Shown here: piece by piece, positions 1 through 64,000 of the stretch
How positions within the stretch are numbered: position 1 is the first letter of the stretch
How the letters are laid out: each line of letters begins with the position of its first letter
Assembly (NCBI GenBank): GCA_028066245.1
Contig: JALCBR010000001.1
Coordinates: 110,145 to 174,144, forward strand
Length of the DNA: 64,000 bases
Source: Pirellulales bacterium
GTDB taxonomy: Bacteria; Planctomycetota; Planctomycetia; Pirellulales; S012-138
Reading direction: 5' to 3'
The notes under the pieces: generated by a model
Told to the model about the DNA's origin: nothing
Seen by the model: the letters and a program-made list of their open reading frames with translations, nothing else
Database searches by the model: none
Translations under genes and position numbers: made by a program

Positions 1-543
1 ACCATCTATCAAAGGGGTGATGCATTCTTGTTGACCGTTGCCATGCCCGGCTTCGGTGACATCGTCAAAGGGAGAAATGGTGATCTGGCGTGGGGCCCTC
101 GGAAGGATGGCTCGTTCGGAAAACTGGAAGGCAAGGAGAAGGAGCAGTTCTTGCGTGACTCCCAGTTGCATGAACAGCTGAGTTGGATTGGCTACGATGG
201 CCAGGTCAGTACAAAAGGACACGTCGTGATCAACGGAAAGCCATGCTGGCATCTGTTGTTTGAGCCGAGTTCCGGTAACGCAGTGGACCGTTATTTTGAG
301 AAAGACTCGGGGTTGTTGACCAAGATCAGCATGGTCAGCGCGACGGAAACTGGAGAGGTGAGCGTGGAAACGTATCTCTCCGACTACCGTGAAACCTCAG
401 GAATCAAGACGGCTTGCGAGATCAAGCAAGTGCAGGACGCAGGTGAACAGAAAGTGGAAACGGTTTACCGGTTCACAGAGGTGAAAGCCAACGAGAGCAT
501 TCCAGATAGCTGCTTTGAACCACCGCCAGGTATCGACGGTTGA
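1..543 (+). CDS. hypothetical protein, C-terminal part (5' end off-window); possibly a LolA-like beta fold
   Basis: Frame 1 is open from nt 1 to the stop at 541-543, so track ORF 28..543 only marks the first alternative start. No catalytic motif seen. The fold guess rests only on a weak impression from the C-terminal '...FEPPPG' ending. Confidence 0.45.
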   Translation, partial: TIYQRGDAFLLTVAMPGFGDIVKGRNGDLAWGPRKDGSFGKLEGKEKEQFLRDSQLHEQLSWIGYDGQVSTKGHVVINGKPCWHLLFEPSSGNAVDRYFEKDSGLLTKISMVSATETGEVSVETYLSDYRETSGIKTACEIKQVQDAGEQKVETVYRFTEVKANESIPDSCFEPPPGIDG

Positions 544-918
544 GCGGCCTTCTTTGGGCCTGTGGGTGGCCGCGTGATGAGTTACTTGGGCGTGCCCGCG
601 CGCGGCGCGAACGGGACAAACTTGACCGATGACAACTTCATTGGTACGCGTGAGAGCGTGGTACCTCGGCTTCCCCAGACAGGCCCAAATTTAAACAGCT
701 TGATGTGAAGAGCGGCAGGGCATTTGCCAGAAGCCTCTTTTATTGCGAGTTTCAAGAAATAGAATATTTTCAGGATTGAGGTTTCTGTGCTGTGGGGGTG
801 GGCATACGCTTGATTCGCTGCTTCGCGCAGTCTCTGATTGGCGATTCAGTCACCGCGGTTGGCATCAATACAGGCGTTCGCCTGCGCCAACCTTCACTCG
901 TTCGAAGGGTATCTCACG

Positions 919-1506
919 ATGAAACGTCCTCTCTGTTACGTGGTTGTTGCGACACTTGGCGCTGCCATCCTCTCCAGCACTGTTCTCGTTTCCTCCGCTG
1001 CTGCGCAATCGCCGGAAGAAATACTGCGACGAGATGAAGGTACCTGGAAAGCGGAGCTGAAGTTCGTCATGCCAGACGGGAGTGAATCGGTCATGAACGG
1101 AACAGAGACAAACCGGATGTTGGGCGACTGGGTCATCTCTGATTTTGTGGGGGAAGTCGAAGGCCAGCAGTTTTCCGGTCACGCCGTGTACGGTTTTGAC
1201 CAGGAGAAAGAGAAATTCGTCGCCACTTGGGTAGATAGTATGCCACAGGAAGGCACTCCCAGGCGGCTCGCTTTGATGCTGGGCGAATACGACAAGGAAT
1301 CGGATACGTTGACGATGCACACAGAGGGATACAACATGGAAGGAGAAAAAGCCAAAGAGAAGCACGTCCATTCGTACGATGGAAGCGACAAACGGACAGT
1401 AACGTTTCACCAGCAGGGCAGAGACGGCGAATGGGCTGTCATGATGGTCGTCAGCTACACGCGCATTCAACAAGCCGGTTCTGGGCGGACAACGGCGGAC
1501 AAATAG
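919..1506 (+). CDS. DUF1579-family secreted protein
   Basis: ATG at 919 precedes a signal-like segment 'MKRPLCYVVVATLGAAILSSTVLVSSAAAQ'. The body 'GTWKAE...MLGDWVISDF...FSGHAVYGFDQEKEKFVATWVDSM' matches the DUF1579 pattern as I remember it. Confidence 0.6.
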   Translation: MKRPLCYVVVATLGAAILSSTVLVSSAAAQSPEEILRRDEGTWKAELKFVMPDGSESVMNGTETNRMLGDWVISDFVGEVEGQQFSGHAVYGFDQEKEKFVATWVDSMPQEGTPRRLALMLGEYDKESDTLTMHTEGYNMEGEKAKEKHVHSYDGSDKRTVTFHQQGRDGEWAVMMVVSYTRIQQAGSGRTTADK

Positions 1507-1557
1507 TCATAGCGAGTCGAGCGAAACGATTAAGTCATCTCGCGTTGTTTGAAATTA

Positions 1558-1599
1558 CACAAGACGACGTTTGGAGGATGCTCCAGGCGTCGTCTTGTG
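1558..1599 (+). terminator. strong hairpin between the DUF1579 and HEAT genes (terminator-like, no clear U-tract)
   Basis: Perfect 12-bp arms cacaagacgacg (1558-1569) and cgtcgtcttgtg (1588-1599), with an inner tggag/ctcca stem. It is not followed by a T-run. Confidence 0.4.
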
Positions 1600-1663
1600 C
1601 ATCACACTCGTCCGTTAGGAAGTAACCGGCGAAGCGAATCCCCCCGTTTGCAGGAGTTCAGAC

Positions 1664-2167
1664 ATGGCAGAGCAAGGTCTTGAAGAACTAATCGCGAAGC
1701 TGAATTCATCGGACGTCGTTTCGCGACAGGAAGCGGCCGAGTGTTTGATGTCGTTGGGGCCCGACGGTCAGCTCGCTACGATCGCGCTCTGTAAAGCCGC
1801 TGGTGATTCGGACGAGGTTGTGCGTGAGTCTTCTGTGGCTGCACTCGAGGAACTCGGTCCTCCCGACATCGGTGATTGCCAGCGTCTCGCCGACCTCCTA
1901 CCGACGGACAATTCCGAGGTCGCGTATTGGGCTGCCACTTTGCTGGGACGATTGGGTGATGCCGCAGCCGGCCAGACGGCGTTAATCGCCCAAGCTGTGG
2001 CTGACCATCCTTCCGCCACCGTCCGGCAGCGGTGCGCTTGGGCATTGGGAAAGATCGGGCCGGCCGCGAGAGCCGCAATCAGCGTTTTGGAATCGGCTTT
2101 GGAGTCAGATGACGCTCGATTGGTGCGCTTGGCGACGGCCGCGCTGGACGAGATTCGCGGCGACTAG
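1664..2167 (+). CDS. HEAT-repeat (PBS-lyase HEAT-like) protein
   Basis: ATG at 1664 with a 'caggag' SD 7 nt upstream. Repeated 'D..VR..A..ALG.iGp' units run through the 167-aa product. Confidence 0.7.
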   Translation: MAEQGLEELIAKLNSSDVVSRQEAAECLMSLGPDGQLATIALCKAAGDSDEVVRESSVAALEELGPPDIGDCQRLADLLPTDNSEVAYWAATLLGRLGDAAAGQTALIAQAVADHPSATVRQRCAWALGKIGPAARAAISVLESALESDDARLVRLATAALDEIRGD

Positions 2168-2323
2168 AACGCCTGTCCGACTGCTGTTCCGCTTGCCCAG
2201 CCGGACGCTGTCACGTCATCCCGCGATGTCCAGCTTCGTCAAGTTTTGTGGCAGAATATCAAAGAAAGCGCTTTGATAAATACCGATTGGCAAAACATCC
2301 ACTTTCTCACCTACCAACTCGCG

Positions 2324-4021
2324 TCAACGCGTCCAGTTGGTTTTCTTCCGGGCCATTTGTGTCAACTCTTTGGCCATCTGCTTGAAGCATTCAGACCAGC
2401 TTGCGGGCCGTTGCGATCGAAACAGTCGCATCGTGGGATACCAGGGAGTGCGCTCTCCTGTGAGCCCCCAACGCCAGCTCGGCCAATCCGCCAAGACCGT
2501 CCAAGTGGGAACATCGAGTGCCCCGGCAACGTGCGCCACACGATTGGGGACTGTGATGACCAGATCCAAAGCGGAGATCAGGCTGGCAATGTCATCGACA
2601 TCTCCAGCAGGTTGCACGAAGTCCCAATGGACTAGCTCTGCCCGTGGGTGAAGATCCAAGGCCGATTGCCATTGTTGATCTGAACCTGGGCCTTGCAGGT
2701 TGATCAAGTGTACACCTTCAACGTCCAGAATCGGTTTCCAGTTCGGAATGATTGTTTCGCGAGCGTTTGCCGATCCGTCTTGCTGCTGGCGCAGACCGTC
2801 CCAAGAGATGCCAACTTTCAAGCCTGGTCCAAGATCAAACAGATTGCTACGGTGCATTTCCCGCCAACTCTCATTGGCGACTAAGGGAGGCATGTTTTCG
2901 GGGAATCTCGCTGAGTTGCCTCTCAAGTGGCGGGGCATGCTGGCAAGAGGCGTCCAGAAATCAAAGGATGAGGTTAACTCTTGCGAGACCGTTCCTGATG
3001 GGACACATTCAATGTGCTCCAAGGAACGCTGGAAGAGATCAAGCAAAGATTGATCGATCTCAAGGACACACTTTCGGGTATTCATCTGACCTTGGCATAA
3101 CGCCAAGTCGTGCAGGCATGACGCGAACATCAAGTTGTCAATCAGTAGGTTTTCTCCGCGAACGAAGAGAGACTTTCCCTGCAATGGGCTGCCGTCCCAC
3201 AACGCGCACTCCGAAGGACTCCTCTTCGCAATTTCGGACGTCCTCCAACGCCATTCGTATTGCTGCCAGCCGTAGCTCCACTCTCCCTGTTGAAGAGCAA
3301 GCATCCCACGCCCCCACCGTGATGCCGCATCGCATTGATCTTGGGCCAGGGCTTGATCCAGCAAAGCGACCGCGTCGTGAACGTGACCTCGCGATCTTTC
3401 GATTTCCGCCAAATGCAAGAGAGCCACTCGGTTCTCTGGATCGATCTCAAGTACGCGGCGGAGCCGGATTTCTGCTGTTTCCGTGCGCGACTCCGCAATC
3501 AACATGGACGCCCACATCAAGACTGCATCTAAGTTTTCCGGCTCGATTTCTGTCGCATGTTGCAGAAGCGCTTCCGCCTTATCGGTTTCACCAGCGTGGA
3601 TATGGTGTTGCGCCATGCCCAGGCACGAGGGCAAATGATTGGGATCAACTTCCAGTGCACGCTGAAACAGTCGTGCAGCGCGGTCATGTTGACCTTGATG
3701 CTGCATTTGTTCGGCCAACTCGAAGTAGTACCCAGGGTTCGTTACGTTCGCCGAGATGCTACGAGCGATGTCACGTAGCGCTTTGTTCCGGACTGTAGAT
3801 GTTTCGGTGATTTCTTGCAGTTGGCGAGCATGGAGGTCTGAGGCGACCTCGGCGGGGAGCCCGCTCTCGGCCTTGCTCGTGCCGGCAGGATCGTGTGCGC
3901 GGGGGACGATTCTGCGCACACTTCGACGTATGCGTCCGCGAGAGCGTGAGATTGCCGCCGACGAATCGGAGTTTGGCAGACTTTGCTCCGAGGCGTCATT
4001 TTCATTGTTCGTCGAAGACAT
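2324..4021 (-). CDS. TPR-repeat protein with a C-terminal glycosyltransferase family 9-like (GT-B) domain
   Basis: N-terminal half carries TPR units ('AARLFQRALEVDPNH', 'AEALLQHATEIEPEN', 'RLRRVLEIDPEN'). C-terminal half carries 'WQQYEWRW...ALWDGSPLQGKSLFV...' and 'DIASLISALDLVITVPNRVAHVAGALDVPTWTVL...TPWYPTMRLF', typical of TPR-GT9-like proteins. Confidence 0.75.
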   Translation of the reverse strand: MSSTNNENDASEQSLPNSDSSAAISRSRGRIRRSVRRIVPRAHDPAGTSKAESGLPAEVASDLHARQLQEITETSTVRNKALRDIARSISANVTNPGYYFELAEQMQHQGQHDRAARLFQRALEVDPNHLPSCLGMAQHHIHAGETDKAEALLQHATEIEPENLDAVLMWASMLIAESRTETAEIRLRRVLEIDPENRVALLHLAEIERSRGHVHDAVALLDQALAQDQCDAASRWGRGMLALQQGEWSYGWQQYEWRWRTSEIAKRSPSECALWDGSPLQGKSLFVRGENLLIDNLMFASCLHDLALCQGQMNTRKCVLEIDQSLLDLFQRSLEHIECVPSGTVSQELTSSFDFWTPLASMPRHLRGNSARFPENMPPLVANESWREMHRSNLFDLGPGLKVGISWDGLRQQQDGSANARETIIPNWKPILDVEGVHLINLQGPGSDQQWQSALDLHPRAELVHWDFVQPAGDVDDIASLISALDLVITVPNRVAHVAGALDVPTWTVLADWPSWRWGLTGERTPWYPTMRLFRSQRPASWSECFKQMAKELTQMARKKTNWTR

Positions 4022-4146
4022 GCTTCTGCTCCTGGCAATGCCACGGTCACGGCGGTGATCTGGCCGCCTAGATTCCAGGGAAGCGTAGCTTATTCCGACA
4101 AGGTGCGACGCGGGGTGAATAGCGCACGCGCTGAGATTGTTAGCGC

Positions 4147-4188
4147 AAACAAAAGACGACGGCCCGTCACAAGGAGCGAGCCGTCGTC
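4147..4188 (-). terminator. rho-independent terminator downstream of fliC
   Basis: 9-bp arms gacgacggc (4155-4163) and gccgtcgtc (4180-4188). On the minus strand the hairpin is followed by TTTTGTTT (plus 4147-4154). It lies 41 nt after the fliC stop. Confidence 0.7.
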
Positions 4189-4228
4189 GTTATGATCCGA
4201 CCGCGTTGGCCTACGCAGTATTTTCAGC

Positions 4229-5968
4229 TTACCGAAGCAGGGCCAACACGTTTTGGGGATTACTGTTGGCGATCGACAGAACGGATGTACCGGACTGCAC
4301 CAGAATCTGGGCTCGTGTCAAGCTGGCGCTTTCGGCGGCGAAGTCGGCGTCGCGGATCGCACTTTCCGCGTCAGTCAAATTCTCAAGCGTATCGCTGAGT
4401 GCGAAGATGTTGGTTTCCAGAGTCGTTTTCTGGAACGCACCCAACCGCCCGCGAAGTCCTGTCACCTTGCTGATGACTTCGTCCACGATCTTGGCCGCAG
4501 CACCCGGATCTGCCGAGAGCGACTTGGAACCGCCAGAACGAATCTCGAACAAGCGTCCGCTTGCTCCACCCAATCGGGCGGAGTTCAAGCTTTGGATGCC
4601 CAAACGAGCTTGCTGGTTGGTCACCACATCCGGACCAAGTTGGAACAGGGCTCCGCCACCGATGATGCTGAAGTCAACATCGGTTGATGATCCGTCAGAG
4701 ACCGTCACGCTCAAGTCGAGGGCTGCCGTATTCAGGGAGAGGGTGTTCCCCTTTCCGTCAGCCAGAACGCCGTTGACTGTAGCAACGATGTCTGTTCCCT
4801 CGGCCCGCAGGGCACTCAGGTTGGCGGTGAAAGTCCCGATTGAGTCTTCGCTGATGACATCCACGGCGACGAAAGAATCGCTTCCGTAGGTTGAAGAATC
4901 CAATTCCAGCACACCGGAGTTGTTGGTTGCTGTAACGCCGGTGGCGTCCGAAACCAGGTTCACAGCGGCGACAATCTGGTCAACCGTCGTTCCGGCTTGG
5001 AAGCTGAAGACTTCCGTTCCAACGCCATCGCTGATTTCCAGCGTGATGTCTTGAACGGTGTAGGTATTGCCAACGGTCGTGCCGGCGAATCCAGCCGCAG
5101 AGGCGTCAACTGAACCACCACCTGTACTTCCCGCGGCGTCGGCCGTCGTGAAGGTACCATCCAGGTCAATGGCCGTTTTGATCGCGGCGGCGCCAACGTT
5201 GGCGAAGTTCGCGTGGTCACTGTCAAAGGTCAGAGTCAGCGTGCTTCCAGCAAATGCGGCAGCCAATTCTGGGCCAGCACCACCGCCAGCGGCCACAGCG
5301 GTGACCACGTTGACGTTGTTGAATGTCTCGCCGGCGGCCGCAGCCGTGAGCAAGATCTCGTTGTTGGCTCCGGCGAAGTCAATCACGCCCGTGGCTTGAA
5401 GTGACGCAACAGTCACTTGAGCTTGTGTGGCCGCGGCCGAGATATCGATATCGACATCCAGCGTACCGGCCGAACCCAGGTTTGCCTGGTCAATTTGGAC
5501 ATCTTCAATTGACGCAACATTGGCGGCCGTGGTGATGAAGTTCAGGCTTCCGTCCAGCAACCGTCGGCCCTGGAAACTGGTCACCTGGGCGATACGGTCG
5601 ATGGCTTCCAAGCTGGAGTCAACCTGCAACTGGTTGGCTGCAATTTGCTCATCGCTCAAGGCACCCGTATTCGCGGCTTCCGTAATCAAACCACGAATAT
5701 CATTCAGCAGGGAGCTGACCTGTCCCAACGCAGAGTCAGCCGTCGCGATCACCTGATTGGCTCGTTCACTGTTGCCAATGGCACTCTTCACACTATTGAT
5801 ATCGCTTCGCAGAGCTTCGCTGGCAATCAAACCGGCTGGGTCGTCCTTACCAGTGTTGATGCGGAGACCCGTGCTCAATCGGGTTAGAGCGAGTTGCAGG
5901 TCGTTGTTCGAACGCGCCAACGTCTTTTGCGCGACCAATGAACTGACATTTGTATTGATCCGGGTCAT
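4229..5968 (-). CDS. fliC: flagellin
   Basis: N-terminus 'MTRINTNVSSLVAQKTLARSNNDLQLALTRLSTGLRINTGKDDPAGLIASE' and C-terminus 'DADFAAESASLTRAQILVQSGTSVLSIANSNPQNVLALLR' are canonical flagellin D0/D1 segments. The central region is long and rich in Thr, Ser, Ala and Gly. Confidence 0.95.
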   Translation of the reverse strand: MTRINTNVSSLVAQKTLARSNNDLQLALTRLSTGLRINTGKDDPAGLIASEALRSDINSVKSAIGNSERANQVIATADSALGQVSSLLNDIRGLITEAANTGALSDEQIAANQLQVDSSLEAIDRIAQVTSFQGRRLLDGSLNFITTAANVASIEDVQIDQANLGSAGTLDVDIDISAAATQAQVTVASLQATGVIDFAGANNEILLTAAAAGETFNNVNVVTAVAAGGGAGPELAAAFAGSTLTLTFDSDHANFANVGAAAIKTAIDLDGTFTTADAAGSTGGGSVDASAAGFAGTTVGNTYTVQDITLEISDGVGTEVFSFQAGTTVDQIVAAVNLVSDATGVTATNNSGVLELDSSTYGSDSFVAVDVISEDSIGTFTANLSALRAEGTDIVATVNGVLADGKGNTLSLNTAALDLSVTVSDGSSTDVDFSIIGGGALFQLGPDVVTNQQARLGIQSLNSARLGGASGRLFEIRSGGSKSLSADPGAAAKIVDEVISKVTGLRGRLGAFQKTTLETNIFALSDTLENLTDAESAIRDADFAAESASLTRAQILVQSGTSVLSIANSNPQNVLALLR

Positions 5969-6255
5969 AGCCGTTCCCTTTCACCGTGTGCGTTGTGACG
6001 CGTTGCCTGTCAGGCGTGGTTGTGAAATGTTTCCTCTGGCGTGCCTTCGCACTGATAATCAGTCCATTCGTGCTGGATACAGTCCAGCGCCCTACTCACA
6101 AATGATCGACAAGGCAAACTAAGAGCTTTAGGAGTTTTGGAAAGTCAGGCAATCTGACGGTACTTGAGCAGTCTCACAGCACGCTCAGTTGCTCCCCTTC
6201 ATCGGCCCCCGAGATCAAAGCATCTCGTGCTGCATTGAAGATCGCTCAAACATAG

Positions 6256-6289
6256 AACAGGCCTGCCGCGCGAGCGCGGCAGGCCTGTT
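6256..6289 (-). terminator. GC-rich hairpin downstream of csrA (terminator-like)
   Basis: Near-perfect palindrome aacaggcctgccgcgc / gcgcggcaggcctgtt. The minus-strand tail reads CUAUGUUUG. It separates csrA from the fliC promoter region. Confidence 0.55.
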
Positions 6290-6348
6290 AGATTTTCGCA
6301 TTATTGAAAGTCGGCGGTGATGCGACTGTTGGAGTTATCGCAACCGGT

Positions 6349-6588
6349 TCATTCAGCCCGACCGGGCGAGCCCGAGTCGTTCATGGTCTTGGTATCGTTG
6401 GGGTCAATGCGACTTGCGCGGAGATTCTCTCGCTGAATCGCTTCGTAGACTTCTCTTCGGTGGACAGGGATTTCGGTCGGGGCATCAATCCCCAATCGGA
6501 CCTTGTCCCCGCGAATATCAACAATGGTGATCACAATGTTGTCACCAATTATGATGCTCTCGTCGCGTTGTCTCGACAGAACAAGCAT
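6349..6588 (-). CDS. csrA: carbon storage regulator CsrA (flagellar type with a C-terminal extension)
   Basis: '[52 protein letters not shown]' is the canonical CsrA fold sequence. It sits directly downstream of fliW. Confidence 0.9.
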
Positions 6589-6804
6589 CGACGGCTCCTT
6601 CCATAGTCCTTCGCCGGATGGCGGACCGGCAGTTCGCGCTTGTTGTTCAGTGATGCAAATCCCGATGGGTCCGCAGGGGTAGTTCTTTGATCGACTTGCG
6701 GAATTTCCGCCTCGACATGAGCTTGCCCATTGTGGATCCGAGTAATCGCGTGGGTCACGCCAAAAGGAACGATTGTAGCTCCTGGAGGAAACAATCTGTT
6801 TCGC

Positions 6805-7245
6805 TCAGGCGCTGCGACGGAGCGCTTTCGCCGTCGCTTCCAGGGGAAGCCTCAGTGGAGCATCGCCGATGGCAATCACTTGCCGGCCCAGGCGATGCGG
6901 AAGATTGATGACCAACGGTCCCTTGAGGTTGAGCGTGAACTCATCCGCATTACTGCTGACAATCGACAGCACCTCCGCGTCCTCGCTCCGAGATAATCTC
7001 AAGGGGGTCAGGTCGTTGCGGGCGACCCGCAATTGATAGCTAGGCAGGAATTTGCGGGGGGACACAACCGCCAGAGCGATCTCCGGGCGAGTTGTGCTTT
7101 GGAGCCAAGCCAGGCTCTCGCTGCCACAGTCGGCCAGCAAAACCCACTGTCGACAGTCTTCAAGTCCGATTAACCCTTTAGGAAATCGGAGGATGTCGGC
7201 AGCGTCAATTGCCAATAAGCCGAAACGGCTTGTGAGAATCTGCAT
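6805..7245 (-). CDS. fliW: flagellar assembly factor FliW
   Basis: 'FPKGLIGLEDCRQWVLL...WLQS...ALAVVSP...Y......L......NLKGPLVINL' matches the FliW pattern. Its position between flgL and csrA supports the call. Confidence 0.88.
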   Translation of the reverse strand: MQILTSRFGLLAIDAADILRFPKGLIGLEDCRQWVLLADCGSESLAWLQSTTRPEIALAVVSPRKFLPSYQLRVARNDLTPLRLSRSEDAEVLSIVSSNADEFTLNLKGPLVINLPHRLGRQVIAIGDAPLRLPLEATAKALRRSA

Positions 7246-7492
7246 GGCGATGGTCCCTCCTTGGCTTTGTTTCCTGGCTTGTCAGAAGGCAACGGATGAA
7301 TGGCGGCGGACATGCGGTCGATCCCTCCATCATGGAGAAATCGACGCGCCCTCCGCGCGACAACTCCGTGTGCCGCGATGACAAGCAACATTCCTCATCC
7401 ATCCCGCCTGAAGAGCTTCCCTACTCTTTGTGAAGCGGGACAGGGAATTCATCGACCATGACGATTAGAAGCGACCAGTCAAAATACGGAAT

Positions 7493-10438
7493 CTAGAGAA
7501 AATCAAGAAGGCTCAGGTTCGCAAACTGACCAATGGTTTGAAGCGATGCTTCAAGGGAAGCCTGACGGGCGTTGAGTTGGACAATCGCTTCGACGAGATC
7601 GACCTCTGATTCGCGCGAGAGGGTGGATTGCAATTCCACTTCTTCGTCATCGAGACGCCTATTGATCAGGTCGAGATTCTGCAATCGCGCGCCAAGATCA
7701 GCACGCACAAACCCCATCTGGTCAGCACTTTCATCCAAGACTTGAATTCCGCGACCGAGCGCGATTAAGTCATCAGCCAGCAGCGCGTCGCGAATCCGCA
7801 CAAGTGCTGTGAAAACTCCGAGCGATTCCTGTGCGTTGACATCTTGTGAAACGAGGCTCTCTGCCTGGCCTCCGTTAAACGCGATGGGTCCGGTTGCCGC
7901 CAATTGGCCTGTTCCGTTGTTCCCGGGATCCAATCCTGCATCGAGCTGTGCCGTGAACTGTGCACTGAGTGTCGGATCGCCAGCTAAGAGGGTGATTGCG
8001 TTCTGAGCCGTGAATCCAGCTCCCAGATCCACAGCATACGTCAATGTATTTCCAACTAGAGAAACCACATTGCCGCCTCCGGGCCCGCTATCAGTAATCT
8101 CCACGGAGAACGCGTTTCCACCAGCGCCCAGTGCGGTCGTCGAGAACAGCAACGCGTCATTCGGGTCTGCGCCGTTGATTGTTGCTGTCGCTGGCGTCGC
8201 CGTACTTGGAGGGCCGCTGGTTGTTGTCTGCGGGGCAAGGAACCCCAAGTCGATGGCGGCGTTGGCTCCCAAAGATTTGGTGACCGTGAGTGTTCCTGCG
8301 GCGGCGAGATTGTCATCGACGAGTTCGATGCCATTTCCAAACGCAGCCAAACGAGCTGTCACGCGACCGCTGCTTGTCAGGTTGTTGGGATCTCGATTGA
8401 TGTACTCAAGGACGTCACCAACGGTGCGTGCTTGGTCCAATCCGCCGGAGAATGGTGTCGCCACCAAGGGTGTTAGATTGCCGGCCCCTGTGTTGCCGGG
8501 GTCCGCCGTATCGTCAAGCTCGGCGACAAACTGCGCGCTGAGTGTCACGTCTCCGGCTAACAAGTTGATTGCGTCTTGTGCTGTAAAGCCTGCTCCCAGG
8601 TCTGCAGAAAACGTGAGTGTACTCCCAACCAGAGAGACCGTATCTCCGCCACCGGGCCCGCTATCAGTGATTTCCAGGGAGAAGTTATTGCCGTCAGAGC
8701 TTGGCGGTAAAACACGAATTCTCAGAGCGTCATTTGGATCTGCGCCGTCGATCTCCAGCGTGGCGGACAAGCCAGCGTTTAAATCGATGTTCAACTGGGT
8801 GCCATCTTTGCGCTGGATAACGAAATCGGTTCCGTCCGTGGTTTCCACGCCGACGCCGAAATTCAGATCGCTGAGTTGAGAGTTTTCAGTGAAACTGCGA
8901 ATGCCCAGCTGGGAGGCTGTTGTTCCCCCATTTTCGCCGATTTGGAAGTCGGAGCCACTTACGCGCGTGCGGATGTCGATTCCTGTTCGCGCGTCATTGA
9001 CTTCCACCAGCACGCCGGCATCGGACGCATTGAGAATGTTCAGCACATCCTCAATTGTGTCAGCGTCCGAGAGGTCGATCACAAACTCCTCTCCGCCGTT
9101 GACGACATGTAACCCCGACGTCTTATCGAAGATCTCTCCGCCTCCGCCTTGTGTGTTCACCGTGCCGAGTTGCACAACTCCGCTGCCCAGCTTCTCATGC
9201 GGCAACAAGGCTGTGAAATCGGCTGCCGCTGCAGAAGCATTGATGGCGTCAACAACGTCCGCCGCCGTGGAGAGGTTTTCAGCGACAGAGACCGTGATTG
9301 TCTTGCCGACCGGATCATAGGTCACCAGTTCCGCGCCCAGTGTTCCGCCGGCTTGCAGTGTCACGGCAAAGTCATTGTAGGAATCGCCATTTCTGTTGGC
9401 ACGGACAAGGAATGACCCGTCCGAGAAGTTCGAGATCACCTTTGCTTCCGCGCGGGTCCCCAGGATGTCATCCAGTGGTGTCGTCCGCGTCAGCACGGGA
9501 TCCAGGTCATTGCCGAACACAGGTCCCGTTCCAACGCCTGTGTTTTGTAAAACCCCTAGCTCACTGGCTGTTGTTCCCGCTCCGACTTCCGTGATCGAGA
9601 GATTTCCGCTGCTAAGTTGGATCTGCAACCCATCTGAGTTGACGAACGCTCGCACCTGACTTCCAGTGGGAGGGTTGGATTCCAGCAGGCGGACGACATC
9701 ACCGATGGTTTCCGCTTCACTAATGTCGATCACACTTGTTGCAGAACCATTGTTAATGGCAATACTGCCGGGCGAAATTCCACGGCCGCCGCGTAGCAAC
9801 GACAACCGCGTTTCGTTCGTGAGCACCGGGTTCAGGTCGACCGCGCCTCCTACCGGTGTTGAGACGGCGCCAAATAGCGTCGCACCGGCAACATTGGTGG
9901 CGAATAAGACATCCGTGTCGGAGTAACTATTGAGGCTTCCCTCGTTACCACGGTAGACGACATTCTTATCCACAAGCTCGAAAGGAAGCTGCCGGCTCTT
10001 CGACCCGGCAAACAAGTAGCGGTCGCGAAACTGGCGATTCCCAGTTTCGACAAGCCGACTGATGATTTCTTCGATCTCTTGCGCGGCAGCTTTCCTGGCT
10101 TCGGGGGCGTCAATCGAGTCCGCGACGGAGATGGCCGCAGCACGTGCATCGGAAATCAGTCCGGAAACGGAATTGATCGCTGAATCGGTCGCAGCCAGGA
10201 ACGATTCACTGGTGAGCAGGTTGGCTCGAACCTGTGACTTTTGTTCAATGAGACGCTGTAGTGTGATGGAACGCAGCGCCGCAGACGGCGATTCACTGGG
10301 AATCGTAAATTTCTTGCCAGTGCTGACGGCCGTTTGCAGCTGAAAGACGGCCGACTGATCTGACCGCAACTGCGAGAGCAGACGCTGTTGGATCAGCAAT
10401 TCGCTGACGCGAGTTGTGGGTATGGGACTAATGGCCAT
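7493..10438 (-). CDS. flgL: flagellar hook-associated protein 3 (FlgL), unusually long at 981 aa
   Basis: The N-terminal 'ESPSAALRSITLQRL...ARKAAAQEIEEIISRLVETGNRQFRDRYLFAGSKS' and the C-terminal coiled segment are FlgL-like. It lies directly downstream of flgK. Confidence 0.85.
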   Translation of the reverse strand: MAISPIPTTRVSELLIQQRLLSQLRSDQSAVFQLQTAVSTGKKFTIPSESPSAALRSITLQRLIEQKSQVRANLLTSESFLAATDSAINSVSGLISDARAAAISVADSIDAPEARKAAAQEIEEIISRLVETGNRQFRDRYLFAGSKSRQLPFELVDKNVVYRGNEGSLNSYSDTDVLFATNVAGATLFGAVSTPVGGAVDLNPVLTNETRLSLLRGGRGISPGSIAINNGSATSVIDISEAETIGDVVRLLESNPPTGSQVRAFVNSDGLQIQLSSGNLSITEVGAGTTASELGVLQNTGVGTGPVFGNDLDPVLTRTTPLDDILGTRAEAKVISNFSDGSFLVRANRNGDSYNDFAVTLQAGGTLGAELVTYDPVGKTITVSVAENLSTAADVVDAINASAAAADFTALLPHEKLGSGVVQLGTVNTQGGGGEIFDKTSGLHVVNGGEEFVIDLSDADTIEDVLNILNASDAGVLVEVNDARTGIDIRTRVSGSDFQIGENGGTTASQLGIRSFTENSQLSDLNFGVGVETTDGTDFVIQRKDGTQLNIDLNAGLSATLEIDGADPNDALRIRVLPPSSDGNNFSLEITDSGPGGGDTVSLVGSTLTFSADLGAGFTAQDAINLLAGDVTLSAQFVAELDDTADPGNTGAGNLTPLVATPFSGGLDQARTVGDVLEYINRDPNNLTSSGRVTARLAAFGNGIELVDDNLAAAGTLTVTKSLGANAAIDLGFLAPQTTTSGPPSTATPATATINGADPNDALLFSTTALGAGGNAFSVEITDSGPGGGNVVSLVGNTLTYAVDLGAGFTAQNAITLLAGDPTLSAQFTAQLDAGLDPGNNGTGQLAATGPIAFNGGQAESLVSQDVNAQESLGVFTALVRIRDALLADDLIALGRGIQVLDESADQMGFVRADLGARLQNLDLINRRLDDEEVELQSTLSRESEVDLVEAIVQLNARQASLEASLQTIGQFANLSLLDFL
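7868..8179 (-). repeat. internal 104-aa duplication in flgL, copy 2
   Basis: 'INGADPNDALLF...NAFSVEITDSGPGGGNVVSLVGNTLTYAVDLGAGFTAQNAITLLAGDPTLSAQF...FNGG'. This copy matches copy 1 in length, and the similarity is also visible at the DNA level. Confidence 0.9.
8441..8752 (-). repeat. internal 104-aa duplication in flgL, copy 1
   Basis: 'IDGADPNDALRIRV...NNFSLEITDSGPGGGDTVSLVGSTLTFSADLGAGFTAQDAINLLAGDVTLSAQF...FSGG'. It is separated from copy 2 by 87 aa. Confidence 0.9.
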
Positions 10439-10555
10439 TGAGCCGATGCCGCGCGGGCGCCTCCGGTTTTCCGTCGGGTCGTTCGAATCTAGCGCTGGGT
10501 CTCGTCGCGTTTTGTGTGGTCACGTGACTCGCAGGCATGACATATCCTGTTTCAG

Positions 10556-12256
10556 CTACAACTCCGTCAGCAAGTTGAGGAGTTCGCTGACGGCTGCGAT
10601 ATAGCGAGCGGCGGCTTGGTACGCTCTTTGGTATTGCAGCAGCTTGACGGCCTCGTCATCCAGGCTGACACCGCTAATACTGAGGTGCTGCGCATTGAGC
10701 GATTCTTGAAAGACTCGGAAACCTTCGGTGGCGGCCTGCTGCGTTGCTGAAGCTTGTGTCACGCTGCCGACGAAGTTCTCGTACAGTTCTGCTAGCGAGT
10801 CACCGTCTTTGGCGTCCAAGGGCGCGTTGAGGAAATTGGCGAGCAGTTCCGCATTGTCTGCGTCGTTGGCGATTCCTCCACGGGAAGCTGCGAATCGCGT
10901 TGGATCGGAAAGAATGACGTCAGAGACACCGAGATCTCGCGCTGTTGTGCCGGTAAAGAAAACATTCAGTCCCAACGCGGCCAGCACATGGCTGGTGTCT
11001 TCCGCAAAGGCGAATTCTTGGTCTGGGGAATCTGATGTCAGCGAGACGGTTCCTGTTGGCGTAATGCTCGCGCTGATTCCGTCGATGGCGTCCAAATCGG
11101 CAACTAAGCTATCCAAAGTTGTGTCATCATCATCCAAGCCGTTGAGGTCAACGCGGATGTCGGTCGTTGTTGTTGTTCCCGTCTGCTTGTTGAACAACAA
11201 CACTTGGAAGCTACCATTCACGGGCTCAAAGGTCAGGCCCGCAGCATCCAAAGCCAATGTGGAATCGGTCAGTGAAAACTCACTCTCAAGTTGTGAAAAG
11301 CCTTTGAGGCCCTGTCCTGACGAGTGGATTTTGTTGAACTCGAACGCCAAGGCTGCTCCGAATTCATCCAGCTTTTCAATGAATCCACCAACAATCTCGT
11401 CCCGGGCGGAGATCAATCCGCCCAATTGCCCCGAAGGCGAGTCAAGCGGTTCGTTCGTATCTGCAAACTCAATGGCTGCAACGTTCAACCCCTTGTCGGA
11501 AGAGAGCACGACGTTGACTTCTCGCCGTTGTCCCTCGAAGACCAGAAAAGCTCCATTAACCGCGATATTGGCCGCGCCGCTTGGTTGCTCGTCGATGCGG
11601 ACGTCAAGGATCTCGGACAGCCGCGTCAGAGCGATTTCGCGTTGGTCACGCAGCCCTACGGCATCACTCTTGCTGACACTACCACCCTCGGTCTCGCTAA
11701 TTTGCACATTAAGGCGGCGGATTTCTTCAGTGAGTCGGTTGACTTCCCCTCCTAGCGCGCGGACCTGCTCGTTCAAATCCTGTCGAATATTGAATGCTCT
11801 TTCGGACAGCAGGTTGAGCGAACCGGCAAGCTGCTCACCTGTCAGAGCCGCCAGGTTGCGAGATGAGGAGCTGTCGGGCTGGTTGAGGACCTCGTTGATG
11901 TTGGAGAAAAATCTCGTTAGTTGGCTGCTGATGTCTGTATCTGTGAGTTCACCGAGCAACGTTTCCAGCTCGAGATAGGCCTGCTCACGCGTCTCTGCGC
12001 CGTTCAAGTCACTGGTGGCGTCCCGCAGTCGGGTCAGCAGAAACTTGTCGACCTTTTGAATGACCGCGTCAACTTCCACACCAAGCCCGAGCAACAACTT
12101 GCCCTGGCGCTGCGTGGGGCCCGGCTTGAAGACGACCTCTTCCCGGATGTAGCCTGGCGTGGCAGCGTTGGAGATATTTTGACCGACAACCTGCAGGCCA
12201 ATCTGATTGGCTCGCAGGGCGTTGTTGGCCAACTGAATGGAGCTGAGGAGTGACAT
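10556..12256 (-). CDS. flgK: flagellar hook-associated protein 1 (FlgK)
   Basis: N-terminus 'MSLLSSIQLANNALRANQIGLQVVGQNISNAATPGYIREE' and C-terminus 'VSLDDEAVKLLQYQRAYQAAARYIAAVSELLNLL' are canonical FlgK. Confidence 0.92.
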   Translation of the reverse strand: MSLLSSIQLANNALRANQIGLQVVGQNISNAATPGYIREEVVFKPGPTQRQGKLLLGLGVEVDAVIQKVDKFLLTRLRDATSDLNGAETREQAYLELETLLGELTDTDISSQLTRFFSNINEVLNQPDSSSSRNLAALTGEQLAGSLNLLSERAFNIRQDLNEQVRALGGEVNRLTEEIRRLNVQISETEGGSVSKSDAVGLRDQREIALTRLSEILDVRIDEQPSGAANIAVNGAFLVFEGQRREVNVVLSSDKGLNVAAIEFADTNEPLDSPSGQLGGLISARDEIVGGFIEKLDEFGAALAFEFNKIHSSGQGLKGFSQLESEFSLTDSTLALDAAGLTFEPVNGSFQVLLFNKQTGTTTTTDIRVDLNGLDDDDTTLDSLVADLDAIDGISASITPTGTVSLTSDSPDQEFAFAEDTSHVLAALGLNVFFTGTTARDLGVSDVILSDPTRFAASRGGIANDADNAELLANFLNAPLDAKDGDSLAELYENFVGSVTQASATQQAATEGFRVFQESLNAQHLSISGVSLDDEAVKLLQYQRAYQAAARYIAAVSELLNLLTEL

Positions 12257-12287
12257 GAGCGGTCAGTCGCGAGTTTGTCTTCTGCGG

Positions 12288-12779
12288 TTACGCGTTGTGG
12301 TCCATCAAACCACCGGTATGGGAAGACAACAGTCCTTTTCCATATATCGGTTGATCACGACCGCCGGTAGCGAGAATCTCCAGCATCTGAGCCAAATGAA
12401 TCAGAGTTCGCTGCGCGACAAGCCATTGAGTTAGACAGCGATGCTGGATCAGCTTGCTTTGCTGTTCTGCTTGCTGAAAGCGTGCGCGAAAGCGCATTTC
12501 CCCTTCGCCTTCGGGAATCGAGTCGGCCAGTGTCCGCAAGCTCGCGGCGGGTTTCCCCTCGGTTTTTGCAGCGCTGAGTAACTCTGCCCTTCGGTCATGG
12601 CAGGCGTGGAGCCGGTCCAACAGCTTGATCTCACGGTCAGCGTCGTCCGCAGAAAACTCGCACTTGCCTGCAAGCTGATCTTGTTTGTAGGACAAGACAT
12701 CAAGCAACTCACTCTGCGTCTCGGCAAGTTCGCTCAACAGGCCACTGATTTCTTGTTCCCAGTCCGTATGCTGTGACAT
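12288..12779 (-). CDS. flgN: FlgN-like export chaperone (putative)
   Basis: The track ORF 12288..13070 overlaps the upstream gene, so I take the internal ATG at 12779 ('MSQHTDWEQEISGLLSELAETQSELLDVL...'). The product is helical, about 163 aa, and lies immediately upstream of flgK as flgN does in many bacteria. Sequence similarity is weak, so the call is mainly positional. Confidence 0.55.
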   Translation of the reverse strand: MSQHTDWEQEISGLLSELAETQSELLDVLSYKQDQLAGKCEFSADDADREIKLLDRLHACHDRRAELLSAAKTEGKPAASLRTLADSIPEGEGEMRFRARFQQAEQQSKLIQHRCLTQWLVAQRTLIHLAQMLEILATGGRDQPIYGKGLLSSHTGGLMDHNA

Positions 12780-12861
12780 GTATGCCGCCGTTGCGAAAAC
12801 AAAGATAATTGACGGGAAAACGGGATAGAGGACATCGAAGAGGCGTGCTTTTGACAGGTGG

Positions 12862-13716
12862 TTACGCCACGACGTCAAACTGCGCCTTGTAGAGTGATTC
12901 GGAAAACTCGCCTGAACCTGACTTCGTGAGTTCTTCAGACAGCACCATGTCAAGCTGTTTGCGGAACATCTCCTCTGCTCGCCCACCATGAAAATAGGCT
13001 GGCTCTTGCACGGTCTTTCGCATGGCCGAGAGCATCTGCCCATAGAACGTTGTGCCGACAAATCGGTCAAATGCCTCGCGGACTTCTATGTCTTGGCCGC
13101 CCATTTCCTGCAGCAGCCCTGTTCCGTGGTCTTCGATGCTGAACTTGGTGGTTGAGTCTTGAGCGGTCACATTGAGCCGCCCGTTCTCCAGGTAGGCTGA
13201 GATTCCAGCGATCGCGTCGATCTTGGAGGCCAGCTTTTCCAGCGTCGTTGCCGGTGCGTCGGCTAAGTCTCGTCGTTTGGCATCCAAGCCACGGGCGTCG
13301 TCTGCGTTGAGGATTGGAATCGGTGTACGTTCGACTGCATCGCTCCCTGCTCGTTTCACAGAGACAACGAGATCTCCAGAGTGAATGGATCGTTTGCGTG
13401 CACCGACTCCGACAGAGTCGGGAAAGAAGCGGTCCACTCGGCCAAGGTGCTTTGTGGCGCGATATCTCGTCAGACGTGGCTCACTAGCTTCATCTCTGCG
13501 ACCGATCCCCGGCTTAATCTCCCCGTTTTCCGCTGTGTGAGATTGCATGTGGCTGTGAAAGCCAGTGATCACGGCAAACGAATTTGTCGGTGTCTCTTCG
13601 GAGTCCTTGTCAACTGAGTTGCGCTCAACAAGATTCTTCAACCGCGAGACCAGCACGTCAGCCTGATTGCTAACCGTGGACATCGCAGATTCTGATGGTG
13701 AGATGGCGTTCGACAT
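12862..13716 (-). CDS. rod-binding (FlgJ N-domain-like) protein with a long N-terminal extension
   Basis: C-terminal 'AFDRFVGTTFYGQMLSAMRKTVQEPAYFHGGRAEEMFRKQLDMVLSEELTK' matches the Rod_binding motif. No muramidase domain is present. It lies directly downstream of flgI. Confidence 0.7.
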   Translation of the reverse strand: MSNAISPSESAMSTVSNQADVLVSRLKNLVERNSVDKDSEETPTNSFAVITGFHSHMQSHTAENGEIKPGIGRRDEASEPRLTRYRATKHLGRVDRFFPDSVGVGARKRSIHSGDLVVSVKRAGSDAVERTPIPILNADDARGLDAKRRDLADAPATTLEKLASKIDAIAGISAYLENGRLNVTAQDSTTKFSIEDHGTGLLQEMGGQDIEVREAFDRFVGTTFYGQMLSAMRKTVQEPAYFHGGRAEEMFRKQLDMVLSEELTKSGSGEFSESLYKAQFDVVA

Positions 13717-13772
13717 GGTCTGGCCTGAATGGCAACGGCTTGGAGCAGGTCGCGATTTTCACAGCTTTCGAG

Positions 13773-14906
13773 CTAACGGATGTACTCGACGTGACCGTGG
13801 ATTTTTCCACCGGCTTCAAGTGCGCGAATGATCGAAACCACCTGTTCAGATGGAACTTTGATGGCGTTGAGTGCATCCACTAAAGCTTGGAGTTTCGCCG
13901 TGTGGATGGCATCGAAGTTGTCTGCTGGCTGCGGGTCAAACGGGACGAAGTTACCGCCAGGAGGGGCCACTTCCACGCTGATACCATTCACACTGAAAAC
14001 TCCGGCTTCAATTTCCACGTTTGGGTCAATGACGATGGTGCCTGACCGTTCATCGACGACGACGCGTGCCGCATTAGGGACTTCCGAAATCGGGGTGCGC
14101 ATGATGTCCGCAATGAAATCTGGCACGGAGTCATAGAACTCCGGAATCATGATCTCAATCGTGCGTTGATTGAGAGCCTGAGCGAACTTTTGCTGACGTG
14201 AACGGGTATAGCCGGGCGATGGACCGTACGCTTGTAGCGAACCTGCCCCGATGGTGCTGTTGATCTCGTCGGCAATTGTCTTGGAGATGCCCCAAGATGT
14301 GTGTTTGGGGTCAACCAGTAGAGTTACACGCCCCATCTCGGACATGGGCGTGATCATGTTGGTTCCCATCGTGCATCCACGAGCGATGGTGCCGGAGAGT
14401 GGATTGTCTTCATCAAGGCTCACAGGTCCAGAAGCATAGGCGTACACACCGGGATTGTTTGGATCTTCCCCGGGGATGGGAGCAATCAACGGCGTTGGCA
14501 ACAGCCGGGCTCCCTTGAGCGACTTCTTCGTTGCACCCGCGGCCGTGACTCGGCAGTCAACTTGATCTCCCTTGGACAATCCCGCCGGTGGCAATGTGAC
14601 CTCCACGTAGACTACCGCAGCATTACGGCTTCCCTTAAGAGCTTCGATGCCTTCGCCCATTGCCGTGACGTCAGCCCCCAGCATTTTCATTGCCATCGAA
14701 GTGGCGTATGCGGTGGGCAAGAACTTGTCCGGATCTCCTGTCCCATCCAATCCAAACACCAAGCCAAAGCCGATGAGCTTCTGTTCATCTTGCCCTTTGA
14801 CACGGCAAATGTCGCCGATGCGAACTTGGGCGGACGCCGGCTGAGCAAATGCAGAGAGAATGCACAGCAAGGCAACAGTCACGCTTAGGACGAATGGGCG
14901 ATTCAT
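13773..14906 (-). CDS. flgI: flagellar P-ring protein FlgI
   Basis: Signal peptide followed by 'VRIGDICRVKGQDEQKLIGFGLVFGLDGTGD', and the C-terminal '...ALNAIKVPSEQVVSIIRALEAGGKIHGHVEYI', are typical FlgI. Confidence 0.95.
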   Translation of the reverse strand: MNRPFVLSVTVALLCILSAFAQPASAQVRIGDICRVKGQDEQKLIGFGLVFGLDGTGDPDKFLPTAYATSMAMKMLGADVTAMGEGIEALKGSRNAAVVYVEVTLPPAGLSKGDQVDCRVTAAGATKKSLKGARLLPTPLIAPIPGEDPNNPGVYAYASGPVSLDEDNPLSGTIARGCTMGTNMITPMSEMGRVTLLVDPKHTSWGISKTIADEINSTIGAGSLQAYGPSPGYTRSRQQKFAQALNQRTIEIMIPEFYDSVPDFIADIMRTPISEVPNAARVVVDERSGTIVIDPNVEIEAGVFSVNGISVEVAPPGGNFVPFDPQPADNFDAIHTAKLQALVDALNAIKVPSEQVVSIIRALEAGGKIHGHVEYIR

Positions 14907-14960
14907 TTTCGGCCTCAGGGTGGATGAAAGAACTTCAAACAGGGAAGCGAACTTTCCCGT

Positions 14961-15650
14961 CTAGAACGGGTTCACAAAGTCCAGGAATCGCGTGATCATC
15001 CCAGGTCGATAGCCAGCAGGAACGTCGCCTTCCTCGCTCTTGTGGATGTAGAGGTCGAAGATGTCTTCGCTACGGACGGAGTTGTTGGGGAGCACATCTT
15101 CCGGACGTACGATTCCGCTGATGACTTGCGTCCAGGTGTCCCCGTTGTTCTGGATCGTGCGTTTACCGTGAATGACGAGCAGACCGTTGGGCCGGACTTC
15201 AACAATCCGCGCGGCCATGCTGAACCGCATGGCTTCCGTCGATTCTGCATCTGATGTCGCACGGTACTGGCTGTTGAGAGTTCCGTTGATGGTGGGGTCG
15301 CCGTCAGCTTGTGTGGCCGGTTTGAGATCAGCACCACGAAGCCGAATCCAGTCTGCCAACACCGCGGTGATTCCCGCCTGCTTTCGACGTTGCATGTCAC
15401 CTTCGGACAGCGTTGTCGACCGGTAGTCGATATTGACGGTGATCAGGTCATTGGTGCGAAACTCGCGCGGCGGCAAGGCACGGACGTGCGTGAACGAGCG
15501 GAACTGCAACGGTTGGCCATTTTGAAGGCCGTGGTATTGGCCATTCTGTTGACCCCAGGCAACGGTCCCCAGTGCAAAGATGACCATCACCGCAGCTTGG
15601 AAATAGGTACGCCAGTAAACTCTCATCCAGTTGTGACGTGGTTTGCTCAT
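14961..15650 (-). CDS. flgH: flagellar L-ring protein FlgH
   Basis: 'NDLITVNIDYRSTTLSEGD...TINGTLNSQY...ARIVEVRPNGLLVIHGKRTIQNNGDTWTQVISGIVRPEDVLPNNSVRSEDI' matches the FlgH pattern. Confidence 0.9.
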   Translation of the reverse strand: MSKPRHNWMRVYWRTYFQAAVMVIFALGTVAWGQQNGQYHGLQNGQPLQFRSFTHVRALPPREFRTNDLITVNIDYRSTTLSEGDMQRRKQAGITAVLADWIRLRGADLKPATQADGDPTINGTLNSQYRATSDAESTEAMRFSMAARIVEVRPNGLLVIHGKRTIQNNGDTWTQVISGIVRPEDVLPNNSVRSEDIFDLYIHKSEEGDVPAGYRPGMITRFLDFVNPF

Positions 15651-15705
15651 CGTGATTCCTTTCGTCAGGGGCGCTAAGATTGTCCTTGGGATGGGGGATG
15701 CCGAT

Positions 15706-17079
15706 CTAGCGGCGTCTCCACTTCAACTGGCCAGGCACATTGACCGATTGAAAGCTTGTCTTGCTGCCGTGGTCTTGCCCGGCCAATGACGTTGGTTGAT
15801 TGGCTCCACCCACGTTTCGATGAGCTCGATGCATCGATTGAGACGAACTCCGCCTGACAGACAGTACGTGTTCGGCGTCGGGTGTTGGCGGCAAAGCCCG
15901 CACTTGTACGGATGTGTTTCTCTGCGGGGCTGCGTTTACCGGCAAGTTAGTCGCGGCACCGAGATTCACTTCCACTTGGCCTGGTCCAACAACCATCGCG
16001 TCAAAGTGCTCTTTCTGAAACTCGGATTCCACTTCGACTCGTTCGCCCAATGAACCATCTGCCAACGCGATGCCAACCGCTCGCAAACGGATTGGCCCAT
16101 TTCGGACAACGACAGTCACGGTGTCCTTTCGCTTGATCAGCAACGGGCTACGGATCATCGATGAATCCAGTTGTTGCCCGGCATAGAGCGTTCGAATGAC
16201 TTCTTTGCCGATGATGTCTTCCATCCGCGGCAGATTGCCAATGTGGTGTTTGTCCTCCGCGGAGACAGTTTGCGTATGGACGTGGTTTGCGGTAAGCACG
16301 GTGCCAGCACGAACGTCATAGCGAAGTGAAACGATCACGGGGGGCAATGACACACTAACGGAAATACCAATCTGATCCCGCAATCCGTCGGCAGGCTGTT
16401 GCTGCTGCAACATGGGCTCAAACACAATTTGTTGTGGGCCCAGCCATGAGGTGACATCTCCAGGGACAGGTCGGCGAGGGACACTGGCAATTTCCCAAAC
16501 CGTATGCCGGTTGAGCGTGTTTGCTTGAGCCGGAGTGAGTTGAAGTTGGACGCGCCAATCCGTATTGGCGTCAATCCGTTCGCGAAGAAAGTTCATGACC
16601 ATCTGTTGTAAATGATCGGTACCGTTGTGGTTTACCAGCGGTGCCGCCCGGTTGACCGTGTTGGCATCCAACCTCGTGGGTTCCTTGTCGTTGCTGCGGA
16701 CTTCGACGCGATTCGCGCCACTGAAGCGATGGCTGACATAGTCAATGTTCCGTTTCCACAAGGCATCCTGAATCTCGCGAATGGAAATCCATTGCCGGCC
16801 GCCGGCGCGCGGCGCAGGCCCCAGTTCCACGCTCTTGAGTTTGGCGATTTCTTCCTCCGTTCCGCCGAAGACCTCCGCGACATCGCCTAACCGAATGACA
16901 GCGCTGCAAGTCGCTTGGGAGCGAACTTCAATCTCTGCTGCCGTGCTGGTGCGCGCGCACGTTGTCAGAACGAGCATGGCCAAGAAGAAGCACGAATCCT
17001 TTGCGTAGTTGAGCAGTCGAGTCGCCATGTGATTGGTGCGCTTGAACGGGATCTTCGTAAATGAGAGAGTCGATGCCAT
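15706..17079 (-). CDS. flgA: flagellar basal-body P-ring formation protein FlgA (long form)
   Basis: 'IIGKEVIRTLYAGQQLDSSMIRSPLLIKRKDTVTVVVRNGPIRLRAVGIALADGSLGERVEVES' is the FlgA SAF-domain signature. The start is uncertain, with an alternative ATG at 17028. Confidence 0.8.
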   Translation of the reverse strand: MASTLSFTKIPFKRTNHMATRLLNYAKDSCFFLAMLVLTTCARTSTAAEIEVRSQATCSAVIRLGDVAEVFGGTEEEIAKLKSVELGPAPRAGGRQWISIREIQDALWKRNIDYVSHRFSGANRVEVRSNDKEPTRLDANTVNRAAPLVNHNGTDHLQQMVMNFLRERIDANTDWRVQLQLTPAQANTLNRHTVWEIASVPRRPVPGDVTSWLGPQQIVFEPMLQQQQPADGLRDQIGISVSVSLPPVIVSLRYDVRAGTVLTANHVHTQTVSAEDKHHIGNLPRMEDIIGKEVIRTLYAGQQLDSSMIRSPLLIKRKDTVTVVVRNGPIRLRAVGIALADGSLGERVEVESEFQKEHFDAMVVGPGQVEVNLGAATNLPVNAAPQRNTSVQVRALPPTPDAEHVLSVRRSSSQSMHRAHRNVGGANQPTSLAGQDHGSKTSFQSVNVPGQLKWRRR

Positions 17080-17100
17080 CGGAGAGAAACATGTCGTCGT

Positions 17101-17907
17101 TTAGAACCGCCGCATGTTGGAGAGCAATTGCAGCATCTGATCGCCAGCTCGAACGGCTTCACTGTTGAGTTCAAACGCACGCTGTGTATTGATCATGTCG
17201 ATAAGTTCCGTCACCGGCTTCACGTTGGACTGTTCCAGAAACCCGGAAAGCAATGTGCCGCGGCCATCTGAACCGGGAATACCGGTGACCGGAGAACCTG
17301 AAGCGTCGGTCTCCGCATAGAGATTCTCACCCAGTTTCAGCAGGCCATCCGGGTTGATGAACTTGGAGGTTTGCAGTTGGCCGATGCTGTCAAAGGACGA
17401 CTGTCCGGCGATGCGGGCTTGCACGGTGCCGTCCCCGCCAATCGTAATTTCCTGTGTGTCGGGGGAGAAGGTAATCGACGGTTCGACGACCCGGCCGATG
17501 TTGGCGGATGAGATCACCAACTCACCGTTGGCATTGATGTCAAACCGTCCGGCACGTGTGTATTGAATTTCGCCTGTCAACGGATCAACGACTTGAAAGA
17601 ACCCCTCGCCAGTGATGGAGACGTCCAGCGGTCGGCCGGTATCTTCAAATCCACCTTGTGTGAACTCGGTTTGGACACTGCTGACTTTTGTCCCCAGACC
17701 GATTGAGACACCCGTTGGTGTGAGGTTTCCGCCGCCGTCGAGTGCCCCCGGCAGTTTCTCATGAACGTAAAATAGGTCTTCCGTGTTAACCCGATCGCGC
17801 TTGAACGCGGTTGTGTTGACGTTGGCCAGGTTATTGGCGATGGCATCCAGCTTGGTCTGCATGGCCTGCATGCCAGTGGCGCCGGTGTAGAGAGTTTGCA
17901 AACCCAT
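17101..17907 (-). CDS. flgG: flagellar distal rod protein FlgG
   Basis: N-terminus 'MGLQTLYTGATGMQAMQTKLDAIANNLANVNTTAFKRDR' and C-terminus 'GFLEQSNVKPVTELIDMINTQRAFELNSEAVRAGDQML' are canonical. Confidence 0.95.
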   Translation of the reverse strand: MGLQTLYTGATGMQAMQTKLDAIANNLANVNTTAFKRDRVNTEDLFYVHEKLPGALDGGGNLTPTGVSIGLGTKVSSVQTEFTQGGFEDTGRPLDVSITGEGFFQVVDPLTGEIQYTRAGRFDINANGELVISSANIGRVVEPSITFSPDTQEITIGGDGTVQARIAGQSSFDSIGQLQTSKFINPDGLLKLGENLYAETDASGSPVTGIPGSDGRGTLLSGFLEQSNVKPVTELIDMINTQRAFELNSEAVRAGDQMLQLLSNMRRF

Positions 17908-17959
17908 GGATCTTACCTTTGATAGACGTCGCGATCAGTTTCCAAGCGTGACAGCCGCG

Positions 17960-18715
17960 TTAGGAGTTACCTCCGGAAAGCACGCGGTTGATCAACGTTC
18001 CGGCGATGTGGTCTTGGTTTTGAATCATGTGAACGTTCGCTTCGAATGCGCGGCTGGCGGCGATCATTTCCATCATCCCTGAGACCGGGTTCATTCCTGA
18101 AGATTCCAGATATCCCTGGGCGGTCATCCGCTCCTCTGGTGGAGCTGGCTGAACGTCCGCCAGCGGCCGAAAGAGATTGGCGCCGACTTTGACCAGGTCA
18201 CCCAGCGAGGATGGCTTAACGATAGCGAGATCGATCACGTTGCCCGCTTGTTGAATCTGGCCGATGGACGAGAGTGTCCAAGGGGCATTCGGGTTGATCG
18301 AGATGGCACCACCTGAGGAATCGAGGACGGGTTCACCCCGTTCGGTTGTCAGTTGGCCGTCTGCGTTGAGATCGAAATTGCCGGCACGCGTCAGGAACTG
18401 TTCGCCGTTTCGTTCGATGACGAAAAACCCTTCCCCTTTGAGAGCAAAATCCAGATTCCTGCCGGTGCGGTTAAGCGAGCCTGGCGCATGGGTCGTGGGC
18501 GTTCCTACAAGGGAGACACCGCTTTCCAATTCGGGGAAGTTGTTTTCGCCCTGTGAAAAGCCGCGCTGAGCGACGCGCGTTTCCTTGGATTGGGCGAGGA
18601 TGACCTCTGGCTTAAAGCCAACCGTGTCGACGTTGGCGATGTTGTTGGACAACACCTCCATCCGCTTGGCTTGCACGGCGGCGCCTTGGGCCGCGACGTA
18701 AACTCCATTCGCCAT
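17960..18715 (-). CDS. flgF: flagellar proximal rod protein FlgF
   Basis: 'VLSNNIANVDTVGFKPE' near the N-terminus and 'GYLESSGMNPVSGMMEMIAASRAFEANVHMIQNQD' near the C-terminus. It lies immediately upstream of flgG. Confidence 0.85.
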   Translation of the reverse strand: MANGVYVAAQGAAVQAKRMEVLSNNIANVDTVGFKPEVILAQSKETRVAQRGFSQGENNFPELESGVSLVGTPTTHAPGSLNRTGRNLDFALKGEGFFVIERNGEQFLTRAGNFDLNADGQLTTERGEPVLDSSGGAISINPNAPWTLSSIGQIQQAGNVIDLAIVKPSSLGDLVKVGANLFRPLADVQPAPPEERMTAQGYLESSGMNPVSGMMEMIAASRAFEANVHMIQNQDHIAGTLINRVLSGGNS

Positions 18716-19030
18716 GGCGTGACCAGCACTGAAACTTTGTCACGCCCCCCTGAGGCTAGAGTGGTTTCCGCTGAAGAAACCATACCGTCGCCACGGCAAT
18801 GCACGACACGTGCCACACGGTGGTCCTTTGGGCGTTAGGGACCGTAAGCTCAGTCACAAACGGAATTTGCCTCTTCCAAGAACTGAGTTGAGTTCTTTGT
18901 GATTGCGAGCCCAGGTGGCATTTCTCGGCTGCTACCGCGCCGAATTTGCGCGGCATTTTTTGCGCGACCCCGTTCATGCAAACGGTTGAAGCCATCGCCG
19001 TCCCCAGATATCTACGCTATCCTCGCTGGC

Positions 19031-19495
19031 ATGAAGTCAGAACTTCCTCAGACCGGCCGAGTTGCAGGCGTCGATTTTGGCACGAAGCGAATTGGTGTCG
19101 CCATCTGCGATTCCCGCCGTACGCTAGCATCACCTTATCTGAATTATGAACGCCGGAGCCCCGATGCGGACGCCAAGTGGTTTCAGAGTTTCGTCAAAGA
19201 TGAGCAGGTGGTGCTCCTAGCCATCGGGCTTCCCGTGCATATCAGCGGTGACGAAAGCCAGAAGTCGCGCGAGGCAAGGGAGTTTGGTAGCTGGCTCGTG
19301 GAGAAGACCAGCACGCCTGTTGTCTACGTAGACGAGCGGTACACCAGCAAACAAGCGGAAGAAATCCTGCAAACGGCTAACCTGACGTCCAAGCGTCGCA
19401 AAGCCCGCCGCGACATGCTGGCTGCGCAGATGATTCTGCAAGCGTTTTTGGAATTGGGAGCCAGCCCTAACCCACCGGGCGCTTTGGACGATTGA
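19031..19495 (+). CDS. ruvX: Holliday-junction resolvase-like nuclease RuvX/YqgF
   Basis: 'GRVAGVDFGTKRIGVAICD...LLAIGLPVHISGDESQKSREAREF...VVYVDERYTS' is the YqgF signature. I take the ATG at 19031 rather than the alternative start at 18899. Confidence 0.85.
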   Translation: MKSELPQTGRVAGVDFGTKRIGVAICDSRRTLASPYLNYERRSPDADAKWFQSFVKDEQVVLLAIGLPVHISGDESQKSREAREFGSWLVEKTSTPVVYVDERYTSKQAEEILQTANLTSKRRKARRDMLAAQMILQAFLELGASPNPPGALDD

Positions 19496-19541
19496 TGTGG
19501 CTTCGTAGTGTACTGATTGTCAACCAGGGGCGGATGTGACT

Positions 19542-20438
19542 TCACGTCTGCCGGTGGATTCTCGCGAAGTGACCGCTGGATAATGCACGGCCTGATGGCG
19601 TTGTGAGCATCAACTCACCATGCTCTGTTAAAAAAGTATCGAGTTCGTTGCTGGTCAATGACTGCTGAATCAGCGCTGCCAATCGTGGTCCATTGAACTC
19701 CGGCGAATGCGACGTCAGCAACAAGAACTCCAAGGTCCCTGTTACAAGAGCCAGACACTCTGACAACAACGGCAAGAGGTCGTTCTCGATCTTCCAAACT
19801 CGCTTGCCGCCGCCATGGCCATAGCTGGGTGGATCCAAGACGATTCCGTGATAGGTCTTGCCGCGTCGCGCTTCGCGCTGGACAAAACGCCGCGCGTCTT
19901 CCACCAACCAACGAATGGGAGCATCCGCAAGTTGCGATAGCGTCGCATTCTGCCGAGCCCAGTTCACGACGCTACGGCTAGAATCGACGTGGGCGACTTC
20001 CGCGCCAGCAGCCGCTGCGGCCAACGTGCTACCTCCAGTGTAGGCAAATAGGTTGATCACTCGTGGCGACGTTTGGTACGCTTTGCGGTAGCTCCGCACA
20101 CGCTCAGCAATCCAACGCCAGTTGGCCATTTGCTCCGGAAACATCCCAACCTGGCCAGAAGGTGCGAGGTGGAGCCTTAGCGAAAACTCGCCGGCGTTGA
20201 TCGTCCAGCCCTCCGAGGTAGCTTCTGACATTGCCGCCGACGCCGTTGACCAATCGCCAGCCGATGAGCGGTCTCCCTCATAACGCGCATCAGCCATCGC
20301 CCAGAATTCATCGTTCGTCAGGCTTATGTGTTCTGTCCCAGGGCAGGGACGATCAAGCACAAACGCCCCAAACCGCTCCAGACGGCGGCCGTGACCAAAG
20401 TCGAGTAGCTCATAGTCGCCCATCATCCACCAAGCCAC
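19542..20438 (-). CDS. class I SAM-dependent methyltransferase (RlmI/YccW-like catalytic domain)
   Basis: 'VINLFAYTGGSTLAAAAAGAEVAHVDSS' is SAM motif I. 'YHGIVLDPPSYGHG' carries the DPP motif of this rRNA methyltransferase-like family. Confidence 0.8.
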   Translation of the reverse strand: MAWWMMGDYELLDFGHGRRLERFGAFVLDRPCPGTEHISLTNDEFWAMADARYEGDRSSAGDWSTASAAMSEATSEGWTINAGEFSLRLHLAPSGQVGMFPEQMANWRWIAERVRSYRKAYQTSPRVINLFAYTGGSTLAAAAAGAEVAHVDSSRSVVNWARQNATLSQLADAPIRWLVEDARRFVQREARRGKTYHGIVLDPPSYGHGGGKRVWKIENDLLPLLSECLALVTGTLEFLLLTSHSPEFNGPRLAALIQQSLTSNELDTFLTEHGELMLTTPSGRALSSGHFARIHRQT

Positions 20439-20586
20439 AGCCTGCGATTCATTCCTGCGGAGTTGTGAGCAGCCTCATCAAGTGAGCTGGGAAAGTGCAT
20501 ACGCTCAATGCCCACACTGCCAGAAACATGCGTTGTTGAGAGTTAGCGTTGAAACGGAAAACAAATGGAGACGCTATTTGGCCAGC

Positions 20587-21021
<435 letters not shown>

Positions 21022-21155
21022 GGCATCTTTCAACGATCCTTGGACAAAACAAAGTAAAGAGAAGCAGCTGAAGAAGGCCACTACACCCTTCGTCGGCTAC
21101 TGTCACATTTGCCAACACTCACTAGCCGAATTGGAATGCTCAACCCCGCCGGTCT

Positions 21156-23453
21156 TCACTCCAACACAATCATCGGGCTAGAGCCATCGGCTTGATCAAT
21201 GACCCCAATCCGCGCGGCGAAGGTATAGTCGGATGAACGCAAGCGGGCGAGCACGTCATCCGCCTGATCTTGCGTGACGCCAGCGATTAACCCCCCCGAT
21301 GTCTGCGGGTCAAACAGCCAGTCGGGCGGATTGTTCCCGCGAACCCGTGAAGCGACGCGAGCGTTATCTTCAAACAAGGTGCTGCGAATTCCCAGGGCGG
21401 TCACGTCAGTAAAGCCTTCGTAGATCGGTACGTGATCGATCGCGATCTTTGCGGAGACTCCACTGGCGTCCAGCATCTCCAGCAGATGCCCCGCGAGACC
21501 AAAACCAGTGACGTCCGTGCAGGATACAACTCCAAACTCAGCCATAATCGCTGCTGCGTCCTTGTTTGCTTTGAGCATCTCTTCCAGCAGCGGCTCATAC
21601 CAGGCAGCTTTGCATTCGGATTGCATTAGTGCAGCCAATAACGCGCCGGTTCCCAATGGCTTGGTCAGAATCAACGTGTTACCAGGTCTCAGGCCAGACT
21701 TACGGAAAAGTCGGCCCCGTCTGGCGAAGCCAGTCATGGCGAATCCCATCGCCAACTCGGTTCCTTCTGTGGTGTGCCCGCCGGCAAGCGTGATCTCCAT
21801 TTCGCGGAGTGATTCGCTCGCGCCGGCCATCAACTCTTGGAGCTGTGCTTCTTGAATGGGTGTCCGCGCGAACGGGAGGGTGGCGATGGCCAGCGCCGTC
21901 TGTGGCTGAGCGTTCATGGCGTATAAATCGCTGGCCGCATTCAAGGCCGCCATCCGTCCAAACAGATAGGGATCATTGAGGAACGATTTGAAGTAATCAA
22001 CCGTTTGAACTTCAACCAGTTCATTATCGTCGGACTGTGACGACTGCTGCGCACCTGCTTGATCGGTGGTTGGCAGACGGAAGACGGCCGCGTCGTCGCC
22101 GTCTTTCAAACCAACGAGTACACGCGGGTCGTCTTTCGCTGTAAGGTCCTTGAGTACATTGGAGAGAACGTGAGCGGGCACCTTTGACCCGCAGCCACCG
22201 CAGCGCATGACATCTTCAGCGTTTTCTTCGTCCGTGTCGCCCATCTCAGGAAAGACCGTGAACTTCTGTACCCAACGTTGGTCAATCCAGTTCTTGAGCT
22301 TGCGGGCAGCTTTGCTTTTCCAGGCGAATGCTCCGTAGTTGAGTACCGCGCCGCCATCAGCTGTATTGAGCAAATAGAGGACGCGCTTTTGCGGGCGGAA
22401 ATCTCGCAACGGTTGATCGCGCAACCGGCGGCGAATGTTGTCATACAAGACTCGGCCTTCCCGCACGGCGTAGACACCGCTTTTGGCAAGCTGCGGATAG
22501 TCATCGAAACTCGCGCAATCACCCGTGCCAAAGACATCGCTTTCGGAAACTGACTGGAGCGTTTTGCGAATTCGCAAGAAACCATGCTCGGTGACGGACA
22601 GTCCCGCTTCGCGAATCAACTCCGCCGCAGAAGCCTGCGTCGCCCAGAGGACTTGATCGCAGCTGACGTTTTCACCAGTTTCCAATTGCAGCTCTGTTGG
22701 ATTGCCTCCGACGACACGGGCGCTGGTGCGGACGTTGATGGCGCGCGCTTGCAACTCCCTTGCGAAGTGGCGCGTCGTCCGATCCGGAAACGTGGGCAGC
22801 AATTGTTGATTGGCTTGGAGTAGGGTGATCCGGAAGCTACTGATGCCACTCATTCGTTTGGCGATAGCCAGTGCAAGTTCGCAACCGCTGGCGCCACCAC
22901 CAACAACAGCCAGATGAAACGGGCGGGGATTCGCTTGGAGTTCGGCTTCCAACGCGGAGAGCCGTTTAATGAGTTTGGCGAGTGGCCGCATCACAAACGC
23001 TGACTTGCCATCGATCAATCCCTCCGGGGCGGCCGGAATGGAGCCTAACCCCAACGAGAGGATGTCGTACTTGATCGGAGGGCGTTGCTCGAACACCACC
23101 TGCCGACGACCGGTTTCAATTTTGCAGACGGGCTCGGAGACTAGCCGGAGGCCAAAACCAGCAGCCATGCGTACCAGGTCAAAGGAAATCTGATCGGCTG
23201 TGAATTCTCGACCGATATGAGCCGGTACCATGGCCGAATACGGAATCTCATTGCCTTGGTTGACCAAAGTTACGCTGACGCCGGGAATCGGCCGCATGGC
23301 AAATCGCCTGGCGAAAACGAGATGCGCATTTCCTGCGCCGACCAGCACGACTGATTTGGCGATCGGTGCAGGAGACCCCAACTGCATGACAAGTTCCGTG
23401 GGTGTTGGTTTTGTTCCAAGGAGTACTGGCAACAGAATGTCAGTAGACTCCAT
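21156..23453 (-). CDS. selD: fusion protein: FAD/NAD(P)-dependent pyridine nucleotide-disulfide oxidoreductase domain plus selenide, water dikinase (SelD)
   Basis: N-terminal half carries 'SVVLVGAGNAH' and 'HLAVVGGGASGCELA' Rossmann motifs. C-terminal half carries the 'VMRCGGCGSKVPAHVL' Cys-type SelD P-loop region and AIR-synthase-like segments 'DAAVF...TVDYF..., ...ITLAGGHT'. The start is uncertain, at 23453, 23387 or 23678. Confidence 0.85.
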   Translation of the reverse strand: MESTDILLPVLLGTKPTPTELVMQLGSPAPIAKSVVLVGAGNAHLVFARRFAMRPIPGVSVTLVNQGNEIPYSAMVPAHIGREFTADQISFDLVRMAAGFGLRLVSEPVCKIETGRRQVVFEQRPPIKYDILSLGLGSIPAAPEGLIDGKSAFVMRPLAKLIKRLSALEAELQANPRPFHLAVVGGGASGCELALAIAKRMSGISSFRITLLQANQQLLPTFPDRTTRHFARELQARAINVRTSARVVGGNPTELQLETGENVSCDQVLWATQASAAELIREAGLSVTEHGFLRIRKTLQSVSESDVFGTGDCASFDDYPQLAKSGVYAVREGRVLYDNIRRRLRDQPLRDFRPQKRVLYLLNTADGGAVLNYGAFAWKSKAARKLKNWIDQRWVQKFTVFPEMGDTDEENAEDVMRCGGCGSKVPAHVLSNVLKDLTAKDDPRVLVGLKDGDDAAVFRLPTTDQAGAQQSSQSDDNELVEVQTVDYFKSFLNDPYLFGRMAALNAASDLYAMNAQPQTALAIATLPFARTPIQEAQLQELMAGASESLREMEITLAGGHTTEGTELAMGFAMTGFARRGRLFRKSGLRPGNTLILTKPLGTGALLAALMQSECKAAWYEPLLEEMLKANKDAAAIMAEFGVVSCTDVTGFGLAGHLLEMLDASGVSAKIAIDHVPIYEGFTDVTALGIRSTLFEDNARVASRVRGNNPPDWLFDPQTSGGLIAGVTQDQADDVLARLRSSDYTFAARIGVIDQADGSSPMIVLE

Positions 23454-23710
23454 TTTGGATAGCGCAGCGGTCCAGGGAAGACCCTTCCCACGGGATTCCG
23501 GGCCTGTAGGAAGAATCCCGAGTGATCCTGAAGATTCGCCTTGGCTGCTGAATTGGGTATGTTGGCAGGTTGTTGGAAAATGCTCTTGTCGTGTTTCAAT
23601 CCAACTTATTCTGAGAAATGAATCTCTCCGTGCCGAATCGCGTCCCATAGAATGTATGGGGGCCGCGCAGCTCATCAAACTTATTTAGGGACCTGTGGTC
23701 AAAGGCAGGA

Positions 23711-24682
23711 ATGACGCACAAGCATCGTAGCGGAATGACGCTGGTTGAACTCCTCGTGGTGATCTTCATCATGGGGTTATTGCTGGCATTGTTGATTCCC
23801 GCTGTGCAGTCTGCCCGAGAGGCGATGCGTCGAATTGAGTGTTCCAATCAACTTCACCAAATCATTTTGGCCATCCAGAGCCATGAAGATATCCACCATG
23901 CCATTCCGACCAACGGTTGGGGGTATCAATGGGTTGGCAATCCAGACCGTGGTTCTGGACCTCGGCAGCCCGGCGGTTGGGCCTATTGTATCTTGCCATA
24001 CGTAGAACATCAGAATCTGCGCACGCTAGGTCAGAACTTGCCGGAGCCGCGGCAAAAGGAAGCACTGGCGACGTTAATTCAAACGCCGGTTAAGCTGTTC
24101 AAGTGTCCGACCCGTGGACCTGTAGCCCTGTTTGAGAATGATCCACGGACGTCGCCGATCAACGCTGCATGGACGGAATTTGTCGCCCGCACGGACTACG
24201 CGATCAACGAAGGCGATGTGCACATTAAAACCAATGCCGGGCCGCGAACTTTGGCCGAAGGTGACCAGCCCCATTACGTCTGGCCTGACACGTCCATGGC
24301 CACCGGAGTTTCTTACGTCCGCAGTCGGGTGAGCTTTGGTTCTGTCCTGGATGGATTGAGCAACACCTATTTTGTCGGCGAGAAATATGTTTTCTCTGCT
24401 GACTACCTAACCATTGATGATCCAGGGTATGACCAAAGCATGTATACCGGCGCAGACCTAGACACCAACCGCGCTGCTGAGAACTTGCCGGCTTGGGATG
24501 GATTAGATATGAGTCACATGCCCAACAATGGGGCGCGGCTGTTCGGCAGCGCCCACCCTAACGCGTTGAATATGGCCTTTGGTGACGGGCATGTCGGCCG
24601 GCTCAACTACAACATCGATTTGCAAACCCATCGCAATCTTGGTAATCGCCACGACGGCCAATCGACGACATCGTCTTTCTGA
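23711..24682 (+). CDS. DUF1559 domain protein with a prepilin-type N-terminal cleavage/methylation segment
   Basis: N-terminus '[44 protein letters not shown]'. The C-terminal 'FGSAHPNALNMAFGDGHV' is an exact H-X9-DG motif. Confidence 0.88.
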   Translation: MTHKHRSGMTLVELLVVIFIMGLLLALLIPAVQSAREAMRRIECSNQLHQIILAIQSHEDIHHAIPTNGWGYQWVGNPDRGSGPRQPGGWAYCILPYVEHQNLRTLGQNLPEPRQKEALATLIQTPVKLFKCPTRGPVALFENDPRTSPINAAWTEFVARTDYAINEGDVHIKTNAGPRTLAEGDQPHYVWPDTSMATGVSYVRSRVSFGSVLDGLSNTYFVGEKYVFSADYLTIDDPGYDQSMYTGADLDTNRAAENLPAWDGLDMSHMPNNGARLFGSAHPNALNMAFGDGHVGRLNYNIDLQTHRNLGNRHDGQSTTSSF

Positions 24683-24733
24683 GTGGGTTGTTTCGCCACA
24701 ATCCTGTTTCAATAGCCTGCCAACCAATTGGAT

Positions 24734-27700
24734 CTATTGAGATAGCGAGGTACCATTTGCAACGGCGGTTGCGCGGCGTTTTGTCCGCCAAACACCCCAA
24801 ATCACGCCGGCAATTGCGATCGCTATTGCCACAATCCACGCCCCCAGCAGCAGCGAACATCCGATAGCGATCGTCGGCAAGATAAGTGAACGGTGCTGCG
24901 CCGAGGGCAGCATTTGCGAATCTTTCCCGAATGCCCGACGCGGGATAAACAAGGTTGCTGTGGCTAGCAATCCGAGCGCAATCACACTGCGAGGCCACGA
25001 GGTACTTGGCGGCTCATCATTCGCAAGTTTGACCTGCAATTGGCTGCCACGGAAAAGATAGGCATATCGATCTCGAGGCCAAACTGTCGCTGCACTCGCG
25101 GCAGGCCAGAAGTTTTCCACGCTCACGGAGTTGGAATCGCCACTTTTGTATGTCGCGAGCTGAGTTGATGTTCCTTGACCACTGAGCACTCCGTCAGCGA
25201 CCTTTGGTGACTTGCTTAGTACTTCACGCGACAACAACTCCGCTAGCAAAGTCGATGGCGACTCTTGGCTGAGCCATTCCAAACGCAGTTGCTCGAAAAC
25301 ACGCTGCGCGACACGAATTTGGTTTAATCGTCGCGGTGGCTGTTGGTTCGTGAGGCCCGGAGCAATGCCATCTCCCAGCCAGAGAGTTTCCTCGATGGGA
25401 ATGTCCAGCGGTTCTGGAATCTGGCAGAGTGAGGACCCTGCATCGCCACCGTCAGGCTGTGAAGAACTAACCAGCCCCAGTCCAATCCGCTGTGGCTGCC
25501 AGGAAGACCAGAGCGTGACTTCGCAAATTCTATCAGAGAGCATTCTCGTTTGAGCAGGCAAACCGTTGATGTCCGCGGACGTCAAGCTTGACTTTGCTGG
25601 CAGCTGGAACTGCACGGATGTCGTTCCGCGCGGGTGCAAGTGGTAGGTTACTGCGATGCTTGGTCGGCCTGTTTCTACGACTTGTGCAACCACCAGCGGA
25701 AACTGCGGTGAGGTGCCCACCAACGAAGTCTTAAGTGAGAGCAGCGCTTTGACCTGTCTAATCTCGAAGGTCCTGTCCACGGATAGGCTAAACGTTTCGG
25801 GAGTTGCGGGATCGCGTTCGAGACCTTCGATGTCCCACTCAAGGATGGACCCACCAACTGCACGGGGAACGATAAGCACTCGCTCGACCATTTCCGCCGA
25901 ACGACCAAGTTCTGCAAGTACCGGAACTTGTTGCGGGGCCGATAGCCGGGAGGGCAATGTTAACCGCAACTGCCATTGGTACTGATCGTGTGTGATCGTG
26001 GGCTGCAGATGCCGCTCTGACCTCCGAAGTTGGAATCTTCGCAGGTCGCCGTCATGATTTGGATCGAACGTGACGTGCCAGCCTGGTACGGGAGATGGAT
26101 CCATGCGCCAATCACCGGGAATGTCTAGCAGGAAATCATCCGGAACGTACGTGCCCTCTTCTGCTAAGAGCGTAACCGTGGCGTGCCAATTCCCGTGTTC
26201 GCGGAACAATCGCGTTGTCAACCTTCCCCGCGACGCGGCTGTTGATTGAAGTGCAATGTTAGGGGAGGTACCGGTCTGCGCTTCAATGGGAAACACGCCA
26301 ATCAGCTGCGTGCCATCAGGAGGCGCCACATGCGGGTCGGCGATCGCAGCAGGCGTGCTTCCAACAGGCATGATCGCCTGAATATTTTCCCGACGAAAAA
26401 CCGTCAGTATGCATCCCCCTTCGTTAACGCTCGAGAATCTTAATAGCTTTGGACGGTAGAGCGCAGGGAACTCCGTCCATCCTTCCGATGCTTGAATCTC
26501 CAACCGCAACAATCCCGTCGGCACCCCTGAAGTCAAGACAACGAGCTTCCCTGACGTAGTCGACCAATGACGTATAACTTCGCGGCCAGCTTCGTCGCGC
26601 ACGGAGACATCCGTGATTTCGAGAGCCTCTGGTATTTCCACCTGCCAGAGGAAGCGTTGTTGGGCAGGAAGCGCCACGGACGTTTTGAAAACGTATTCGC
26701 ATCCACTACGACCAATCACCGCCTCAGCTTCTAGGTAGCTGTTGGCTTCTGTGGCGACCGGCTGAATCGCTATCTGCCAGCTTGAGGTCTCTGCAATCGG
26801 TCTGGCGACTAGTCGTGGCAATTCGACAGCCCCCCAATCGACCGCGAACGCTTCGGGAGAGATGTCAGCGAGCTGCCTTCTCTCCAATTCCGAGATTCGC
26901 CAGCGCTGATCAACGCCAACTCCCCAGAATTGGACTTGAGACGGCGAATTAGCGAGGTGAAGCCTTGGGAACCGCCATCGGCCTGTCGGTCTGCGGTCCC
27001 GGAAGGAAAACTCCAGGCTAACCTCCCTGCGGTCCAACATGGAGCTTGGTAATGGGATCGTCAGGTAGTCAGTAATGGACCCTTGGGTATTTATGTTGCC
27101 AGCAAGGTTGGCCGAAGTCACGCGGCCATCGACGGCGGTGCCTTCTAATCGCAACGTGGGAGGGAATCGCAAGACGATGCTGTCAGGATGGGAATCATTA
27201 AAGAACAGAATGCGAGCGGAAAGCCGGGCAGTGCCGCCGGAGAACCTGAGCCAACTCAAGATTTTCACAGGCTGTTGGGGTGAGAACGCTCGGTCCTGTG
27301 AACGCAGGGTAAGTTGCAGTGAGTTTGCTGGGCCCAACACCACGTGTGACATCCCAGCGTTGGCAAACTGGCGCACACGTACGAAATCACCTGTCATCTC
27401 TACTTGCCGACCGGCGATATCCTCATCCGGCTGTGCGATCTCGACGGAGGCCCCTGAGATGGCGGGCACTGTAAACCGCAATTGCCCTGGCCGGAGAAGT
27501 GCCGCGTCCGTCGATACCATCTCAAGATCGATCGTGTGCTTTCCAACTCCCTGGATTGTCAACGTTGCTTGAACGTCCTCCCACTCAATCACGGACTCCC
27601 GCCCAGCTGGGAAAACCAACGCTGTTTGCGGGATTTGTTGGTAATCACTTTGCCTGAGCGGAAGCTCCACACGCGCCTCGTCTTCAAAAGAATGGACACG

Positions 27701-30700
27701 CAACGTCAGCGAAAGCTCGACTGCCCGAGACGAGACCAGTCCGCCTTCGGTAGCGCGGACGCGATGTTCCGCGGCGGTCAGTAAGTAACCACGCGGTCGC
27801 ATGTTCGTCTCGTCTAGTCGGCGTTGAATCTCAGTGACCAGTTCTCGTGGCGCAAAGAGGTGAGTCCCATCTGGTTTGCCCTGGCCGTCCACGCGGACAA
27901 AAACGAGATAACGCTGCCCTTCTTCCTGTGAGGGAGAGACTCGCGGAGGTGGAAAAAGTCTCTCCTGGGACAAAGCAGTCTCGTCGTTTGTCGCCGTCGC
28001 GACGTTACTCCAAAGCACCACGCCCATGCCTAGCAGCAATGTGCCGAGCTTGAGGGTGCGCAACAATCTCCGCTGAGTCGCGTTGACCGTGCTGGGAGAA
28101 TGAATAGCAAGCACGGCGACGATGACGCCAACCCCGAACCCCAGCGGAAGTCCACTGACAAGCTGCGAATAGGAGCTCGGCGCCAACAGCGAACCCGCGG
28201 TCAGTGTGGCACAGATGGACAATGCCCAATACCGATGTCGGTGGATGATCGTCCACCCAATGATGCCTGCAATAACCAAGAGGAATTTGTTCAACGACGC
28301 TTGACGTTCGGCATGAGCAACCGAAACAACTTTCGTCGCACCATTCAGGAGATAGATTGCATCTCCGTCAAAGGTAGCTAGCGATTGCCGATCGTCGTCA
28401 TTGCGTGGCCATGGTGAGACTGGAGGTGCTGAGGACGAGTCTGGCCGAATCAACGTTGTCAGCCACTCACTGTCGCCAGAGGTCCCCGAGTCGAGCTCAA
28501 AGACAAGCCGATCATCGGAACGGATCCAATACAAACCGGAAGACTGTAGCGCATGCAAGCTCGTTATGGCCAGCGTATGATCATTGATAACCGCCAGGGC
28601 AAGCCCCAACTGCTCCATGGCGTGACGGATTGTTTCCGTTCCTTCCGCTCCGTGAATCGACTTCGCCATAAGCAGGTCATCAAGGGCATTCTCAGACTGG
28701 CTAATCCGATCAAGATCAATGAGTAGCTGATAGCCGTTTGCTTGCCATTCGTCGGCCAGGTGTTGAAGCGCACGGTTGAAATGTGGTGAGGAACCGCTGT
28801 TAGTGGTGCCTGTGCGGGCGATCTCGGCAGAAACAGCCGAGCGCGCGTTGGCTAAGAATCGTTTGGCCAGCGCGGTGCCACTTTCCGATAGCGCCTGGCG
28901 GCGGGTCGTCGCTGCTGGAAACTCACTCCAAGACGATGCTGGACCTAGTAGGCGGTTCGCAATTAAGCTCACAGTCGAACTCACGATTTGATGCCGACTG
29001 TCCGCATCGGTCCGGACCGTGCCCCAAGGCAACTGGAGCTTGGCTATTCGCTCAAAAACGATCGCTGAAAACTCAGGCCAAGGAACGGTGAACTCTCCGC
29101 TCAGACCAATCGCAGTGTGAGAAACGCGATACTGCAATTGAATCGTCTTGTAGGCAGGCTCGACAGGAATCGACACGCGCAGCAACTGGCCATCGTCGGT
29201 CCATCGAAGCGGTTGATCGTCTGCGCGGACCTCGATTAATTTCGCGTTAGGCGGGAGCGTGAACGCCAATTCCTCCGCGTGACGGCTTTGGACATGGCAT
29301 TCAACCCTACACAGACTTTCTCCGTTGGAGTGCAACGTCCAATGTAGTGTTTCATGCCAAATAATCGGTTCCGCGGGCGAGACGGCGCTCTCCGTGTGAC
29401 TGGCAGCGTTCTCACCATCCTCTTGTTTTCGTCGGATCATCAATGGAGACGACCGCTGATTGCTGGCAAGATCGATCGGCGAGAACGCATATCGAACGAC
29501 ACGCCTTGAGATGTCTGTGCTGAAGTCTGTTGGCAGCGGCCAGATTGGCTTAATCGAAGCCAACGACGATTCAACGTCATCTGGATGTTGAGCCAGGCTC
29601 GCGTAGACCTCGGCAGGAAACGCAACGACAACTTCTCCAGATGACACAGTTGATCCCAAGGGCGACGCCAGGCTGACGACAACCGGCCATCTTGTCGCAG
29701 GTGACGTTCGCGTGGCGATCAAATGTCCGTCCGCGTTGTCGAACGCATGGATCCGCCAAACCTCTACATCATCGGCCAGGCTGCGCTCGGCCAATTCATT
29801 TGTCGAGAGACGAGATGCTTCAACTGGCTCATCTTGTCCGGTCGCCCAAGTCCAAACTCCATCAGTCCGTGATTCCGAGACGTAGAATAGCGTCTCGCGC
29901 TGCATAGCATTAGGCAGACCCGTTACATGGAATGTCTCGCGTAATTCCGCTTCCGTCAGTTCCGCATGAACTTGAATAGAAACTGCACCTTGATTTTGCG
30001 CATCGCCCCAGATCAGGCGTCCGTGCGTTGGCGGGAACTTCAATCGATAGATTGTGTCACCGGGCTCAACTGTCAGGGGCAGATTGTCGTCCGAATGACT
30101 GGAAACTGCGGACGCAGATTCCTCAGCGCCGAGAAGATTGAGCTCGCTCGTACCTCCTGAGCTCGCCAGAGCCATCACATTCTCCCGTAGGCGCGCTTCA
30201 AGTGGAGACGCAGGAATGGCCTCAGCCAAGCTCAAGTCAGATCGCGCACCGACATCTCGCCGTGCCAAGATCGAGATTGTGAATTCACTGTGCCCAACGA
30301 TCGGATGCGGAAGCTGCACGTCAATCAACGCATCGGGCATGCCATCTGTGACCGGCCGCTCCCAAGCAACGAGCACTTCGTTTTGCGGACGACCATCGGC
30401 AGAAAACTGAACGTTCTCAATCTTCCATTCATCCGCTATGGCGAGTTGAATTGCCGAACGGGATCCGAAATCTTGCAAGAAGCGTATCGAGCAATTGGCC
30501 CGGAGCTGTGCCTCCTCAAGAAGCAATCTTGTGGCCATCTCGGCATGTAGTCCACCTCTGCGACGCTCGACTGCTAAGCGCAGTTCCGCCGCAGGTGACA
30601 TCAATCGGGCTTCTAGGTCATCGAGAGCTGTATAGGAGCTAATCTCGGCATTCGCGAACTGGAGGTCGGCCAAGCGCAACGGCGACAGCACTCGCACCCG

Positions 30701-31972
30701 TACCGTGCCTGTTTGCCAAAAGACTTCAGGAAGGATCAATCGTGGAAGCACGACTTGGTCGCGCTCAGGGAGGTGGTGTGATGCGACCGCGCTCAGAGCG
30801 ACCGTTCGACCGGCCCAGGATGGCAGGATCTCAAGCTCAATCCTTTGTTGTTCAGACGTTGGCCGCTGTTGGGGCCGTAGCTCGGGCGAGTCCGGAACGG
30901 GTTGCGGCATGGAACCGTTAAGCTTGCGCGGCGATATTTCGCGTCCATCCGCAGCTAATGATTGCAAGTTTAATTCCCGCGGCATTTGTATCTGCAGCGC
31001 CTTGGCAGCATTCGCAGGAAAACGAATCTGCCAGTGTGTTGTGACGAGCAACTCGCCCCGGTCCGCACGGTAGGTCGTTTTTTCTTGTACTGTTGGGAGT
31101 GTGTCCGGCGCTGAGTTTGTTTCGTCACTCGTGCGGGTGAGAATGAGTGACGTCCGACCGCCAGCGGCCAGAACAATCTCCCATTGTCGCGTCGCCGGTA
31201 CGTCCGCTTCGCCGACCTCTGAATTGAGCAAGTAGGTTGCTCCCTGGTGGTTCGGCAAGCGCGGTTCCCAGTCGAACGGAAGTTCCAGTCGCAAAATTCG
31301 GCGCGGCGCAGCGGGTAGTTCTAACGTAAAACGGTGCTCTCGTGGAAACCGCGCGTCTGCTCGCTGTGCTGCCGTCAACGCAACGGCGCCGCTTCGATCA
31401 GCGAGAAGCGCCAATTTACCATTTGGTTGGTTTCCCAGAATGGCCGGCTCTGTTTCGTTGGAATCTTCGCCAATCCACCGCGCTTGGCTACTGCCAGGCT
31501 CTGTCTGAGAGGAAATGAGTGCAGCGGAAAACTGCCCCAACGGCAGTAAAGCAGGCTGTTCCCTTTCTGGTCTGTGAGAAACGTTGAGGCGAAGTTTTCC
31601 CGATAATGTGGCGGCCTGAGGATCAAAACTTGCGTTCCACGTCCAGGACTTCAATGACGCCGGCGGCAAGCGTTTGGTCCGTAAGTCGATTAGCCAGTTG
31701 TTCCATTGTGCTCGCGAGATTTCCAGCATGTCAGCCGCCTCCGCAGGCGGCCATTGTTCGACTGGCACAGTTCGATAGACCACATCAAGCGGAGTAGCCT
31801 CTTGGATTCCAGTGAGAGTAATCCGCTCTTGGTTTGAGTTTCCCAAACCAACCTGTCGCGAATGAGCCGTGGCGGCGATCAATGCACATATAATGCATCC
31901 TGCGAGCGTTGGAAGCACAACCGCCATGACGGCGCGTGTGCGAAGCCGAGTTGGATGAAGCCTGCGCATCAC
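24734..31972 (-). CDS. giant multi-pass membrane protein (2412 aa), no recognisable domain
   Basis: The ORF is uninterrupted, with GTG at 31970-31972 followed by ATG. There is an N-terminal TM segment, a cluster of hydrophobic helices mid-protein (about nt 28005-28295, 'FLLVIAGIIGWTII...LGTLLLGMGVVLW') and C-terminal TM helices ('VIALGLLATATLF', 'ILPTIAIGCSLLLGAWIVAIAIAIAGVIWGVW'). The start lies 2 nt after the upstream gene's stop. Confidence 0.8.
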   Translation of the reverse strand: MMRRLHPTRLRTRAVMAVVLPTLAGCIICALIAATAHSRQVGLGNSNQERITLTGIQEATPLDVVYRTVPVEQWPPAEAADMLEISRAQWNNWLIDLRTKRLPPASLKSWTWNASFDPQAATLSGKLRLNVSHRPEREQPALLPLGQFSAALISSQTEPGSSQARWIGEDSNETEPAILGNQPNGKLALLADRSGAVALTAAQRADARFPREHRFTLELPAAPRRILRLELPFDWEPRLPNHQGATYLLNSEVGEADVPATRQWEIVLAAGGRTSLILTRTSDETNSAPDTLPTVQEKTTYRADRGELLVTTHWQIRFPANAAKALQIQMPRELNLQSLAADGREISPRKLNGSMPQPVPDSPELRPQQRPTSEQQRIELEILPSWAGRTVALSAVASHHLPERDQVVLPRLILPEVFWQTGTVRVRVLSPLRLADLQFANAEISSYTALDDLEARLMSPAAELRLAVERRRGGLHAEMATRLLLEEAQLRANCSIRFLQDFGSRSAIQLAIADEWKIENVQFSADGRPQNEVLVAWERPVTDGMPDALIDVQLPHPIVGHSEFTISILARRDVGARSDLSLAEAIPASPLEARLRENVMALASSGGTSELNLLGAEESASAVSSHSDDNLPLTVEPGDTIYRLKFPPTHGRLIWGDAQNQGAVSIQVHAELTEAELRETFHVTGLPNAMQRETLFYVSESRTDGVWTWATGQDEPVEASRLSTNELAERSLADDVEVWRIHAFDNADGHLIATRTSPATRWPVVVSLASPLGSTVSSGEVVVAFPAEVYASLAQHPDDVESSLASIKPIWPLPTDFSTDISRRVVRYAFSPIDLASNQRSSPLMIRRKQEDGENAASHTESAVSPAEPIIWHETLHWTLHSNGESLCRVECHVQSRHAEELAFTLPPNAKLIEVRADDQPLRWTDDGQLLRVSIPVEPAYKTIQLQYRVSHTAIGLSGEFTVPWPEFSAIVFERIAKLQLPWGTVRTDADSRHQIVSSTVSLIANRLLGPASSWSEFPAATTRRQALSESGTALAKRFLANARSAVSAEIARTGTTNSGSSPHFNRALQHLADEWQANGYQLLIDLDRISQSENALDDLLMAKSIHGAEGTETIRHAMEQLGLALAVINDHTLAITSLHALQSSGLYWIRSDDRLVFELDSGTSGDSEWLTTLIRPDSSSAPPVSPWPRNDDDRQSLATFDGDAIYLLNGATKVVSVAHAERQASLNKFLLVIAGIIGWTIIHRHRYWALSICATLTAGSLLAPSSYSQLVSGLPLGFGVGVIVAVLAIHSPSTVNATQRRLLRTLKLGTLLLGMGVVLWSNVATATNDETALSQERLFPPPRVSPSQEEGQRYLVFVRVDGQGKPDGTHLFAPRELVTEIQRRLDETNMRPRGYLLTAAEHRVRATEGGLVSSRAVELSLTLRVHSFEDEARVELPLRQSDYQQIPQTALVFPAGRESVIEWEDVQATLTIQGVGKHTIDLEMVSTDAALLRPGQLRFTVPAISGASVEIAQPDEDIAGRQVEMTGDFVRVRQFANAGMSHVVLGPANSLQLTLRSQDRAFSPQQPVKILSWLRFSGGTARLSARILFFNDSHPDSIVLRFPPTLRLEGTAVDGRVTSANLAGNINTQGSITDYLTIPLPSSMLDRREVSLEFSFRDRRPTGRWRFPRLHLANSPSQVQFWGVGVDQRWRISELERRQLADISPEAFAVDWGAVELPRLVARPIAETSSWQIAIQPVATEANSYLEAEAVIGRSGCEYVFKTSVALPAQQRFLWQVEIPEALEITDVSVRDEAGREVIRHWSTTSGKLVVLTSGVPTGLLRLEIQASEGWTEFPALYRPKLLRFSSVNEGGCILTVFRRENIQAIMPVGSTPAAIADPHVAPPDGTQLIGVFPIEAQTGTSPNIALQSTAASRGRLTTRLFREHGNWHATVTLLAEEGTYVPDDFLLDIPGDWRMDPSPVPGWHVTFDPNHDGDLRRFQLRRSERHLQPTITHDQYQWQLRLTLPSRLSAPQQVPVLAELGRSAEMVERVLIVPRAVGGSILEWDIEGLERDPATPETFSLSVDRTFEIRQVKALLSLKTSLVGTSPQFPLVVAQVVETGRPSIAVTYHLHPRGTTSVQFQLPAKSSLTSADINGLPAQTRMLSDRICEVTLWSSWQPQRIGLGLVSSSQPDGGDAGSSLCQIPEPLDIPIEETLWLGDGIAPGLTNQQPPRRLNQIRVAQRVFEQLRLEWLSQESPSTLLAELLSREVLSKSPKVADGVLSGQGTSTQLATYKSGDSNSVSVENFWPAASAATVWPRDRYAYLFRGSQLQVKLANDEPPSTSWPRSVIALGLLATATLFIPRRAFGKDSQMLPSAQHRSLILPTIAIGCSLLLGAWIVAIAIAIAGVIWGVWRTKRRATAVANGTSLSQ

Positions 31973-31974
31973 GA

Positions 31975-34900
31975 TTAACTTGTTGGCTTGGGCACCGCAT
32001 GGACTTCCGTTGCGGCACCGGACTCACGATTTCTCAGCTTGGAATGTGCCGACCGAGAGTCATCTCGTTCTGCGGCCAGACGTGCCGGCGTCTTCTCCTG
32101 GTCGACCAATCGACGAATGGCCGCGGCAGCCAGAAAAAGCAAGAGCCCCAACGCAGCAGCTTGAAGAAAGAGTGGAGCAGTCGAGGGAAATGACCAGGCT
32201 AGTCCTACGATGGCAATCAGAACGACCAGCACAAAACTCGGCGTGCGTATTCGTGCGTAGCGGAGAAAAGCGATCCCCAGCGCAAGTGTTGCCAGAGATG
32301 AGAGCCCCACAATCATGCTCCGGCGACCGCTGATCAACCGCAATGACGCTGGTGGGCCAACTCCACAAAAGAGATATCGGTTGACTCCGGAAGGAATCGC
32401 CGGAGAAGAAATTGCTTGTACGCGTGCCTCCAAACTATTCAAACTTCGCGCGGGTTTGCGCTTCCAACCCCCTGACCAATTCCACGTGTTGTCACTTTGG
32501 TACTCGTCACCCGTCCAGATGAGATGCTGCGCCGCGGGCATTGTCAGGTGCCAATATGTGTTGAGGATTTGAACTTCTTCCGTAAACACCGGCGGTGGCA
32601 AATCAATCGCTCCCGTATGGTCGCCTGGAATCCGGTAAACCAACTCAATCGGGATTGTCGCCTTGCCGCTGGATTCACTGGGTGAAGTCTCTGATGAGCG
32701 AACGGTAATCTGTCGATCAGAACCCACTGCGTAGTTCTGCAGCATGGCTTTGTTTTGACGGAGGACATATTGCGAGGCAGACCCTTCCGGAAGCGTGATC
32801 GTGAATTCTTCTGAGGCCGAGTCTGAGTGCCAGACAAACATGACGCGATCTTCGCGAAACTCGGGACCTAGCCACGATTGGATGACCAAGTCGCGAATGA
32901 CGGCTGTTGCGGTCGAAGGTTTCGTGTTGTCAGAGACAGTCAATTCAATAAACGACTCTGACGAACTCGTTTCATAGGCCGGAGACGAAATGCCATCGAC
33001 TACAGTTTCCGACTTGACCCAAGGTGACGCCGTATCGGACAACTTCACGATCAGCGAGTTCGCGACATCTAATGTGACGGAGTGGCCAGCAAAACCTGCA
33101 TTGGTGGGAACAAGCAAGTGGATGAGTTCGCGTAGCTTGCGTTGTGGCTGGTTGGTTCGGTCGATGGAGTGGGTAATGCCAATGCGACGTTCATCGCTTG
33201 TGCTAGCTCTCAACTCCGCCAATGCTTGCGCTGAGATCGAAACCACCACAGCCGTGTTCCGGCCAAGCTGGGGATCATCTCGCGATGAGCGAGCGACGCC
33301 GATCGGCTTGCCATCAAGAGTAAACTCTAAGCTATTCGCTGCACGGTTTTCCCACAGCGGTGCTGGAACCAACAGTCGGAGTGCTGACAACTCTGACACG
33401 GGAGCGAGCGTGTGAAGTTCCTGTCGAACTTGAATGCCGTCAGTGTTGAACGTGACTGATACTTCCGATCGCAATGAATAGCTTGGGAATGGCCGGATCG
33501 TCCCGACGAACTGTGCGTCCGGGCCCTGCACGTTGTATCGCAACCCTGGGCCCGTGAATCCTTCGATGTTGGTTAGTCTTTGGATCTCGTGAGATGTCGG
33601 CAAGCACTCCCAATCCTGCGGTACGATAATCTCAAGCGCATCGCCACGAGTGTTGGTGTGCAGCAGCGTCGGTAGGGAAAAATTCAACGTTGCCGGCTCA
33701 GCTAATCGCGCGCTGGCTATGATCTGCATCTGCACCCGTCCCGTTAAGGGGCGAGAAAGAGGTAGGTACCAAAGACCAGTTTCATCCACGTTTCCTTGCA
33801 GCAGCGTTTCGTCATCGTCGATACGAATCTCTTCCACGATCCAATCGTGCAAACTCAGTTCCAATGCCCGCAACTGGCCACTTGAGATGTTGAGATCAAA
33901 CGTGCCGTTCAATCGCAAGTGAGTTGGATCAACGGACACCGAGTGCAAGATTTGGCCTGTCACGATCGTACGCGGACGAAACGCGCGCAGCCTAAGAGGC
34001 ATTGACTGAGCCCAGTATCGAAATGCGACGCCGATCTCGTCCGTATGGGGCAAAGTTGCCCCAGCATTGGCGTCAATGGACTCATATTCGACTTGCTCTA
34101 CTCCGCTTGGGATTATGCGGGGCATGACGAGCCATCCATCAGGGCAAGAGAACTTCCAGGTTCCCGTATGCCTGGCTGTTTGCTCTGGTACGAGAGGTTG
34201 GATTTCAAGATCACTGAAATCCAGGACCCGACTTTCCAGAACGAGCCTAGCAGGTTCATTCTCCTTCAATTCGATTTCAACCACCGATCCATTCTTGCCG
34301 AGGCCGGTTTTTGAGTCGTTTCTGCGCGAAGGAGTCGGAGAGATCACGTCAAACCCGCGTGGAATACGAACGCGCAGGGCGTCACCTGCAGAAACTGGAC
34401 CTTCGACAGTGAATCGAGCTTCGTGACGCACGAGCTGCTGTACGGGATCAAGCAACGTTGAAATGTCGCCTTCAATCAAGGGCCACTCTGCGGCAGCGGT
34501 GTCAGATGGCTGCCACCAGAGAAGTGAGACTTGACCATCCATGCTCTCGACGCGGATTGTGCTGCCATCGGCTGTGTATTCCACTTCGGGCACGCTACCG
34601 CTGGAGGTTACGGCACTTGCATTCTCGTAGGGTACACGCAGTCTGATTTCGCTGGAAAATGCTTCCGGAAGTTGAAACTTGATCTCGCTCCGATCCTTTG
34701 CTCGCCCAATCTCCGTCGTCACCTGTAGCAGCAATGTGTGTTCTTTGATGTTTGCCAACGATGCAGACGGATCCTCAATGAGCCAGAGAAAACCTCCCTG
34801 TTCGGAATCGAAATCAAGCACTTGCCCCACCTGCGGAGAGGAAAACTCCGGGTCTGTTGAGAGCAGGCAATTGACAAACCGCAGCGGAATGGCTTGCACA

Positions 34901-35202
34901 TCCGGCGAGAACAGCTTGACGTTGAATTTGAGTTCCAAACGAGCCTGGTCGGAGTCGATTGCTTCGACATCGCCGATCACTTCCATGGAAGAAAGCGTGT
35001 AACCCTTCTCGACCCGTGCTACGGATGCATCCTGTCCCTGTGATTGATTGGCTCGCGCACTGGCCGCGGCAAACACTTCACCTTGGAACGGTGTCAGTTC
35101 ACCAGTCCATGCATAGACGCACAGCGCCGCGCAACAGACTCGCACGATGACTGATGCTATTACCGAGCGGGGCATTTGGCCGTGTGCTCGATCCGGTCGC
35201 AT
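31975..35202 (-). CDS. large membrane protein (1075 aa), no recognisable domain; paralogous module to the downstream giant gene
   Basis: ATG at 35200-35202, with an alternative ATG at 35175. There is an N-terminal TM ('VIASVIVRVCCAALCVYAW'), a roughly 950-aa non-hydrophobic region and C-terminal TM helices ('MIVGLSSLATLALGIAFL', 'FVLVVLIAIVGLAW', 'LFLQAAALGLLLFLAAAAI'). The TAA stop at 31975-31977 abuts the next start. Confidence 0.8.
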   Translation of the reverse strand: MRPDRAHGQMPRSVIASVIVRVCCAALCVYAWTGELTPFQGEVFAAASARANQSQGQDASVARVEKGYTLSSMEVIGDVEAIDSDQARLELKFNVKLFSPDVQAIPLRFVNCLLSTDPEFSSPQVGQVLDFDSEQGGFLWLIEDPSASLANIKEHTLLLQVTTEIGRAKDRSEIKFQLPEAFSSEIRLRVPYENASAVTSSGSVPEVEYTADGSTIRVESMDGQVSLLWWQPSDTAAAEWPLIEGDISTLLDPVQQLVRHEARFTVEGPVSAGDALRVRIPRGFDVISPTPSRRNDSKTGLGKNGSVVEIELKENEPARLVLESRVLDFSDLEIQPLVPEQTARHTGTWKFSCPDGWLVMPRIIPSGVEQVEYESIDANAGATLPHTDEIGVAFRYWAQSMPLRLRAFRPRTIVTGQILHSVSVDPTHLRLNGTFDLNISSGQLRALELSLHDWIVEEIRIDDDETLLQGNVDETGLWYLPLSRPLTGRVQMQIIASARLAEPATLNFSLPTLLHTNTRGDALEIIVPQDWECLPTSHEIQRLTNIEGFTGPGLRYNVQGPDAQFVGTIRPFPSYSLRSEVSVTFNTDGIQVRQELHTLAPVSELSALRLLVPAPLWENRAANSLEFTLDGKPIGVARSSRDDPQLGRNTAVVVSISAQALAELRASTSDERRIGITHSIDRTNQPQRKLRELIHLLVPTNAGFAGHSVTLDVANSLIVKLSDTASPWVKSETVVDGISSPAYETSSSESFIELTVSDNTKPSTATAVIRDLVIQSWLGPEFREDRVMFVWHSDSASEEFTITLPEGSASQYVLRQNKAMLQNYAVGSDRQITVRSSETSPSESSGKATIPIELVYRIPGDHTGAIDLPPPVFTEEVQILNTYWHLTMPAAQHLIWTGDEYQSDNTWNWSGGWKRKPARSLNSLEARVQAISSPAIPSGVNRYLFCGVGPPASLRLISGRRSMIVGLSSLATLALGIAFLRYARIRTPSFVLVVLIAIVGLAWSFPSTAPLFLQAAALGLLLFLAAAAIRRLVDQEKTPARLAAERDDSRSAHSKLRNRESGAATEVHAVPKPTS

Positions 35203-35579
35203 ACATTTCCTGCCGAATAAGACGTGAATTACCGTACTTCTGCTACCGTATAGCGTCGGCGTACGAAACCGAGAGACACTGAAAGGTGATGAGACGGAAG
35301 ATCAGAAGAGGCGATCTAGTCGAACTCCACATAGCTACGCGTTTCTACATGCTACGCGGTGGCCAACTCTTGGAATTTCCATCGTATTCTTGTTCAACCT
35401 CCTGACCAAGCAGATTCAAACACGATGGCCGGTTCGCATCCGTTAAAAACGTTACCGTCGCGTTTTCCAGCGGAAACGAACGCGAGTGAATTCCGCACTT
35501 GCATATCGCGGTACTTTGTGCGGCAACCGGGGCCCTCTTGGCACCGCTTCGTCCGTTTCGCAGGTTAGCGAACTAGCGG

Positions 35580-36398
35580 TTACGCTTCACTTGTCGTCGT
35601 TTTGGCCGGTCCTTGTGGAAATGCCAAAATCGTGTGCAATTGGTCGGCCAATTCAGGTGTCGAGGCAGCAATAAACCTCGGTTGATCGAGGTCCAGGTCC
35701 GCTCCCGGCATTGGACGAATGACTCCGCCGGCTTCCTGGACCAGTAGCCATCCGGCGGCAATATCCCATGCATGATTGTTATTGGCCCAATATCCATCAA
35801 ACCGTCCAGCGGCAACGTACGCAAGATTCATGGCGGCGGATCCTGTCCGCCGTAAGGATTGTGCTGCCACGAGGATGTCAACAAAGTTATCGATCTCGAA
35901 CGATTCTCGTGTCACGCCTGCGGCGAAACTGGCCACCACCATCGCTTGGCTGATCTCCGTGATGCCACTGGCGGAGATTGGCTCGCCATTCAGGTGTGCA
36001 CCTTGGCCTTGAGCAGCAGAGTACATCTCCCGCAAGTTGGGATCGTAAATTGCTCCGGCGAGAAGCTTGCCTTCGAATTCCACTGCGACAGAGACGCAAT
36101 ACCCCGGCGCGCCATGTGCGTAGTTGACGGTCCCGTCCAAGGGATCAACAATCCAGCGAAAACGCGAGTCTTCTCCCGAGAGATCAACGCCCTCTTCGCC
36201 CAGGAACCCATGCGTTGGATGTCGGGAGGCAATCAAGTTCTGAGTCGCCTGTTGGGCGGCGAGATCGGCATCGGTCACTAAATCCGCAGGCGCTTTCTCT
36301 CGCACCTGGAACTTGCCTCGCCAGTCCAGCAAGGTTTCTCCTGCCGCCAAAGCGGCTTGCCGTGACGTCTCCAACAGCGTTTCAGTTAATGATTCCAT
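35580..36398 (-). CDS. suhB: inositol monophosphatase family protein (SuhB-like)
   Basis: 'FLGEEG', 'WIVDPLDGTVNYAHG' and 'WDIAAG' are the IMPase signature motifs. Confidence 0.88.
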   Translation of the reverse strand: MESLTETLLETSRQAALAAGETLLDWRGKFQVREKAPADLVTDADLAAQQATQNLIASRHPTHGFLGEEGVDLSGEDSRFRWIVDPLDGTVNYAHGAPGYCVSVAVEFEGKLLAGAIYDPNLREMYSAAQGQGAHLNGEPISASGITEISQAMVVASFAAGVTRESFEIDNFVDILVAAQSLRRTGSAAMNLAYVAAGRFDGYWANNNHAWDIAAGWLLVQEAGGVIRPMPGADLDLDQPRFIAASTPELADQLHTILAFPQGPAKTTTSEA

Positions 36399-36785
36399 TT
36401 CAAGTTTCTACTCTTCTTTGAGTCCGTTTTTCGTGGCCTTCTGATTATCGCACGCGAGCACTGTAGGCCAACCGCTCAGTTGCTGCGGGCTGAGTTGTTT
36501 TTCACGAGGATGGGGCTCGGTTGCCAGACTGGCAAAGCTGGCGAGCGAGGTCACGAACATGGTTGCAACTGATCAGAATTGACGCATATGATTCTTGCGT
36601 GAGAAGTTTGATTTTCGCACTGGTGCGGCTTATCCTCAAATCGCTCGCAGCAACAAAGTTGCCTTCCGGCTAAAGAAGGCGCATCGCGGAAGCGTGCGAC
36701 CGGATGTGAGACACTCCGTTGTGACCTTAGCCATGGATTCTCCTTGTTGTTCTTATCACTCATTTCTCTCTTTCAAGGGTCCACC

Positions 36786-39700
36786 ATGCAAGCCACTATT
36801 CGATGGATCACACTGCTTTCGTTGGTGTTGATTGCGACACCGAGTTTGGCGCAGGATTCCGCCCAAGGGCTTGACGAGGAGTACACAGCGGAGATCCGCA
36901 AGCACACAACCGACGATTACTTTTCCACTCCCTATGTGGATCATTTGCCTGCCTCAGAGACAGTGCCAACTCCATTGGATGTCTTGGGACGCATCACTGG
37001 TGCCCCGGACGAGTTATCGTATTCGCACGAAGTGCACAAGTATATGAGGGCGCTTGCCGACGCAACGCCGCGCGTGGCAGTGTTTGACGGCGGTATCTCC
37101 GAGGAAGGCCGCGAGATGATTTTGGTGGCTGTGGGGAGTGATGAAGCGATCGCCAATTTGCAAAAGTACAAAAAGATCAGCAATCGCCTGGCCGACCCGC
37201 GCAAGATCAGCGATGAAGAAGCAGCCCAACTGATTGAAGAAGCCAAGCCAATCTATTGGTGTACCGGTGCCATGCACGCCACGGAGACAGGCGCTCCGGA
37301 AATGTTGATGGAGTTGGTCTATCGCATCGCGGTGGAAGAGACGGAATTTGTTCAAGCGATTCGCGACAACATGATCGTGCTGGTGACACCAGTGTTGGAT
37401 GTTGACGGCCGCGACAAGCGCGTCGATCTGCTCAAGCTGGAACAGCACGAGTCCAACCCACGGGTGCCCCGATTGCTGTATTGGGGAAAGTACGTTGCCC
37501 ATGATAGCAACCGTGACAACATGGGGCTCTCGTTGCAACTCAGTAAGCACATCGTACAGACGTTCATGGACTACAAGCCGCAAGTGATGCATGACCTGCA
37601 CGAGTCCGCTTCTCACTTTGTACGTCTCAACTGGTACGGGGCCCTACAACGCCTGGGTCGATCCCATCTTGATTGACGAGTGGCATATCCTGGCCTATCA
37701 GGAAGTCAACGGCATGACGCGGTTGGGCGTTCCCGGTGTGTGGACGCACAGTTTCTATGATGGCTGGGCGCCCAATTACGGATTCTTCATGGCGCAATCG
37801 CACAACTCGATTGGCCGTTTTTACGAGACGCAAGGTGCCGGCAGCGCCAACACGCGCCGCATCTCCACCAACCCCCGCCGTGAGTGGTACCGTCCCAATC
37901 CACCACTGGCTTCAACCATGTGGTCCATTCGCAATAACGTAAACATGCAGCAGAGTGGATTGCTGATCGCCATGAATTACATGGCCAATCACAAACAACG
38001 CTTCATGGAGAATTTCTACCTCAAGGGCAAGCGCAGCATCGCCAAGGCTACCAATGAAGGGCCGGCAGCTTACGTCATCCCCAGTGGTCATCGCCGCCAG
38101 GGCCAAGTGGCCGATTTGCTCAACTTGATGAAGTTGCAAGGCGTGGAAATCCACGCCACCACGGAAGTCACGAAAGTTGGCGATGAAGAATTCCCGGCCG
38201 GATCATATGTCCTCCGCATGGACCAGCCTTACTCCCGCTACGCGGACATGATGTTGGATACCGCGTACTTCAACGTGAATGATCCCCGCCCCTACGACGA
38301 TACCGGCTGGACGCTGGGTCCGCTCTTCAACGTGAACGTTGTCCGCGTGGAAGACACGGAGATTCTCGGTGCGCAAATGGAGTTGGTTGAAGGTTCCATC
38401 ACGCCGGATTCAGCGTTCGATTCGAGTAGCGACACGACCGCCTACATTATTGACTACAACGCGGACAATCGCATGGCGACGTTCCGCTTCCAAAACCCGA
38501 AGCTGAAGATCGATGCGGCGGAGGAAGATTTCGCCATCGGAGATCGCGAGTTCCGAGCGGGAAGCTTCATCATCACGGCCGACGCCCAGGAGGTGGATGT
38601 TGCCGAAGTGTTAAGCGCCGCGGCGAAGGAGTACGGGTTCGGTGTTCTTGGAGTCGATGAACTGCCGGATATCCCCACGCATCCGCTGGGGGCGCCTCGC
38701 GTTGCAATTATGCACACCTGGACTTCTACACAGAATGAAGGCTGGGTTCGCATTGCCTTTGACCAAAACAAGATTCCCTACGACTACATCTCCGTCCACG
38801 AGGCCCGCGATGATGACAACTTGCGAGCCAAGTACGATGTGATCGTGATGGGGCCGTCCTCGGCAAATGCGCTCTCCATTGTGGATGGCTTGCCAATGAC
38901 GGGAGAACCGATTGCCTGGAAGGCGTCTTCCATTGCGCCCAACATTGGGCGACAGGATGAAACGGACGACATGCGGGGCGGATTGGGACTGGAAGGCGTC
39001 ATGCATCTGCGTGATTTCGTTCGCGATGGCGGGGTCTTCATCGCCATTCAGAATACGTGCTCTCTGCCTGTTCACTTTGGCTTAGCGTCAGGCGTTTCTA
39101 TTCGCGAGACAGATGATCTGCAAGTCAGCGGCAGCGTGTTGGCGGCCAATCGAGCTGATAAGACCAGCCCCATTGGCTATGGCTTTGACGATACGCTCGG
39201 TGTCTACTTTCGCAGCGGCCCAGTCCTTTCCACTGGAGGCGGGGGCCGAAGATCCCGTGGCGGCGGAACCACAAGTGCTGATGACCGGATTCTCGCCGGC
39301 ACGGCGAGGCCAACCGGACGCGGCGGCATCAACGATAGCGATCGCGCGCAAGGGCGTGCTGTCGATCTTGGTCGTGCCAATCGGGGGGGACGGCAGGAAC
39401 GCAGCCGCGACGGAAATCGACCATCAGGCCGAAGAACAACCGGGCGGCGTACCCGCCAGCCATCGCGCAATTCCGTCCGCACAATCGTCAGTTTCAATTC
39501 CGATCATCGTCAACTGCTGATTAGCGGAATGCTCGTCGGCGGGGATGAACTGGCTGGCATGCCGGCGGTTGTTGATGCGCCCCTGGGCGATGGGCATTTC
39601 GTACTCTTCGCCATCAACCCCATGTGGCGTGCCGAAACTCACGGGACCTATCCCCTGGTGTTCAACGCCATCATGCATCATGACCATCTCCACGCCGGCA

Positions 39701-39792
39701 CCCGCGATTCGGAACCCACTGAACCAGAAACTGAAAATCGCGATGACGAAGAGGAATCGCATGAGGCCGGACATTTCCACGGCGATCATTAA
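36786..39792 (+). pseudogene. M14-family zinc carboxypeptidase-like protein, interrupted by a 1-nt frameshift near 37617-37619
   Basis: Track ORFs 36744..37676 and 37591..39792 overlap in different frames. Frame 1 reads '...VMHDLHESASHFVRLNWYG...*' and the +1 frame reads '...HLYVSTGTGPYNAWVDPILIDEW'. Removing one T from the run cac-ttt-g (37614-37620) joins them as 'HESASH-LYVSTGTGPYNAW'. A signal peptide follows the ATG at 36786. Confidence 0.7.
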
Positions 39793-39843
39793 CGTCTCAT
39801 TTTCAGCATATTGAAGACCAGCCCGTGTTTGCGGGAGGTAGTC

Positions 39844-39888
39844 AAGGGCGGGTGTCGGTGGTTCGGCCCCTGCCCTTTTTGTGTTTTT
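39844..39888 (+). terminator. rho-independent terminator after the M14 gene
   Basis: The stem aagggcggg / cccc(t)gccctt has one bulge and is followed by tttttgtgttttt. It lies about 50 nt after the stop at 39792. Confidence 0.6.
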
Positions 39889-40430
39889 CGCAGCGAGGGC
39901 AATGCTGACAGGCGCTCGCAAAGTGAATGAGGTTTTGGACTTAGCGGGTTCGTTGTCCGCCAGCCTGATTTTTGCCAATCCGGCCGTGAGCTACGCGAAG
40001 TACGTGTGCTGATAGCGAATCCTTTCCGCTGATCGGCAGCGATGCGTTTGGTAACGGAGATGGGGCTTCTCTCGCAGGTCATTTTCCATTCAGATCCACA
40101 TGATGGTTGAGCCAACTCGTATTCTGTGCCGTCGGTACGGCACAATCGTCTCGCGTTGGCAGCAGATCCCACGCATCGTCTGCGGCAGCTTTGAGCCGCA
40201 CTAGCGGGATCTGGGGCAGCAGCAACAGACGCTGACAGTTTACAAAGTGTCTTGCGTAGCGACCGGTTGCGCCGTTTATCCACATCGGCGCGATTTTGCC
40301 GTCAGTTGCATCGCGACCGGCGTTCTGCGGATGAATATGACAAGGACGCTACGTGCTTGTTTCGCGCAGGTACGTTTTTTCCAGACTTCTGGCTGCCACG
40401 GTGTGCAGGGTCCCCCACAAGGAGAACTCC

Positions 40431-42218
40431 ATGTCCGACTTTGAAAACTCCGATCCGAATGTCCCCCCACCAATATCGAGCGCGCCGCCGCGCCGCGGAG
40501 GAGGTGGCGGATTCAACTTAGTTGGTACGGTTCGTGCTGCTCGACGATGGGGATGGGGGGCGTGGGCTGCTGTCGGTGTTATTCTGCTGTCGCTGACCGG
40601 CTGGTTCGTGTACTCGGCATTTCGCATCACGGTCCCGGACAAACACATCGCCGTGCTGATTCGGAAGACCGGGGAAGATCTGCCAAATCATGAAGAGATC
40701 GCACCCTCAGGTGACCATAAAGGGATCCAGATTGAAGTTCTCACTGAAGGCCGCTACTTCTACAACCCGTATTCATGGGATTGGGAAGTCATACCGATGC
40801 AGGAGGTTCCTCCCGGCAAGTTGGCCGTCAAGGTTCGCTTGCACGGAGATGATCTTCCTATTGGACAGTTCATTGCCTGGGAAGAAGGACAGAAGGGGAT
40901 CGTTCCTTCCGTGTTGCGACCGGGACGCTATCCGATCAACCCGTATGTCGAAAAACTGGTCCTGCATGATCCGGTGACCATTCCCGCCGGACATAAGGGT
41001 GTCGTGACGCATCTCTCCGGGGAAATGCCTGAAGTCCCCAACCAGTTGCTGGTCGGCGCGGTCCCCGCGCAGGGTGTGCAACAAGATGGCGCTGTGCAGG
41101 GTGTGCAGCAAGATGGTGCTGCGCAAGGCGCGCAGCAGGATACGAGCGATGGCCACCACGAGTTGAAAGTTTCTGCAAACGATCAACGTGGCGTACACGC
41201 GAAAACGCTCAATCCTGGCACATATTACGCCAATCCATACTTGCTGCGGATCAACACGATCGATTGTCGCTCGCAGCGCTACAACCTGGCAGAGAACAAT
41301 GACATGGGGTTTCCATCCAAAGACGGTTTTTGGGTGAGTCTGCACGGCATCATTGAATTCCGCATTATGCCAGATCGCGCGGCCGAAGTCTTCGTCACGT
41401 ACAACGATGCCGACAATGATGTGCTGGGGCAGGAGCGCCTGGATGAAGAGATCATTCGCAAGATCATCATGCCCAAGGCGCGCAGCGTGTGCCGTTTGCA
41501 AGGTTCGAATTCCACTGGGCGAAATTTCATCGACGGCGAAACGCGCGTTGCTTTCCAAAACGAATTTGAAAAGGACATGCGAGAGGCTTGCGAACCCCTG
41601 GGGATTCAGATCAATCAGGCGTTGATCACCAAGATTGACCCTCCGCAAGCGATTGCCGGCCCAGTGCGAGATCGTGAAATCGCCAAGCAAACACTCAGTC
41701 AGTACACAGAAGAGATCAAGCGGCAAGAAGCCGAAATCACACTGGCCGTGGAACAGGAGAAGGTGAAGCAACGGCAAGAGAAGATCACCGCTGACCAAGG
41801 CGTCGTCAAGATCACCGTTGAAGCCAAACGAAAGCAGGAAGTTGCCATCACCAAGGCCAACGAGAATCTGGCCGTGGCTCAATTCAAACTCGATGCGGCG
41901 CAGGACGAAGCCGCTGCGATTTTGGCCCGAGCCAAGGCGGAAGCTGACGTGATCGTATTTCAGAATGAAGCGGAAGCCGCCGGGTGGCGGAGAGCCGTGG
42001 AAGCGCTGGGAGACGGAGAGTCCTTCGCTCGATATGTGCTGTTCCAAAAGCTGGCGCCAGGCTATCGCAGCATTATGACCAACACGGCGGACTCGCCGCT
42101 GATGGAAGTCTTCCGCACGTTCCTGCCGGAAGACCAGCGCACGGCCTCGCCTGACACAACAGAGTCAACCTCAACGGAAGTCAAAGCACCGGATGAAGAT
42201 GGCGGCCCATTGCCCTAG
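40431..42218 (+). CDS. SPFH/band-7 (flotillin-like) membrane protein, paralogue A
   Basis: ATG at 40431 with an 'aaggag' SD 7 nt upstream. An N-terminal TM 'WAAVGVILLSLTGWFVYSAF' is followed by three 'PG.Y..NP' hairpin units. The SPFH core reads 'GFPSKDGFWVSLHGIIEFRI...' and is followed by a long Glu/Ala/Lys-rich coiled coil. Confidence 0.8.
   Translation: MSDFENSDPNVPPPISSAPPRRGGGGGFNLVGTVRAARRWGWGAWAAVGVILLSLTGWFVYSAFRITVPDKHIAVLIRKTGEDLPNHEEIAPSGDHKGIQIEVLTEGRYFYNPYSWDWEVIPMQEVPPGKLAVKVRLHGDDLPIGQFIAWEEGQKGIVPSVLRPGRYPINPYVEKLVLHDPVTIPAGHKGVVTHLSGEMPEVPNQLLVGAVPAQGVQQDGAVQGVQQDGAAQGAQQDTSDGHHELKVSANDQRGVHAKTLNPGTYYANPYLLRINTIDCRSQRYNLAENNDMGFPSKDGFWVSLHGIIEFRIMPDRAAEVFVTYNDADNDVLGQERLDEEIIRKIIMPKARSVCRLQGSNSTGRNFIDGETRVAFQNEFEKDMREACEPLGIQINQALITKIDPPQAIAGPVRDREIAKQTLSQYTEEIKRQEAEITLAVEQEKVKQRQEKITADQGVVKITVEAKRKQEVAITKANENLAVAQFKLDAAQDEAAAILARAKAEADVIVFQNEAEAAGWRRAVEALGDGESFARYVLFQKLAPGYRSIMTNTADSPLMEVFRTFLPEDQRTASPDTTESTSTEVKAPDEDGGPLP
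41070..41141 (+). repeat. 27-nt in-frame tandem repeat (2.7 copies) inside SPFH paralogue A
   Basis: The copies are cagggtgtgcaacaagatggcgctgtg, cagggtgtgcagcaagatggtgctgcg and the partial caaggcgcgcagcaggat. They encode QGVQQDGAV / QGVQQDGAA / QGAQQD. Confidence 0.85.
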
Positions 42219-42328
42219 TTGTCGTCTGCAAACCTCCAAGGCGGTGAACACGCCGCTGTGTAGTTACAAACGCTGTGTAGTTACAAACTTTGACTTCCAC
42301 GATTCATATCGATGACAAGGAGCACGCA

Positions 42329-43927
42329 ATGGCTCGAATCCTCTCTTCAAGGCGCCTGATCACGGCACTGATTGCCGTGCTCGTGTTGGTGATCCTTCCC
42401 ACCGGGCTGGCGTTTCATTGGCTCGTCAACCGGGTTTATGTCCCGCAAGGGTCCAGTTTGCGATTGAAGTACAAAGGTCCGCTCATCTTTGGCTCTCGCA
42501 AGATGGCCGCCAGCGGACATCTCGCTGAAGACGGCGAGATTGGAATCCTGGGTGAGATGCGCGGCCCTGGTCGGCACTTCTACTGCCCCATCTGGTGGGA
42601 ACGCACGGTTGTCCCGGACGTGGTTATTAAGCCTGGGTATGTCGGCATTGTGACGAGCAAGATGGGAGACGCCTTGCCTGAGGGTGAGTTCCTTGTTGAC
42701 GGCGAGTTGGGCGCCACGGAGCATCGGGGCGTGTTGAGGACCGTGCTGGCACCGGGAACTTACCGCATCAATGACATGGCTTATGACGTTGAGAAAATTG
42801 CCACGCAGCAGATTCAAAGCGGTTCTGATTCGAAACTGGGGGGGTGGGTGGACATCCCCACCGGTTACGTCGGTGTTGTAACGAATCTGACCGAGCGCGC
42901 GGCGGATCGGCAGCGAATTGGTATTCAGAAAAATGTCCTCCCGCCCGGCATTTACGCGATCAACCCTAACGAGAAGCAGATCGATATTGTTGAGATCGGC
43001 TTCCGAGAGAAAACCGTCGCTGTAACCAAGTTGCGTGACGGCAGCGGCGAATTGGTGGTGGACGAAGCCGGCGAACCACAGATCGCAGACTTATCTGAAG
43101 GCATCAGTTTCCCATCAAAGGACGGCTTCCCCATCCATATGGACTTTACCGCGATTTGGGGACTGATGCCGGACCAAGCATCTTCGGCCATCAGCGAGTT
43201 TGGCAACATTGAGGCCGTCGAGAATAAGGTCGTCACGCCGCAGATCGAAAGCATCTGCCGCAATGAAGGCTCGCAATACTCGGCCGTTCAACTGTTGGTC
43301 GGCGAAGACCGAACGAAGTTTCAGGACACAACGAAAGAGAACTTTGAGAAAAAGCTGAATGACAAGAACATCACCCTGTTGTACGGACTGGTGCGGCACA
43401 TTTACATTCCGCGGGAAGTTCGTCAGCCCATTCAATCCGCGTTCATTGCCAATGAACTGACACTCACCCGAGATCAGGAACAACTGACTGCCCAGGAAGA
43501 GGCCAAGCTAAGAGAGACCGAGCGGAAGGTCGACCTGGAATCAGAAAAGATCCGCTCCGACACGGAAAAGCAGGTGGCGGAGATTGCCGCGTTGGGTGAA
43601 AAGACCGTCGGTGAAACCGAAGCCGAAACCACCAAGCTGGTTGCGGCAATCGATCGGCAGGTGGCCGAGTTGGAAGCCCAAGCCACGATCGTGCTCGGCG
43701 AAGCGAGAGCCAATGCCGAGAAGATGAAGCGGGAGGCGCTGTCGCAGAAGTTCCAGCTTGCCGTGGAGGCGTTCGGCAGCCCTGCCGCTTACAACAACTG
43801 GATCTTCGCCACCGGTCTGCCGGATGACGTGGACCTCAAGCTGCTCTACGCCGGCGAAGGAACCCTTTGGACGGACATGAAGGATCTCGGCCTCAGAGCG
43901 ACAGTCCCGGTCAACCGTGGTAAATGA
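42329..43927 (+). CDS. SPFH/band-7 (flotillin-like) membrane protein, paralogue B
   Basis: ATG at 42329 with an 'aaggag' SD. The architecture matches paralogue A: a TM 'LITALIAVLVLVILPTGLAF', three 'PG.Y/H...' units, the core 'SFPSKDGFPIHMDFTAIWGL' and a coiled coil 'EQLTAQEEAKLRETERKVDLESEKIRSDTEKQVAEIAALGEK...'. Confidence 0.8.
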   Translation: MARILSSRRLITALIAVLVLVILPTGLAFHWLVNRVYVPQGSSLRLKYKGPLIFGSRKMAASGHLAEDGEIGILGEMRGPGRHFYCPIWWERTVVPDVVIKPGYVGIVTSKMGDALPEGEFLVDGELGATEHRGVLRTVLAPGTYRINDMAYDVEKIATQQIQSGSDSKLGGWVDIPTGYVGVVTNLTERAADRQRIGIQKNVLPPGIYAINPNEKQIDIVEIGFREKTVAVTKLRDGSGELVVDEAGEPQIADLSEGISFPSKDGFPIHMDFTAIWGLMPDQASSAISEFGNIEAVENKVVTPQIESICRNEGSQYSAVQLLVGEDRTKFQDTTKENFEKKLNDKNITLLYGLVRHIYIPREVRQPIQSAFIANELTLTRDQEQLTAQEEAKLRETERKVDLESEKIRSDTEKQVAEIAALGEKTVGETEAETTKLVAAIDRQVAELEAQATIVLGEARANAEKMKREALSQKFQLAVEAFGSPAAYNNWIFATGLPDDVDLKLLYAGEGTLWTDMKDLGLRATVPVNRGK

Positions 43928-43966
43928 TGGCCGGGGCAACGCCGCCTTATCTCGGACATCAACAAA

Positions 43967-44000
43967 GAACACGGGCCGACATGCGTGTTGGCCCGTGTTC
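43967..44000. terminator. bidirectional hairpin terminator between convergent genes
   Basis: The 11-bp arms gaacacgggcc and ggcccgtgttc are flanked by T/A-rich tails on both strands. The hairpin sits between the stops at 43927 (+) and 44067 (-). Confidence 0.6.
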
Positions 44001-44066
44001 GTACGTTTGTGGGAACGTCGCTGCAGATGATTCCGTGCGCGCGGAACAGTAATCGGGTAGGGTGTT

Positions 44067-45545
44067 CTAGAACAGTCGCACGCAGACCAACTCTTCTTCC
44101 GTTCGTAAATACATCCGGCCGTTGGCGAATGTGGGACCGGTGTAGCACGGCCCTTTCAAATACCCTTCAATCACGGAAGTGAGTACAGGCTTTTCCGGCA
44201 GCTTGTCAAACCGCAACAAAACTCCGTCTTCGTTGAGCACGATCAATTCACCATTGATGAACAGGCCTGAACCCCGCGCGTAACCGGTGGCCAGCTTCCA
44301 GTGAGTCTTGCCGCTGGCCAGGTCCGTGGTCATGAGGGTGCCTTTTAAGCGAGACGGATAGCCAATCACCACGCCATCCAGTTTGAATAGGTTGGTGTAT
44401 TGCGCATCCAGTCCGCGATGCTTTCGCCACAACACGGTTGGTTCGAGGTCGGTCACTGCCACAGTCGGTTGACAAGGCCCAGAGGAAGTCGATTGAGAGG
44501 AAGCAGATTGTTCGTGTGCTGGGTCGAGCAGCTCCAAGCCCGGCACGGTCACTGCCATTGATCCTACTCCGTAGCCGGACACAAAGATCATTTCATCCGA
44601 AACGACTGGTGACGTGGCATTTGTAGTGTCTGGGTTCTTGGAATGAAACTCCTCGCGGAAAAGCACGTTGCCGTCTTTTGCACCCAGCACGACTAAGGCA
44701 TCTCGCGTGAGCACAACAGCCGCCAACGCTCCGTCAATTTTCGCGGCGACCGGCGTGGCGTAGCTCGCGCCGTCAGTCGTGGCTTGCCACAGCGTTTCCC
44801 CGTTGGATTGATCGAAAGCCACAATCCCTGCCTTTGATTCTTGTCCGCCGACATTGATGACTAGCGTGTTTCCCAGCGGCAAAGGGCTGGGACAAAACCC
44901 GTAGAATTCCTGCCGGCCGTAATTCGTGTCGACCAGTGAAAATTCGGCCTTGAGGTCGCGGCTCCAGACAGGCTCACCCTCGGCCAAGTTCAGGCAATGC
45001 AGTTTGGCTTCCGCGCCAATCGCAAACAAACGATCCCCAACAATCGCCGGCGTGCTATAGGGTCCGTCGCTATAACGGACGGGCGACTTATATGCCGTTG
45101 CGTACGCGAACTCCCAAAGCCGCTCGCCGGATTGTGCATCCAGGCACTCGATGCGCTCTTCATTTCCCTGCCGATGAAACGCGATCAGCTTGCCGTCTTG
45201 GATGACGGGAGCGGAATAACCTTGCCCGATCGGCTTGCGCCATAAGATGGGCGGCCCGGCAGCCGGCCAAGCGGCCAACTCTGCCGGGTAATTGATGATG
45301 CTGGTCCCGTCCGGCCCAAACAGCCAGGGCCAGTCAAAAGGCGGCAACGTCGCTGTCGCCACATAAGCAATCTCGCTGGCGTCAGGAGCCGGCGTGGCAT
45401 CGACCGCGATCCGCTCCTCCGGTTCAAGCGCGTTATCAGAATGTTCTTCTTCAGGCTGTCGTCCTGACAGCAGTACATAGCCGGTCACGCATCCCAGCGC
45501 CATCGCAGGCGTGCCGATCAGGAGAAGATTCCGACGAGAGAACAT
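44067..45545 (-). CDS. PQQ-like beta-propeller repeat protein (BamB-like fold)
   Basis: Repeated 'D..tGe.lW...' blades are present: 'LDAQSGERLWEF', 'LNLAEGEPVWSR', 'FDQSNGETLWQA' and 'TDLASGKTHWKL'. An N-terminal signal/TM segment is also present. Confidence 0.8.
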   Translation of the reverse strand: MFSRRNLLLIGTPAMALGCVTGYVLLSGRQPEEEHSDNALEPEERIAVDATPAPDASEIAYVATATLPPFDWPWLFGPDGTSIINYPAELAAWPAAGPPILWRKPIGQGYSAPVIQDGKLIAFHRQGNEERIECLDAQSGERLWEFAYATAYKSPVRYSDGPYSTPAIVGDRLFAIGAEAKLHCLNLAEGEPVWSRDLKAEFSLVDTNYGRQEFYGFCPSPLPLGNTLVINVGGQESKAGIVAFDQSNGETLWQATTDGASYATPVAAKIDGALAAVVLTRDALVVLGAKDGNVLFREEFHSKNPDTTNATSPVVSDEMIFVSGYGVGSMAVTVPGLELLDPAHEQSASSQSTSSGPCQPTVAVTDLEPTVLWRKHRGLDAQYTNLFKLDGVVIGYPSRLKGTLMTTDLASGKTHWKLATGYARGSGLFINGELIVLNEDGVLLRFDKLPEKPVLTSVIEGYLKGPCYTGPTFANGRMYLRTEEELVCVRLF

Positions 45546-45674
45546 GGACGTCCCTGGACTTCTGCAAAGACGGGAAGGTGAAGAATCTTCAGGATGCGAC
45601 GCCTGCTGTCGCCTGGCAAGACGCTAATCTCTGCGATTGAGTGAAGATTGTGCGTAGTTCAGTAGGGGCTGACG

Positions 45675-46442
45675 ATGCCCGTGCTGTCAGTTCCCCTGTG
45701 GCAGCTTGGTGAAGCGAGGAAAGACACTCCGCCATTGCGGAATTCGCCGTGCTTGGACCTCTTCCCAGGTCGAATCTTGTATGACGAACCGGTTGCCCTC
45801 GCCATTGATGATCTACGTCCGATGCGTGCTCTAAGACATCTTTATCTTGCCTACCTGGCCAAGCCGGCTGAGGATCGGATCCTGTACCGAACGCTTCGCC
45901 AGCACCGCTGTCAATCCATTGTTGAGATCGGCATCGGCTGCATCGAACGGACGGAACGCCTGCTAAGAATGGCAGCCGAAAGGAATGACTCTCCGCCTCG
46001 CTATGCGGCCATCGACCAATTTGACATGCGGGAAGAATCACCGCTGCCACTGAGGAAGACGTTCACGCGGCTCCGCTCGCAGGCGAAAAATGTCCGCTTG
46101 TTGCCGGGCGACCCGAACGCAGTCCTCCGTCAGTCGGCCAATGATCTGCTGGGGGCGGACTTGTTGCTGTTCACCGCGGATGCCTTTGCCAGCATGCGTG
46201 CGGACGGTTGGTTCTTCATTCCTCGGATGCTCAAGGATGGCACGACAGCAGGCGTGGAAGAGAAGGCCGGCGACTCCAAGAACAAGAAACGCAGTTCTGT
46301 CGCAAAGCAACAACCGGCGGAAGTCACACGGATCTTTGTGGCGATCCCTGACAAAGACGGCAAACCTGGCCACCGCGCCGTGAGTGTAGATGAGGTCCAG
46401 CGACTTGCCAGCGCCGGTTCAGCCAGGCGAGTGGCTGCGTAG
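45675..46442 (+). CDS. hypothetical protein (possible class I methyltransferase-like fold)
   Basis: A 255-aa ORF with an ATG start. 'IVEIGIG' resembles SAM motif I, but there is no further support. Confidence 0.5.
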   Translation: MPVLSVPLWQLGEARKDTPPLRNSPCLDLFPGRILYDEPVALAIDDLRPMRALRHLYLAYLAKPAEDRILYRTLRQHRCQSIVEIGIGCIERTERLLRMAAERNDSPPRYAAIDQFDMREESPLPLRKTFTRLRSQAKNVRLLPGDPNAVLRQSANDLLGADLLLFTADAFASMRADGWFFIPRMLKDGTTAGVEEKAGDSKNKKRSSVAKQQPAEVTRIFVAIPDKDGKPGHRAVSVDEVQRLASAGSARRVAA

Positions 46443-46683
46443 GCGGGCGATCTCTCCTGGCGATGAACGAGGAGCGTGGGCTGCGCCTGCGGATGGATTT
46501 CTTCTGCCGTGCGTGAGGGCGCAAGGCCGGTTCTGACGAGTTCGCGTGACTCTGGCTAGCTTGCGCATAACTAAGCGAGATGGTGTCCTCATCCCCTTCT
46601 GCGCTCTCTTCGGTGCGGCAAAGTGCTATGTTTCTGAGGTCACGTCGCTGTGCCTCGTTGCTTGACTTCGGTGAACCAGGCTG

Positions 46684-48876
46684 ATGAATCACACCCACCC
46701 CCCGCTCGATTTTGCCTACCCATTGCCGTATGGAGCGCGGGTGCGGGATGGCGGTGTGCATTTCACGGTCTTCAGCCGCTCCGCGACGGGGATGCGGTTG
46801 CTACTGTACGCGGATGTGCACGCCCAAGAGCCGTGCGAGGTCATCCAGCTTGACCCGGCAACAGATCGTTGGGGTGATGTGTGGAGCGTGTTTGTGCCCG
46901 GGCTTGCCGCCGGGCAACTGTATCACGTTCAGGCGGATGGCCCTTTTGATCCATCCGTTGGGCAGAGGTTTGATTCGCAAGCCCGGCTGGTTGACCCCTA
47001 TGCGGAAGCCCTGGCTGGCGATTTCCAGGCCAACGCTGATGGCATCATTCGCCCGCCGCGATGCGTGGTGGTGGATGATCATTTTGATTGGGGTGGCGAC
47101 CGCCACTTGCGCCGCCCGCTGGCAGATACCGTGATCTACGAGCTGCATGTCGCCGGGTTCACCAAGTCAGCAACGTCCGAGGTCTCTTCCCCCGGCACAT
47201 ACTTGGGCTTGATCGAAAAGATCCCCTATTTGCAATCGCTCGGCATCACCGCGGTGGAGTTGATGCCTGTGCACGAGTTTCCGATTTTGGATTGGAACGG
47301 ATTTCCACCGGAGCGATTCAACTACTGGGGGTATGATCCGCTGGCGTTCTTCTCGCCGCACCGCGGGTACGCTGGCAGCGATGAGCCTGGCGCTCAAGTC
47401 CGCGAGTTCAAGCAGCTTGTCCGCGAACTGCACAAGGCCGGCATTGAGGTCATCCTGGATGTGGTCTTCAATCACACCTGCGAGGGAAACGAGCTCGGGC
47501 CGACGCTCTCCTTCAAGGGATTGGAAAATCGCATCTATTACATGCTGGAAAACGGCGGCGACAGCTATCGCAATTACTCCGGTTGCGGAAACACCATCAA
47601 CGGCAATCATCCCGTCGTCCGTGAGATGATCTTCCATTGCCTGCGGCATTGGGTGCTCAACTATCACGTGGACGGCTTTCGCTTTGATCTGGCGTCCATC
47701 CTCAGCCGCAATCGCCAGGGTGAACTGATTCCCAATCCGCCAATGGTCGAGGTCATTGCGGAAGATCCACTCTTGGCCGATACGAAAGTGATTGCTGAAG
47801 CCTGGGACGCCGCTGGTGGGTATCAGGTGGGCACGTTTGCCACCATGCGTTGGGCCGAGTGGAACGGTCGCTACCGCGACGACGCTCGGCGGTATTGGCG
47901 AGGTGATTCCGGCGTGACCGGAGCGTTGGCCACACGGTTGGCTGGTTCCAGCGACTTGTATCAAACGTCCGGTCGCAGTCCATATCACAGCATCAATTTC
48001 ATCACCTCGCATGATGGTTTCCCGCTCAATGACTTGGTGAGCTATTCGCACAAGCACAACGAAGCTAACAACGAAGGAAACCGCGACGGCGAGAACAACA
48101 ACTACAGCAGCAACTACGGGATCGAGGGCCCGGCCGACGATCCGGAGATCCAAACCTTGCGGTTGTGGCAGATCAAGAACTTTCTGGCCACCATGCTGCT
48201 CAGCCAGGGCGTTCCGATGATCACCGCCGGCGATGAATGCCGACGCACGCAAGGCGGCAACAACAACGCCTGGTGCCAGGATAATGACACCAGTTGGTTT
48301 GATTGGCGGCTGGTGAAAGAGAACGCGGAATTGGTCCGTTTCCTCAGCATGCTTACGGCGCTTCGCAAGGCCGAACCAACGCTACGGCAGCGAACGTTTC
48401 TCACTGGAGAGCCGCGTACAGGTGACGAACTGGCCGACGTCAGTTGGTACGGGCCGAACGGGGAATCCGCTACCTGGGGTAGCCTGAGATCTTGCCTGAC
48501 GTGCGTGTTGGCCGCCGCTGTGTCAAACGGTGAAAGCGGGGCGCAAGCTGCCGACAGCCGGTACTCGACAGCAATCAGGACACCACACCAAGGCGCTGAG
48601 GAGAAGACCACGAAAGTTCCCCACGATGTGATGATCTTGACCAACGCCGGAACCAAGGATCAAGCGTTCCACGTTCCGTCGATTGTTGAATCTGACCGTT
48701 GGCGCGTGGTCATCAACACCGCCGCGGAGGCGCCTGCGGATATCTTGCAAGTCCCCAAAACCAGCGGCCAGCAGCGCACGGTTGACAATGAAGCCATCGA
48801 CCGAGCGCCCGTCGCGAAATTTCCGCTGACCGTGCCAGCGCGTTCGCTGATTTGCCTGATGGCACGTCCGGAATAA
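46684..48876 (+). CDS. glgX: glycogen debranching enzyme GlgX
   Basis: N-terminal 'GARVRDGGVHFTVFS' (CBM48) is followed by GH13 motifs 'VILDVVFNHT', 'GFRFDLASIL', 'VIAEAWD' and 'INFITSHDGF'. Confidence 0.92.
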   Translation: MNHTHPPLDFAYPLPYGARVRDGGVHFTVFSRSATGMRLLLYADVHAQEPCEVIQLDPATDRWGDVWSVFVPGLAAGQLYHVQADGPFDPSVGQRFDSQARLVDPYAEALAGDFQANADGIIRPPRCVVVDDHFDWGGDRHLRRPLADTVIYELHVAGFTKSATSEVSSPGTYLGLIEKIPYLQSLGITAVELMPVHEFPILDWNGFPPERFNYWGYDPLAFFSPHRGYAGSDEPGAQVREFKQLVRELHKAGIEVILDVVFNHTCEGNELGPTLSFKGLENRIYYMLENGGDSYRNYSGCGNTINGNHPVVREMIFHCLRHWVLNYHVDGFRFDLASILSRNRQGELIPNPPMVEVIAEDPLLADTKVIAEAWDAAGGYQVGTFATMRWAEWNGRYRDDARRYWRGDSGVTGALATRLAGSSDLYQTSGRSPYHSINFITSHDGFPLNDLVSYSHKHNEANNEGNRDGENNNYSSNYGIEGPADDPEIQTLRLWQIKNFLATMLLSQGVPMITAGDECRRTQGGNNNAWCQDNDTSWFDWRLVKENAELVRFLSMLTALRKAEPTLRQRTFLTGEPRTGDELADVSWYGPNGESATWGSLRSCLTCVLAAAVSNGESGAQAADSRYSTAIRTPHQGAEEKTTKVPHDVMILTNAGTKDQAFHVPSIVESDRWRVVINTAAEAPADILQVPKTSGQQRTVDNEAIDRAPVAKFPLTVPARSLICLMARPE

Positions 48877-48919
48877 ATGCCCTTTGGCGCTGTGATAACG
48901 CTTGCGGGAGGAGCAACCG

Positions 48920-51733
48920 CTATCGGGAGGTCTTGCCTTCGGGCCGCGGAGAAGCCGTGTCCTTTTCCAAGTGCGGCACGCCGTTGGTCATCCAATCCGG
49001 CGCAACTGAGTCCTTGCAGTAGTGATCGAAAAATTGCTTCATCCGGACCTGGAAATCAACCTGATTCGCCCGTTGGGCAAGATGATGACCTTCGCCAGGA
49101 TAAGAGAGCAGGATGACTTCCTTCCCGTTCCGCTTGGCGGCGTTGTAGTACTCCAATCCTTGATGCCAGTCCACGGCTCCATCATCCGTGCCATGCAGGA
49201 TGATGAAAGGCGTTGTGATGTTGCGAACGTTGTGCAAGGGTGACTGGCTCTGGAAGAGTTCAAAGTTATCCCACGGTGTCGTGCCCATGCGAACTTGCCC
49301 GCGCTCGGTAATCCCCTGCTGGACGCTGCCGGACGACTTATATAACTCGTTGTAGAAGCTAATCAGGTTGGTGACCGGAGCTCCCGTGACAACGCAGCAG
49401 AACATGTCCGTCTGCGTGAGGATGAACGAAGACTGATATCCGCCCCAACTATGTCCCTGCAGCGCAATCCGCTCGGGATCGGCATAGCCCAGGTCGATGA
49501 CCTTCTTCACGGCGCTGGTGACACAATCAACGGCACAATCGCCTGGTCGCCCGGTTTTGTAAATCACATCCGGCATCAACACCAAGTAGCCATCGCTGGC
49601 GTAGGTACACATGTGCGGCCGGTCATCAAACGATGGGGCCGAGTGTTGATGATGCCGGTTGGACATCTTCTCGTAGAAGTAGACCAGCATCGGGTATTGC
49701 TTGCCCTCTTCATAGTCCGCTGGTAGCGCCAACGTCCCTTGCAGGCGAACGCCGTCTGCGTTCTCGTAGTCCACCAGCACGCGCTTAGGCCCCCAAGTGA
49801 ATTCAGACTGTTGAGGGTTGGCCTCAGTGATCCGTTCAAAGTTGTCAAACTTGGTGCTGGTCAGGTAATAGTCCGGGAAATCCACAAACGTTTCCCGGGT
49901 GATGAGAACCTCGTCAGAGTTTTCCGCCTTATTCGGTGTTCCAAAGCGAACGTCATCAAAGACCAGCGGTTGCGGTTGCTCCCCATATCGCAATGAGTAG
50001 TAGCCGGATTTCTTCGTCCATTCTCCATACGCCGAGAGCAACATCGGCTGGGCGAGGTCAATCCCCTCGGCGTCTGGGTCGAGATTGCGATAGCGAAACA
50101 CGATCTGTTCGGTCTCGCCCAAATTCCCCGTCAGACAACTGCCGGTGCTGCCGTCCAACGGCAACAGCCAGAGATCAAACTTATGATTGAGAATGACGCT
50201 ACGGCCATCGCTGGTCCAGCCTGCCACGCCGTAGGCCGGCTTTTCATACGGGTGATCATCCTCTTCGTTGACAAAGTTCACTCGAGTGGAAAGCGAGAGG
50301 TTGCGCGAGGTTCCTTCATCCAGGTCATAGACCAGCACCTGACCGCCTTTGAGATACAGGTAATGTCGCCCATCTGGAGACGTGCCCATCGGTCGACCAA
50401 GGGCAGAGGTAATCAACGTCCGCTCGCCGGTCTTCAGATCAACGCGATAGTAGTCCGCCCGCGATCCGCCCCAAGTGATCTCACCAGCGTACAAGGAGTC
50501 GTCGCGACCAATTCCCCAACGACCGTCGCCAACAATGGTCACTCTCTCCATCGCATCATCGCCCAGTTGGACAAACCGCTGATTCGTGATGTGAACGACG
50601 CCGGGGATTGTCCGCCGCGCCGCGGCTGCAGCCCGCCGCTGCTGGACGGACTGAACGTCTTCATCCTTCCAGTGCCAGACATCGACGTTGGGGCGTTTGT
50701 CATCGCTATCTCGATTTGAGCTCCCGCCTTTTTCTGGCTTGTCCTCTTGTTCGCGAATTCCGCAGAAGACCATGCTGGCGTCTGCGCTCCACGTCAGCCT
50801 GGCCAGTTCGCTGAGGACCATTCCCTCCGGAAAGCTCTGCTGGCTGTCTGGTTCAAACGAGATTGGTTCATCCACTCCCGCAACAAAATTGTGAAACACC
50901 AATAACGTGTTCTGCCGGCGCTGTTTTCCTTCAGGCGTTTCACCGCGCAATACGGCCAAGTGGGTTCCAGCTTCGTTCCAGGTGAGTTGGCTGTAAGTCT
51001 GCCGGGAGCTATCCAATGATCGAATGAGGTTGGTTTCCAACTCAAACAGGTAAAGGCCGTTCCCGTGATCGTCCGCGGCATCCACGGTATAGGCCAGCAA
51101 GTTGCCATCCTCATTGAACGAGTACTGATTGACGGCGCCAAAATGGCGCGTTAGCCCTGACTGAAGGTTGTACAGAATCAGGTCCGCACCGGCGTGGTTG
51201 GCATCTCTCTGTCGCGGCTTCTTGAACGTCAGATACTTGGAATCATCTGTGAACCGGACAGATGTCGCGTTGGTCCATTCTGTCTTTTCCTTCGACTCTA
51301 AGTTCATCAGGACTGTGCGGCGAGAACCAGAGTTGCCACGACCACCGCCTTCCCCCTTTTCCACCGAATAGATGAACCACTGCGAGTCCTTGGAGAACTG
51401 AGGGCTGCCACCGGTCTTGATCTCTTGTTTGTCATCACTTGAGGTGCTTTCCAGGTACAGGGTGGCATCGCCATCGTTGGGGGCGATTGTGTATGTCACC
51501 CATTTACCGTCTGCCGAGAGATTGGCCGAGCGGACGCGGTTCCAACGTTCGTAGTCGTCAATTGTCAGCACCTTCTTGCCTGACGACTTTCCCGCTTTGT
51601 CTTGGGCGGATGACTCTCTGGACCGAGTTGCTGTCTCTTGGGCGACCAAAGTCCCGGCATTCAAGAACGTTCCGCAGCCGACGGAGAGCAGAATCGCGGC
51701 AAAGGAAAGAGCGAAGCGATGTGTCGTACGCAT
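48920..51733 (-). CDS. S9-family serine peptidase (prolyl oligopeptidase/dipeptidyl-peptidase type) with N-terminal beta-propeller
   Basis: 'IALQGHSWGGYQS' is the GxSxGG nucleophile elbow. The C-terminal 'ILHGTDDGAVDWHQGLEYY' and 'GEGHHL' complete the set. I take the ATG at 51733, which precedes a signal peptide with 'LLSVGCG'. Confidence 0.85.
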   Translation of the reverse strand: MRTTHRFALSFAAILLSVGCGTFLNAGTLVAQETATRSRESSAQDKAGKSSGKKVLTIDDYERWNRVRSANLSADGKWVTYTIAPNDGDATLYLESTSSDDKQEIKTGGSPQFSKDSQWFIYSVEKGEGGGRGNSGSRRTVLMNLESKEKTEWTNATSVRFTDDSKYLTFKKPRQRDANHAGADLILYNLQSGLTRHFGAVNQYSFNEDGNLLAYTVDAADDHGNGLYLFELETNLIRSLDSSRQTYSQLTWNEAGTHLAVLRGETPEGKQRRQNTLLVFHNFVAGVDEPISFEPDSQQSFPEGMVLSELARLTWSADASMVFCGIREQEDKPEKGGSSNRDSDDKRPNVDVWHWKDEDVQSVQQRRAAAAARRTIPGVVHITNQRFVQLGDDAMERVTIVGDGRWGIGRDDSLYAGEITWGGSRADYYRVDLKTGERTLITSALGRPMGTSPDGRHYLYLKGGQVLVYDLDEGTSRNLSLSTRVNFVNEEDDHPYEKPAYGVAGWTSDGRSVILNHKFDLWLLPLDGSTGSCLTGNLGETEQIVFRYRNLDPDAEGIDLAQPMLLSAYGEWTKKSGYYSLRYGEQPQPLVFDDVRFGTPNKAENSDEVLITRETFVDFPDYYLTSTKFDNFERITEANPQQSEFTWGPKRVLVDYENADGVRLQGTLALPADYEEGKQYPMLVYFYEKMSNRHHQHSAPSFDDRPHMCTYASDGYLVLMPDVIYKTGRPGDCAVDCVTSAVKKVIDLGYADPERIALQGHSWGGYQSSFILTQTDMFCCVVTGAPVTNLISFYNELYKSSGSVQQGITERGQVRMGTTPWDNFELFQSQSPLHNVRNITTPFIILHGTDDGAVDWHQGLEYYNAAKRNGKEVILLSYPGEGHHLAQRANQVDFQVRMKQFFDHYCKDSVAPDWMTNGVPHLEKDTASPRPEGKTSR

Positions 51734-51935
51734 GGCCACAGCCTTGAAAACAGATGGTAGGGAAGCCCACAAGGTGATCTGGCCGAGTATAACTTGGCGT
51801 CAGCGGAAAGAAAGAAAATGCCGCCACGCTCATTGATCGCTTTTTCCCAGAGGTCAAGCGTGGTGGATCAAGGCTCGGCAAGCAGCACCGGCAGCCCGAA
51901 CGGCAGGCGGTGCCGGATCGACTCCTCGCGGAGAG

Positions 51936-52160
51936 ATGCCCATGCAAGGCAAGTGGTATTACCAAGGTGCAGGCGGTCAGGCGATTGGTCCATTGAGCGA
52001 TCGTGAATTCGTGATGGCTGTGCGGAAGGGCCAGATTGGGCCCAATACGCTCGTGGGCAGCAACACGCCGAAGAGGCCTCCAACGGACTGGGCTCCCGCT
52101 CACCAAACACCGGTTTTCCATTCGGCGCAGCGACCTCCCTCAGTATTTCGAGTAGCGTGA
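51936..52160 (+). CDS. GYF_2 (DUF4339)-like small protein
   Basis: 'WYYQGAGGQAIGPLSDREFVMAVRKGQIGPNTLV...DWAPA' matches the bacterial GYF-domain pattern. Confidence 0.55.
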   Translation: MPMQGKWYYQGAGGQAIGPLSDREFVMAVRKGQIGPNTLVGSNTPKRPPTDWAPAHQTPVFHSAQRPPSVFRVA

Positions 52161-52348
52161 CAACGGTGATTGGTTTGCTGCTGGTGGTGCTTGCGGTTCA
52201 CCAATTGAACAAGAGCCGCGCGCCGATCGATGACAGAGCCAGCATTCAAGCAACTGTCTACTTCGTTGGTGCGGCCATTGTCTTTGTGCTGCAACGTGTC
52301 ATCCGTCGCCTGGACGAGTTGATTCACTTGCACCGCAATCGTGCGTAG
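52157..52348 (+). CDS. small two-TM membrane protein (putative)
   Basis: The GTG start overlaps the upstream TGA as GTGA. Hydrophobic segments 'VIGLLLVVLAV' and 'VYFVGAAIVFVL' are present. Confidence 0.4.
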   Translation: MTTVIGLLLVVLAVHQLNKSRAPIDDRASIQATVYFVGAAIVFVLQRVIRRLDELIHLHRNRA

Positions 52349-52484
52349 CCAACTCCTTTTATGGCCAGTGCGCCCAGACAGGTTTTGGATAGCTCAGTCA
52401 TCTATAAACGCGGTGTGACAGGGATCTGAGCGGCCGCAGGTTTGACTTGGCCGACCGGAGGATGGTGCTGGCGTTTGGAAGCAG

Positions 52485-52745
52485 TCAGACATTGTCAAAT
52501 ACTTGGCAGGGGAGTGGAATCAGTGACAGTTGCCAAGCGAAAAATGTGCTGCCAGACGTTGGCGCGCCCCTTGGCACCCCTGTCGGACCGGACCTTGGCG
52601 TGCCTGGTGGGACCCCCGTTGGCGCGCCTGTTAGAACTTGCGGGAAATCCATCCATTTGAGGGGGTGGAATTGCCCTTGCAACGTGACGGGCATTCGGCT
52701 CGCTAGCAACGACAGAATCATTACAGACGGCAGAATTTCCCTCAT
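52485..52745 (-). CDS. small Pro/Thr/Gly-rich protein (putative)
   Basis: The ATG at 52743-52745 is preceded on the coding strand by GCGGAGGTAGGG, giving a GGAGG SD with a 5-nt spacer. The N-terminus 'ILPSVMILSLLA' is hydrophobic. The ORF overlaps an opposite-strand ORF, so the call is uncertain. Confidence 0.35.
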   Translation of the reverse strand: MREILPSVMILSLLASRMPVTLQGQFHPLKWMDFPQVLTGAPTGVPPGTPRSGPTGVPRGAPTSGSTFFAWQLSLIPLPCQVFDNV

Positions 52746-52890
52746 CCCTACCTCCGCTATAAGCCGAATCTGAACTAAGACCTTTGCTCGGTGAGCTTCA
52801 GGCGAGCCGGTTTACGCCTGCACATGGATGACGGTTGACACGCAATCGCCACTGTGCCCGCAGAGCCAGCCTTATTCCAGGGAGAGTAGC

Positions 52891-53292
52891 ATGACGAAGA
52901 CTTCCATGGCGCTTGCCGCAGGCATTCTTATGGTTGCCGCGACTGCGGTTAACGCGCAGCAGCCAGGCAGCTCCGGTCAATCCTCGATCAGCATGGGCGA
53001 ATTGACACCCACGCCATCGATGTGGTTCTATCAACAGCAGATGCAGAGTTATTTGAACCCTGCGTTGGCAGTCCGGCGTGCCGCCGAGCAACGTGCTGCG
53101 GAGCGTGATGCCCGCATTGCCGCCCGCAAGTGGTTTGGTTACTCAAATTCCCGTCCCATGGCGGCTCACACGCCGTTTACCAATTGGTCCAGCCCGATGT
53201 GGGCCGGCAACGGCGTCGACCGTTGGCATTGGTGGGGCGTCAATCCAACTCATGTGGTCGTCGATCGCCCTCTCGACTACGTGATCCGCTAA
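52891..53292 (+). CDS. small secreted hypothetical protein
   Basis: ATG at 52891 with a 'gggagag' SD. The signal peptide reads 'MTKTSMALAAGILMVAATAVNAQQ'. No family was recognised. Confidence 0.5.
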   Translation: MTKTSMALAAGILMVAATAVNAQQPGSSGQSSISMGELTPTPSMWFYQQQMQSYLNPALAVRRAAEQRAAERDARIAARKWFGYSNSRPMAAHTPFTNWSSPMWAGNGVDRWHWWGVNPTHVVVDRPLDYVIR

Positions 53293-53418
53293 CCAAGTCG
53301 TTGAGTCATTCAACGGTTGTGAGCTGTACTGAGCGCATAGGAAAGCCGTCGACGAGCGATGCTCGTCGACGGCTTTGTATCTTAGAGAGAATCCTCTCAG
53401 GCAGCGCCAATCACGCTA

Positions 53419-54372
53419 CTACTGCGGGAACTGGATGGCAGTACGATCATTGCGCTGGCTGTACTGACCCAGTGTTCCAATATCGGTGTAAACCGGCAGG
53501 ACACGGACCGCTGCATCCACATTAACAAAATTGCAAATTTGCGGGTGCCAACTGCCGAACATGTTGACCGCGAGGGGATCAATCAAGTTCGAGTACTGCC
53601 AATCAGGCGCGAGGCCGATGTCCCCGACATACGTGGCGATACCACAGACGCGAATATACGCAGGGCTGTTGGCGGCCGCCAAGGCAGGCGCGTCAAGGTT
53701 ATCGGTACCGCCTTCAGTCACAGGCACGCCGACCCAACCGGGATGCATGTGCTTTTCACCAACGAGCATGGTGTTGCTGGTACCGTCTGTGCAACTGGCC
53801 ATTGACGTGGAGGCTCTTGGCCAAGGGTTGGTGGCACTAACGCTGACTCGTGGGTTGATGATCATGCCAACAGATTGGTGCGACCATACGGTTGAGTCCC
53901 CCGCGTGATTCGCGACGTAATCCGTGGGCATTGTTCTGACGCTGATGTTCCCGTCGTCGTAGGAGAACGGTTTGCTGGCACGACGAGACGGGCATTGCAT
54001 CCAAGACGCCGAATAGAATTGTGGGTTCCCTTCATCAATGATGGTCAGGTTGGTCCCAGTCACGTCTGTGGTCAGATCCCAAGCGTTGAACGAAGAAGCA
54101 CCTTCCATATAAGGCAGAATCATCAACTGCCAGCCACCAAACCAATCGGTGTTGCTGACCGTAAACGGTGGCATGCGGCGATGGGTGTCATGATACTCGT
54201 GAATCGCCAAGCCAATGTTGTGCAGGTTGTTCTGGCACTCGGCTCGATTGCCGGCCTCGCGGGCGGCCTGCACCGCTGGAAGCAACAACGCAATCAAAAT
54301 GCCAATGATCGCAATGACCACCAGCAATTCGACGAGCGTGAAGCCTCTCCTCCTGTGGGAACGCAACATCAT
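53419..54372 (-). CDS. DUF1559 domain protein with a prepilin-type N-terminus (second copy)
   Basis: '[49 protein letters not shown]'. The C-terminal '[18 protein letters not shown]' is an H-X9-DA variant of the motif. I take the ATG at 54372. Confidence 0.85.
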
Positions 54373-54776
54373 ACACTCCTCCGTAAAATAAAGAGAATGA
54401 GAAGAAAAAAGACGTGCCGTGTGGGAGCTCAAAGAGAAATGAAAGGGAATGCGAGCCCCAAGCCACCGCAGAATACCCGCATTAATCGGCATGCTGCAAG
54501 TTTTTTCTGGAAAAATGTTCGATTTTTGCGTTAACTCTACCCTTCTGTGGAGGTAGATCACATGCCCTGGTGTGCTATTGCAGTAAGTCCTTTTTGATAC
54601 AATGGCTTAAGAACAGCATTTGACTTGAAGCCACTCGCCGAGTGTTGCAAAGAGATACACCAGAGGCGTTGACGAACTCCGCGGCATCAACCGAAGCCAA
54701 AAGATGTTCGATTTCACAACATTGAACCGGTGACGGGCTGACCAACGCTGCTTTCAATGACAACTGGAGAGCACCA

Positions 54777-55028
54777 GTGACCAATGATGATGAATTGATT
54801 GACAAAGATGAACTCGTCACGGTTTATACAGTGACGGACGCGGTCGAAGCTGAGATCCTCAAGAACTTTCTCAATGCCGAAGGTGTCAAGTGTGACATTG
54901 ACGGCGAGGGCCAGGCTGGCTTCACCGGTGCCGTCGAGATCGGCATCTTGGTGCGCGCCATCGATGCTGATCGCGCTGAATCACTGATTCGGTCGCGCGA
55001 ACCCAAACCCGAGGAAGACAAAGACTGA
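54777..55028 (+). CDS. DUF2007-like small protein
   Basis: 'LVTVYTVTDAVEAEILKNFLNAEGVKCDIDGE...VEIGILVRAIDADRAESLI' fits the DUF2007 pattern. GTG start with a GGAGAG SD. Confidence 0.6.
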   Translation: MTNDDELIDKDELVTVYTVTDAVEAEILKNFLNAEGVKCDIDGEGQAGFTGAVEIGILVRAIDADRAESLIRSREPKPEEDKD

Positions 55029-55146
55029 ATCGGCGTGCTTGGCGAAACACCCGTCATCAGGCAGAATTGGCCTGAAGTTGAAATGATCTATTTCGTTGGA
55101 ACGCACCCAGTCAAGAGAATCGCGATTCGCGCACCTGAGGGAATCA

Positions 55147-55359
55147 ATGCACCAGATCAAGATCTTCAAGGGAATCGAAGGTGCATTGAGCGACCTCGAA
55201 TCCGAAGTCAACAGTTGGCTGAAGTCCCTGGAAGGCACGGTGGTCAACATTTCCGGAAATATCGCTCCGCAAAGTAACGCGGCAGGCTCAGCGACTGGGT
55301 TGGGAACAGGATTCGCGCCATCAGATGTCATTGTCGTCGTCCACTACACAACGACATGA
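55147..55359 (+). CDS. small hypothetical protein
   Basis: ATG at 55147 ('MHQIKIFKGIEGALSDLESEVNSWLKS...'). Its stop overlaps the apgM start as ATGA. Confidence 0.5.
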   Translation: MHQIKIFKGIEGALSDLESEVNSWLKSLEGTVVNISGNIAPQSNAAGSATGLGTGFAPSDVIVVVHYTTT

Positions 55360-56561
55360 AACTCGCGCTGATTATCCCTGATGGTGCTGCGGACGAGCCG
55401 CGTGATGAGTTGGCAGGCAAGACTCCGCTACAGGCGGCACACACTCCGCACATGGATGCTATTGCTACGCAAGGCGTTGTTGGCAGAGCGTGTCATGTTC
55501 CTTCGGGGTTCGCCCCTGGTTCTGACGTCGCCAATTTGAGCTTGTTGGGATACAGCCCAACGGAATTCTTCACCGGCAGAGCGCCGTTGGAAGCGGCTGC
55601 CGCCGGCATTGAATTGGGCGAGCTTGATTGGGCGGTGCGTTGCAACTTGGTCACCATTGACTCTGACCAGGTGATGCAAGAGTTCACGGCCGGACATATC
55701 TCCTCGGCAGAAGCTTCCACGTTGCTGAAATCGTTGGAAGAAGCGGTTGATCATCTGCATCTGGAGTTGGTTCCGGGTGTCAGCTACCGCAATTTGCTGA
55801 TCGTCCGTGGAATGTCCCCCAGCCCGTTTTCTGCGGAGACGCGGACCGTTCCGCCCCATGATCTCACTGGCCAGACAGTCGGTGACCACTATCCACGCGG
55901 ACTGGGAAGTGATTTATTGACCGGGATCATGGAGAAGAGCATCGAGGTCTTCTCCGATCACCCTGTCAATGCCGCCCGGCGCAAGGCGCGAAACCCGGTC
56001 GCCAGCAATGTTTGGTTGTGGGGCTTGGGCAAGTCCGTCACATTGCCGCCGTTTGCTGAGCGTTTTGGAGCTCGGGGGGCCATGATCACCGCCGTTGACC
56101 TGCTAAGAGGTTTGGCAAAACTCGTTGGTTGGACATGCATTGAAGTCCCGGGTGCCACCGGTTATCTGGACACGGACTATGCCGCTAAGGGCCGGGCAGC
56201 CATTGACGCGATTGAGCAGTACGACTTTGTTTGCGTGCACGTGGAAGCTCCAGATGAAGCGGCCCATGCTGGCGATACGGCGGAGAAGATCGCGGCCATT
56301 GAACAGATCGACGAGAAGATCGTTGGTCCGCTACACGCTGCTCTCAAGCGGAAAGATGAGTATCGAGTACTCGTTACTCCAGACCATCCCACGTTTCTAC
56401 GCACCAAAACGCACAGCCATGGGGACGTGCCCTTTTGTGCCTGTGGAGCAGAGATCACGGCTGACGGAGCTGAGACGTACGCAGAACCAGTGGCTGAGCG
56501 AAGCGAGATTTCCTTTCCCGCTGGCTGGAAGCTGATGAGTTGGTTCACGGCGCATGATTGA
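55356..56561 (+). CDS. apgM: cofactor-independent phosphoglycerate mutase, archaeal-type (ApgM family)
   Basis: 'MKLALIIPDGAADEP', 'LQAAHTPHMDAIA', 'GSDVANLSLLGY', 'HVEAPDEAAHAGD' and 'VLVTPDHPT' are metalloenzyme-superfamily ApgM motifs. Confidence 0.85.
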   Translation: MKLALIIPDGAADEPRDELAGKTPLQAAHTPHMDAIATQGVVGRACHVPSGFAPGSDVANLSLLGYSPTEFFTGRAPLEAAAAGIELGELDWAVRCNLVTIDSDQVMQEFTAGHISSAEASTLLKSLEEAVDHLHLELVPGVSYRNLLIVRGMSPSPFSAETRTVPPHDLTGQTVGDHYPRGLGSDLLTGIMEKSIEVFSDHPVNAARRKARNPVASNVWLWGLGKSVTLPPFAERFGARGAMITAVDLLRGLAKLVGWTCIEVPGATGYLDTDYAAKGRAAIDAIEQYDFVCVHVEAPDEAAHAGDTAEKIAAIEQIDEKIVGPLHAALKRKDEYRVLVTPDHPTFLRTKTHSHGDVPFCACGAEITADGAETYAEPVAERSEISFPAGWKLMSWFTAHD

Positions 56562-57473
56562 ACGGCTCTGAAACGGCGAAGGCACGTTCGATTTCGGCGA
56601 ATCTCTCGCCGGGCGCAACGATGTAATCGCAAAGTTGCAAATCGTCGTGGACCCCAATCTCTTCCACACGTTGCACGCCGGCAAACTCGTTCGCCGGCGA
56701 TTTCCGAATCCGCAACCAACGGGAGTCGAGGTCGGCAAAGAGCTGTTGGAGTTGCTGCTGGCGTTCCAGTCGGTCCATGTTTTCCGCTTTGTACACCGGC
56801 AACACTTCAAGCAGGACGAGAGGCCGGTCTGCCATCAGCATCTCTCGCATGCTTCTGGCGACCTCTAACTCGGCTCCTTCCACATCGATCTTAACAAGAC
56901 CAACTGGTCCCGGAGCGTGCTGTCTTCGGAACTCGCATATTTGAGAACCGGCACAAATTGTTTGTGGGCTCTAAGAACAGAGTCGCTATCCGAATTCGCC
57001 GGAACGGTTTTGGCTGGGCGAAACCCCTCGACCAGCGATGCGGCGCTGTTGACCTCTCCGCCATACAGTTCCAGTTCCAGCACGGTGTTGGCGTCAAACA
57101 AACCGGCCGGAATCAGGCGAGCACCGCGGTAATCGTTGGCGGCAATCAAGCGATTGACGTAGGAGACACACGCGGGGTTTGGCTCGAAACCCAGGTAGTT
57201 CCGCTCTGGTTCCAGGCATTTGAGCTTGATGAGTGTCTGGCCGAGGTTCACTCCAACGTCGACAAATACGCCACTGCATTGTGGCAGGGCACGGCGTAGG
57301 GTCTCGGTCATCCATGGCTCACTGAGCTGGAGATTCTCGTCTCCCAGACCACCGGTCAACGGAATTTTGTAGGACACGCCTGCGCATTGGCGTGTGAGCA
57401 CAGCGTTGACGCGCGAGCGGAAACCGAGTTCGGCCAGACCTTTGGCCAAAGCATTAACAATTCGGCGTTTCAC
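56545..57473 (-). pseudogene. FkbM-family methyltransferase interrupted by a 1-nt frameshift near 56893-56897
   Basis: Track ORF 56865..57653 carries 'VFVDVGVNLGQT...YLGFEPNP' and ends '...RDQLVLLRSMWKEPS*'. The -1 frame reads '..GLVKIDVEGAELEVARSM..', which is ORF 56545..56883. Restoring one G in 'ttggtcttg-ttaag' gives 'RDQLVLVKIDVEGAEL'. The likely start is the GTG at 57473 ('VKRRIVNALAKG'). Confidence 0.6.
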
Positions 57474-57589
57474 GTTTTCGTTGAGAGACGGCACAGTCGA
57501 GTGAGGGTGACGATCGTCCGTCTTAGTTGGTCCACGCCGTTCAAACCAGCCCTGGAGGACGATTTCGCGCGTATTGCGGCGAATGGTCC

Positions 57590-58930
57590 TCACAAGATCT
57601 TGCGAATCACAATCGGCCGGTCCGCGCTGACACTTGTTCTGCCCACCCCCCAAACGGCAACGGTTTCGTCTCGCTCAATCACCCGATACGCTTGTCCGGA
57701 GAGAGGGCTGACCTGGAAAGCCGGTGCGGGCTCGCCTGTGGCGTGCGACAAGCCAACCTGCCACGCTTCCATGCGTGCCCGATCCAGAGCGAACAAGGCT
57801 TGCCCTTGTGGGATGCTTTCGGCAAGCAGTTTTGCCAATGAAAACGTTGTGTTTGCTGAGCCAGCAGTACTGGGATCGACCGTGTCACGGGAATCACCAG
57901 AGGGCAACTCAAGTGCGATCCCCTCCCGGCGGAACAAAGGTTGACCGCATTGGTCGATGACATGCTGCATGGCCTCGAGATACCTCACCGCATCCGCATC
58001 CACCGCCTGGCCTTCAAAGCGTGCCAGCGCGTCTTGATCTTCCGCGTTCAAGGCTTCTGTTTCTTCAGCGGTCAGCACAGAAGAGATGTTTCCTGATCGA
58101 GCGTATTCATAACAGATCAGGCTCAGTGCTCGGTCGCTACGCCAGGCATCGCGCTCTTCTGGCCAATCTTGCAGTGCCATATCGACCGCCTGACTCGCGG
58201 CCAGCAGGACTTCTCTTGTCGTTGATTCGTGTTGGCAAATGGCTTCCAGCACAAGCAGCGCATCGGTTCGAACGTGGACCGCCTGGAGTCGACAGCTGAT
58301 GTGCGTTTGCTCGTCCAGACATCTGGCCAGCGCGAGCATGGCGTTGACCGCTTCCACGCTTGCCCCCAAATCGCCCGCGTTCATGCTTTGCCGGGCGCTG
58401 ATGGCTTCCATGCGCGCGATGGCGTGAATCGCATAGATGATCGACAGATCGATGGTGAGTGCCTGAGTATGATCGATCTCCAGGTTGCACTGCTTGCCGT
58501 TAATTGCCTGTCGAGCGGAAATTCGTGTTGAATCATGCTTTTCCAGGAAACGCATGGCGCGCTCCCAATTTGTCATCGAGAAATCCCATGACTCGCTCGG
58601 AAAGAACGCCTGCGTTTCGTCAAAGATTCTCTTGCGCGCGGCCGTTGGGATCAGAGCTTCCAACGATGGGCCTGCGTTGTCTTTTCGCGGAATTGGCCGC
58701 CGGCGGATTTGCTCCGGCAGCCCCTGATTTGTCTTCAAGGATTTCAGCAGGCTGGCGAGCGTTTCATTCTTCGTCAAATTGAGTCGTGGTAGATAGCCGG
58801 CCGGCTGAGTGATCTTCTCGGCTGGAAGAGGATCTTCCGACGAGCATCCAATCACACCGACGATCAGCACAGCCCATAGACTCGCCACGCCGTGGGTATG
58901 AAAACGTAAGCCAGATTTCGCGGGCGCCAT
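57590..58930 (-). CDS. lipoprotein of unknown function
   Basis: ATG at 58930. 'LWAVLIVGVIGCSSED' is a lipobox (VIGC). The remaining 446-aa protein is mostly helical and I recognise no family. Confidence 0.65.
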   Translation of the reverse strand: MAPAKSGLRFHTHGVASLWAVLIVGVIGCSSEDPLPAEKITQPAGYLPRLNLTKNETLASLLKSLKTNQGLPEQIRRRPIPRKDNAGPSLEALIPTAARKRIFDETQAFFPSESWDFSMTNWERAMRFLEKHDSTRISARQAINGKQCNLEIDHTQALTIDLSIIYAIHAIARMEAISARQSMNAGDLGASVEAVNAMLALARCLDEQTHISCRLQAVHVRTDALLVLEAICQHESTTREVLLAASQAVDMALQDWPEERDAWRSDRALSLICYEYARSGNISSVLTAEETEALNAEDQDALARFEGQAVDADAVRYLEAMQHVIDQCGQPLFRREGIALELPSGDSRDTVDPSTAGSANTTFSLAKLLAESIPQGQALFALDRARMEAWQVGLSHATGEPAPAFQVSPLSGQAYRVIERDETVAVWGVGRTSVSADRPIVIRKIL

Positions 58931-59191
58931 GAGTTTCCCCAGGTTCGCGGATCACACCGCAGACACTTATGCGGCCCAGACACCGTTGAGCGGGCCAGAC
59001 GCAATGCAACGGGTCGCGAATGCTAAGCTGGTGTGGCGCAACCGGAAAGGTCATTTGGTCCACTGAGACCGTTCGTGCGTGATTTCGCCTGGGAAGACCA
59101 GGCGGCAAAGAGCCTTCCCCTGCTGAACAGTGCGCGCACTGCTTGCGACTTTCCTGCACCTCAACAAACTGCTGATAAACCAACAGTCTGT

Positions 59192-59791
59192 TTAGTGGCC
59201 AACGCGGACAGGTTTGCGACGGCGGGAAGACGTGGAACTGCGCGTTCCGTTGGATTTGGGAACTGTGGTCTGGAACTCGATCATTTCCGCCAATTCGGCT
59301 TCGACCAATTCGCTTGCCGAAACGTAGCGACCGGGCCGCATCCATCGCTCAATCTGCTTGACAGAGATGCCAAACAAGTCTGCCAAAAGCGTATCCATAT
59401 CGCCCTCAAGTTGCCCAAAATGGCGAGCCCATTCCGCAGCTTCGGACATGAGCACTTGTTCGTCACTTTGCCACTTCATGGGATGGAACAAAAGAAAGCA
59501 AAATGGCGTGACGAGGCGGTGACTGCATGCCGCAAACGGCCACAACGCCGCAGATGAGCATTCGCCCGTCACGACGGCCGTGACTTGCAGCTCACGAAGC
59601 AAGATCAGCGACATCAACGACAAGCCGGAATAAGGGCTCCCTCCCGGAGAATTGAAATAGATCGTGCATTCGCCTCCTGGCGGAACTTCAAGCAGTTTCT
59701 CGGTGATCTGGGATTCGTTGTCGGTTAACTCGCCAACGATGGCGACTTCAACGTGTTCGTCCGTTGGCTTCTCACGATTCATGGTTGACAT
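59192..59791 (-). CDS. ClpP/S14-like protease-fold protein (divergent)
   Basis: 'IYFNSPGGSPYSGLSLMSLI', 'VVTGECSSAALWPFAA' and 'LLFHPMKW' align by eye with ClpP 'INSPGG', 'GQAASMGA' and 'MIHQP'. The start is either ATG 59791 or ATG 59782; the latter has AAGGA 8 nt upstream. Confidence 0.7.
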   Translation of the reverse strand: MSTMNREKPTDEHVEVAIVGELTDNESQITEKLLEVPPGGECTIYFNSPGGSPYSGLSLMSLILLRELQVTAVVTGECSSAALWPFAACSHRLVTPFCFLLFHPMKWQSDEQVLMSEAAEWARHFGQLEGDMDTLLADLFGISVKQIERWMRPGRYVSASELVEAELAEMIEFQTTVPKSNGTRSSTSSRRRKPVRVGH

Positions 59792-60180
59792 CCTTTTCGC
59801 GCTGCCGAACAAGACAATCTTGCCTGGCCATTGCTCGGCTGGGAATGGTCCCGGTCTTCATTTGGCTTAGCTAGCCGTCATTGCCAATCAATGTGCGATT
59901 GTCATCCACGATTTCAAGATGCCCACGGCATATTCCACGCGGCGACGCCCTAGCAACCAGCATTGGTTAACGCACCTATACCGGTAATGGCCCCTCGACT
60001 CAAGCATTCGCGAATTTGCTGCCGCAACGAAACTGGAATAGCGCTTGACGCGGAGTAGGCGGCGAGATACATGGCCGAGCCGCCTGCAAGTGATGGCATG
60101 CTGGCGCTAGCACGCCATCCGTTTTAGCACGAGCGTTGAGCGACCGATGCGCTCGGCATTCGGACTCGCCTTGTCGCGAA

Positions 60181-61125
60181 ATGCTAAATCATCAGAATGG
60201 CCACGCTCTCCCAGTTCGAAGTGATCGCGCGACCCCATTGTTTCATCCTTCGGTTCTTTCGATGATTCTTCAGCCCCGCTTGCGCCGCCTGGCTTGCTGG
60301 TTGCATCGCTTTCGCAGCACGCGCCATCTCGCCGAACGTATACGCGAACGACACGCCCACGGCGCGCGGATGATGGTCATCGAAGACTTCGACGGAGGTG
60401 GGAAGTTCCGGGTGAACCTGGCCGACCACATCGGCAGCCACATCTATTGGTTTGGCGGCTACAACCTGGACCTGGCCAAAGTTTTGGACCGCGTGCTCTC
60501 ACCTGGAATGGTTGTGATGGACGCAGGCGCGAACGTTGGCGAAGTGGCGTTGATGGCGGCACATCGCGTTGCGCCTACGGGTCAGGTGTTCGCCTTCGAG
60601 CCGCTATCCACGATTCGGCGGGAACTACAGAGCAACCTGGCTCTCAATCCAGATGCGCCCATCGATGTCATTCCCCAAGGTTTGTCCGATATCGCTCGCA
60701 CGGCGACAGTTTACGGCAACGAAGTTTCTGATGATGCGGGCGCCGTCAACCACGGGCTGGCTTCACTGTACCCGCAAGTTTCTGGGACACGCCATGCCGC
60801 GGAGACAATCTCGCTGACAACACTGGACCTTTGGGCGAGTGAAAACAACCCAAAACGAATCGACCTGATCAAAATCGACGTTGAGGGCGAGGAGTTGTCC
60901 GTGCTCAAAGGGGCAAGCGAAGCCCTCCACAACTACCGCCCTCATTTGGTCGTCGAGGTCCAACGTGATACCTGCGAAGCGGCGGGATACACGCCCGCTG
61001 ACATTCTCATCTTTCTGAAGGCCCTGAACTACAGGTTCTTCCGTATCCGCCGCCGCGGCAGATTACGTCGCATTGAGGTTGATGATCTCTCGCGTTTCCA
61101 AAACGTGCTTTGCGTGCCGGAATGA
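60181..61125 (+). CDS. FkbM-family methyltransferase
   Basis: 'VVMDAGANVGEVA', 'VFAFEPLS' and 'IDLIKIDVEGEELSVLKGA...HLVVEV' are FkbM motifs. The start is uncertain: the track ORF begins with TTG at 60136, and ATG codons lie at 60181 and 60262. Confidence 0.8.
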   Translation: MLNHQNGHALPVRSDRATPLFHPSVLSMILQPRLRRLACWLHRFRSTRHLAERIRERHAHGARMMVIEDFDGGGKFRVNLADHIGSHIYWFGGYNLDLAKVLDRVLSPGMVVMDAGANVGEVALMAAHRVAPTGQVFAFEPLSTIRRELQSNLALNPDAPIDVIPQGLSDIARTATVYGNEVSDDAGAVNHGLASLYPQVSGTRHAAETISLTTLDLWASENNPKRIDLIKIDVEGEELSVLKGASEALHNYRPHLVVEVQRDTCEAAGYTPADILIFLKALNYRFFRIRRRGRLRRIEVDDLSRFQNVLCVPE

Positions 61126-61436
61126 TGCCCGCCGTCTGCGTGACGTTAAGGGGCTTATTCGGGACTTCACGTCGCGCACGTCCAACGATACTGCGCGCAG
61201 AGTTCGCTACCTGTTCTGCATAGACTGAACTGCATGCCAGGCAGTGGCTTGCATCGTTGAAGCGCCACCGAAATGGGTGGACCAGACTTGGCAATCATTC
61301 TCACCAAACTTTGGTACGAGATGTGCTGGCTTTGCTATAGTTGCCGTTTTTGCGAGACTTTCTAGTCAATCGCAGCGTTTCATGTCTATATCGAACACAA
61401 TCGATGTCTTTGGGTTTTTACCAACGGAGTCCAAAC

Positions 61437-62231
61437 ATGAAGCTGAAGCACGTTTTTTCTGCCGGCATCCTGCTGGCGTTCCTAGGAAGCGCGATCCTCG
61501 CGCAACAGGGACAGCAGGGGAATCGTCAAGGTCGCGGTCGTGGCGGCCAACGCCAGAACCGGATGGAGCACCGGCCGGGCGATTTGCGCATCGGTCAAAT
61601 GGCACCAACGTTTGAACTGAGCTCGCTGGATGGCAAGTCAAAGTACGACCTGCTGAAAATGCGGGGAGAAAAGCCCGTTGTGCTGTTCTTTGGCAGCTAC
61701 ACATGACCGCCGTTCCTTCGCCAGGTTGGCGAAATGGAAAAGATGTACCAAGACTACAAAGACATCGTAGATTTTCAGTTGGTCTATATTAAAGAAGCCC
61801 ACGCGGCTGACTCCAATTGGTCCGTCGATTACGCAAAAGACCTGGGCATTACCGAACACGACAATCATCTCGAGCGCTGCACCGCTGCGGATATGCTCTT
61901 CAAGGACAAAGCTCTGAGCATTCCCTTCCTTGTTGACGATATGAAAGACGCTGTCAACGGAGCATACAAAGCGTTCCCTGACCGCATCTTCCTTGTCCGC
62001 AAAGACGGTCGTTTGGCGGTCGCCGCCACGCGTGGACCATGGGGGTTCTCGCCTGCGTTAACCCAAGTCGCAACCTGGCTCGCGGAATACCGTAAGAATG
62101 GCAAAGAGCCGGATTTGCCCAAGGACGCCAAAGAAGCGGGCGAAGATGTTCGAGTGGTCACCAAGTTGGAAAAGCGCGCTGATTCTACAGACAAGGCCGC
62201 TACGAAATCAGCCGATGGCGAAGACGGATAG
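61437..62231 (+). CDS. secreted iodothyronine-deiodinase-like thioredoxin-fold protein, probable selenoprotein (Sec at TGA 61704-61706)
   Basis: Track ORFs 61341..61706 and 61734..62231 are in the same frame, separated only by TGA. Read-through gives 'PVVLFFGSYT-U-PPFLRQVGEMEKMYQDYKDIVDFQLVYIKEAHAADSNW...AYKAFPDRIFLVRKDGRLAVAATRGPWGF...VATWLAEY', which matches the deiodinase 'FGSxTUPPF...DF..IYI.EAH..D.W...RGP.G...WL' pattern. ATG at 61437 with a GGAG SD and a signal peptide. Confidence 0.8.
61715..61737 (+). promoter_or_regulatory. candidate bacterial SECIS hairpin
   Basis: The stem UUCGCC (61717-61722) / GGCGAA (61728-61733) has the apical loop AGGUU (61723-61727). It can be extended by CC (61715-16) / GG (61736-37) across a 2-nt bulge. 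The loop G lies about 20 nt from the U of UGA. Confidence 0.6.
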
Positions 62232-62296
62232 AAATCGGTCGTGAAGATTGCTGGCTAAGCCGCAGTCCAACCGAACGCCGATCTTGCAACCACCAA

Positions 62297-62341
62297 GGGA
62301 ATCCTTCCGCACGAGAAATGTGCCGAAGGGTTCCCTTTTTG
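62297..62341 (+). terminator. rho-independent terminator after the deiodinase-like gene
   Basis: The 11-bp stem gggaatccttc / gaagggttccc has one G-U pair plus an inner gcac/gtgc stem, and is followed by TTTTTG. Confidence 0.75.
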
Positions 62342-62565
62342 ATTCACGTTCACCATCGAGCCTCTCTCTTTCTTCAGGACGTATACAGATTCAAGAGAAG
62401 CGTAGATTCAAGGGGACATTGTGGAACACCTCACCTCGCTGACAGTCAGCCTTGCGGATACTGGATGGCGTTTAACGGGGTCATCAGCGGTGTGCTATAG
62501 TTAAGTTCTGCCGATTACTCAGATTGGATTGACTCCTGGGATCAAGACGTCGTGAGTGACTTCAA

Positions 62566-64000
62566 ATGGCAGGCGCGTTGAAGTGGCGCCTTGCTGAGTT
62601 GAGATTCCCCTCCATTCTCTCTGTGGAGCGAAAGCCTGTGTTTTCATTTTTATCTCATTCACGGTCGCGCAAGCTTCGTTTGAACAAGGTCAAGGTTTGC
62701 TGCTTGGCCATCTGGGCAGGCCTGCTCTCGTTCGCCTTGATCTCGACAAGCGCTGCGCAAACGCCCACGCTTGATTCAGGCCCTGTCAACGGCGCTCAGC
62801 AGCCACCGGCAAAGCAGGATGCTCGCCCTCTTTCCAAGCCGCTCAACGAAGACGAGTACTACGAGTTGTTTCGCACGTTGGTCGATGTGATGAGCCAGGT
62901 GGAAAACAACTACGTGCAGGATGTCGACCGGCGGGAACTGATGGAAGCCGCCATTCAAGGTGTTCTCAGCAAGCTTGATCCGTATTCCAACTATGTTCCG
63001 CCTTCAGAGGTCGATCGCTTTCGTCAAGATATCGAGTCCGAGTTTGCCGGCGTGGGAATTCAAGTCGGAGTTCGCCGCGGCATGCTGACCGTCATCAGCC
63101 CCATTGTTGGTGCGCCGGCGTATCGAGCTGGTGTTCGCGCTGGCGACGTGATCGTCGAGATCGACGGAACCAACGCCCGTGAGATGTCAGTGGACGCCGC
63201 CATGGAGCTATTTCATGGTGAGCCTGGCACGCCTGTCAGCTTCAAGGTCTTACGTGTGGATTCCGCTGAACCGCTCGAAATCACGGTCAACCGTGAAGTT
63301 GTCCGTGTCGAGACCGTCATGGGTGACCGCCGAGGTCCAGATGACCAATGGGACTTTATGTACGATGAGAAGTTGAAGATTGGTTTCATCCGAATCACGG
63401 CCTTCAGCCGCGAAACGGCCGCCGACCTGCGCAGAGCGGTCGCCAAGCTCAAGGCTGACGGAATGAAAGGTCTGATCATCGATTTGCGTTTCAATCCCGG
63501 CGGCTTGCTCGCATCGGCCATTGATGTCTGCGACATGTTTATCTCCAGCGGGCGCATCGTCAGCACTCGCAATCGAAACGGGCAGGAACAAACCTGGGAC
63601 GCGCACTCCTTTGGAACGTTTGAGGATTTTCCCATGGCCGTGTTGGTCAACGGCTATAGCGCCAGCGCGAGTGAAGTCGTTTCCGGCTGCTTGCAGGACC
63701 ACAACCGAGCCGTCATCGTTGGTGAACGGACATTTGGGAAAGGGAGCGTACAAGATGTTGTCTCGCTCGCCCGTGGTTCTAGCGCGCTGAAAATCACGGT
63801 CGCCAGCTATCATCGTCCCAGCGGAAAGAACATTCACCGCTTTCCGGACTCCAGTATCGATGATGACTGGGGTGTGATTCCCAACGAAGGCTTTCGACAG
63901 CGAATGAACAACGTGGAGATGATGCGATTCGTTCGCGACCGACGCGAAAGGGATATCGTCCGGTACAACCCCAATCCCGATGAACAGCCGCCGCTTATCG
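62566..64000 (+). CDS. ctpA: S41-family C-terminal processing peptidase (Ctp/Prc), 3' end off-window
   Basis: This ORF is not in the track because it has no stop inside the window. My translation reads '...FAGVGIQVG...LTVISPIVGAPAYRAGVRAGDVIVEIDG' (PDZ domain), then 'LIIDLRFNPGGLL', 'VLVNGYSASASEVVSG' and 'GERTFGKGSVQ' (Ser/Lys dyad motifs). The start is ATG 62566 or GTG 62638; the latter directly precedes a signal peptide. Confidence 0.85.
   Translation, partial: MAGALKWRLAELRFPSILSVERKPVFSFLSHSRSRKLRLNKVKVCCLAIWAGLLSFALISTSAAQTPTLDSGPVNGAQQPPAKQDARPLSKPLNEDEYYELFRTLVDVMSQVENNYVQDVDRRELMEAAIQGVLSKLDPYSNYVPPSEVDRFRQDIESEFAGVGIQVGVRRGMLTVISPIVGAPAYRAGVRAGDVIVEIDGTNAREMSVDAAMELFHGEPGTPVSFKVLRVDSAEPLEITVNREVVRVETVMGDRRGPDDQWDFMYDEKLKIGFIRITAFSRETAADLRRAVAKLKADGMKGLIIDLRFNPGGLLASAIDVCDMFISSGRIVSTRNRNGQEQTWDAHSFGTFEDFPMAVLVNGYSASASEVVSGCLQDHNRAVIVGERTFGKGSVQDVVSLARGSSALKITVASYHRPSGKNIHRFPDSSIDDDWGVIPNEGFRQRMNNVEMMRFVRDRRERDIVRYNPNPDEQPPLI

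Follow-up and report, generated by a model that had tools for sequence, protein, structure and literature searches.

A translationally coupled planctomycete gene pair encoding three paralogous membrane-anchored modules, two of them fused

GENES AND MODULES AT THE LOCUS

The window, which is the whole 64,000-nucleotide stretch of DNA analysed here, carries on its minus strand two large adjacent genes. Both open reading frames, of 1075 and 2412 aa, are present as first reported from the sequence. We term the single-module protein S, and the two modules of the longer protein N and C. The genes taken from the open reading frame list, together with their upstream neighbour, are:

31975..35202, minus strand: gene S, ATG start, 1075 aa, single-module protein
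24734..31972, minus strand: big gene N-C, 2412 aa, fusion of modules N and C
35580..36398, minus strand: inositol-monophosphatase-family gene upstream of S (Pfam Inositol_P, E=4e-63)

The big gene starts at GTG 31972 or at ATG 31969, 2–5 nt beyond the S stop codon (TAA, 31977–31975). Promoter and terminator scans gave results at chance level. The inositol-monophosphatase-family gene scores under all NCBIfam equivalog cut-offs.

TM helices were called by Kyte-Doolittle hydropathy, and the topology of the modules is a prediction from hydropathy and the positive-inside rule. S consists of a signal anchor, a periplasmic beta-sandwich array, a hairpin and three TM helices:

35104..35166, minus strand: N-terminal signal anchor or signal peptide, about aa 13–33, preceded by a basic n-region (hydropathy)
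32323..35100, minus strand: S ectodomain, aa 35–960, with internal repeats of ~175 aa
32329..32382, minus strand: pre-membrane segment NRYLFCG...SLRLIS, aligned with N AIYLLNG...VVSVAH (tail HHalign)
32113..32319, minus strand: C-terminal cluster of three TM helices, aa 962–1030, with an R-x-P cytoplasmic loop (hydropathy)

The big protein contains the following parts:

31865..31933, minus strand: N signal anchor, about aa 14–36 (hydropathy)
29030..31777, minus strand: N conserved core, aa ~66–981, collinear with C and S (HHalign)
28454..28966, minus strand: N-specific alpha/beta insertion, aa ~1003–1173, outside the collinear HHalign region
28310..28360, minus strand: N pre-membrane segment AIYLLNG...VVSVAH, from the alignment to the S segment
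28100..28297, minus strand: three TM helices closing module N, aa 1226–1291, homologous to the S tail
28049..28099, minus strand: basic cytoplasmic linker SPSTVNATQRRLLRTLK, the fusion junction, where the split relatives L005 and L006 break
27989..28048, minus strand: TM-d, the fourth helix of the mid cluster, signal-peptide-like, aa 1309–1328, ending ATA followed by TNDE
24995..27988, minus strand: C ectodomain, aa 1329–2326, with an alpha/beta start, a beta-sandwich array and a helical segment
25025..25069, minus strand: C pre-membrane beta-hairpin RYAYLFRGSQLQVKL, strands at C-model residues 1007–1012 and 1016–1021
24758..25000, minus strand: C-terminal TM cluster of module C, three predicted helices, aa ~2325–2405

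Hydropathy agrees, in S and in the big protein, with the proposed common layout of TM helix, ectodomain and TM cluster, the first helix being called at aa 13–31 in S and at aa 14–32 in the big protein. The N core is likewise a small alpha/beta start followed by a large beta-sandwich array; the N insertion is missing from S, and C has a shorter helical segment in its place. Among orthologues of S, 33 of 34 show three hydrophobic peaks in the tail. The C cluster is more variable: of 144 relatives, 92 show three peaks and 49 show two; in the C model its helices lie at residues 1030–1046, 1064–1079 and 1084–1110. A lipoprotein reading of the LAGC at aa 23–26 was rejected for lack of conservation, only 14/123 relatives having a lipobox-like motif.

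THE FAMILY AND ITS GENE ORDER

A word-indexed protein search returned 1–4 relatives per query, the alignment query included; exhaustive HMMER searching opened up the family, with 2512 representatives of 50%-identity clusters. All taxon-named matches are from Pirellulales or other Planctomycetota, and most matches are metagenome sequences without a taxon name. Loci were collected by a metagenome scan with four typical big proteins as queries. We define the family as an S gene of ~1100 aa followed by an N-C fusion of ~2300–2500 aa. The window pair fits, with S then N-C, three collinear modules and a 3+1 mid TM cluster, and it is a divergent member, its proteins being only 22–24% identical to any relative. 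The second-best match of the N profile (P0002) is a protein identical to that of the window, called on a second record.

No Pfam or NCBIfam model scores above its cut-off on the window proteins, where there is only sub-threshold noise from TM regions (DUF7268 at 14.8 bits against a cut-off of 27, DUF5693 at 11.7 against 29). Typical relatives gave no Pfam or NCBIfam match, PDB sequence searches with both family profiles gave nothing meaningful, and a literature search found nothing on the S plus N-C family.

In each of the 34 loci whose sequence reaches far enough upstream, S immediately precedes the big gene, and in 32 of them its stop and the start of the big gene overlap by 4 nt; S is translationally coupled to the N-C protein. 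Further upstream, a homologue of the inositol-monophosphatase-type open reading frame precedes S in 29/33 loci, a conserved synteny that carries no evidence of a functional tie to S and N-C. Genes for rimI and plsC-like proteins are among the neighbours in some relatives. A divergent upstream gene kept in 21 relatives is not a homologue of the M14-like gene of the window.

PARALOGY OF THE THREE MODULES

The original prediction read the 2412-aa protein as a tandem fusion of two copies of the module that forms S, on the strength of a shared layout and nine motif strings. All nine are found at the kinds of place described: the first motif at S 87–109, N 123–147 and C 1417–1441, the second at S 175–191, N 215–232 and C 1499–1515, and the third at S 941–947, N 1205–1211 and C 2303–2309. 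Single-sequence BLASTP gave one in-register match, N 143–526 against S 105–464 (E=0.024), and none for N-C or C-S, so that without profiles the similarity is no better than borderline.

Deep profiles, built from relatives and compared by HHalign, give significant, collinear, in-register alignments for all three pairings: N-C at 99.9% (E=2.3e-32, 851 columns), N-S at 99.6% (E=2.2e-24, 825 columns) and C-S at 99.5% (E=1.5e-22, 794 columns). The profile similarity on which the prediction had staked the fusion is therefore clear throughout, and the two start motifs it had called shared stand opposite each other in every pairing. Profiles of just six sequences already score 52–76, against 14–24 for column shuffles and 25–27 for reversed profiles. 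HMMER agrees: the N profile matches 142/144 C ectodomains and 33/35 S proteins, the C profile 34/35 S proteins, and the S profile 110/123 big proteins, with domains in both halves. Several matches of the family profiles to the window proteins are weak, the window N scoring E=2.4 with the C profile. The three modules descend as paralogues from a single ancestral module, and N and C are closer to each other than either is to S.

That the three units also end alike holds in part. The tails of N and S align (E=5e-7), with AIYLLNG opposite NRYLFCG, while the similarity of the C TM tail to the N and S tails is not significant in HHalign; its likeness to them is a visual pattern only.

A shared beta-sandwich repeat could in principle produce such alignments by itself, with the arrays built up independently and no duplication of a whole module. 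Each module does have internal repeats with a shift of ~175–190 aa, as in the S self-alignment of 214–661 with 387–837 (E=3e-6), and off-register alignments between modules are significant (E=1e-10 to 1e-5). The in-register alignments of ~800 columns, however, score two to three times as high as any off-register one (307, 227 and 209 on the diagonal against at best 109, 122 and 83 off it), and within modules the repeats give an even fainter signal (E=1e-3 to 3e-6). The alignments moreover begin in the non-repeat alpha/beta region just after each signal anchor, the pre-membrane segment and three-TM tail are equally placed in the modules, with significant homology between N and S, and the motifs pair one-to-one. 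We therefore consider repeats alone a very improbable source of the similarity, and the evidence supports a duplication that took in the whole module.

THE FUSION AND ITS JUNCTION

The mid-protein TM cluster, predicted at 28005–28295 and proposed as a fossil junction between two fused modules, maps close by, at nt 27989–28297 (aa 1226–1328). Three helices like those of the S tail, a basic linker and a helix resembling a signal peptide are what a junction of two fused genes is expected to look like, and the data fit a cluster made of the three terminal helices of N, the linker and what was once the signal anchor of C. Four hydrophobic peaks appear here in 104/144 full-length relatives. With four helices in the cluster, hydropathy and the positive-inside rule predict that both ectodomains stay periplasmic.

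Separate genes for the modules, the occurrence of which in relatives the original prediction had raised, are found twice. In L005, S, N and C are three genes, and the counterpart of TM-d is the N-terminus of the stand-alone C-module gene. In L006 the stop of the N gene overlaps the start of the next gene. Both splits fall inside the mid linker. A third apparent stand-alone N gene, P0132, was rejected, its sequence ending at a contig end.

These two relatives, and the origin of the window in a metagenome-assembled genome, are what might suggest that the 2412-aa frame is an assembly or frameshift artefact joining two genes. Against this, the N-C fusion runs uninterrupted, at 2200–2560 aa, in >120 independently assembled relatives, the window's protein recurs unchanged on its second record, and the nearest relatives of the L005 and L006 proteins are fused. 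An artefact is hardly credible. Because both split forms nest among fused relatives, they look like secondary fissions of an old fusion that almost the whole family shares.

Fission might also have worked on a larger scale, if the ancestor was a three-module polyprotein, or if the two-gene state arose by fission, N and C never having been separately fused. The 4-nt overlap between S and N-C is the trace that such a fission is expected to leave, and fissions at the N/C linker do occur in the family. No three-module protein, however, was found among the 150 best representatives (the longest has 2764 aa) or in 68 loci, and all three modules carry a signal anchor, as would be expected had they once been individual genes. 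We judge this history improbable and favour duplication followed by fusion. The family then lets that process be read unusually well: two paralogues are fused and the third is free, the junction has survived intact, and natural fissions at this point are rare.

PREDICTED STRUCTURES

AlphaFold2 models of N and C were made in separate runs. The N model is all-beta over model residues 66–941 (pLDDT 74), has helices and strands at residues 964–1134, which is the N insertion, and falls below pLDDT 50 at residues 1151–1185, in the pre-membrane region. The C model (m8e5449249cc0; pLDDT 72.7) is all-beta over 60–910 and helical over 924–999. At 69% of aligned positions the two models have the same DSSP state, whereas a shifted register gives 42–53%, and Foldseek retrieves the same PDB fold classes with both. 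A module consists of about five large (175–190 aa) beta-sandwich repeats after a small alpha/beta start. Since the Foldseek TM-scores are very low (0.1–0.3) and pTM is ~0.42 in both models, the domain arrangement is not fixed by the models and the matches are to be read as generic fold analogy.

PROPOSED ASSEMBLY

We consider it likely that S, N and C, two fused and all coupled, assemble as a pseudo-threefold scaffold. Fusion and coupling would supply the three diverged modules in a 1:1:1 ratio. These could then form a hetero-oligomeric complex with 3 x 3 helices in the cytoplasmic membrane and three beta-sandwich 'legs' standing in the periplasm. The 1:1:1 hetero-oligomer can reasonably be inferred from gene order, translational coupling and the keeping of all three paralogues. 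That the 3 x 3 helices form a symmetric bundle is conjectural, because the C tail is not significantly similar to the other two. The complex would be a structural scaffold or stalk rather than an enzyme, a reading suggested by the lack of Pfam, NCBIfam and PDB sequence matches, the rarity of HExxH and thioester motifs, and nearest folds that are scaffold legs.

The modules might instead be true paralogues that act independently, as adhesins, sensors or spacers, with their adjacency a residue of tandem duplication and no hetero-oligomer formed. Adjacency is common for tandem paralogues, and the C tail has diverged from those of N and S. Yet all 34 loci have S followed by N-C and 32 have the overlap, in lineages sharing only 20–50% identity; each module has moreover kept features of its own, an insertion in N and a helical segment in C for example, and none has been lost. 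The kept order, overlap and module-specific features argue, without proving it, for non-redundant parts that are required together; we think independent action unlikely and prefer the scaffold.

Should S, N and C indeed build a scaffold in the periplasm, they would offer a concrete molecular handle on planctomycete envelope architecture. A bolder and decidedly doubtful extension is a planctomycete-specific pseudo-threefold inner-membrane complex whose legs, if extended, could reach across or organise the periplasm, which is unusually wide in planctomycetes, with N-C perhaps cut by signal peptidase at TM-d. In many relatives TM-d ends in a small-x-small pattern, with acidic or polar residues next. 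If cut there, the N-C fusion would be a bacterial 'polyprotein' device for exact 1:1 delivery of subunits.

This large family, for which Pfam, NCBIfam and the PDB offer no relative, lies in a conserved neighbourhood of housekeeping genes, and it could be annotated with the profiles, module definitions and boundaries given here.

COMPARISON WITH KNOWN SYSTEMS

Integrin alpha legs (thigh, calf-1 and calf-2) are the top Foldseek matches of both models (E=1e-7 to 1e-10). Like the modules, they are a chain of large beta-sandwiches ending in a membrane anchor, and they serve as non-catalytic stalks of a hetero-oligomeric membrane protein, a role proposed here for the modules as well. TM-score is ~0.1 and sequence identity 8–11%, however, and integrin alpha has one TM helix where the bacterial, periplasmic modules have three each. 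Membership was rejected, since the FG-GAP beta-propeller head, a Pfam integrin match and the GFFKR motif are all missing.

Ribophorin I/Ost1 and PIGT match over ~430–480 columns (E=1e-9 to 1e-6, target-normalised TM-score 0.2–0.3). They too have tandem beta-sandwich domains, here luminal, with a C-terminal TM helix, and are scaffold subunits of membrane complexes; the arrays of S, N and C are much longer. Ribophorin I/Ost1 was rejected for want of a Pfam match and of a glycosyltransferase among the conserved neighbours, and no catalytic partner gene lies near the locus.

Bacterial alpha-2-macroglobulins have long inner-membrane-anchored periplasmic beta-sandwich arrays, as here, and one (4u4j) is a weak Foldseek match (E=1e-6, prob 0.47). 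They were rejected: the CxEQ thioester is absent from the window proteins and present in only 7/123 relatives, conservation of the lipobox is lacking as well, and there is no Pfam match. The MG domain has ~100 aa, and the repeat unit of ~175–190 aa is larger. For M1 aminopeptidase/LTA4H, which has an N-terminal beta-sandwich domain beside its HExxH-E zinc site, Foldseek aligns only ~220–250 columns (rmsd 5–14 A); this was rejected because just 5/123 relatives contain HExxH, and the single HETLH of the big protein is a chance occurrence. A BatD-type protein of the aerotolerance operon, which has MoxR, DUF58 and VWA genes, was rejected with no Pfam match and neighbours that are not MoxR or VWA.

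A further parallel is one of evolutionary route. Duplication and fusion of the subunit of a homo-oligomer is a familiar way to pseudo-symmetric membrane proteins. These share with N-C the head-to-tail paralogous units, the extra helix that restores topology and a stoichiometry set by fusion. Unlike them, the units here are ~1000 aa long and mostly periplasmic, and one paralogue is still a separate gene.

The module genes and their relatives

Two adjoining open reading frames (ORFs) of the window carry the modules:

31975-35202, minus strand: S gene, an ORF for the single-module protein of 1075 aa
24734-31972, minus strand: big gene, an ORF of 2412 aa adjoining the S gene, with halves N (first module) and C (second module)

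The S gene ends in TAA (31977-31975); 2 nt further on lies a GTG start for the big gene (31972), the next ATG being at 31969. S shares 100% identity with the protein named 'MAG: hypothetical protein MPJ50_00590 [Pirellulales bacterium]'. Hydropathy places one N-terminal helix (13-31) and three later helices (962-1030) in S; the big protein has an N-terminal helix (14-32), a mid cluster (1226-1328) and a C-terminal cluster. A lipobox-like LAGC (31894-31905; big aa 23-26) inside the N-terminal hydrophobic segment was rejected as a lipoprotein signal, since the family does not conserve it (14/123).

Pfam and NCBIfam hold no family for S or the big protein, and typical family members match nothing in Pfam, NCBIfam or PDB sequences either. 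A word-indexed protein search returned just two distant big-protein relatives (P0003 and P0004, 23-24% identity), whose contigs carry an inositol-monophosphatase-family gene, a ~1100-aa gene and a ~2400-aa gene in that order, as in the window; a genome scan found three further Pirellulales loci. An N-ectodomain profile built from three sequences, run in an exhaustive HMMER search, matched 2512 representatives at E<=1e-3 and 1185 at E<=1e-30; the majority of the best 150 measure 2200-2550 aa. A metagenome scan supplied 62 more loci. The family is large, is missing from curated libraries and, where names are given, bears planctomycete names only. The window big protein has 22-24% identity to every relative found. 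The best-conserved family motifs, WTVWLPPGY and RLFGPLGR, are degenerate in it (IAKLQLPWG, RLLGPA). S lies immediately upstream of the big gene at 34/34 loci with enough upstream sequence, and at 32 of them the S stop and big gene start overlap by 4 nt (ATGA/GTGA).

Homology of the three modules

The original prediction took the big protein for a tandem fusion of two S-type modules, citing nine peptide strings that form three motifs: near the module start, ~100 aa later and just before the transmembrane (TM) helices. All nine are found in the translations at the relative positions described. Single-sequence similarity among the modules appears barely above chance: BLASTP gave one in-register match, N 143-526 with S 105-464 (E=0.024), and left the N-C and C-S pairs unmatched. 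Since neither this nor Pfam/NCBIfam was informative, the question of homology was decided with relatives.

With six-sequence profiles, in-register alignments score 52-76, against 14-24 for column-shuffled controls and 25-27 for reversed profiles. Profiles deepened to 144 N, 144 C and 35 S sequences align collinearly and significantly for all pairs, so that the profile-profile check proposed with the original prediction bears it out: N-C with probability 99.9%, E=2.3e-32 and 851 columns (18-931 vs 3-892); N-S with 99.6%, E=2.2e-24 and 825 columns; and C-S with 99.5%, E=1.5e-22 and 794 columns. With the window sequences as master, E is 3e-22, 5e-19 and 5.5e-17, respectively. The first two motifs stand opposite one another in all three HHalign pairings. 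Profile-versus-sequence searches with HMMER agree: the N profile matched 142/144 C ectodomains; S proteins were matched by the N profile in 33/35 cases and by the C profile in 34/35; and the S profile matched 110/123 big proteins, both halves giving significant domains.

Might the modules share merely a repeat, with no whole-module duplication? Each does repeat internally, shifted by about 175-190 aa (self-HHalign E=1e-3 to 3e-6), and significance also extends to off-register alignments between modules (E=1e-10 to 1e-5), but in-register scores (307/227/209) are two to three times higher than off-register ones (at most 109/122/83), and in-register alignments start in the non-repeat segment directly after each signal anchor. 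On these two grounds repeat amplification likely preceded module duplication. The top-scoring pair being N and C, S was probably the first to diverge. We consider paralogy plus fusion of the modules very highly probable.

Structure models

AlphaFold2 models of the C module (pLDDT 72.7, pTM 0.43) and the N ectodomain (pLDDT 74.4, pTM 0.42) both have a short alpha/beta start, then roughly 850 residues of beta-strands. The C model continues with helices (model residues 924-999), a beta-hairpin (1007-1021) and three TM helices; the N model has an extra alpha/beta insertion (model residues 964-1134):

28454-28966 (big aa about 1003-1173): N-module-specific alpha/beta insertion, after the WTVWLPPGY/RLFGPLGR motif positions

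DSSP agreement between N and C at HHalign-aligned positions is 69% (strand Jaccard 0.61), falling to 42-53% (0.33-0.42) in shifted register. Foldseek against PDB retrieves the same classes for both models: integrin alpha legs, ribophorin I/Ost1 and PIGT, M1-aminopeptidase/LTA4H N-terminal domains, mastigoneme proteins and alpha-2-macroglobulin.

The fusion junction

The last ~250 residues of each module were compared separately. The predicted likeness of module ends held for N and S (92%, E=5e-7; reversed-control score 22), whose tails align with AIYLLNG opposite NRYLFCG and helix for helix through three helices, including the R-x-P loop. It did not extend to the C tail, which has no significant similarity to the N or S tail in profile comparison; its R-W-P loop and Pro turn resemble the others only visually.

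The mid cluster, predicted at 28005-28295 and mapped by hydropathy to 27989-28297, runs as three helices, SPSTVNATQRRLLRTLK and a fourth helix. Four hydrophobic peaks occur there in 104/144 full-length relatives, and three peaks in 33/34 S proteins. Fusing two genes of S-type design predicts three helices plus one signal anchor, as seen, and with the N tail homologous to the S tail the cluster fits a fossil junction. Four helices being an even number, the second ectodomain would stay on the periplasmic side; charged residues, read directly from the S and big protein sequences, obey the positive-inside rule.

In many relatives the c-region of the fourth helix (TM-d, 27989-28048) is signal-peptide-like, small-x-small then acidic/polar residues (ATA|TNDE ends the window helix; VRGA|EDN, TAFA|QTV and AVHA|APP are found in relatives). 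Its retention raises the more speculative possibility that signal peptidase still cleaves here, which would make the fusion a polyprotein.

Split relatives

Separate N genes, for which a check of relatives had been proposed, occur at two loci. L005 has three genes, S (1105 aa), N (1371 aa) and C (1184 aa); its N ends shortly after its own three helices, its C begins with a signal-peptide-like segment, and the two genes, in different frames, share a 17-nt overlap. In that locus the free-standing C-module gene has the hydrophobic core of its signal peptide (LLPAACCLLPAACC...) encoded by a CTGCCTGCTGCC-type tandem DNA repeat (8735-8830). L006 carries a stand-alone N of 1338 aa, the next ATG overlapping the N stop immediately before the contig end. 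Each break lies within the linker that joins helix three to helix four. P0132, which looked like a third case, is instead cut off by its contig end.

Each split is seen on a single contig and is possibly a sequencing error. L005 and L006 each have a fused protein as closest relative (51% and 46% identity) and are less alike to one another (44%), which makes independent secondary fission the best reading of the splits. The N-C fusion itself is older than the sampled diversity.

Genomic context

The neighbouring genes are:

35580-36398, minus strand: inositol-monophosphatase-family gene (Pfam E=4e-63), same strand as S and 377 nt upstream of it
23711-24682, plus strand: DUF1559 protein gene with N-terminal methylation motif, adjoining and converging on the big gene 3' end
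21156-23678, minus strand: 840-aa ORF, fused pyridine-nucleotide-disulphide oxidoreductase and AIRS/AIRS_C domains
17960-18715, minus strand: flagellar rod FlgF/G-type gene

The inositol-monophosphatase-family gene is under every NCBIfam equivalog cut-off (SuhB, HisN, CysQ), and a homologous ORF lies upstream in 29/33 related loci. Downstream of the big gene, 7-8/20 relatives have rimI-like (ribosomal S18 acetyltransferase) and plsC-like (acylglycerol-phosphate acyltransferase) genes, absent there in the window; at one related locus, L010, they lie at 17591-18975. The conserved neighbours include no enzymatic partner. The 840-aa ORF resembles a fusion of a selenophosphate-synthetase-type domain with a flavoprotein. 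The FlgF/G-type and DUF1559 genes are both typical of planctomycete genomes. Given the DUF1559 gene next door and the identity of S to MPJ50_00590, the context is planctomycetal; the setting is housekeeping and vertically inherited, not a mobile or defence island.

Proposed assembly

The original observation is real and its main interpretation supported: three paralogous modules universally co-occur, two fused via a preserved junction and the third translationally coupled. Both big-protein ectodomains would be periplasmic and S, N and C produced 1:1:1, and they may form a putative pseudo-threefold complex with an inner-membrane anchor, beta-sandwich legs and a scaffold role. Such a hetero-oligomeric scaffold is a credible but tentative proposal. 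Among the relatives no catalytic motif proved to be conserved (HExxH in 5/123, CxEQ in 7/123). That membrane-protein subunits evolve by duplication and fusion is an already known pattern; here it is unusually clear, with a fossil junction and natural fissions.
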